Source: Oceanipulchritudo sp. (GTDB lineage: Bacteria > Verrucomicrobiota > Verrucomicrobiia > Opitutales > Oceanipulchritudinaceae). Taken from it: a DNA stretch of 24,000 nt. The position numbers and the translations under genes are program-made. The notes under the pieces are model-generated. The model was not told where the DNA came from. It ran no database searches and saw only the letters and a list, made by a program, of their open reading frames with translations. How positions within the stretch are numbered: position 1 is the stretch's first letter; each line of letters starts with the position of its first letter. The stretch spans positions 1,002-25,001 of the forward strand of contig JAWLGH010000024.1 of NCBI GenBank assembly GCA_041685165.1, given 5' to 3'. Shown here in pieces: positions 1 to 24,000 of the stretch.

Positions 1-809
1 TCCGTGAAGGCGCTCTGGAGGACGACAATGTTCTGCCCCTTGCCGCGGTAGCCCTGGTCAAGGTCGACGGAGTCGTCCTCGGCATAGGCAATGACAAAGT
101 TGCGGATGTTCGCGGTTCCGCCAAAGATCTCGATCCCGTCGTCCCCGGAAACGAAGATTTCGATGTTTTCAAGTTTGGTCCCGCTGCCGACCCCGCCAAG
201 GGTCAGGCCCTGGATTTCGTCCCCGTCCTCACCGGTGAGGGAGATCCCCGTGTGGCGGATGGAAACGTACTCCATCGTCCCCGCGGAGTGGCCGTCGTCG
301 GTTCCCCCGTAGGTCAGGTAGCTGGTCTCGGTGGCGGTATCGAGCCCGTGACGGCCGATCGGGTTGAGGCCCTCGATGAGGTTTGTCAGGACGAGGTCCG
401 GATTGGCGACATTGTCGGCGTCGGTGGCGTCGGCGTTGATGGAGGCGTCCCCGAGGACAATGACCCCGGCCCAGAGGCTGACGTCATTGTGGTCGAGGTC
501 GTTTGTCTGGGCCTGCACGGAGGTGAAGACAATCGGGTCCTCCGGCGTCCCGACGGCATTGATCGTGGCCCCGGAGGTCACAATCAGCGTGCTCGCCAGT
601 TCGGCGTCCGCGTCGTCGGCGTAGATCGTCACGCCCGGCTCGATGGTCAGGGTGGTGCCGGGGGTGACATAGGTCACGCCTTCAATGAGCCATTCCGAAC
701 CGGCGGGGAGGGTTGTGTCCGCGTCGATGAGCGGACCGAGTTGTGTCTGGGCGGAGACCAGGCTGGTCCCCGCGAGGGTGAGTGCTGTCAGTAACAACGG
801 TGTTTTCAT
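1..809 (-). CDS. secreted protein with parallel beta-helix-like repeats (N-terminal part; C-terminus lies beyond the left window edge)
   Basis: Absent from the ORF track because it runs off the edge. The reverse complement from the ATG at 809-807 reads MKTPLLLTALTLAGTSLVSAQTQLGPLIDADTTLPAGSEWLIEGVTYVTPGTTLTIEPGVTIYADD... and stays open to position 2. The N-terminus looks like a signal peptide. The later segment GTKLENIEIFVSGDDGIEIFGGTANIRNFVIAYAEDDSVDLDQGY resembles PbH1-type repeats. It starts 36 nt downstream of the TonB receptor stop on the same strand. Confidence 0.6.
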   Translation of the reverse strand, partial: MKTPLLLTALTLAGTSLVSAQTQLGPLIDADTTLPAGSEWLIEGVTYVTPGTTLTIEPGVTIYADDADAELASTLIVTSGATINAVGTPEDPIVFTSVQAQTNDLDHNDVSLWAGVIVLGDASINADATDADNVANPDLVLTNLIEGLNPIGRHGLDTATETSYLTYGGTDDGHSAGTMEYVSIRHTGISLTGEDGDEIQGLTLGGVGSGTKLENIEIFVSGDDGIEIFGGTANIRNFVIAYAEDDSVDLDQGYRGKGQNIVVLQSAFT

Positions 810-845
810 GTATAATCGGGTTTTTGTGTTATGTTCTTCGGGAGA

Positions 846-3800
846 TTATTCGAATGTATAGGTGAAGCTGATACCGTAGGTGCGTCCGGTCTGGAAGCGC
901 TCGTAGGTGAGGTCCGGTCCGTCCGCGACGGCGTAGAACTTCTCAAAGTCCGGGTCGAGGAGGTTGGTCGCGCTGAGCTTCATTTTCCAGTTGCCGCCGA
1001 TTCGCTGGGTGTAGCTCAGGCTGAGGCGCCCGACCCCCGTCTCGAAGACGTTTCCAAGGCCGGAGTTGTTCGGGTTGACCACCGAGAGGCGCTCGTCGGT
1101 ATAGTTGTAGGAAAGATTGAGGTACGTCCCGAGGGCGTCGTTGTCGTAGGCGAGGTCAAGGTTCACGATGAAGGGCGACTGCCCCACGAGCTGACGGGTG
1201 TCCGGCGAACCGAAGAAGAGCTGCTCGTCCTCGGGCACGTCGACCTCGGACTCGATCAGGGAAACATTCCCCCCCGCCGAGATGCCGGTGAAGCGTTCGG
1301 AAAAGCGGTCAAGGTTCAGGCGCCATTCAAGTTCAAGCCCGTAAACGGTGCCGGCGGATACGTTCTGGGGCACAATGTTGCTCCGCTGGAAGGGCTGCAG
1401 GTCCAGGTTGTCGATGGCCCCGTCCCCGTTCGTGTCCTGTCCTCCGAAGAAGAGGACCTCGATGGGCTGGTCCATGTCCTTGTAGAAGGCCGAAACGGCC
1501 AGCAGTTCGCGTCCGTCGATGAACCATTCCCAACGGAGGTCGAGGTTGTCGATGACGGTCCGCTCAAGCTCGGGATTCCCCTGGAAACGGTCCCCGGTGA
1601 AGGAATCCTCGATCACCACCGGTGAAAGTTCCTTGAAGGAGGGCTTGGCGATCGTCCGGCCATAGCCAAAGCGCAGGTTCTGGTTCGGGGTCAGGGTATG
1701 GACGAGGCTGAGGGCCGGAAGCAGGTCGTCGGCATCAAAGCCTCCCTCACGGTTTTCCACCCCCTGTTGCTCGAGCAGCTGGAGAACGTTCATTTCGTTC
1801 GATTCCCAGCGGGCCCCGCTGATCAGGCGCCAGTCCTCAAGGAGGCGGAAATCCCCCATCAGGTACACCGCCCGCACCGAGCCGTCGGCCACATAGTTGT
1901 TCCCGGAAATCCCCCGGGTGATGAAGTGCCGCCCGCTGAGGGCCGGAAGCAGGTTGTAGCGGTCGATCGTCCCGTCCCCGTCAAGGTCGGTTCCCTCGAC
2001 TTTGTCAAAGTCGAATCCGATGTAGGGATCGGTATAAATGCCCCGGATCAGATCCGTGTCCGGTTGTCCCTGCCAGGTCAGCGGGGAGACATTGTAGGTG
2101 AGTTCGTTGTATTCACGGTCGGAATCAGAGACGAGCCCCCCCCACTTGACTTTGGAGGCCTCGAACAACGGCAGGGTGAAATCAAGGCTGGTTTCGTTGT
2201 TGTCCTCGATCATGTCCCGGTAGCGGCGCACCGGCGGGTCGAGGTCCGAGGTGTTCACCCGGCGATACTGCTGCTCCTCGTAATCCCATGCCGTGAAGAG
2301 GGTCCGGTAGTCCGGCTGGTCCTGCGTGCTTTCGCTCAGGGATACCTGCCATTCCACCTCAAGGTCGCCCAGGGAGACGAGAAGGTGCTTGCCGTCAAGC
2401 TGGCCCGAGCTGACGCCACGCTCCGTGTAGAGGACCGAAATGGCCTCAAAGAGGTTGTCCCCGCTGAGGGCGGAGTTGAACCCGTCACCAATTCCCAGCT
2501 TGATCTCGTCCTCCGCCGACTGGTTGTGCAGGAGGGTCAGCGCCACTTCGTGATTCTCCCCCGCAAGGTAGGCCACTTTCCCGAAGGCCCCCCAGTTCAC
2601 GCTCTCGAGCGAACGGGTCACCCCAAGCGGGACGTCTCCCCCATAGGGATCGTCAAGGACACCCAGGTACTCGTTTATCCAGGTCAGTTTGGACAGGACT
2701 TCCGGTTCAGTTGTGTAGACCTGCGCCGACGGCCGGAATTCGTCCGGGGTCGCCCAGCGGGCCTCAATCCCGTCCTCGTAGTAGGCAAAGTCGCGGTCCC
2801 AGGTCAGGCTGACGGTGTAGCCGACCTTGCCCGAGCGCCCAAGGTCATGGGTGTTCCCGAAGGAAAGGTTCACCCCGTGCGAGGGAGCCGCCTCGTCAAG
2901 GAGGGGATAGAAACGCCGCGGAAATTCGCGCGTGATCGCATCGAGTTTGCGGGCCACGCTGAGATCGCCCTGCAGGGCCGCGCCTGTGGCCGTGTCCGTC
3001 GAGCGCCCGGACACCTTCGGTATCTCATCGGAGGGGACCTGGGTCCGCGGACGATCGTCAATTCCGTCCGCCTTCCAGTCCACTCCCTGTCTGGAGACCA
3101 TGATGTCCTCACCTGTGGTATTGCTGTTGTAGCTCGCCGAGCCCCCCGCCCTGACAAAAAAATGATCCGGAAAGGACTTTGTCTGAATGTTGACGGATCC
3201 CCCTGAAAAGGATCCCGGCTGATCCGGGGTAAAGCTCTTGGAGGTCACGATCGATTCCAGAAGGTCGCTCGGAAACTGGTCCATCTGCACGGCCCGCCGA
3301 TCCGGGTCCGCACTCGGGATGGTCGCCCCGTTGAGAAGGGTGTTTGAATAACGATCCCCAAGGCCGCGGATGTAGACATACTTGCCATCCACAACCGAGG
3401 CCCCGGTCACCTTCGTCATCGCCTCCGCGGCATCCTCGAGCCCCAAACGGGAAAAGGCTTCACCCCCGATGGCGTCCCCGATCGAAACCGAGCGCTGCCG
3501 GTTTTGCAGAAGGGTCGCCTCCGTGCTCCGGATCACTTCCGCGGTCACCTCGAGGGCGGCCAGCTCAAAGATGTCCCCATCTTCCGGGTCGGCCTCCTCG
3601 CTGGGCTCATCGGGCGCTTCCCGTCGCTTCGGCAGGGGCACGTCTATCCGTGCCGTTTCGCCCGCCTCGACCTCGACATCCTCAACGTCAAAGGGCTCGT
3701 AGCCGCCTTTGAAAATCCGTACGGTGTAGGTTCCGGTATCGACATCCGTGAAGCTGTATCGGCCGTTGAGGTCGGTGCGTTCGTAATGAGTGGGATCCTC

Positions 3801-3959
3801 GATAAGGGCCACGGCGGCCCCGGGGACCGCGTCCCCCGTGTCCGCGTCGATAACCCGACCCGCTATTTGCCCGTAGCCCGCATTCTGAGCGGGAAGGGGC
3901 CCGGCAAGCAGAACGGCCACCGGGATGAGTGGAAAAAAGAATTTTGCTTTCATAAACAT
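846..3959 (-). CDS. TonB-dependent receptor, Oar-like, with N-terminal carboxypeptidase-regulatory-like domain
   Basis: 1037-aa ORF. It has a signal peptide (MFMKAKFFFPLIPVAVLLAGPLPAQNA) and a CarboxypepD_reg-like beta-sandwich (GRVIDADTGDAVPGAAVALIE...NGRYSFTDVDTGTYTVRIFKGGYEP). An acidic Pro-rich linker follows, then a TonB-box-like IFELAALEVTA. Plug motifs are present (YVYIRGLGDRYSNTLLNG), and a long beta-barrel ends in ...GISFTYTFE. Confidence 0.9.
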   Translation of the reverse strand: MFMKAKFFFPLIPVAVLLAGPLPAQNAGYGQIAGRVIDADTGDAVPGAAVALIEDPTHYERTDLNGRYSFTDVDTGTYTVRIFKGGYEPFDVEDVEVEAGETARIDVPLPKRREAPDEPSEEADPEDGDIFELAALEVTAEVIRSTEATLLQNRQRSVSIGDAIGGEAFSRLGLEDAAEAMTKVTGASVVDGKYVYIRGLGDRYSNTLLNGATIPSADPDRRAVQMDQFPSDLLESIVTSKSFTPDQPGSFSGGSVNIQTKSFPDHFFVRAGGSASYNSNTTGEDIMVSRQGVDWKADGIDDRPRTQVPSDEIPKVSGRSTDTATGAALQGDLSVARKLDAITREFPRRFYPLLDEAAPSHGVNLSFGNTHDLGRSGKVGYTVSLTWDRDFAYYEDGIEARWATPDEFRPSAQVYTTEPEVLSKLTWINEYLGVLDDPYGGDVPLGVTRSLESVNWGAFGKVAYLAGENHEVALTLLHNQSAEDEIKLGIGDGFNSALSGDNLFEAISVLYTERGVSSGQLDGKHLLVSLGDLEVEWQVSLSESTQDQPDYRTLFTAWDYEEQQYRRVNTSDLDPPVRRYRDMIEDNNETSLDFTLPLFEASKVKWGGLVSDSDREYNELTYNVSPLTWQGQPDTDLIRGIYTDPYIGFDFDKVEGTDLDGDGTIDRYNLLPALSGRHFITRGISGNNYVADGSVRAVYLMGDFRLLEDWRLISGARWESNEMNVLQLLEQQGVENREGGFDADDLLPALSLVHTLTPNQNLRFGYGRTIAKPSFKELSPVVIEDSFTGDRFQGNPELERTVIDNLDLRWEWFIDGRELLAVSAFYKDMDQPIEVLFFGGQDTNGDGAIDNLDLQPFQRSNIVPQNVSAGTVYGLELEWRLNLDRFSERFTGISAGGNVSLIESEVDVPEDEQLFFGSPDTRQLVGQSPFIVNLDLAYDNDALGTYLNLSYNYTDERLSVVNPNNSGLGNVFETGVGRLSLSYTQRIGGNWKMKLSATNLLDPDFEKFYAVADGPDLTYERFQTGRTYGISFTYTFE

Positions 3960-4029
3960 CTACTACGGGAGCGCACCGTTTCCCTGAAAACTGTAGGTGC
4001 AACCCCTTAGTGGGGGCCTCGCAGGATTA

Positions 4030-4075
4030 TCACCTCACCGTAACCTTCCGGTTGCATTGTCACCTTTCCGTAACC
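4030..4075. repeat. two 16-bp direct repeats (TCACCTCACCGTAACC / TCACCTTTCCGTAACC) spaced 30 bp apart in the divergent TonB-receptor/purD promoter region; candidate operator sites
   Basis: Read directly. The copies are at 4030-4045 and 4060-4075 and are 14/16 identical. Each is followed by GTTGCA (4051-4056 and 4086-4091). The inverted form TGCAACC lies at 3999-4005. Confidence 0.35.
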
Positions 4076-4123
4076 AGAAATCCTTGTTGCACCCCCGCCC
4101 TGCTTTCCTTCAGTCTCCCTCCG

Positions 4124-5407
4124 ATGGATTCCTCCCTCAATGTTCTCGTCATCGGTTCCGGGGGTCGCGAACACGCCCTCCTCCGGGCCTGCCTTGCAAG
4201 TCCCCGGGTGGCGGCAGTCGCTGCCGCTCCCGGCAATGGCGGAATGGCCGCGGAAGCCCCCTGCTATTCCCTCGATGTCACGGACCCCGCGGCCACCGTC
4301 GCCCTCGCCCGCGAACACGGGATCACGTTCGTCATCATCGGCCCGGAAGTGCCCCTCGCCCTCGGGGTCGCCGATGCCCTCCGGGATGCCGGAATAGCCG
4401 TCTACGGGCCCGGCCGCGACGGCGCCGTCCTCGAATCCAGCAAGGCCGCCTGCAAGGCCTTTTTCGGCAAGTACGGGATACCCACCGCCGCCTGGGGGAC
4501 CTTCTCCGAGTCCGAGGCCGCCCTCGCCTACCTCAAGACCTGCGACCTCCCGGTCGTCGTCAAGGCCAGTGGCCTCGCCGCGGGCAAAGGCGTCCTCATC
4601 TGCGAAACCGCCGCAGCCGCCGAGGCCGCCGTCCGCGGGATGCTTGAGGAGGACCAGTTCGGGGCCAGTGGCCGCGAAATTGTCATTGAGGAATGCCTCA
4701 CCGGCCAGGAGGCCTCGATCATGGTCATGGTTTCCGGGAACCGCTACCTCTGTCTCCCCCCCAGTCAGGACCACAAGCGTATCGGAGAGGGCGATACCGG
4801 CCCCAACACCGGCGGAATGGGGGCCTGCGCGCCGGCCGCGGTCGTTACTGAATCCGTCATGGAATCCGTCCGTCGCGACATCATCGAGCCCACCCTCGAG
4901 GGCTTCGAGGCCGAGGGCATCGACTACCGCGGAACCCTCTTTATCGGCCTCATGATCAATGAGGCCGGGGAACCACGGGTCCTTGAATTCAATGTCCGCT
5001 TCGGCGACCCGGAATGTCAGGTTCTTCTCCCCCTCTGCCAGACCGATCCCGTCGAATTGATGTGGAATTGTGCCAGGGGAACCCTTAAACCCCGGGAAGT
5101 GAAGATCAGCCGCGATCACGCCATGGTTGTCGTCCTTGCCGCCAAGGGCTACCCGGGTTCCTGTCCGAAGGATGATCTTCTCGGCCTGCCCCTTTCCCTC
5201 CCCGAAAACGTCCACATCCTTCATGCCGGAACCCGGATCGATGAAGAGGGGGTCCTGCGCAGCAGCGGCGGGCGCGTCCTCGGGGTCGTCGCCACCGGAC
5301 CCTCGCTCGGGAAGGCCGCCGAGGATGCCTATGCCGTCTGCGATGCCATCGAATGGGAGAACAAGGTCTTCCGTCGGGATATTGGTCATCACCAGTTGAA
5401 GTCCTGA
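4124..5407 (+). CDS. purD: phosphoribosylamine--glycine ligase
   Basis: From the ATG at 4124 the protein reads MDSSLNVLVIGSGGREHALL..., continuing through VVVKASGLAAGKGV and EFNVRFGDPE, which are typical PurD ATP-grasp motifs. The track ORF starts at a GTG at 4010, but those 38 extra codons have no PurD counterpart. Confidence 0.93.
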   Translation: MDSSLNVLVIGSGGREHALLRACLASPRVAAVAAAPGNGGMAAEAPCYSLDVTDPAATVALAREHGITFVIIGPEVPLALGVADALRDAGIAVYGPGRDGAVLESSKAACKAFFGKYGIPTAAWGTFSESEAALAYLKTCDLPVVVKASGLAAGKGVLICETAAAAEAAVRGMLEEDQFGASGREIVIEECLTGQEASIMVMVSGNRYLCLPPSQDHKRIGEGDTGPNTGGMGACAPAAVVTESVMESVRRDIIEPTLEGFEAEGIDYRGTLFIGLMINEAGEPRVLEFNVRFGDPECQVLLPLCQTDPVELMWNCARGTLKPREVKISRDHAMVVVLAAKGYPGSCPKDDLLGLPLSLPENVHILHAGTRIDEEGVLRSSGGRVLGVVATGPSLGKAAEDAYAVCDAIEWENKVFRRDIGHHQLKS

Positions 5408-5431
5408 AGCATCCACGCATCTTAGTTACCA

Positions 5432-5725
5432 ATGAAAAGCGCATACGAACTGGCCATGGAACGCCTCCAGAAGGAGGATCCCGGGGGGAATATCTCCTTC
5501 ACCGATGAACAGCGAAAGGCCCTCGCCGATATTGACGAAACCTACAAGGCGAAGATTGCCGAACGGGAGGTTTTCCTCGACAAACAGCTTCTTGAAGCCC
5601 GCCGTAATCAGGACCAGGAGGCTGTCCAGCAATTGGAGACCCAGCTCCGTAACGAGCGCATCAGGCTCGAGGAGGAACGGGAATCCGAAAAGGACCGCAT
5701 CCGCAAGGCCGCCGCAGGCAAATGA
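5432..5725 (+). CDS. small charged coiled-coil protein of unknown function (97 aa)
   Basis: [59 protein letters not shown]...; codon usage matches its neighbours. It starts 24 nt after the purD stop. Its stop overlaps the thyA start in an ATGA junction (5722-5725). Confidence 0.6.
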
Positions 5726-6522
5726 AGGCCTACCACGATCTCCTCCGCCATGTGCTCGCCGAGGGCCGGCGCCGGGAGGACCGCACCGGGGTCGGGACCC
5801 TCTCCTGCTTCGGGGCCCAGACCCGTTTTGACCTCGGAGAGGGTTTTCCCCTCGTCACCACCAAGAAGATCTACCTCCGCGCCGTCATCCATGAGCTCCT
5901 CTGGTTCCTCAAGGGCGATACCAACATCCGGTACCTCAAGGAAAACCGGGTCTCCATCTGGGATGAATGGGCCGGTCCCAGCGGCGACCTGGGCCGCGTT
6001 TACGGGGCTCAGTGGACCGACTGGCGCTGCCCGGACGGGTCTTCCCTCAATCAGATCGAAACGGTCATCCGTTCCATCCGCGAAAATCCCGCCAGCCGCC
6101 GGCATATCGTCTCGGCGTGGAATCCCGGCGAACTCGGGGAGATGGCCCTTCCGCCCTGCCACGCCTTCTTCCAGTTCTACGTCGACGAATCCAACGGGAC
6201 CCTTTCCTGCCAGCTTTACCAGCGCAGCGCCGATTTGTTCCTCGGTGTTCCTTTCAACATCGCCTCCTATGCCCTCCTTACGATGATGATCGCCCAGGTC
6301 TGCGAGCTGCAACCCGGTGAATTCATCCACACTTTCGGCGATCTTCACATCTACCTCAACCACCTTGAACAGGTCGAGCTCCAGCTCTCCCGCGAACCGC
6401 GGCCCCTGCCTGCCATGCACCTTAATCCCGAAAGACGGAACATCTCCGATTTTGTCTACGGGGACTTCGAGCTTCGCGGCTATGATCCCCATCCCCCCAT
6501 CAAGGCCCCCATCGCCGTTTAA
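5722..6522 (+). CDS. thyA: thymidylate synthase (ThyA type)
   Basis: [38 protein letters not shown]..., [16 protein letters not shown], and the active-site region [13 protein letters not shown] are canonical ThyA motifs. The product is 266 aa. Confidence 0.95.
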
Positions 6523-6551
6523 GCCTTCTCGCCGGCACCTGCCTCAAATCC

Positions 6552-7022
6552 ATGAAATCCCGTCCCTGGAAAGCCATCGCCGCCATGTCGGAGAACCGTG
6601 TCATCGGGTACCGCAACGCCCTCCCTTGGGATCTCCCGGAAGACTTCAAATGGGTCAAGGCATGCACCCGGGGCGCCGCCATCGCCATGGGCCGGAAAAC
6701 GTTCGAATCGATGGGAAGCCCCCTCCCGAATCGCGAGAACATTGTCATCTCCCGTTCCACCGACCACATCCCCGGATGCCGCGTCCTCCCTTCCCTCGAC
6801 GCCCTTGAGGCCTACCCGACCGATCGCGAGGTCTGGATTTTCGGGGGCGCCGAGATCTATGCCCAGGCTATGGACCGCACCGCCGAACTCTACCTTACCG
6901 TCGTCAAGGGCACCTTCACCGGCGATACGTTCTTCCCGCCTTTCGAGGACCAGTTTGTCCTCCAGGGGATCATCCGCGAAGAACCTGAATTCCGCATTCT
7001 CAAGTACCGCCACGCCGATTGA
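6552..7022 (+). CDS. folA: dihydrofolate reductase
   Basis: WKAIAAMSENRVIGYRNALPWDLPEDFKWVK...AIAMGRKTFESMGSPLPNRENIVISRS...VWIFGGAEIY is the DHFR signature. It lies immediately downstream of thyA. Confidence 0.92.
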   Translation: MKSRPWKAIAAMSENRVIGYRNALPWDLPEDFKWVKACTRGAAIAMGRKTFESMGSPLPNRENIVISRSTDHIPGCRVLPSLDALEAYPTDREVWIFGGAEIYAQAMDRTAELYLTVVKGTFTGDTFFPPFEDQFVLQGIIREEPEFRILKYRHAD

Positions 7023-7038
7023 GGCCCGCCCCCCATCC

Positions 7039-7839
7039 TCAGATCGCCGCAAGATCGATCTCAGGGAAAATAAGCTGGTTCGGGTCAAGGCAGGCCACCG
7101 GCCAGGGACAGTCCCCGTTGCCAAGTACCGCCCGAACCCGCTCAGGATGGTTGCAGTCCCGGCTCAGGTGAGCCATCAGGACGCGACGCCAGAGCGGTCG
7201 CTCAACCGATTCCAGGAAATCACGCGCCGCCGCGTTCGAGAGGTGCCCGTGCCGTCCCGAGATCCGCTGCTTTACCGAAAAGGGGCGCTTGGGGTCGCCC
7301 TCCAGCAGGTCCGGATCGTGATTGGCCTCGAGGATGAGCATCTGCACCTCCCGGACCAGCTCACCCAGCGATGCCGGGACATGTCCCAGATCGGTCATCC
7401 ACGCAAGGCTGCCCCGGGGATCAAAGAGGTCCTTCCCTCCCGTCCGGAAAACAAAGCCAACCGGTTCCATCGCGTCGTGCGGCAAGAGAACGGTTTCCAC
7501 GCTCAGGTCCTTGAAGGTGAAGCTGCCACCAGTCTCAAATACCTTCCACTGCAGGTCCCGGCTGAGTTTTCCCTGCGCCACCTGGGCCGTTCCGTAGTTC
7601 GCGAAAAACTGGAGGTGCCCGTGACGGGCAAGGCCGCGCAGACCCGCGATATGGTCGCTGTGCTCGTGCGTCAGGAAAACCGCGTCAATGGTCTCAATCG
7701 GTTTCCCGATCTGCTTCAGGAGGGCTTCCAGGCGCCGGCCACTGAAGCCCGCGTCAAGCAATATCCGGGTCCGCCGGGTCTCGATCAGGGCGCAGTTGCC
7801 GGAACTGCTCGTGCCGAGTATCTGGATGTGAAACCCCAT
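7039..7839 (-). CDS. MBL-fold metallo-hydrolase (YycJ/WalJ-like)
   Basis: [45 protein letters not shown]...[14 protein letters not shown] carries the HxHxDH metallo-beta-lactamase motif. The 266-aa length and N-terminus resemble YycJ-type proteins. Confidence 0.85.
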
Positions 7840-7942
7840 GGGGTCATTCCACGCCGGTCGCTCCCGCTGTCACGCATTTTCCTCGAAAACTTCCTCGAAT
7901 CTTGAAAGAACCCCTCCTTTACACACAGTCTTTACCAGAAAC

Positions 7943-8836
7943 GTGACCACCGAATACCGCAGCAGCCTTCCCGACACCCAGAATGGCGGGGCCTCCGAAA
8001 TCCTCGGCGCCAATGTTCCCATTCTCCAGGTCGGTATCTCGAATTTTTGCCTCCCTCTCCGGTTCATGACCGCAAAGGGCGACCCCATCACCCTTGAGGC
8101 CTCCGTCACCGGGACGGTTTCCCTCGCCGCCGACCGCCGCGGCATCAACATGTCCCGGATCATGCGCGTCTTCTACGACTTCAAGGATCGCCTCTTTACC
8201 CCGGAACTCCTCGAGGAAATCCTCATCGCCTACAAGGATCGTCTCGGTGCCAGCCGGGCCCGCCTGAAACTCAGTCTCCGCTACCCCATCATCAAGAAAA
8301 GCCTCCGTTCCGGCATTGAGGGATATCAGTATTACGAATCAGCCTATGAAGGGATCCTCGATGATCTCGGACGCTTCCGCAAAATCATTCACTTCGATTT
8401 TATCTACAGCTCCGCCTGCCCCTGCGCCTCCGACCTCTCCGAACACGCCCGCGAAACCCGGGGACAGTATGCCATCGCCCACTCCCAGCGCAGCAAGGCC
8501 CGCGTCAGTGTCGAGGTCCGCCCGGGTCGCACCCTGACCATCGAGGACCTCCAATCCTGCTGCGACAAGGCCCTCCTCACCGAAACCCAGGTCATGGTCC
8601 GCCGCGAGGATGAACAGGCCTTTGCCGAGCTCAACGCACAGCAGACCAAGTTCGTCGAGGATGCCGCCCGTCTCCTCTACGAGGCCATCGACGGCGATCC
8701 CCGTATCGCCGATTTTCAAATCGCCTGCGCCCACCTTGAATCCCTCCACAGCCACGACGCCGTCGCCGTCATCAACAAAGGGGTCGACCAGGGGTTTTCC
8801 GGCCATATCGACGACTTTCGCAGCCTCCTCTGTTGA
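7943..8836 (+). CDS. folE2: GTP cyclohydrolase I type 2 (GCYH-IB, FolE2/MptA family)
   Basis: LPDTQNG...[15 protein letters not shown]...[16 protein letters not shown]...[16 protein letters not shown] are FolE2 family motifs. I prefer the GTG at 7943, which gives 297 aa. The ATG at 7838 would overlap the divergent MBL gene start and add 35 non-conserved residues. The start choice is uncertain. Confidence 0.85.
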
Positions 8837-8866
8837 AATCCCGTCCTTCCGGGGATAGCTTGCCCC

Positions 8867-9397
8867 ATGCCCACCACCATACCGCTTCCCCTCCTTTTCG
8901 CTGTTGTTCTCCTTTTGCCGCTCTCCAACTCCAGTGCCACCAGCAAGGGTCCTATGAAAGAATCACCAGAAGCACCGCAACTCCGCCCGGAAACGCGTAA
9001 CTTGAGTCCGGAGGATTGGAAAAACAAGCTCACTCCGGAGCAATACCGCATCCTCCGCCAGGCCGGTACCGAACGTCCCGATGGCAGTGTCTATCACCAG
9101 TTTAAACAACAGGGTCCCGGGACCTATTTCTGCGCCGGATGCGGGACACCCCTGTTCTCCTCCGAGCAGAAGTTCGATTCCCGCTGCGGCTGGCCCTCGT
9201 TCTGGGATCCCGCCAGCATCGACAGTATCGAGACGCGCCCCGATAACAGCATGGGTACCCTCCGTACCGAGGTCGTCTGCGCCACCTGCAAGGGCCATCT
9301 CGGGCATCTCTTCGAGGGAGAGGGCTTCGATACCCCCACCGATCAACGCTACTGTATCAACGGTACCGTCCTTGTCTTTGTTCCCGACGAACCGTAA
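8867..9397 (+). CDS. msrB: peptide-methionine (R)-S-oxide reductase MsrB, possibly exported
   Basis: LTPEQYRILRQAGTERP, two CxxC Zn motifs (FCAGCGTP and VCATCKGHLGHLF), CGWPSF and the catalytic RYCINGTVL are present. The N-terminal 25-30 residues are hydrophobic (MPTTIPLPLLFAVVLLLPLSNSSA). An alternative internal start exists at 8954. Confidence 0.9.
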   Translation: MPTTIPLPLLFAVVLLLPLSNSSATSKGPMKESPEAPQLRPETRNLSPEDWKNKLTPEQYRILRQAGTERPDGSVYHQFKQQGPGTYFCAGCGTPLFSSEQKFDSRCGWPSFWDPASIDSIETRPDNSMGTLRTEVVCATCKGHLGHLFEGEGFDTPTDQRYCINGTVLVFVPDEP

Positions 9398-9415
9398 AAG
9401 AGGCGGGCCCCGTCC

Positions 9416-10180
9416 CTAATGGACGCTTCCGCCCTTGATCTGGATGGGCTCCGGGGCCTTCTCCGCGGGGATGTTTTCCGCTTTGGCGATTCCCGGCCAC
9501 GAGCCCTGCGGGGCCGCCCAAGCGACGGCATTGTGGATGACTTTCAGGACCGACTCGTTATAGTAGATTGGATAGGTCTCGTGCCCCGGACGGAAGTAAA
9601 AGATTTTCCCGTTTCCCCGATGCCAGCAGTTGCCGCTGCGGAAGACCTCGCCTCCTTCAAACCATGAGATGAAAACCTGTTCCTCGGGCTCGGGTATGGA
9701 AAAGGGTTCCCCGTACATCTCCGTATTTTCGAGTTCGATACAGGGGCCGATGCCGGCCGCGATCGGATGGCCCGGATTGACGACCCAGAGGCGCTCGCGT
9801 TCACCGGCCTCGCGCCACTTCAGGGCGCAGGGGGTACCCATCAGCCGCTTGAAGATCTTTGAAAAGTGCCCCGAATGAAGGACAATCAGGCCCATGCCCT
9901 CGAGGACCCGCTGCTGGACGCGGTCCACGATGGCGTCCTGCACCTCACCGTGGGCACGGTGTCCCCACCAGATCAGGACGTCGGTCCCGGAGAGGACTTC
10001 CTCGGTCAGGCCGTGTTCCGGCATCTCCAGCGTCGCCGTGCCGATGGAGAGGGACTTCCCGCTGTCAAGCTTGCGCAGGCCGGCCTCAATCGCCCCGTGG
10101 ATGCCGTCGGGATAGAGTTTCCCGACCAGTTCGTTCTTCCGTTCATGGACGTTCTCGTTCCAGATGGTAACCCGTGTCAT
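9416..10180 (-). CDS. ThuA domain-containing protein (trehalose-utilisation-like)
   Basis: [35 protein letters not shown]...[14 protein letters not shown]...[10 protein letters not shown] fits the ThuA family pattern. The start lies 1 nt after the PolX stop. Confidence 0.8.
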
Positions 10181-10181
10181 G

Positions 10182-11951
10182 TCAGCCAGTTTTCAGGAGG
10201 GAAAGGACAGCGTCAAGGGAACGTGTATTGAAAATATCCTTCACCCCGAGGCCCGCCTTGCGCGCCGAGAGAATACCCGCCTCGAGGTAATCGAGGTCCT
10301 CCACCGCATGGGCGTCGGGAGTGACCACGCACAGGACGCCTCTCGCCGCGGCGTGGCCCCAGTGGCGCCAGTCCATGTCCATCCTCCAGGGGTTGGCGTT
10401 CAATTCGATGAGGACGCCGTTCCGGGCCGCCGCCTCGATGACCCGGCGCAGGTTCACCGCATAGCCTTCGCGGCGCAGGAGGAGGCGCCCTGTCGGATGG
10501 CCGAGGATCTTCAGGCAGCCGGTATCGGTCGAGATGGCCCGGATGATCCGCTCCGTCATCTCATCCTCGCTCTGGCCGGTCATTGAGCCGTGTACGGAGA
10601 GCACGCAGTAGTCGAGTTGTTCGAGGATGTCCTTCCCGAAATCGAGGGTTCCCTCTTTGAGGATATCGACTTCGCAACCCGCGAACAGATGGGCCTGCCC
10701 CTTGTCCCGGGAAGCATTCAGCCGGCGGATTTCCGCGACTTGCTCGAGGAGCCGTTCCGCATCCAGTCCGTTGGCCTGGAAACTGGCTTTGGAGTGGTCC
10801 GCGATCCCGATGTAATCGAGTCCCCGTTGCCCTGCCGCACGGGCCATCTCCTCAAGGGTGTTGTGCCCGTCGGAGGCCCGGGTATGATTGTGGAAGGTTC
10901 CCCTGAGGACATCCAGCGCGAGGGGATGCTCGAGTCGACCCGCCTCGGCCAACTCCACTTCGTCCAGGCCCTCCCGCCGTTCCGGCGGTATGTACTCAAG
11001 CCCGAGGGCCTTGAAGAGGTCGGCTTCCTCGCTGATTCCGTCCCGGGCAAGGGGCCGGTCCAAGGCTTTCCCGCCATCCTCAGGTTCATCCCCCTTGGTG
11101 AAGATTCCCCATTCCGACAGGGAAAGGCCTCGGGCCAGGGCCCGTTGACGCATCTTCACATTGTGGTCCTTGGAACCGGTGAAATGATGCAGGGCAAAGA
11201 CAAACCGGTCGTCGGGAACCACGCGCAAGTCGGCCTGCAAGCCCCCTTCAAAGCGCACGCTGGACTTGGTCTCCCCCCGGGCCGTGACCTCGCTCACGCC
11301 CGTCCGGGTCGTGAACCACTCCATGATGGGGCCGGGGTCATCGGAGGAGACAATGAAGTCAAGGTCACCCACCGTCTCGCGCACCCGCCGGAAGCTGCCC
11401 GCAACTTCGGCCCGCCGGACCTCGGGAAGCTTCCGTAACGCCTCCAGAAGGGGCTGGGCCACCGGGCGGACGTCCCACCAGAGATGACGCTTGCCGTAGG
11501 CGATGCGGTTCTCAATCCCGCTGAGGATGTTCTCCACGGACTTCTTCCCGAATCCGGGCAGCCCCGCAACCTTGCCGGATTCGCAGGCCATCTTCAGGTC
11601 CTCGATTGTCTCGACCAACAGTTCCTGTTGCACTTTACGGATCTTTTTTGGCCCGAAACCCGGGATCTCCAGCATCTCCATGAGGCCGCCGGGGACGGAG
11701 GCCCTCAGTTTGTCGTAGTAGGGCAGTTCCCCGCTTTCGCGGAGGACGGCGATCTTCTCCGCAAGGGCCTTGCCGATACCACTCACTTTGTCCAGCCGCC
11801 CTTCCTCAATCAGCTTGTCCAGATCCTCATCAAGGTTCCCGAGGGCGCGGGCCCCCGATTGGTAGGCCCGCACCTTGAAGGGGTTCTCCCCCTTGAGCTC
11901 AAGGAGGATGGCGATTTCTTCCAGACGGTCGGCAATTTCCCGGACTTCCAT
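10182..11951 (-). CDS. polX: DNA polymerase/3'-5' exonuclease PolX (family X polymerase with C-terminal PHP domain)
   Basis: The N-terminus has HhH motifs ([47 protein letters not shown]). The nucleotidyltransferase core is [19 protein letters not shown]. The PHP domain begins at [17 protein letters not shown]. The product is 589 aa. Confidence 0.9.
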
Positions 11952-11993
11952 GCCATCCAGTATGCGGGCAAAGCCGCCTCAGGCAAGAATGGG

Positions 11994-13742
11994 CTAACGC
12001 CTTTCCGCACCCTGCCGCCTCAGGCTCGCAAGGGTGTCCCGGACAAATTCGCGAAACGGCGTCACCCGTGCCCCCCGTTGGGCGTTCTCCTCCGCAATCT
12101 CGAAGGCGATACGCCACTGCCTGCAGAGGATCATCCAGGCATGCAGCAACCCGTGGCGGGGATCGTAGATGTGGGCGGCCTCCGAGGTCAGGCCGTTCAC
12201 TTCAAGCACCTTGAGGCCTTCCCCTCGACGCAGGTGGTCCTCATCCGGGGCCTTGAGGTCGAAGCGCCCGAAGTGGAATCCCGGGCAGGCTGCGGCAATT
12301 TCGTCCATCCGCTTCTCCAGTTCAGGAGTCCGCAGATCCGTGCCATCGAGGAAAAGGGAGCCGAGGGCATGGGTTCCCAGTTCCCCGAGGGCAAGGACCT
12401 CCCCCTTCGCGGGAATCCTCTCCAGTTCCCCGGCAAAGCGGTCGAGAAAGGTGTCGAGAAGGGCAATGGCCCGGGGGTGCTTCAGGATAAGGGTCTCGAG
12501 GGTGTCCCTTCCTGTACCGGTCACTTCCAGCTGCACTTTTCTGGCAATTGAAAAGGTCCGTCCCCGCGTTTCGGAAGGATAGCGGAAATGGAAAATACCG
12601 AATTCCAGGCCGCCGACGTATGCCTGCAGGATGGCCGTTCCCCTTAATCCCGCCAGCCAGCCCCGCGCCGCCTCCTTGTCCCGGATAATGGCCACCCCCA
12701 GTCCCCGCTGCCCCTCGTCCGGTTTCAGCACCACCGGCCAATCAAGGCCAAGGGCCTCCATCGCCTCCTCAAGGTGTGCCATTCGTTCGGGTACCGGCCC
12801 CGGAGGCAGGTTTCGCCAGGCCGGAAGGGCCTCCCCGTCGGCGGCCAGCGCCTCGAGCAGGGTGCCCTTGCTCTCACCCACCACCCCGCCGTGTGGCATG
12901 CAGGGATTGACCGCCGTGAAAAGGGTGGGCCGTCGATAGCGGAAAATCCCGAGGTAAAGGACGTAGAGGAACACCACCCAGTTCACCTGCCAGACCGGCC
13001 AGAATTCCCATTGGGTCGCCCGGATCCATTTCCCCCGCAGGCGGCGGCGGCCCCGCCAGGTGAAAAGGGGAATTCCGTAATGAAAAAAAATATACAGAAG
13101 GAGCAGGGCCAGCCCGAGGGCCGGCAGGGCGAGGGCCTCGTAATTCTCGTAAAGCCTCAGGAGCCGGTTCCCGAGCAGATGGCTCAGCCCGACGAGAAAG
13201 GGTGTCCAGAGGGCCGCCGCAAGGGCAAAGACAAGGACAAATCGTCCGAAGGGCGCATGCAGGGCCCCCGCGGAAAAGTAGGTCGCGGATCGCGTGCCCG
13301 GGATAAACCGTGTGATGAGAATGATCCAGGCACCGTATCTCCGGAATTGTCCCGCCGCCCGGTCAACGGCCCGCTCCGAGACGATTAACCGCGACCACCG
13401 GTGGCGAAGGAGCGGCCGCCCGAAAAAATAGCCCAGTCCGTAAATGAGGGTGTCCCCGACAAAAATACCGGCAAAGGCCGCCAGCGTCGCGGAGGCATAG
13501 TCGAGCCGACCGGTGGCCGCCAGCAGCCCCGCGCTGATGCAGGCGAGGTCCTCCGAAAGAAGGGTCCCCACCGATATCGCCAGAAGCATCAGCCAGCGTC
13601 CGGTCCCCGTTAACGGTTCCCCCGGGGAGGCCAGGATGTCCGGATCACCAAAATCGGGCAGGTGCCTGTAGGAAACAATGAAGACAACAAGGACCGCCGC
13701 CACCCCGAAGCCGCCGGCGAGGGTCTTAGCCCTCCCGTCCAT
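11994..13742 (-). CDS. fusion protein: N-terminal DedA/VTT-family membrane domain + C-terminal ATP-grasp carboxylate-amine ligase-like domain
   Basis: The N-terminal half is polytopic with DedA-type motifs (LSEDLACISAGLLAATGRL, FVGDTLIYGLGYFFGRPLL, ITRFIPGTRSATYFSAGAL). Extra TM helices follow, and then ATP-grasp motifs appear (WPVVLKPDEGQRGLGVAII, LQAYVGGLEFGIF, GLKVLEVNGLTSE = ExN). The start overlaps the upstream NRDE gene by 17 nt. Confidence 0.75.
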   Translation of the reverse strand: MDGRAKTLAGGFGVAAVLVVFIVSYRHLPDFGDPDILASPGEPLTGTGRWLMLLAISVGTLLSEDLACISAGLLAATGRLDYASATLAAFAGIFVGDTLIYGLGYFFGRPLLRHRWSRLIVSERAVDRAAGQFRRYGAWIILITRFIPGTRSATYFSAGALHAPFGRFVLVFALAAALWTPFLVGLSHLLGNRLLRLYENYEALALPALGLALLLLYIFFHYGIPLFTWRGRRRLRGKWIRATQWEFWPVWQVNWVVFLYVLYLGIFRYRRPTLFTAVNPCMPHGGVVGESKGTLLEALAADGEALPAWRNLPPGPVPERMAHLEEAMEALGLDWPVVLKPDEGQRGLGVAIIRDKEAARGWLAGLRGTAILQAYVGGLEFGIFHFRYPSETRGRTFSIARKVQLEVTGTGRDTLETLILKHPRAIALLDTFLDRFAGELERIPAKGEVLALGELGTHALGSLFLDGTDLRTPELEKRMDEIAAACPGFHFGRFDLKAPDEDHLRRGEGLKVLEVNGLTSEAAHIYDPRHGLLHAWMILCRQWRIAFEIAEENAQRGARVTPFREFVRDTLASLRRQGAERR

Positions 13743-14472
13743 GAACCGGTCCTTCCTCCGGGTATGTCAGCATGAGGGGATCCTCGAATCCGTCTCCGTC
13801 GGCCGCCCTCGCCCGGTAGACCATCGTGAAGCCCCCCGTCCCTGTACGGACCTCAGTCTGGCTCACCGTCCGGGCATCGTCCCGGTCCATGGTCATCCCT
13901 TCTGCCGGGTCGGGAGCTTTTTCCCGCAGGCGCCGGGCGAGGGCCGCCCGTCCCGCTTCCGGATGATTCGCATGGAAGTCGTCCCAGGCCTTCTTCCGTA
14001 TCACGGGAATACTCCCCGGGCGGTAAGAAGAGGTTGTAAACCAGCCGTCCCGGGCCTCTCCAAGGGTTAGCCGGGTCCCGTCCCAGTCCGCTTTAAGGAC
14101 CCCCTCGGGTGAAAGGATGAAGAGGTGAAAAGGCGCGTAGGCTTCCGGCTGACCGTTCCGCAGGGCCTTTTCAGCCTCCTCGCCTGAAGCTGTCGCCGCA
14201 AGGTCACGCACGAGGAGTCCGCGACTCCGGCCTCCCCCTTTGGACAATGAACCTCCAGTCGCGTACGAGTTCAGGAGGGCGACCGCAAAGCCCTGCGACG
14301 ACACCGCAAGCCAGGTTCCCCCGCCTTCGGGATCGCGGGCATACCCCAGGGTTCCCTGCGGCCCCGGATACAGGCAGGGCGCTTCCGCGGCAGCCCGGCT
14401 CCGCTGCTCGTCGCGATTGAAACAGGCCCAGAGGTCGCCATTGGTCCCGGTTTCCCAAGCAAACGTGCACAT
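13726..14472 (-). CDS. NRDE family protein (TANGO2 homolog)
   Basis: The N-terminus is M-MCTFAW, matching the family-typical MCT start, so the second Met at 14472 is preferred. The eponymous motif ACFNRDEQRSR is present. The ~248-aa length fits the family. Confidence 0.8.
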   Translation of the reverse strand: MCTFAWETGTNGDLWACFNRDEQRSRAAAEAPCLYPGPQGTLGYARDPEGGGTWLAVSSQGFAVALLNSYATGGSLSKGGGRSRGLLVRDLAATASGEEAEKALRNGQPEAYAPFHLFILSPEGVLKADWDGTRLTLGEARDGWFTTSSYRPGSIPVIRKKAWDDFHANHPEAGRAALARRLREKAPDPAEGMTMDRDDARTVSQTEVRTGTGGFTMVYRARAADGDGFEDPLMLTYPEEGPVHGREG

Positions 14473-14479
14473 CACCCAG

Positions 14480-14989
14480 TCAGTTTGTCTTCTCGCCCAC
14501 GTGCGAGAGGGTGGAAGGCGCTATCCCAAACTCCGCCGGAAGGCGGGTGAATCCAAAGCGTCGCGCAATCGAGGCAATGAGGGCATAATGATGGATGGTG
14601 TGGCTGAGCAGGAATTGCAGTTCTCTCCGCAGAGTCGTCTTGCTCCAACTGGAGCTTCCCCCGTCGTCCATCCGGATCTGCAGTTCCCGGTCAAAGTCGG
14701 CCTCCGAGACGGTGCCCAGTTTTTCTATCAGGTTTTCAATCAGGTGAATGGCCGCGTCCGGCCGGGTCTCAATGGATGTATCCCGACTCCGGGCGTCGTA
14801 ATCGACCCACCCCGGTTCCATCCCCGTCATGAAGGCTTTGTAATGATCCAGATTGTGCCTCAGATGACCTCCGATGGTGCTTCCGAACACCTCCGCGCAG
14901 GGTTTGCTGTAAAAGCCTTCGGGCAGATTTCGCAGGAGTTCAATCCCTTGCCGCAGGCAGGAGATATTGGAGACGGCAAGTGTGTTCAT
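14480..14989 (-). CDS. DinB-family (four-helix bundle, metal-binding) protein
   Basis: 169 aa with His-rich motifs at helix ends (GGHLRHNLDHY and LLSHTIHHYALI), typical of the DinB/YfiT superfamily. It ends 4 nt upstream of the NRDE gene start. Confidence 0.7.
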   Translation of the reverse strand: MNTLAVSNISCLRQGIELLRNLPEGFYSKPCAEVFGSTIGGHLRHNLDHYKAFMTGMEPGWVDYDARSRDTSIETRPDAAIHLIENLIEKLGTVSEADFDRELQIRMDDGGSSSWSKTTLRRELQFLLSHTIHHYALIASIARRFGFTRLPAEFGIAPSTLSHVGEKTN

Positions 14990-15104
14990 ATCATTGGATC
15001 AAATACCCTAGGCCGGGCCCTAAATGTCTTTCAACAACGGATTGGCTGAATATCGCCGCCGCCCTTGCCAAAGGTTCCCTTTCGCTTTTAAAACCAGCCT
15101 CGTT

Positions 15105-16208
15105 ATGTCCGAAAATTCCTTTGATACCGTGGAAAGCGCCATTGATGCCATCACCGATGGCCAGCTCGTCATCGTCGTCGATGACGAGGACCGTGAAAAT
15201 GAGGGCGACCTCATCATGGCCGCTTCCAAGGCCACCCCGGAAACGGTCAACATGATGATTCGCCACGGACGTGGTCTCATCTGCGTCCCCACCGTCGAAC
15301 CCCAGCTCAAGCGTCTCGGACTCAACCCCATGGTCGCCAATAACCGCGAAAGCCATCGGACCGACTTCACGGTCTCCGTCGATGCCGCCGAGGGCGTCAC
15401 CACCGGTATCAGCGCCGCCGACCGCTGCGAGGCCATCCGCATCATTGCCGATCCCGAGTCAACCGCTGACCGCCTCGTCCAGCCCGGCCACATTTTTCCC
15501 CTCCGGGCCCGTCCAGGCGGGGTCCTTCAGCGGGCCGGGCACACCGAGGCTGCCGTCGACCTCGCCGTCCTCGCCGGCCTTCCCCCGGCCGGTGTCCTCT
15601 GCGAAATCCTCAATGAAGACGGGACCATGGCCCGGCTCCCGGAGCTCATGACGTTCCGCAAGGCCTTCGGCCTCAAGCTGATCTCCATCAAGCAACTCAT
15701 CGAGTATCGCCACAACCGCGAAAAGCTTGTCGATCCGATCCATTCCGAACCCTTTCACAACGTCTATGGAGACTGGACCCTCCACCTTTTCCGTTCCCTC
15801 ACCGACCAGCGCATCCACTTTGCCCTCACAATGGGTGACCTCGATGAATCCCCCACCCTCGTTCGCGTCCAGTCCGAGAATATCCTCAATGATGTCTTTT
15901 CAAACCATGAAAGGGGTCAGCAGCGCTCCGTCGATCGCGCCCTCCAGCGCATCGCCAGCGAGGGACGGGGCGCCTTCATCTACATGACCCATTCCTGCGC
16001 CGGGCTCAATGTACCCCAGGTTTTCGCTTCCGATTCCGGTTCCTGCTTCCTTGAACCTGTCAGCATGGATTTCCGTGGCTACGGCCTCGGGGCCCAGATC
16101 CTCTATGCCCTCGGCCTCCGGCGTATACGTCTTCTCTCCTCCTCCAAACGCCGCCACATCGCCCTCGATGGCTACGGCCTCCATATCGAGGACTTTGTCT
16201 CCCCCTGA
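15105..16208 (+). CDS. ribB: 3,4-dihydroxy-2-butanone-4-phosphate synthase fused to a degenerate (probably inactive) GTP cyclohydrolase II-like domain (RibBX-type)
   Basis: The RibB half is intact (VVDDEDRENEGDLIMAA, HRTDFTVSVDA, PGHIFPL, GGVLQRAGHTEAAVDL). The C-terminal half aligns to RibA but has lost its Zn ligands: VRVQSENILNDVFSNHERGQQ replaces VHSECLTGD...RCDCG. The ATG at 15105 (MSENSFDTVESAI) is preferred over the ATG at 15024. Confidence 0.88.
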   Translation: MSENSFDTVESAIDAITDGQLVIVVDDEDRENEGDLIMAASKATPETVNMMIRHGRGLICVPTVEPQLKRLGLNPMVANNRESHRTDFTVSVDAAEGVTTGISAADRCEAIRIIADPESTADRLVQPGHIFPLRARPGGVLQRAGHTEAAVDLAVLAGLPPAGVLCEILNEDGTMARLPELMTFRKAFGLKLISIKQLIEYRHNREKLVDPIHSEPFHNVYGDWTLHLFRSLTDQRIHFALTMGDLDESPTLVRVQSENILNDVFSNHERGQQRSVDRALQRIASEGRGAFIYMTHSCAGLNVPQVFASDSGSCFLEPVSMDFRGYGLGAQILYALGLRRIRLLSSSKRRHIALDGYGLHIEDFVSP

Positions 16209-16360
16209 ACCCGAAACCACTTAACCGCGCCTTTCGACCGCTCACCTTTTTTATCAATCAGTTTCCCGGGACCCGTTTGACCCCCTTCAGGTTAAGGTGC
16301 TCTGTATAGGCCTGAAGTAGATTTAATCGCTACTTTTTGGGGTATTAGTATAAGAGCTGG

Positions 16361-16393
16361 AACCGCGGTCCCTCACGGGGCCGCGGTTTTTTT
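16361..16393 (+). terminator. rho-independent terminator-like hairpin plus T7 tract
   Basis: The stem AACCGCGGTCCC (16361-16372) pairs with GGGGCCGCGGTT (16377-16388) around a TCAC loop, with one G-U pair. It runs into TTTTTTT (16387-16393). It lies 150 nt after the ribB stop and 110 nt before the metY ATG. Confidence 0.6.
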
Positions 16394-16503
16394 CTTGTTC
16401 GGAAGGTCGATTTCCTGAAAAACCATTGGATTCGAACAATGGGACCTGAGTGGTTTTCGCCTTGAATAACGATCCTCACATCGACCTCCAACCAGAACGC
16501 ATC

Positions 16504-17805
16504 ATGACACAGTCTTATAAAATGGGAACCCTCGCTGTTCACGCCGGCCAGGAACCGGACCCCACGACCGGAAGCCGGGCCGTGCCGATTTACCAGACCA
16601 CCAGTTACGCCTTCCGCGACACCGAGCATGCGGCCAACCTTTTTGCCCTCAAGGAGCTTGGCAACATCTATACCCGGATCATGAATCCAACCACGGATGT
16701 CCTCGAAAAACGCGTGGCCGCCCTCGAAGGCGGAACCACCGCCCTCGGGCATGCCAGCGGCAGCGCCGCCGTCACCAGTGCCATCCTCAACATCGCCGGA
16801 GCCGGTGACCACATCGTCTCCGTGGCCCAGCTTTACGGGGGCACCTACAATCTCTTTCACTACACCCTCCCGCGACTCGGTATCGAGGTCAGCTTTGTCG
16901 ACGGGGAGGATCCCGAGGCCTTCCGCAAGGCTGTCAGGCCCAACACGAAGGCCCTCTACGGGGAAACCCAGGGAAATCCGCGCCTCAATGTCTTCCCCAT
17001 CGAGGAGGTTGCGGAAGTCGGTCGGGCCGAGGGGATCCCCCTCATCCTTGACAACACCGCCCTCACTCCGGCGGTCTGCCGGCCTTTCGACTTCGGTGCC
17101 AATGTCGTCATCCACAGCCTGACCAAGTTCCTCGGTGGACACGGGACCAGCATTGGGGGGATCGTCGTCGATGGCGGCAACTTCGACTGGGGGAATGGCC
17201 GCTTCCCCGGATTCACCGAACCGGACCCAAGTTACCATGGACTCGTCCACTGGGATGCCTTCAAGGCCTTCGAGCCCTTCGGCGGGGCCAATATCGCCTA
17301 CGCCATGAAAATGCGTCTCCAGCTCCTCCGCGATACCGGCAACTGCGCCTCGCCCTTCAATTCCTTTCTCCATCTCCAGGGCATCGAAACCCTCCACCTG
17401 CGCATGGAACGCCACTGCTCCAATGCCATGGATGTCGCCCGTTTCCTCTCCGGACACGAGAAAGTCGACTGGGTCACGTATCCCGGCCTTGCCGACAACC
17501 CCCACCACGAGGCCGCGGCCCGCTACTATCACGGCGGTTTCGGCGCCCTCCTCGGCTTCGGGGTCCGCGGCGGCATCGAAGCCGGGCGCAAGGTCATCGA
17601 GAGCCTCAGCCTTTTCAGCCACCTTGCCAACATCGGTGATGCCAAAAGCCTCGCCATCCATCCCGCCAGCACCACCCACAGCCAGCTCTCGCCCGAGGAA
17701 CAGGAGGCCAGCGGGGTCTCCCCGGATTACATCCGGCTCAGTATCGGCATCGAGGACAAGGAAGACCTTATCGCCGACCTCGACGCGGCCCTCTCCTCCA
17801 TCTGA
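16504..17805 (+). CDS. metY: O-acetylhomoserine aminocarboxypropyltransferase / sulfhydrylase (PLP-dependent)
   Basis: [54 protein letters not shown] and the PLP-lysine motif [13 protein letters not shown] are present, ending [16 protein letters not shown]. The ATG at 16504 is preferred over the GTG at 16450. Confidence 0.9.
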
Positions 17806-17811
17806 GGCACC

Positions 17812-19827
17812 GTGTCCGGCACCTCACACGACTGGTTGCGCGACGGTAAGGATCCCCGCGTAATCGCCTGGCTGAAGGAGGAAAACGCCCGCACGGAGAA
17901 CGTCATGGCCGAAACGGGCAACCTGCGCGGACCCCTTTTCCGGGAACTGTGCGGACGCATCGAGGAAAGCAGCCGCTCCGCCGCCCTCCCCGACGGGCCC
18001 TTCGTCTACCAGTCCCGCATTGAGGCCGGCGAGGAGTATCCCCGCTACTTCCGCCGGCCGCGCTCCGGAGACGGGCCCTGGACCCTTTACTTCGATTCCG
18101 TTGCCGAGGCCGCCGGAAAGGCTTACTTCGATCTCGGCTTCCTCGATGTCAGCCCCGACGGCTCCACCCTCGCCTACGCCGTCGACACCATCGGCGATGA
18201 ATCCTACACCATCGCCTTCCGGGACCTTGAAACCGGGAAAGACCTCCCCGACCGTCTCCAGGAAGCCTCACCCGAGGGCGAGTGGGATGCCTCCGGGTCC
18301 GTCTACTTTTTTCTCCGGGAAGATTCCACCCGGCGAAGCAACCGCATCTTCCGCCACCCCCTCGGCTCGGATCCGGATCACGATGTCTGTCTCTATACCG
18401 AGGACGATCCCGCTTTCCATGCCGGGCTCTATAAAAGCCAGGACGGGCAGTTCCTTTTCGCCGTCAGCGAAAGCAGCGACACCACCGAGCTCCATACACT
18501 TCCCGCTTCCAATCCCGCAGCGTCCTTCACCCGGCTTTTTCCCCGGCGTCCCTCCATTCAGTACTGGGCCGAACACGATCAGGGGCACTGGCTTGTCCGC
18601 ACCAATGAAGACGCCCCCGATTTCCAGCTCCTCCGCCTCCCCGTGGAGGATCCCTCTCCCGCAAAGGCCCGCGTCCTCAGTCCCCCGAGTCCCGGTGTCC
18701 GCCTCACCGACGTCCTTCCCCTCAGGGAACACCTCGTCCTCCTGGAACGCGTCGAGGGCCTCGACCGTATCCGGATCCTCAACAAAAAGGACACCTCCGG
18801 GTACACCCTCACCATGCCCGATGCCGTTTACGATCTTCAGCCTTCCGGCAATGCCGAATACGACACCCCCTGGCTCGTCTGCGAATACAGTTCCCCCATC
18901 CGTCCCCCCATGACCATCCGCTACCACCTCGACACCCGCCATTCCGAGGTGCTGCGTCAGGCCGTCGTCCCCTCCGGACACGACCCCGCTGCCTATACCG
19001 CCTATCGTATTCACGCCGCCGGTCACGATGGCACCCGCATCCCCGTCACCGTCTGCCATCGCCGCGATCTCCCCCGGGACGGCTCCGCCCCGGCCTACCT
19101 CCATGGCTATGGCGCCTACGGCGAAACGGTCGAAGCCGCCTTCCGGCGTTCATGGCTCTCCTGGCTCGAACGTGGATTTGTCGTTGCCGTGGCCCATGTC
19201 CGCGGCGGCGGCCTCCTCGGCGAACACTGGTACCAGGCAGGCAGGCTGCAGCTGAAGGAGAATTCCTTCCACGATTTCATCGCCTCCGCCGAGGGCCTTG
19301 TTCAGGAAAAGCTCACCTCTCCGGGAAACATCTGTATCGAGGGCGGCAGCGCCGGAGGCATGCTTATCGGCGTCGCCCTCAATCGCCGTCCGGAGCTTTT
19401 CTTCGCGGCCGTCGCCAGCGTCCCATTCGTCGATTGTCTCCAGTCGATGCTCGATCCCAGTCTCCCCCTCACGACCCTCGAATACGGCGAATGGGGCGAT
19501 CCCCGCGACCCCGTCGTCCATGACCGCCTCAAGGGCTACGCCCCCTGCGAGAATGTCCCTCCGTCCGCCTTTCCCCCGGTCCTCGCCACCGCCGCCCTCC
19601 ACGATACCCGCGTCTCCTTCCATGAGGCCGCCAAATGGGTCTCCCTCCTGCGCGAAAACCAGTCCGCTTCCGCCCCCATCCTCCTCCATACATCCCTCGA
19701 GGAAGGCCACATGGGGCCCACCGGTCGCTACGAAGCCCTCAAGGATACGGCCCTCGAACAGGCCTTCCTCCTTCAAATGTACCACATGTCACGCGAGGGC
19801 GCCGTCATGAAGTCCTCCACCGTGTAG
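17812..19827 (+). CDS. ptrB: S9A family serine peptidase, oligopeptidase B-like
   Basis: HDWLRDGKDPRVIAWLKEENARTENVMA matches the OpdB N-terminal region. A beta-propeller region follows. The catalytic domain carries the GGSAGGMLIG nucleophile elbow, HDTRV and EEGHMG. The only possible start is the GTG at 17812, 6 nt after the metY stop. Confidence 0.88.
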   Translation: MSGTSHDWLRDGKDPRVIAWLKEENARTENVMAETGNLRGPLFRELCGRIEESSRSAALPDGPFVYQSRIEAGEEYPRYFRRPRSGDGPWTLYFDSVAEAAGKAYFDLGFLDVSPDGSTLAYAVDTIGDESYTIAFRDLETGKDLPDRLQEASPEGEWDASGSVYFFLREDSTRRSNRIFRHPLGSDPDHDVCLYTEDDPAFHAGLYKSQDGQFLFAVSESSDTTELHTLPASNPAASFTRLFPRRPSIQYWAEHDQGHWLVRTNEDAPDFQLLRLPVEDPSPAKARVLSPPSPGVRLTDVLPLREHLVLLERVEGLDRIRILNKKDTSGYTLTMPDAVYDLQPSGNAEYDTPWLVCEYSSPIRPPMTIRYHLDTRHSEVLRQAVVPSGHDPAAYTAYRIHAAGHDGTRIPVTVCHRRDLPRDGSAPAYLHGYGAYGETVEAAFRRSWLSWLERGFVVAVAHVRGGGLLGEHWYQAGRLQLKENSFHDFIASAEGLVQEKLTSPGNICIEGGSAGGMLIGVALNRRPELFFAAVASVPFVDCLQSMLDPSLPLTTLEYGEWGDPRDPVVHDRLKGYAPCENVPPSAFPPVLATAALHDTRVSFHEAAKWVSLLRENQSASAPILLHTSLEEGHMGPTGRYEALKDTALEQAFLLQMYHMSREGAVMKSSTV

Positions 19828-20186
19828 CTTTTCAGGATCTCCGAAAACTGCCCCACCACCCGGCTCCAGACCTCCGTCATCCGCTGTGACGATTCCCCTT
19901 TTCCCGGGCTGCTGTGCGCCAGCACTTCCCCCTCCACAGCCACCACAATGTCGTAGAGGGTGATCTCCACCGGCTTCCGCGCCAGCGCGTAGCCGCCCTG
20001 TTTCCCCCGGCGACTCCGGATCAGGCCCGCCGTGCGCAACTCGTTCAGGATCTGCACCAGATAATTCGAGGGCACGCCCTCCGCCTGCGCCAGTTCGTCA
20101 ATGTGCGGCAACTCCGGCGTCTCCAGGGTGTATCCAAGTTGCGCCAGGACCTGGCAGGAGTATTCCACTTTCAGGCTCAGTTTCAT
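19773..20186 (-). CDS. Rrf2 family transcriptional regulator (no Fe-S cysteine triad; CymR-like)
   Basis: MKLSLKVEYSCQVLAQLGY...IDELAQAEGVPSNYLVQILNELRTAGLIRSRRGKQGGYALARKP is an Rrf2 winged-helix domain. The protein has a single Cys (C11). The ATG at 20186 is preferred over the TTG at 20222. The 3' end overlaps the ptrB 3' end by 55 nt. Confidence 0.85.
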   Translation of the reverse strand: MKLSLKVEYSCQVLAQLGYTLETPELPHIDELAQAEGVPSNYLVQILNELRTAGLIRSRRGKQGGYALARKPVEITLYDIVVAVEGEVLAHSSPGKGESSQRMTEVWSRVVGQFSEILKSYTVEDFMTAPSRDMWYI

Positions 20187-20211
20187 TTCCTCTTCTATCC
20201 CATGCGGTAAA

Positions 20212-20228
20212 TTAGGTTTCAAACCTAA
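20212..20228. promoter_or_regulatory. perfect 8-1-8 palindrome TTAGGTTT-C-AAACCTAA upstream of the Rrf2 gene; candidate Rrf2 operator
   Basis: Read directly. It is an AT-rich inverted repeat 26 nt upstream of the Rrf2 ATG (20186), within the divergent Rrf2/glnD intergenic region. Confidence 0.4.
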
Positions 20229-20333
20229 AATTCAGGAGGCCTTTCAAGGCCCGCCTTGCATTCACTTGCGTCCTGCCCATAGTTCTCCTCCGTGGCCCAG
20301 TCCTTGCCCAAACCAGAGAAATTCTACGGGAAA

Positions 20334-23099
20334 ATGTCCCAGCTCGCCCGCGAGCTTGAACTCGCCGACGCCTCCGCCGACGCGGCCTCCCAGCTGGCCC
20401 GCTTCCGGGAGTACCTCGAGCATGTCAACGATTGGATCAACCGCTACCACCGCTCAGGTGGAAGCGGCCTGCGGGTCGTGCACTGCCGCTCCATCGCCAT
20501 GGATGTCCTTATCGGGAACCTCCATCACCTGGCCTGCCAGCGCATCCTCGCAAAACAGGAGGAGATCGTCGCCGAGGTCGCCCTACTCGCCCTCGGTGGC
20601 TACGGACGGACGGAACTCTGCCCCTACAGCGACATCGATCTCATGTTTCTCTACCCGGCCCGTGTCCGTTCCGAGAAGTTTCCCGAGACCCAGCGCCTCT
20701 TCAATGACACCATCCTCTACATGCTCTGGGACCTCAACCTCAAGGTCGGCCACAGCACCCGCACCATCAAGGAGGCCATCGCCGAGGCCGACAGCGATGG
20801 CTTGAGCAAGAACGCCATGCTCGAATCCCGTCTTGTCTGCGGCAACCAGCCCCTCTACAAGCGGTTTGTCCGTGAATACGACCGCTTCATCCGCAAGGAC
20901 AATGTCCTCGCCTACCTCGAGGAACGGCTCGAGGACCAGTCAAGGCGGCGCGAAAAACAGGGCAACACCGTCTTTATCCAGGAACCCGACATCAAGAACG
21001 GGGTCGGGGGGCTCCGCGACTACCAGAATATCCTCTGGATGACGCGGCTCCAGCTCGACGGCCGCGAGCTCCAGTCCCTCGTCGACCTCAAGCTGATCCG
21101 CTCCAGCGAGTACGAGGGCCTCTGGAAGGCCTACGACTTCCTCCTCCGGGTCCGGACTGAGCTCCACGAGCAGAGTAACCGCCCCAATGAGATCCTCGAC
21201 TTTGAAAAACAGCCCCGGGTTGCCTGGGGCCTCGGCTACCGGCAGCACCGCATCTTTCACCGGGTCGAAACCTTCATGCGGGACTACTATCAGGCCGCCT
21301 ACCGGATCTACCACCTTTCCACCTACCTCGAAAAGCGCCTCTCCATCAATGCCCGTACCAGCGTCAGCTTCCAGTCCGTCCTCGAATCCCGCCGTCTGGG
21401 TAAAATTGACCGCTTTGACGGCTTTGAGGTGCATGGGAATCGGCTTCTGGCTGAATCTGTCCACACCTTCCGGCAGGATCCCATCCGCCTTATACGCGTT
21501 TTCCGTCACCTTCAGTCCCGTGGTCTCGAGGCCGATTTCGACCTCGAGCGCCTCATTGAGGAAAACCGCGACCTCATCGACCAGAAGGTCATCGAGTCAA
21601 CGGAAGCCAACCGCTCTTTCCGCTCCATCCTCCAGAACAAGGGGGATGTCTACCCCGCCCTCCAGCTCATGAGCACCACCGGGGTCCTCTCCCGCTTCAT
21701 GCCCGAATGGGCCGGCCTTCACTGCCTCGTCCAGCATGAATACTATCATCGCTACACCGCCGATGCCCACATCCTGACCACGATCCGGGAACTCGACCGC
21801 CTCATCGCCGGGGAAAATCCCGCCCTGACCCGCAAATACCGCGAAGCCCTCGAGGATACCGAGCTACCCGGCCTCCTCTATCTCATCCTCCTCCTCCATG
21901 ATATCGGGAAGGCCGAGGGAATCGAAAATCATTCCGAGGTCGGGGCCTCCATCGCCGGTCCCATCCTCGAACGCCTCGGTGTCGTCGAAAAAGCCCGCGA
22001 AAAAATCCTCTTCCAGATCCGCAATCATCTCGAAATGGCACGAATCTGGCAGAAGCACGATGTGGATGATCCCCGGACCGCCCAGATTCTCTGCGACCTT
22101 GTCGGTAGCGCCGAACAGCTCCGCTACCTCTATGTCCTTACCTTCTGCGACGCCCGCGGGACCTCCCGGGACTTGTGGAACAGCTTCAAGGACACCCTCC
22201 ACACCCAGCTCTACAAGCTCACCCTGCAGTTCTTCCGGACCCCTTCCGTAACGCCTCCCGCCCTGCCGATGATCTCGCAAAGCACCATCCTCAAGAAAAT
22301 TGACGGTATCTCCGAGGAAGAGGTCGAAGCCCATTTCAACCTCCTTCCCGACCGCTACTTCTCCTATCACAGCGAAGGCGAAGTCATCATGCACCTGCGC
22401 ATGATTCACCGGCTTCTCGAAAACATCTCCAGCGCCGATTCCGTCGGCTCCCTCGAACCGGTCGTGGAATGGTCGGACGACCTCAACCTCGGGCTCTCGG
22501 TTGTCCATGTCGTCACCTGGGACCGCGCCGGCCTCTTCTACAAACTGGCCGGGGCCTTCACCCTCGCCGGGCTTTCCATTGTCAGTTCCAAGGCCCTCTC
22601 CCGCGCCGACCATATCAGCATCGACACCTTCTACGTGAGCGACCCCGAGGGCGGGCCGGTCAAGAACCGCGAGGCCTTCACGGTCTTCCGCAAATACCTC
22701 GACGAGGCCCTTATGCGCGGCCGCAACCTCCTCGGGGAAATCCAGTCCGAAATGGAGAAACGTCGCCGGCCCAGCTACCTCCGGGCCGAAAGCGCCCTCC
22801 CGGCCAGCATCCCCATCCGCGTTGATGTCTACCACGAGCTCTCCCTCAAACGCACCATCATCGAAATCGAAGCCAACGACGATCTCGGTCTCCTCTATGA
22901 GGTCGCCCGTACCATCTCCGAACATGGTTTCGATATCACTTTCGCCCGCATCTCCACGGAGCGCCGGGTCGCCGTCGACACTTTCTACATCCAGCCCAGC
23001 GAGCCCCTCGGCGACACCGAAAACTCGCAGGACCTCGTCGAGCTGAAGGAGGCCCTCAGCGCCGCCATCCACGCCCGCAAGTCCTCCGTCGAAGCCTGA
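20334..23099 (+). CDS. glnD: [protein-PII] uridylyltransferase / uridylyl-removing enzyme
   Basis: The NTase motif LALGGYGRTELCPYSDIDLMFLYP and HD domain motif LLLLHDIGK are present. Two C-terminal ACT domains follow (VVHVVTWDRAGLFYKLAGAF... and IIEIEANDDLGLLYEVARTI...). The start could be the ATG at 20334 or the GTG at 20292. Confidence 0.9.
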   Translation: MSQLARELELADASADAASQLARFREYLEHVNDWINRYHRSGGSGLRVVHCRSIAMDVLIGNLHHLACQRILAKQEEIVAEVALLALGGYGRTELCPYSDIDLMFLYPARVRSEKFPETQRLFNDTILYMLWDLNLKVGHSTRTIKEAIAEADSDGLSKNAMLESRLVCGNQPLYKRFVREYDRFIRKDNVLAYLEERLEDQSRRREKQGNTVFIQEPDIKNGVGGLRDYQNILWMTRLQLDGRELQSLVDLKLIRSSEYEGLWKAYDFLLRVRTELHEQSNRPNEILDFEKQPRVAWGLGYRQHRIFHRVETFMRDYYQAAYRIYHLSTYLEKRLSINARTSVSFQSVLESRRLGKIDRFDGFEVHGNRLLAESVHTFRQDPIRLIRVFRHLQSRGLEADFDLERLIEENRDLIDQKVIESTEANRSFRSILQNKGDVYPALQLMSTTGVLSRFMPEWAGLHCLVQHEYYHRYTADAHILTTIRELDRLIAGENPALTRKYREALEDTELPGLLYLILLLHDIGKAEGIENHSEVGASIAGPILERLGVVEKAREKILFQIRNHLEMARIWQKHDVDDPRTAQILCDLVGSAEQLRYLYVLTFCDARGTSRDLWNSFKDTLHTQLYKLTLQFFRTPSVTPPALPMISQSTILKKIDGISEEEVEAHFNLLPDRYFSYHSEGEVIMHLRMIHRLLENISSADSVGSLEPVVEWSDDLNLGLSVVHVVTWDRAGLFYKLAGAFTLAGLSIVSSKALSRADHISIDTFYVSDPEGGPVKNREAFTVFRKYLDEALMRGRNLLGEIQSEMEKRRRPSYLRAESALPASIPIRVDVYHELSLKRTIIEIEANDDLGLLYEVARTISEHGFDITFARISTERRVAVDTFYIQPSEPLGDTENSQDLVELKEALSAAIHARKSSVEA

Positions 23100-23189
23100 T
23101 CCGCAGCCTTCCGGGCCAATCCTCCTTTTTCAGGTGGAAACGCCCGCCCCGATGCCCCAGTCTTTCCCCATGGTCATCCCCCGCCCTGC

Positions 23190-24000
23190 ATGAAGGAAAC
23201 ACCGGAACATTCCGCCATCGACGCTATCTACCGGATTTCCCGTGTCGTCACCCAGACTGAGGACCCCCGCGAGGCCCTCGAGATCGTCATCGGGGAGATC
23301 ATGCAGGTCCTTCCGGCAGAATCCGCCTCCATCGAGCTCATCAATCCGGACAAGAACTGCCTCGAGGTCGAAGTCTACCGCGGCTTCCCCAAAAGCCTTC
23401 AATCCACCGAGCTCAAGCTGGGAAGCGGGATCACCGGATGGGTCGCCCTCCACGGCAGGCTCCTCAATATCGGCGATGTCCGGCTCGATCCACGCTATGT
23501 CGAAATTGATCCCCGCATCCGCTCCGAGCTCGCCGTTCCCATGCAGGCCGGGGACGGAAGCATCCTCGGCGTGGTCAATATCGACAGTCCGCGGCTCAAC
23601 GCCTTCACCGCACAGCACGAAAAGGTCCTTTCCCTCCTCGCCGCCGAGGCCTCCCGAGGGCTCAACCGTCTCTGGCTCATCCAGCAGCTCCGCGAGACCG
23701 CCGACCACCTCGAGGTCCTCATCGACATCGCCCGCAGCATCGTCACCAAACGTGAACTGGAGGAGATCCTCAATACCATCAGTTCCCGTGCCCGGGAGAT
23801 CCTTCCCTGCCGCCTCAGCGCCATTTTCCTCCGCGACCCCTCCGGGGAATCCCTCTCCCTGCGCGCCTCCAGCGGACCCGATGGTCCCCTCGATCACAGG
23901 GAGACCATCACCCTCGAGGAATCCTCCATCGGGACAGCCTGCAAACGGCGCAAGACAATCGAGATCTTCGACCTTCCCCGTATCGAGGAAAACCACTTCC
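23190..24000 (+). CDS. tandem GAF-domain protein (N-terminal part; continues beyond the right window edge)
   Basis: Absent from the ORF track because no stop occurs in the window. From the ATG at 23190 it reads MKETPEHSAIDAIYRISRVVTQTEDPREALEIVIGEIMQVLPAESASIELINPD...GSGITGWVALHGRLLNIGDVRLDPRYVEIDPRIRSELAVPM...GVVNIDS (GAF 1). A second GAF-like segment follows: LEVLIDIARSIVTKRELEEILNTISSRAREILPCRLSAIFLRD... The effector domain is unseen. Confidence 0.75.
   Translation, partial: MKETPEHSAIDAIYRISRVVTQTEDPREALEIVIGEIMQVLPAESASIELINPDKNCLEVEVYRGFPKSLQSTELKLGSGITGWVALHGRLLNIGDVRLDPRYVEIDPRIRSELAVPMQAGDGSILGVVNIDSPRLNAFTAQHEKVLSLLAAEASRGLNRLWLIQQLRETADHLEVLIDIARSIVTKRELEEILNTISSRAREILPCRLSAIFLRDPSGESLSLRASSGPDGPLDHRETITLEESSIGTACKRRKTIEIFDLPRIEENHF

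Follow-up and report, generated by a model that had tools for sequence, protein, structure and literature searches.

What might a DinB-like protein, an NRDE/TANGO2-like protein and a membrane protein carrying a ligase domain accomplish together when their genes are packed side by side? In the window, a stretch of 24,000 nucleotides from Oceanipulchritudo sp., the three genes follow one another on the minus strand (Table 1), and all reported positions were reproduced from the ORF listing and the sequence. The gap between the DinB stop and the NRDE start is 4 nt with the GTG start or 7 nt with the ATG start, the NRDE and fusion genes overlap by 17 nt (13726-13742), and no terminator-like site was found between the trio genes. 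Coordinates, spacing (with the GTG start) and domain calls of the preliminary description all hold, and its proposal of a common transcript is likely. NCBI MAGs of Oceanipulchritudo sp. (P0001, P0121, P0358) carry annotated proteins identical to those of the trio. The plus-strand ORFs overlapping the trio have no Pfam match, and none of the three proteins matched the PADLOC models of anti-phage defence.

Table 1. Genes of the trio and domains of the fusion protein, in positions of the window.
Feature	Residues	Positions	Strand	Product	Basis
DinB-superfamily protein, first gene of the module		14480-14989	-	169 aa	ORF listing, Pfam
NRDE/TANGO2-family protein		13726-14472	-	248 aa, ATG start	ORF listing, sequence
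NRDE, alternative GTG start at 14475		13726-14475	-	249 aa	
VTT/DedA + ATP-grasp fusion		11994-13742	-	582 aa	ORF listing, Pfam, model
VTT/DedA core of fusion	70-187	13182-13535	-		Pfam VTT_dom
Basic helix, aromatic juxtamembrane helix and linker of fusion	229-292	12867-13058	-		alignment, model
ATP-grasp ligase domain of fusion	about 293-582	11997-12866	-		PDB profile, Foldseek

The first protein of the module carries the motifs GGHLRHNLDHY and SHTIHHY and exceeds the Pfam cut-offs of both DinB_2 (32.6 bits, cut-off 24.8) and DinB (30.6 bits, cut-off 23). Its sequence finds a single, weak match in the PDB, the DinB-like protein 3dka (1.5e-3). An alignment of 24 homologues shows R44, H45, Y64, R67, R122, E123, H130, H133 and H134 to be invariant, with H42 kept in at least 90% of them; histidines able to form a metal site are thus conserved. 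A C-terminal FG(V/I)APST motif characterises the DinB proteins of the module, which form a dedicated subfamily.

The second protein reads M-C-T-F from the ATG at 14472, with the start codon directly before the Cys codon, and contains FNRDE. It matches Pfam TANGO2 (PF05742) at 43.7 bits (cut-off 22.6; 5e-11), a match limited to residues 5-122, and its profile recovers TANGO2, a human disease protein, in the PDB at 7.5e-8. Removal of the Met would leave Cys at the N-terminus, and the protein is therefore a putative Cys-Ntn amidase or acyltransferase. This reading of the Cys, already put forward from the sequence, is strengthened by the M/V-C-T start and the NRDE motif, which do not vary among the 45 operon homologues compared, and by an AF2 model (pLDDT 93.2) whose first strand begins at residue 2. 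The model has a Cys-Ntn fold, with alpha-beta-beta-alpha stacked in four layers and the nucleophile at the start of the first strand; its Foldseek matches are CV2077 and, with E-values of 4e-10 to 1e-5, TANGO2, isopenicillin N acyltransferase, bile-salt hydrolases and penicillin V acylase. The protein thus resembles the TANGO2/NRDE family (human TANGO2, Shewanella HtpA, CV2077) in its Pfam match, N-terminal Cys and NRDE motif, with the modelled fold superposing on TANGO2 at a TM of about 0.67. It likewise shares its predicted fold with the Cys-Ntn bile-salt hydrolase, penicillin V acylase and acyl-CoA:isopenicillin N acyltransferase, enzymes that act on N-acyl amides. The NRDE proteins of the module, only about 17-19% identical to human TANGO2, form a dedicated subfamily that is always operon-linked to DinB, to Ols genes or to the fusion; NRDE proteins at a greater distance are found in unrelated gene contexts. 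Fatty-acid amides have been put forward independently as TANGO2 substrates in a structure paper of 2026 (PMC13044924).

The third protein, modelled by AF2 at a pLDDT of 87.3, contains VVLKPDEGQRGLGV and LEVNG. Its membrane half matches VTT_dom at 64.2 bits (cut-off 33.9; 2.1e-17) and holds an RF(I/L)PGTR motif whose R145 and R151 are invariant in the alignment. The domain match and the RF(I/L)P..R motif place it with the DedA/VTT family (UptA, YqjA/YghB and eukaryotic TMEM41B/VMP1), but it is no equivalog of UptA, since it scores 70.1 bits (2.6e-19) against an NCBIfam cut-off of 250. In contrast to characterised DedA proteins as described, the VTT domain of the module is fused to an enzyme domain. 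Between the two halves, W239, R241, W245, E246, P249, N279, P280, G286, E290 and K292 are invariant, and where the fusion is split into separate VTT and ATP-grasp genes with NRDE between them (L039), this linker segment remains with the ATP-grasp half. At E<=1e-30, the fusion has 1774 representatives in a 50%-identity library.

The ligase domain keeps its catalytic residues: K340, G344, R346, E380, R493, D495, E514 and N516 are conserved, with K340, D495, E514 and N516 invariant, so that the Lys that binds ATP and the D..E.N residues that bind Mg are both in place. Pfam gives a sub-threshold match (RimK, 18.1 against a cut-off of 21), whereas the profile finds the G domain of cyanophycin synthetase (CphA1) in the PDB at 2.4e-8, together with CphA2, GshAB, Ddl and RimK; VLKP and ExN align with these matches. 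Foldseek returns 7wae (9e-10), 3ln7 and Ddl with a probability of 1.00, and a pseudomurein ATP-grasp protein is also among the matches of the domain. These best profile and fold matches, namely the cyanophycin synthetase G domain, CphA2, GshAB, RimK and D-Ala-D-Ala ligase, all work by phosphorylating a free alpha-carboxylate, to which an amino acid is added. The domain belongs to none of the specific families compared, however, with 20.4 bits for TIGR02068 (cut-off 850), 18.4 for TIGR00768 (cut-off 143) and 20 for the archaeal Ddl-like model (cut-off 500). Moreover, the CphA, GshAB, RimK and Ddl enzymes all lack a fused membrane domain, while in the alignment and model of the fusion the N-terminal ATP-grasp subdomain is reduced and an invariant juxtamembrane segment occupies its place.

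The trio is more than a local accident, because its gene order is found again in other phyla; the preliminary description had made synteny beyond close relatives the test of its proposal. Two independent surveys were made, and all counts are raw, uncorrected for shared ancestry of the loci. One, anchored on ATP-grasp, covers 84 loci in at least nine phyla, and in the 71 with upstream sequence the fusion is preceded by DinB and NRDE in 37, DinB only in 10, NRDE only in 5 and neither in 19. These genes lie upstream on the strand of the fusion, mostly with tiny gaps or overlaps; the sole exception is L075, where the NRDE match falls inside the called fusion ORF. In the other survey, of 80 metagenome loci anchored on DinB, 44 could be evaluated for the next gene, which in 43 was NRDE (27), the fusion (13) or OlsB (3), and the fusion is present in all 17 long loci. 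Culturable bacteria with the module include Oceanipulchritudo coccoides CK1056, Rubellicoccus peritrichatus and Pelagicoccus sp.

Many relatives carry a further domain, an alpha/beta-hydrolase with a conserved Ser-Asp-His triad fused at the N-terminus of the VTT protein. Taking a long fusion ORF (at least 800 aa) as a proxy for it, only 2 of the 71 systems lack both this ORF and NRDE (Fisher p=3e-8, a value that ignores kinship of the loci), and the fused hydrolase seems to cover the same need as NRDE.

The most recurrent partners of the module are lipid acyltransferases. Acetyltransf_5 genes occur in 43 and PlsC-type acyltransferase genes in 41 of the 84 ATP-grasp-anchored loci, and the best NCBIfam matches of their products are OlsB (127-157 bits) and OlsA (120-149 bits), scores far under the equivalog cut-offs. 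They mostly lie directly upstream on the same strand, but L026 and L029 have them downstream and L032 and L039 in divergent orientation; OlsB/PlsC genes also follow the trio in L101, L136 and L152. Around DinB, PlsC/OlsB is directly upstream in 24 of 43 loci and present in 13 of the 17 long ones. The full operon OlsB-PlsC-DinB-NRDE-fusion is seen in Acidobacteriota, Planctomycetota, Gemmatimonadota and Chloroflexota, and outside Verrucomicrobiota the module usually stands directly behind genes for an N- and an O-acyltransferase that resemble OlsB and OlsA, respectively, or behind an OlsF-like fusion. OlsF-like, DinB and NRDE genes also follow one another without the VTT/ATP-grasp fusion (L085), and an OlsB-PlsC-DinB arrangement occurs as well (L170).

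The function of the trio, including its substrate, the order of reactions and the direction of transport, we infer from context and homology. Because OlsB-like/OlsA-like or OlsF-like proteins are its recurring partners, its substrate is most likely an N-acyl amino-acid membrane lipid. We put at about an even chance the reading that the trio is a tailoring and handling module for acyloxyacyl amino-acid membrane lipids, those of the ornithine-lipid type that OlsB/OlsA or OlsF produce. Its place behind such genes in many phyla ties it to the ornithine-lipid pathways, yet its proteins are not homologous to the known tailoring enzymes (the hydroxylases OlsC/D/E and the methylase OlsG), and, unlike OlsBA/OlsF clusters, the window itself contains no OlsB, OlsA or OlsF, the neighbours being housekeeping genes. 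An ATP-dependent transfer of taurine onto the carboxyl group of ornithine lipid is known biochemically, without an assigned gene, and Ser-Gly and Orn-Ser-Gly aminolipids exist (PMC12971839). The module would supply a predicted ATP-dependent carboxylate-amine ligase, like the activity reported for cerilipin formation (PMC12971839).

On this aminolipid reading, an OlsB-type enzyme would N-acylate an amino acid and an OlsA-type enzyme would put on the second acyl chain; the genes for this step would have to sit elsewhere in the Oceanipulchritudo genome. The VTT/DedA domain would hold the ATP-grasp domain at the cytoplasmic surface of the membrane, where the latter may phosphorylate the head group's free alpha-carboxylate and couple an amine or amino acid to it, much as a C-terminal carboxylate is extended by cyanophycin synthetase, RimK and glutathione synthetase. 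This would yield an aminolipid extended by a peptide or amine, and the VTT domain could present the lipid to the ligase, carry the product across the bilayer, or both. Such synthase-plus-flippase logic is that of MprF, an aminoacyl-phosphatidylglycerol synthase fused to a flippase domain, which uses aminoacyl-tRNA and acts on PG. Both join a cytoplasmic head-group-modifying enzyme and a polytopic lipid-translocating domain in one protein, but this is an analogy only, as the fusion uses ATP-grasp and DedA/VTT domains and has no sequence or fold relationship with MprF. NRDE, with its mature N-terminal Cys, may be a Cys-Ntn amidase or transacylase whose target is the aminolipid's N-acyl amide or an acyl-CoA donor, and DinB would be a His-ligated metalloenzyme catalysing a further head-group step. 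The narrower proposal, in which the fusion is a new kind of bifunctional lipid enzyme that joins an amino acid or amine onto an ornithine-type aminolipid at its carboxylate and translocates the product while NRDE is a Cys-Ntn amidase/transacylase for N-acyl amino-acid lipids, is tentative, and we would sooner expect some part of it to fail. ATP-grasp homology does not say which partner brings the carboxylate; acylation of a side-chain amine by the ligase, or synthesis of a soluble precursor, would be an alternative. The DedA proteins characterised so far are known for handling undecaprenyl phosphate or glycerophospholipids, not aminolipids.

The module might instead act on a different substrate anchored in the membrane, be it the head group of a glycerophospholipid (PE, PS or PG) or a cell-wall precursor linked to undecaprenyl phosphate, with the frequent OlsB/OlsA adjacency reflecting general co-regulation of membrane remodelling and not a common substrate. 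The best NCBIfam match of the VTT domain is indeed the undecaprenyl-phosphate transporter UptA, Ddl and the pseudomurein enzyme are among the ligase matches, and in Verrucomicrobiota the trio usually stands alone. However, the UptA score falls far under its cut-off, genes for peptidoglycan or phospholipid synthesis do not recur in the neighbourhoods, and OlsB/PlsC are the commonest partners, in more than 40 of the 84 loci, by a linkage that survives rearrangements and persists with DinB or NRDE alone. We consider this explanation unlikely, though the likeliest of the alternatives.

It is less probable still that the ATP-grasp domain produces a dipeptide or amino-acid amide in soluble form for N-acylation by OlsB, with the VTT domain importing or exporting a small molecule and NRDE and DinB processing a soluble intermediate. 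An invariant juxtamembrane segment in place of the substrate-binding N-terminal subdomain of the ligase argues against such chemistry, as do the fusion or adjacency of the ligase to a polytopic domain of lipid-transporter type in about 1774 representative clusters and the action of the structural neighbours of NRDE on lipid amides. This must be set against the soluble substrates of the nearest characterised ATP-grasp enzymes (GshAB, Ddl and L-amino-acid ligases) and the fact that the OlsB-like proteins of the operons are not equivalogs of the ornithine-specific OlsB.

The preliminary description had likened the trio to low-molecular-weight-thiol pathways, in which a thiol enzyme of the DinB type would work together with an EgtC-like amidohydrolase and a ligase resembling EgtA/GshB. 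The superfamilies do correspond to those of EgtA/EgtB/EgtC and the DinB-type bacillithiol/mycothiol transferases: thiol transferases belong to the DinB superfamily, ergothioneine synthesis includes Ntn amidohydrolases, and GshAB is among the ATP-grasp matches. The subfamilies differ, however, and the setting is one of membrane lipids; EgtB, EgtD, cysteine-ligase and other thiol-pathway genes do not recur across more than 160 neighbourhoods, lipid acyltransferases are the consistent partners, and the fold matches of NRDE are N-acyl amidases and acyltransferases, not class II glutamine amidotransferases. The thiol analogy is thus unsupported and very improbable, while the accompanying view of a membrane-associated system combining ligation and hydrolysis is supported, as is its novelty: the literature searched gave no description of the system.

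That NRDE traffics heme like its bacterial homologue Shewanella HtpA, reported to bind and traffic heme (PMC10470608), or that the trio is a DNA-damage operon with the downstream PolX, is hardly credible: DinB is named as damage-inducible and PolX begins 42 nt after the fusion with no terminator-like site between, but PolX follows the trio only in seven Puniceicoccales-type loci; the Ferric_reduct+Rieske protein encoded in some extended operons occurs with and without NRDE; heme binding by human TANGO2 was nonspecific in a crystal study (PMC13044924); and the invariant start-Cys and NRDE motif argue, at the level of sequence, for catalysis.

If the narrower proposal of a bifunctional fusion is true, a class of peptide- or amine-extended aminolipids would be made in at least nine bacterial phyla. 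The TANGO2 family would gain its first natural substrate class, and the VTT/DedA family, in this module often joined to an alpha/beta hydrolase as well as to the ligase, would gain an identified lipid cargo.

We classify the three-gene module of the window, which encodes a DinB-like protein, an NRDE/TANGO2-like protein and a fusion of a VTT/DedA membrane domain to an ATP-grasp ligase domain, as a putative membrane-lipid head-group modification cluster made from an undescribed enzyme combination. Within its large family the window's copy is unremarkable, and it is the family that is of interest. The preliminary description knew of no pathway joining these three families, and our literature search agrees: queries for DedA/VTT with ATP-grasp, ornithine lipid with ATP-grasp, and combinations of OlsB, NRDE, DinB and DedA found no paper on the module in the library searched, and the one paper naming both ornithine lipid and ATP-grasp mentions the latter only in citing a general review.

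The three genes were delimited from the ORF table and the reverse-strand sequence (table), and all the motifs quoted in the preliminary description are present in them. The gap between the DinB and NRDE genes is 4 nt from the GTG and 7 nt from the ATG, the NRDE and fusion genes overlap by 17 nt, and no terminator-like site was found between the trio genes. The NRDE product likely starts M-C-T-F, from the ATG. Identical trio proteins are annotated in Oceanipulchritudo sp. MAGs, so that the window derives from a verrucomicrobium of the Puniceicoccales type. The antisense ORFs across the trio, which match no Pfam family, were dismissed as shadow ORFs of a GC-rich region.

Positions of features in the window and in other loci (L numbers, loci of the surveys)
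Locus	Feature	Position	Strand	Remark
Window	DinB-like gene	14480-14989	-	169 aa
Window	NRDE gene	13726-14475	-	from GTG; ATG directly after, at 14472
Window	Fusion gene	11994-13742	-	582 aa
Window	PolX	10182-11951		42 nt after fusion gene
Window	Stretch with PolX and ThuA	9416-11993		ThuA 1 nt after PolX
Window	ribBA, as listed	15024-16208		34 nt from divergent DinB start
Window	DinB/ribBA divergent region	14990-15105		
Window	Long ORF, no Pfam family	4007-5416	-	469 aa
Window	ORF opposite the preceding one	4010-5407		equally long
Window	Long ORF, no Pfam family	6598-7905	+	435 aa
L051	Ferric_reduct+Rieske operon start	3628-6264		
L048	Ferric_reduct+Rieske operon start	3651-6100		
L002	Ferric_reduct+Rieske operon start	3451-6041		
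L017	Ferric_reduct+Rieske operon start	2-1282		
L085	OlsF-type synthase, DinB, NRDE	5699-8738		
L170	OlsB-PlsC-DinB	7386-9525		KSB1 MAG
L039	DinB-VTT-NRDE-ATP-grasp	7838-10897		Terriglobia MAG
L003	NRDE ORF	7258-8004		'delta proteobacterium' MAG
L086	NRDE-fusion pair and neighbours	1090-4783		Gemmataceae MAG

The surrounding genes are of a housekeeping kind, with a TonB-dependent receptor, thyA, folE2, msrB, ThuA and PolX downstream, and divergent ribBA, a Cys/Met PLP enzyme, an S9 peptidase and glnD upstream. Because of the short spacing of PolX and ThuA and the lack of a terminator-like site after the fusion gene, the trio may be co-transcribed with both. The DHBP_synthase domain of the ribBA ORF starts at residue 37 and the orthologue of strain CK1056 has 372 aa; translation therefore probably begins about 27 codons further into the listed ORF, which would leave about 115 nt for a divergent promoter. 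Elsewhere in the window lie two long ORFs without a Pfam family, the first of them matched on the other strand by an ORF of equal length.

In Pfam, the first protein matches DinB_2 and DinB above cut-off, the second matches TANGO2 in its N-terminal half only (43.7 bits, cut-off 22.6), and the third carries VTT_dom over residues 70-187 (64.2 bits, cut-off 33.9) and, in its C-terminal part, a sub-threshold RimK ATP-grasp match. NCBIfam has no name for any of the three; the fusion reaches 70 bits with UptA against a 250-bit cut-off, and about 20 bits with cyanophycin synthetase and RimK. By these profile matches, the trio proteins belong to no characterised enzyme family below superfamily level. 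At least 3166 clusters make up the dedicated subfamily of the DinB protein, in whose alignment His and Arg positions are invariant and the C-terminal part shows an FG(V/I)APST motif; the best 120 of the 3166 matches are all stand-alone proteins of 166-206 aa, offering no domain fusion as a hint of function.

The preliminary description had named synteny in related genomes as a test of the module, and the synteny of the three genes does extend beyond close relatives. A profile restricted to the ATP-grasp domain (A1), run against a single genome from each GTDB species, found at least 574 stretches encoding a relative. The 80 loci retrieved came from Verrucomicrobiota, Acidobacteriota, Planctomycetota, Gemmatimonadota, Actinomycetota, Gammaproteobacteria, Rhodothermia and Spirochaetes, and from MAGs labelled delta proteobacterium, Desulfocapsaceae, Desulfobacteraceae, Anaerolineales and Ardenticatenales. 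The neighbourhood survey comprised 84 loci with the ATP-grasp domain, namely L001-L083 plus the window. Their ORFs, called mechanically and therefore in several cases over-extended at the start, were searched iteratively with the window proteins; partners were scored in the 71 loci having at least 1.6 kb upstream. Both DinB and NRDE accompany the fusion in 37 of these 71 loci, DinB only in 10, NRDE only in 5 and neither in 19, counts that, like all others given here, are uncorrected for the phylogenetic relatedness of the loci. The order DinB, NRDE, fusion is conserved, with the partners upstream on the same strand and mostly small gaps or overlaps; the single exception is L075, where the NRDE match lies inside the called fusion ORF. 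Verrucomicrobiota, with Rubellicoccus peritrichatus, Pelagicoccus sp. and strain CK1056 among the cultured examples, usually have the trio on its own, which is also the arrangement in the window.

Metagenome contigs scanned with the DinB profile and annotated with HMMs from the first locus set provided an independent sample. The gene after DinB was NRDE (27), the fusion (13) or OlsB (3) in 43 of 44 evaluable loci, and PlsC/OlsB lay directly upstream of DinB in 24 of 43; among the long DinB-anchored loci, the fusion is present in 17/17 and OlsB/PlsC in 13/17. The fusion can also be split, since in Terriglobia MAGs (L039, also L032) VTT/DedA (206 aa) and ATP-grasp are separate genes with NRDE between them. 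Linkage that persists through shuffling, fission and partial loss supports a shared function far more than inherited synteny alone would.

What that function might be is suggested by the partner genes. Neighbouring ORFs were clustered and representatives scanned with Pfam and NCBIfam, and the commonest partners in the 84 loci were an Acetyltransf_5 protein (43 loci) and a PlsC-type acyltransferase (41 loci), mostly directly upstream on the same strand, but downstream in L026 and L029 and divergent in L032 and L039. OlsB/PlsC likewise follow the trio in L101, L136 and L152. Their best NCBIfam matches are the L-ornithine N-alpha-acyltransferase OlsB (127-157 bits) and the lyso-ornithine-lipid O-acyltransferase OlsA (120-149 bits), yet these scores fall below the equivalog cut-offs of 300-350; on this basis the partners are OlsB/OlsA-family paralogues, not equivalogs. 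No such genes lie in the 24 kb of the window. The canonical operon runs OlsB-like, OlsA-like, DinB, NRDE and then (alpha/beta-hydrolase)-VTT-ATP-grasp (L019, L045, L051, L057, L059, L074, L028, L025, L067, L015). Moreover, DinB and NRDE in L085 come after an OlsF-type bifunctional synthase (Acyltransf_2+Acetyltransf_5) and the fusion gene is missing, and L170 has only OlsB-PlsC-DinB, which ties DinB and NRDE to aminolipid synthases independently of the ligase.

Ahead of the canonical operon there is often a Ferric_reduct+Rieske fusion, along with two proteins that match no Pfam family. Many non-verrucomicrobial operons open with a protein of some 180 aa that has no Pfam match, the membrane Ferric_reduct+Rieske fusion, about 380 aa long, and a further unassigned protein of about 270-320 aa (four examples in the table); loci of Thermoanaerobaculia and Multivorans also have a pectinacetylesterase-like protein. 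Together these genes may form a set for oxidative tailoring.

The fusion family has about 1774 representatives (50%-identity clusters, E<=1e-30, exhaustive profile search); full-length relatives number in the hundreds, and many are about 860 aa long with an additional N-terminal alpha/beta-hydrolase domain. Against the PDB, the A1 profile matched cyanophycin synthetase 1 (2.4e-8), CphA2, GshAB, D-Ala-D-Ala ligase and RimK, with the lysine of VLKP and the magnesium ligands of ExN in register, and Foldseek with the whole-fusion AlphaFold model (pLDDT 87.3) returned the same neighbours. The domain looks catalytically competent, because K340, G344, R346, E380, R493, D495, E514 and N516 are invariant. 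All these families activate a free alpha-carboxylate as an acyl-phosphate, to which the amine of an amino acid is then added. In the fusion, the usual N-terminal ATP-grasp subdomain is reduced, and its place is taken by a basic helix and an aromatic juxtamembrane segment in which ten residues are invariant; with its conserved WEFWP helix, the segment stays with the ATP-grasp half in split genes. The VTT domain keeps an RF(I/L)PGTR motif.

The operon NRDE homologues have a start codon directly 5' of Cys-Thr in 45/45 cases and an invariant N-R-D-E. The NRDE model (pLDDT 93.2) matches human TANGO2 and CV2077, and next acyl-CoA:isopenicillin N acyltransferase, bile-salt hydrolases and penicillin V acylase. 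A 2026 TANGO2 crystal-structure paper drew the same N-acyl amidase/acyltransferase comparison and proposed fatty-acid amide substrates (PMC13044924), within a dispute over heme trafficking, acyl-CoA binding or Cys-Ntn hydrolysis of fatty-acid amides as the function of these proteins (PMC10470608, PMC11867700, PMC13044924). With an ORF of at least 800 aa as proxy for the alpha/beta-hydrolase domain, which retains a Ser-Asp-His pattern, NRDE accompanies 24/25 fusions without the domain versus 12/39 with it, and only 2/71 systems have neither (Fisher p=3e-8, uncorrected for phylogeny; ATP-grasp-anchored loci). That nearly every system has one or both suggests overlapping hydrolase or acyltransferase functions with partial substitution. 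A role for NRDE as a glutaminase feeding ammonia to the ligase was set aside, since its fold neighbours are N-acyl amidases/acyltransferases and the alpha/beta hydrolase apparently substitutes for it. The linkage is specific to the trio's NRDE subfamily, as the more distant NRDE proteins P0189 and P0191 sit in unrelated neighbourhoods. In L003, the NRDE gene is uncalled in the source annotation, leaving a 700-nt apparent gap, and its compositionally odd C-terminal part may reflect a frameshift. In L086, a DFP/CoaB-like gene (PF04127) and an alpha/beta hydrolase encoded on its own come after the NRDE-fusion pair; given the acyl-CoA binding reported for TANGO2, a neighbour of the CoA-biosynthesis type is a curious find.

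From the gene structure, the linkage, the family membership and the intact motifs that were observed, we propose that an OlsB/OlsA or OlsF system would make an acyloxyacyl aminolipid whose head-group carboxylate is free, and that the membrane-tethered ATP-grasp domain would activate this carboxylate for addition of an amine or amino acid. The VTT domain would present or flip the lipid, NRDE (or the alpha/beta hydrolase) would hydrolyse or transfer an acyl group on an N-acyl amide or acyl-CoA, and DinB would perform a metal-dependent tailoring step. Substrate, product, step order and transport direction are inferred from homology and gene context. On that evidence, we consider action on OlsB-type aminolipids an evenly balanced proposition, and carboxylate extension by the ATP-grasp domain a more tentative one. 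The ligation chemistry is plausible given a review reporting that taurine transfer to the ornithine lipid carboxyl group is ATP-dependent, with no enzyme assigned to it and no gene since the 1970s, and that Ser-Gly and Orn-Ser-Gly aminolipids exist (PMC12971839). Ornithine-lipid biosynthesis, in its tailoring layer, is the closest known system in function, while in architecture the module resembles MprF. No polar-lipid data for Oceanipulchritudo are given in the Opitutae taxonomy paper.

A different membrane substrate, a glycerophospholipid or an undecaprenyl-linked precursor, is a less likely alternative, in keeping with the DedA family background and the solitary trio of Verrucomicrobiota, although no genes for either kind of substrate recur nearby. 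It is possible, though less likely again, that a soluble head-group precursor is made before N-acylation; the permanent membrane tether and the replacement of the N-terminal subdomain sit uneasily with this. The analogy with thiol pathways drawn in the preliminary description found no support in the neighbourhoods. It is unlikely that NRDE serves heme trafficking, like HtpA (PMC10470608), or that the trio belongs to a DNA-damage operon with PolX: the Ferric_reduct+Rieske gene that would provide a heme/redox link occurs with and without NRDE, and the PolX linkage is lineage-specific, in only 7 Puniceicoccales-type loci. A defence role was rejected, as PADLOC had no match for the trio.

If the aminolipid reading is right, one conserved bacterial operon opens three problems to testing, and its presence in cultured strains makes the experiments feasible. 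The link between NRDE and N-acyl amino-acid lipid enzymes would provide a concrete substrate class for TANGO2/NRDE proteins, the fusion of a VTT domain to an enzyme would hint at which lipid VTT/DedA handles, and aminolipid head-group extension, such as the ATP-dependent taurine transfer that still lacks a gene, would be addressed.

Follow-up and report, generated by a model that had tools for sequence, protein, structure and literature searches.

Aminolipids substitute for phospholipids in many environmental bacteria, and the modifications of their head groups have been mapped in part. To our knowledge, one ATP-dependent head-group ligation has been described, that of taurine onto ornithine lipid, and for about fifty years its gene has been missing; we also know of no described route by which aminolipids cross the inner membrane. 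DedA proteins are nearly universal, and a defined substrate is available for few of them. The window considered here, the whole 24,000-nucleotide stretch of Oceanipulchritudo sp. DNA that was analysed, carries a gene whose product joins a DedA domain to an ATP-grasp ligase on a single chain. Is such a fusion genuine, and if so, which substrate would it modify and move? The analysis indicates that the fusion is a real, widely conserved and unstudied membrane protein. We further propose, with a probability of about one half, that it is the membrane-embedded ligase of an aminolipid-tailoring module that also comprises a DinB-like protein and a TANGO2-like Cys hydrolase.

One gene and one polypeptide

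The reading frame is open from end to end (Table 1) and encodes the 582-aa product described in a first-pass annotation of this DNA, whose quoted motifs are all found in the protein: FVGDTLIYGLGYFFGRP at aa 94-110, RFIPGTRSATYF at aa 145-156, ALPALGLALLLLYIFFHYGIPLF at aa 205-227, VNWVVFLYVLYLGIF at aa 253-267, VVLKPDEGQRGLGVAI at aa 337-352 and LEVNG at aa 513-517. That annotation had raised the possibility that a frameshift or a lost stop had merged two genes. The chance of such an assembly or annotation artefact is virtually nil, and nothing in its favour was found among the homologues or the 81 loci examined. Proteins of 582 aa at 100%, 90% and 84% identity are present in independent assemblies, the VTT and ATP-grasp parts lie unsplit on one ORF at every one of the 81 loci, and the junction (aa 227-292) is among the best-conserved stretches of the protein in the family alignment; together these observations rule out a merger. 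The fusion had also been called unusual, a description that has to be dropped, since the architecture recurs in hundreds of species. At least 623 full-length homologues exist, and a search of other genomes returned 580 species-level matches, of which the 80 that were kept all span both domains within one alignment.

In databases, members of this family bear no label beyond 'VTT domain-containing' or 'alpha/beta hydrolase'. The ATP-grasp domain goes unmentioned because it scores under the Pfam thresholds, and the fusion has consequently been missed by domain-architecture surveys; in a published survey, the domains listed as fused to DedA are rhodanese, PAP2 and oxidoreductase, and ATP-grasp is not among them. 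Our literature searches found no paper on a DedA and ATP-grasp architecture, on aminolipids and DedA, on TANGO2 and DinB, or on a VTT-ligase fusion.

Table 1. Features of the DedA::ATP-grasp gene, its product and its partner genes (window coordinates; aa numbering of the 582-aa protein)
Feature	Residues	Coordinates	Strand	Basis or remark
Whole gene, membrane DedA::ATP-grasp protein	1-582	11994..13742	(-)	Open ORF
Shine-Dalgarno GGAGGAAGG		13751..13759	(-)	9-17 nt 5' of ATG, within 3' end of TANGO2-like gene
N-terminal anchor helix TM0	8-25	13668..13721	(-)	AF2 helix 3-26; N-terminus inside
Short acidic loop of variable length	26-46	13605..13667	(-)	Predicted periplasmic; position of hydrolase in relatives
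DedA/VTT core	47-226	13065..13604	(-)	Pfam PF09335, E 2e-17; invariant columns
Polybasic juxtamembrane helix TWRGRRRLRGKWIRATQ	227-244	13011..13064	(-)	Predicted cytoplasmic; family mean net charge +7
Aromatic-rich hydrophobic segment (WEFWP...)	245-268	12939..13010	(-)	Composition; AF2 helix break
Conserved connector RYRRPTLFTAVNPxMPxGGxxGE	269-290	12873..12938	(-)	Invariant N279, P280, G286, E290
ATP-grasp ligase domain, reduced N-terminal subdomain	291-582	11997..12872	(-)	Profile, AF2, Foldseek, invariant residues
TANGO2/NRDE-like partner		13726..14475	(-)	N-terminal Cys (MMCT...), NRDE motif; Pfam PF05742, E 5e-11
DinB_2-superfamily partner, first gene of three-gene unit		14480..14989	(-)	Pfam PF12867, PF05163

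The membrane part and its orientation

The DedA part was originally placed in the first ~210 residues; in fact an additional anchor helix (TM0) precedes the core. Family-wide, the charge flanking TM0 is +1.7 before and -1.8 after the helix, and in relatives with three domains the N-terminal anchor is basic. In most relatives TM0 leads into a periplasmic alpha/beta-hydrolase, a domain missing from the 582-aa protein. The core itself is recognized by Pfam VTT_dom over aa 70-187 (64.2 bits vs a cut-off of 33.9; profile positions 3-121 of 123) and runs in the order re-entrant hairpin 1, TM1, basic cytoplasmic helix, re-entrant hairpin 2, TM2 and TM3, a two-hairpin DedA topology with which the helix pattern of the AlphaFold (AF2) model agrees. 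E64 and D65 in hairpin 1 and R145, P148, G149 and R151 in hairpin 2 are invariant among 76 homologues. The protein thus shares with UptA and YqjA (COG0586) the full DedA core, the acidic pair of hairpin 1 and hairpin-2 arginines six residues apart, which in YqjA correspond to the essential R130 and R136 according to published work. It differs from them in that its acidic residues are adjacent, whereas E39 and D51 of YqjA are 12 residues apart. It also carries a further TM helix at the N-terminus and extends for 355 aa at the C-terminus.

Two further hydrophobic helices had been proposed after the DedA domain. Both segments are present, but the first (aa 203-226) is the last TM helix of the DedA core itself. 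The second, at aa 245-268, has a mean hydropathy of 0.76, vs 1.4-2.0 in true TM helices, and an aromatic fraction of 0.35, vs 0.16-0.19; both its flanks are basic, and AF2 splits it into helices 250-253 and 255-268. From this composition, and from the requirement of the following domain for ATP, it is probably an interfacial or monotopic anchor and not a full TM helix. The connector that follows ends at the domain border, and the last lysine of its motif, K292, falls inside the ATP-grasp part.

The family-wide charge pattern agrees with the published YqjA topology (10.64898/2026.09.20.752871), which served as reference. We infer an N-terminus inside, a DedA core oriented as in YqjA with its C-terminus inside, and a linker that holds the ATP-grasp domain at the cytoplasmic face. 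Topology prediction had been suggested as a check on the first reading, and it places the ligase on the inner side of the membrane.

The ATP-grasp domain

An ATP-grasp domain with a Lys-containing strand-loop and an ExN motif had been recognized in the C-terminal part, and three kinds of evidence bear this out: a profile match to PDB sequences, the predicted fold and the invariant residues. The key residues are K340 (VVLKPDEGQRGLGV), E380, H458, R493-x-D495 and E514-x-N516, which provide a complete catalytic set (ATP-binding Lys of the K-P strand, hinge Glu, R-x-D and Mg-binding E-x-N); K340, E380, R493, D495, E514 and N516 do not vary among the 76 homologues. The AF2 model of the protein (pLDDT 87) has cyanophycin synthetase, GshF and Ddl as its best Foldseek matches (E 1e-10 to 1e-6, probability 1.0), and these closest structural relatives all join an amino acid to the C-terminal carboxylate of a peptide. 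In the model, the membrane linker stands in place of the usual substrate-binding N-terminal ATP-grasp subdomain.

The domain falls below the Pfam and NCBIfam cut-offs, but the family profile retrieves the cyanophycin synthase G domain from the PDB sequences with an E value of 1.4e-7. RimK (Pfam PF08443) was considered and rejected as an assignment, with 18.1 bits vs a gathering cut-off of 21 and a match limited to aa 323-376.

Architectures and distribution of the family

An additional N-terminal alpha/beta-hydrolase is present in 62 of 82 proteins, about three quarters, and is absent from the lineage studied here; a search for an orthologue of this domain elsewhere in its genome gave nothing but hydrolases of generic type, none stronger than E 1e-10. 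Stand-alone proteins consisting of linker and ATP-grasp domain without DedA also exist. They retain the ATP-grasp catalytic residues, whose loss is confined to the divergent f7 lineage, and they keep the polybasic juxtamembrane helix. The existence of these versions suggests that DedA plays an accessory part beside the ligase and that ligation need not be tied to flipping. The family tree comes from a quick IQ-TREE search.

Carriers of the fusion are patchily distributed and account for 39 of 301 Verrucomicrobiota genomes. The DedA of the fusion is the only strong one found in its own genome, in which a DUF368 match was also sought and not found; strong stand-alone DedA genes occur in many other carriers, and among 61 genomes of the order no clean pattern of carriers lacking a stand-alone DedA emerged.

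Partner genes and the aminolipid context

The gene is preceded by a TANGO2-like gene, the only copy found in this genome, and the two overlap by 17 nt, which suggests translational coupling. A TANGO2-like gene lies directly upstream on the same strand at 37 of the 81 loci and a DinB gene upstream on the same strand at 49. The module of DinB-like, TANGO2-like and (hydrolase-)DedA-ATP-grasp genes recurs, partners included, in roughly ten phyla. At about half of the loci it sits after OlsB- and OlsA-like aminolipid synthase genes, found upstream on the same strand at 41 (OlsB-like, NF052555, E 4e-38) and 36 (OlsA-like, NF052553, E 2e-32) of the 81. Murein genes are absent from the conserved neighbours at these loci, as are cyanophycinase or primer-related genes at the loci examined.

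Within Verrucomicrobiota, an OlsB/OlsF-type acyltransferase (GNAT, PF13444) is encoded by 36 of the 39 carriers, as against 139 of the 262 non-carriers (Fisher p 7e-7, uncorrected for relatedness), and this GNAT is common in the sample (58%). In family f4 it occurs in only 4 of 26 genomes; all three carriers are among those four, and there the genes are adjacent. In the two inspected carriers without a GNAT, and in a sister genus, the catalytic residues of both ATP-grasp domain and hydrolase are gone. The genome studied here encodes a full-length OlsF-like synthase (E 4e-114) unlinked to the module. As the module is not adjacent to an aminolipid synthase in this genome, nor at most Opitutales loci, the aminolipid link here rests on co-occurrence. 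Across many phyla, the neighbours point to an undescribed step that alters and moves lipids of the ornithine-lipid type.

Proposed function and alternatives

Most likely, the ATP-grasp domain would join an amine to the head-group carboxylate of an aminolipid, and the DedA domain would translocate the lipid. In the scheme that we propose, the ATP-grasp domain would phosphorylate a carboxylate. The likeliest one is the free alpha-carboxyl in the N-acyl-amino-acid head group that the genome's own OlsF-like synthase would produce. The ATP-grasp domain would then attach an amine, be it an amino acid or a taurine-like molecule, and so extend the head group. Transfer of the lipid to the outer leaflet would fall to the DedA domain, in which the pair of invariant arginines would suit an anionic head group. 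The periplasmic serine alpha/beta-hydrolase that is fused N-terminally in most relatives may act at the outer side. The chemistry would be carboxylate-amine ligation through an acyl-phosphate and not tRNA-dependent aminoacylation. The initial suggestion of an ATP-dependent lipid modification coupled to translocation is kept as far as a lipid is concerned, but the substrate is more likely to be an ornithine-lipid-type aminolipid than phosphatidylglycerol or a polyprenyl carrier.

The same domains could be combined differently. At the membrane, the ATP-grasp domain might make a soluble head-group precursor, for instance a dipeptide or an uncommon amino acid, which an OlsB/OlsF-type enzyme would then N-acylate; DedA would provide an anchor, a scaffold for dimerisation or transport of some other compound. 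The OlsB/OlsA operon context would apply equally, Ddl and GshF use soluble substrates, and versions without DedA exist; yet the polybasic and aromatic anchor in the membrane is preserved even where DedA is missing, and the substrate-binding subdomain is reduced and replaced by the membrane linker, both of which argue for a substrate presented by the membrane and leave this arrangement unlikely. A role in the undecaprenyl-phosphate or peptidoglycan-precursor pathway, in which DedA would be a UptA-type undecaprenyl-phosphate flippase and the Ddl-like ATP-grasp would attach an amino acid to a lipid-linked cell-wall intermediate, appears rather improbable. Among NCBIfam models, the DedA part matches the UptA equivalog NF052604 best (E 3e-19), but 70.1 bits vs a cut-off of 250 exclude membership. 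The invariant hairpin-2 arginines are typical of the COG0586 class, Ddl is among the structural matches, and the genome offers no other strong DedA and no DUF368 match; against this stand neighbours that are OlsB/OlsA and not murein genes, the strong stand-alone DedA genes of many carriers, and a patchy occurrence unlike that of an essential cell-wall function.

Very improbable, in our judgement, is a polymer- or tail-forming ligase in the manner of cyanophycin synthetase or RimK, which would lengthen a peptide, protein or lipid by several amino acids, with export of the product by DedA. The G domain of cyanophycin synthetase (CphA1), together with the ATP-grasp domains of GshF, CphA2 and Ddl, does share the fold and the full catalytic set with our protein, and it is the closest relative in sequence and, as best PDB match (E 1e-10), in fold. 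An insert is also common to both (VTGxGxxTLExLI; VTGDG..T..ELI or VTGDG...ELI). Identity is only 21-24%, however; the N and M domains of CphA are missing, with a reduced N-terminal subdomain, membrane linker and DedA instead, and the neighbours give no hint of cyanophycin metabolism. With 20.4 bits vs 850 for TIGR02068, only the G-domain region aligning, and the N/G/M architecture lacking, membership was rejected.

Relation to known lipid-modifying systems

MprF uses aminoacyl-tRNA and esterifies phosphatidylglycerol. The comparison with MprF made at the outset is apt in that one polypeptide would again combine a cytoplasmic enzyme modifying lipid head groups with a lipid-translocating membrane domain, beside which a periplasmic hydrolase sometimes works, and it fits both the predicted inside position of the ATP-grasp domain and the lipid-synthesis gene context. 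The two domains are nevertheless unrelated to those of MprF: Pfam and NCBIfam scans give only VTT and weak ATP-grasp matches, with neither the MprF synthase nor its flippase domain, so that the protein is not an MprF. ATP-grasp chemistry (acyl-phosphate, amide bond), a DedA translocator and an aminolipid context set it apart.

A closer chemical parallel is cerilipin formation in Gluconobacter cerinus, where taurine is transferred to the ornithine-lipid carboxyl in an ATP-dependent manner (PMC12971839). This is an amide ligation of an amine to an aminolipid head-group carboxyl, as the membrane ATP-grasp would catalyse. It is known as an enzyme activity alone, and a search for newer cerilipin papers naming the gene found none; the carriers of the fusion belong to other phyla.

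We tentatively raise the possibility that the family is the missing ATP-dependent aminolipid head-group ligase, physically joined to what would be the first DedA translocator for which an aminolipid is the defined substrate. It is a testable candidate for both the ligation and the translocation gap in one protein, and cultured carriers exist, among them Engelhardtia mirabilis Pla133, Fodinibius salsisoli, Halalkalibaculum sp. DA3122 and Verrucomicrobiae bacterium DG1235. If the proposal is true, addition of an amino acid or taurine-like compound would yield lipids not yet described in most carrier phyla. The TANGO2-like protein, as obligate partner, would in that case give bacterial TANGO2 homologues a function in the metabolism of N-acyl-amino-acid lipids, where they would act as Cys-Ntn amidases. 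The module also sets a bacterial homologue of TANGO2, a human disease protein, within a defined lipid operon. OlsI shows that acyl transfer to lyso-ornithine lipid can be the work of an alpha/beta-hydrolase (PMC12493201). The fusion protein is unrelated to OlsB/OlsA, OlsF and OlsH/OlsI, but its gene shares operons or co-occurs with theirs, and it would act after or beside the Ols synthases and not in their stead.

The open reading frame and its distribution

The minus-strand gene in the table is an open reading frame encoding 582 amino acids. The first-pass annotation had described it as an unusual single-polypeptide fusion of a DedA/VTT membrane domain with an ATP-grasp ligase, and each motif that it quoted was found in the protein at the residues assigned to it. 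The fusion itself is genuine, as the VTT and ATP-grasp domains lie in one reading frame at 81 of 81 loci. Proteins of 582 aa with 100%, 90% and 84% identity are present in the protein database from independent assemblies, and together with these 81 loci they rule out a merged-gene artefact. The architecture is not rare: the database holds at least 623 full-length relatives, and when a single genome was scanned for each species, at least 580 matches were confirmed. Among the best 80 of these, all alignments cross the domain junction, and the phyla represented are Verrucomicrobiota, Thermodesulfobacteriota, Acidobacteriota, Gemmatimonadota, Balneolota, Rhodothermota, Bacteroidota, Planctomycetota, Kiritimatiellota, Spirochaetota and Pseudomonadota. 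When the last 302 aa served as the sole query of an exhaustive search, 2310 cluster representatives passed a threshold of E 0.001, and 863 of them also passed 1e-30; the top matches are mostly proteins of 520-620 or 770-925 aa, aligned at their C-terminal end.

Source databases name the relatives only as 'VTT domain-containing' or 'alpha/beta fold hydrolase'. No description of the DedA plus ATP-grasp architecture was found in the literature, and rhodanese, PAP2 and oxidoreductase are the only partners named in the single survey of DedA fusions. Taxonomic labels of the Heliobacteriaceae/Heliomicrobium bins (compared loci L017, L018, L020, L022, L029, L033, L035, L043 and L051) look unreliable because their proteins differ very little from Blastocatellia MAG proteins (e.g. 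L017 and L022, whose end branches measure 0.031 and 0.021).

Coordinates of genes (nucleotides) and of segments of the 582-aa protein (residues)
Feature	Position	Strand	Family mean net charge	Predicted location or remark
DinB_2-like gene	14480-14989	minus		first of three-gene unit
TANGO2/NRDE-like gene	13726-14475	minus		second of unit; 4-nt gap after DinB_2-like gene
DedA-ATP-grasp gene	11994-13742	minus		last of tight unit; 17-nt overlap with TANGO2/NRDE-like gene
N-terminus	1-7		+1.7	cytoplasm
TM0	8-25			membrane
Variable loop	26-46		-1.8	periplasm
HPout (E64, D65)	47-76			membrane
TM1	82-108			membrane
Basic helix region	109-145		+5.8	cytoplasm
HPin (R145, R151)	146-164			membrane
TM2	165-190			membrane
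Loop	191-202		-1.0	periplasm
TM3	203-226			membrane
Polybasic helix	227-244		+7.1	cytoplasm
Divergent three-domain homologue, Verrucomicrobiota family f7 (genome G276)	L089:2498-5668
Divergent three-domain homologue, Verrucomicrobiota family f7 (genome G192)	L090:4320-6953

The ATP-grasp domain

In Pfam, the VTT/DedA match (aa 70-187) is significant (E 2e-17; 64 bits, cut-off 33.9), and a RimK ATP-grasp match (aa 323-376) falls below threshold (18.1 bits against 21). In NCBIfam, the C-terminal part has weak matches to cyanophycin synthetase, an archaeal Ddl-like protein and RimK. Despite the low Pfam score, the ATP-grasp assignment is secure, since sequence profile, structural matches and an invariant catalytic set agree. 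Searched singly against PDB sequences, aa 316-525 match the cyanophycin synthase G domain at E 9e-5, improving to 1.4e-7 with a family profile of 76 sequences, and the two share a VTGDG..T..ELI insert. An AlphaFold model built on the same alignment (mean pLDDT 87, pTM 0.72) has cyanophycin synthetase 1 as its best PDB match in Foldseek (E 1e-10), followed by the GshF ATP-grasp domain, cyanophycin synthetase 2 and many D-Ala-D-Ala ligases, all with probability 1.0. K340 in VVLKPDEGQRGLGV, E380, R493-x-D495 and E514-x-N516 are invariant in 76 homologues, down to 41% identity. In the model, the N-terminal subdomain usual in ATP-grasp enzymes (aa 269-335) has shrunk to a single strand plus a few helices.

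Membrane topology

The DedA protein YqjA has a periplasmic N-terminus and a cytoplasmic C-terminus, according to cysteine accessibility and modelling, with the segment order HPout, TM1, cytoplasmic helix, HPin, TM2, TM3 (10.1101/2021.10.18.464800; 10.64898/2026.09.20.752871). This published topology fits the helices of our model and the family-averaged charges, and the topology check proposed in the first-pass annotation predicts a cytoplasmic-side ATP-grasp domain. The hydrophobic stretch aa 245-268 differs from true TM helices in mean hydropathy (0.76 versus 1.4-2.0) and aromatic fraction (0.35 versus 0.16-0.19), is basic on both flanks, and is broken into two helices in the model. From these features and the enzyme's requirement for ATP, we infer that it is an interfacial anchor holding the ATP-grasp domain at the cytoplasmic face. 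Three-domain relatives carry an additional N-terminal alpha/beta-hydrolase, predicted to be periplasmic because a basic N-terminus and a hydrophobic helix precede it; among 80 proteins, the hydrophobic window is clear in 57 and the median net charge ahead of it is +3.

Gene context

The ribosome-binding site of the DedA-ATP-grasp gene, GGAGGAAGG, lies inside the upstream TANGO2/NRDE-like gene. When all neighbouring ORFs at 81 loci were clustered, a DinB-like gene was found upstream on the same strand at 49 loci and a TANGO2-like gene at 37. Two further same-strand upstream families have no counterpart in the window: an OlsB-like N-acyltransferase (PF13444; NF052555, E 4e-38) at 41/81 loci and an OlsA-like O-acyltransferase (PF01553; NF052553, E 2e-32) at 36/81. 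OlsB and OlsA are the enzyme pair that makes ornithine-lipid-type aminolipids. The usual gene order is OlsB, OlsA, DinB, TANGO2, hydrolase-DedA-ATP-grasp. At 16 loci (e.g. L055:985-2085), a ferric-reductase-type transmembrane domain fused to a Rieske 2Fe-2S domain stands ahead of the OlsB/OlsA genes and may provide an oxidative tailoring step; it is preceded by a small protein (cluster c12) without Pfam match.

Also recurring beside the module are small membrane proteins of DoxX-like type, at 13 loci, and, at 7 loci, a secreted protein resembling M48 peptidases (e.g. L071:5143-5574, L085:6165-6575, L040:7502-8233). In the window, a PolX-family DNA polymerase gene with a PHP domain (10182-11951, minus) starts 42 nt past the ligase gene and is followed after 1 nt by a ThuA-like gene (9416-10180, minus). 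The PolX gene looks like local synteny outside the module, because its position is kept in the closest relatives alone (L001-L003). An MsrB-like ORF (8867-9397, plus) has a CxxC...CxxC pattern in its translation and a hydrophobic N-terminus resembling a signal peptide, which would make its putative product a candidate methionine sulfoxide reductase of the periplasm.

Co-occurrence with aminolipid synthases

Among 301 Verrucomicrobiota genomes, in which the genes are mostly unlinked, the ATP-grasp module is present in 39 and an OlsB/OlsF-type N-acyltransferase in 175. The acyltransferase occurs in 36/39 module carriers versus 139/262 non-carriers (Fisher p 7e-7, which overstates the signal because related genomes were treated as independent). 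It is rare in family f4 (4/26 genomes), where all three module carriers are among those four and have the genes adjacent. In the window's own genome, a different contig carries the gene for a full-length OlsF-like bifunctional synthase (E 4e-114). Of the three carriers without the acyltransferase, one is a broken gene and two are genomes of family f7, which lacks it in 2/3 genomes. Proteins were inspected from one of these two f7 carriers and from one sister genus, and both have lost catalytic residues.

Proposed function

The ligase's closest relatives join the amine of an amino acid to a peptide-type alpha-carboxylate through an acyl-phosphate, and ornithine-lipid-type lipids expose a free carboxylate of the same kind at the membrane surface. 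The carboxyl of the ornithine head group receives taurine in an ATP-dependent transfer whose enzyme and gene are not known (2026 review, PMC12971839); the same review is silent on ATP-grasp, DedA, TANGO2 and DinB. Considering this chemistry, the exposed carboxylate and the precedent of taurine, the best-supported reading is that the ATP-grasp domain would act as a head-group ligase at the cytoplasmic face, coupled to the DedA translocator, and that the hydrolase domain, where present, would add periplasmic hydrolase or acyltransferase chemistry. OlsI, an alpha/beta-hydrolase working as an O-acyltransferase on lyso-ornithine lipid, offers a precedent (PMC12493201). The TANGO2-like partner carries an N-terminal Cys, as a Cys-Ntn hydrolase should, and the crystal structure of human TANGO2 suggests such an identity (PMC13044924).

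Less probably, the protein has a role in undecaprenyl-phosphate or cell-wall metabolism. Its DedA part is nearest the undecaprenyl-phosphate transporter UptA (NCBIfam E 3e-19, yet at 70 bits short of the cut-off of 250). Its own genome (97% complete) contains no other strong DedA and gave no DUF368 match; the one remaining DedA-like gene scores weakly (30 bits, 230 aa; contig C142, L091:1271-1963, minus strand). However, other carriers also possess strong stand-alone DedA genes, and the gene context points elsewhere. Compared with head-group ligation, it is less likely that the protein makes a soluble precursor or polymerises in the manner of cyanophycin synthetase.

Variants and phylogeny

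The hydrolase domain is present in 62 of 82 proteins and absent in 19, the window's included; one protein has no DedA part. No close orthologue of the hydrolase domain was found in the window's own genome. On a quick maximum-likelihood tree, whose root is not known, the hydrolase-less state requires at least six changes, which indicates that the domain was repeatedly lost or gained. The window's protein groups with three Puniceicoccales proteins at full support. The neighbouring group is made up of seven Desulfobacterota proteins, also without the hydrolase, and a Puniceicoccaceae protein that has the hydrolase branches just outside them. Having Desulfobacterota as nearest neighbours suggests transfer between phyla.

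Stand-alone linker plus ATP-grasp proteins of ~380 aa occur in three genomes of two families (G213, L085:6981-8114, and G180, L086, in f4; G222, L088, in f5), with no DedA domain detectable near the gene in any of them. In G213 the alignment reveals a polybasic and aromatic linker, then an intact ATP-grasp domain. The operon of G213 and G180 reads DinB, TANGO2, DoxX-like, small secreted protein, stand-alone ligase, OlsB, OlsB, OlsA. Because such DedA-less proteins exist, linker and ligase make up the core unit, with the DedA and hydrolase domains as accessories. The f7 homologues of G276 and G192 keep the DedA signature residues and polybasic linker, have GYGQG or GQGFG where the hydrolase nucleophile motif GxSxG is expected, and have lost the otherwise invariant ATP-grasp residues R346, H458 and N516 (in G276 also R493 and E514); they look like pseudo-enzymes retaining DedA function alone.

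In most of the Desulfobacterota loci (L006-L009, L011, L016 and L045), a polytopic membrane protein of ~240 aa (cluster c15), without Pfam match, replaces DinB upstream of TANGO2; L016 retains the DinB gene too.
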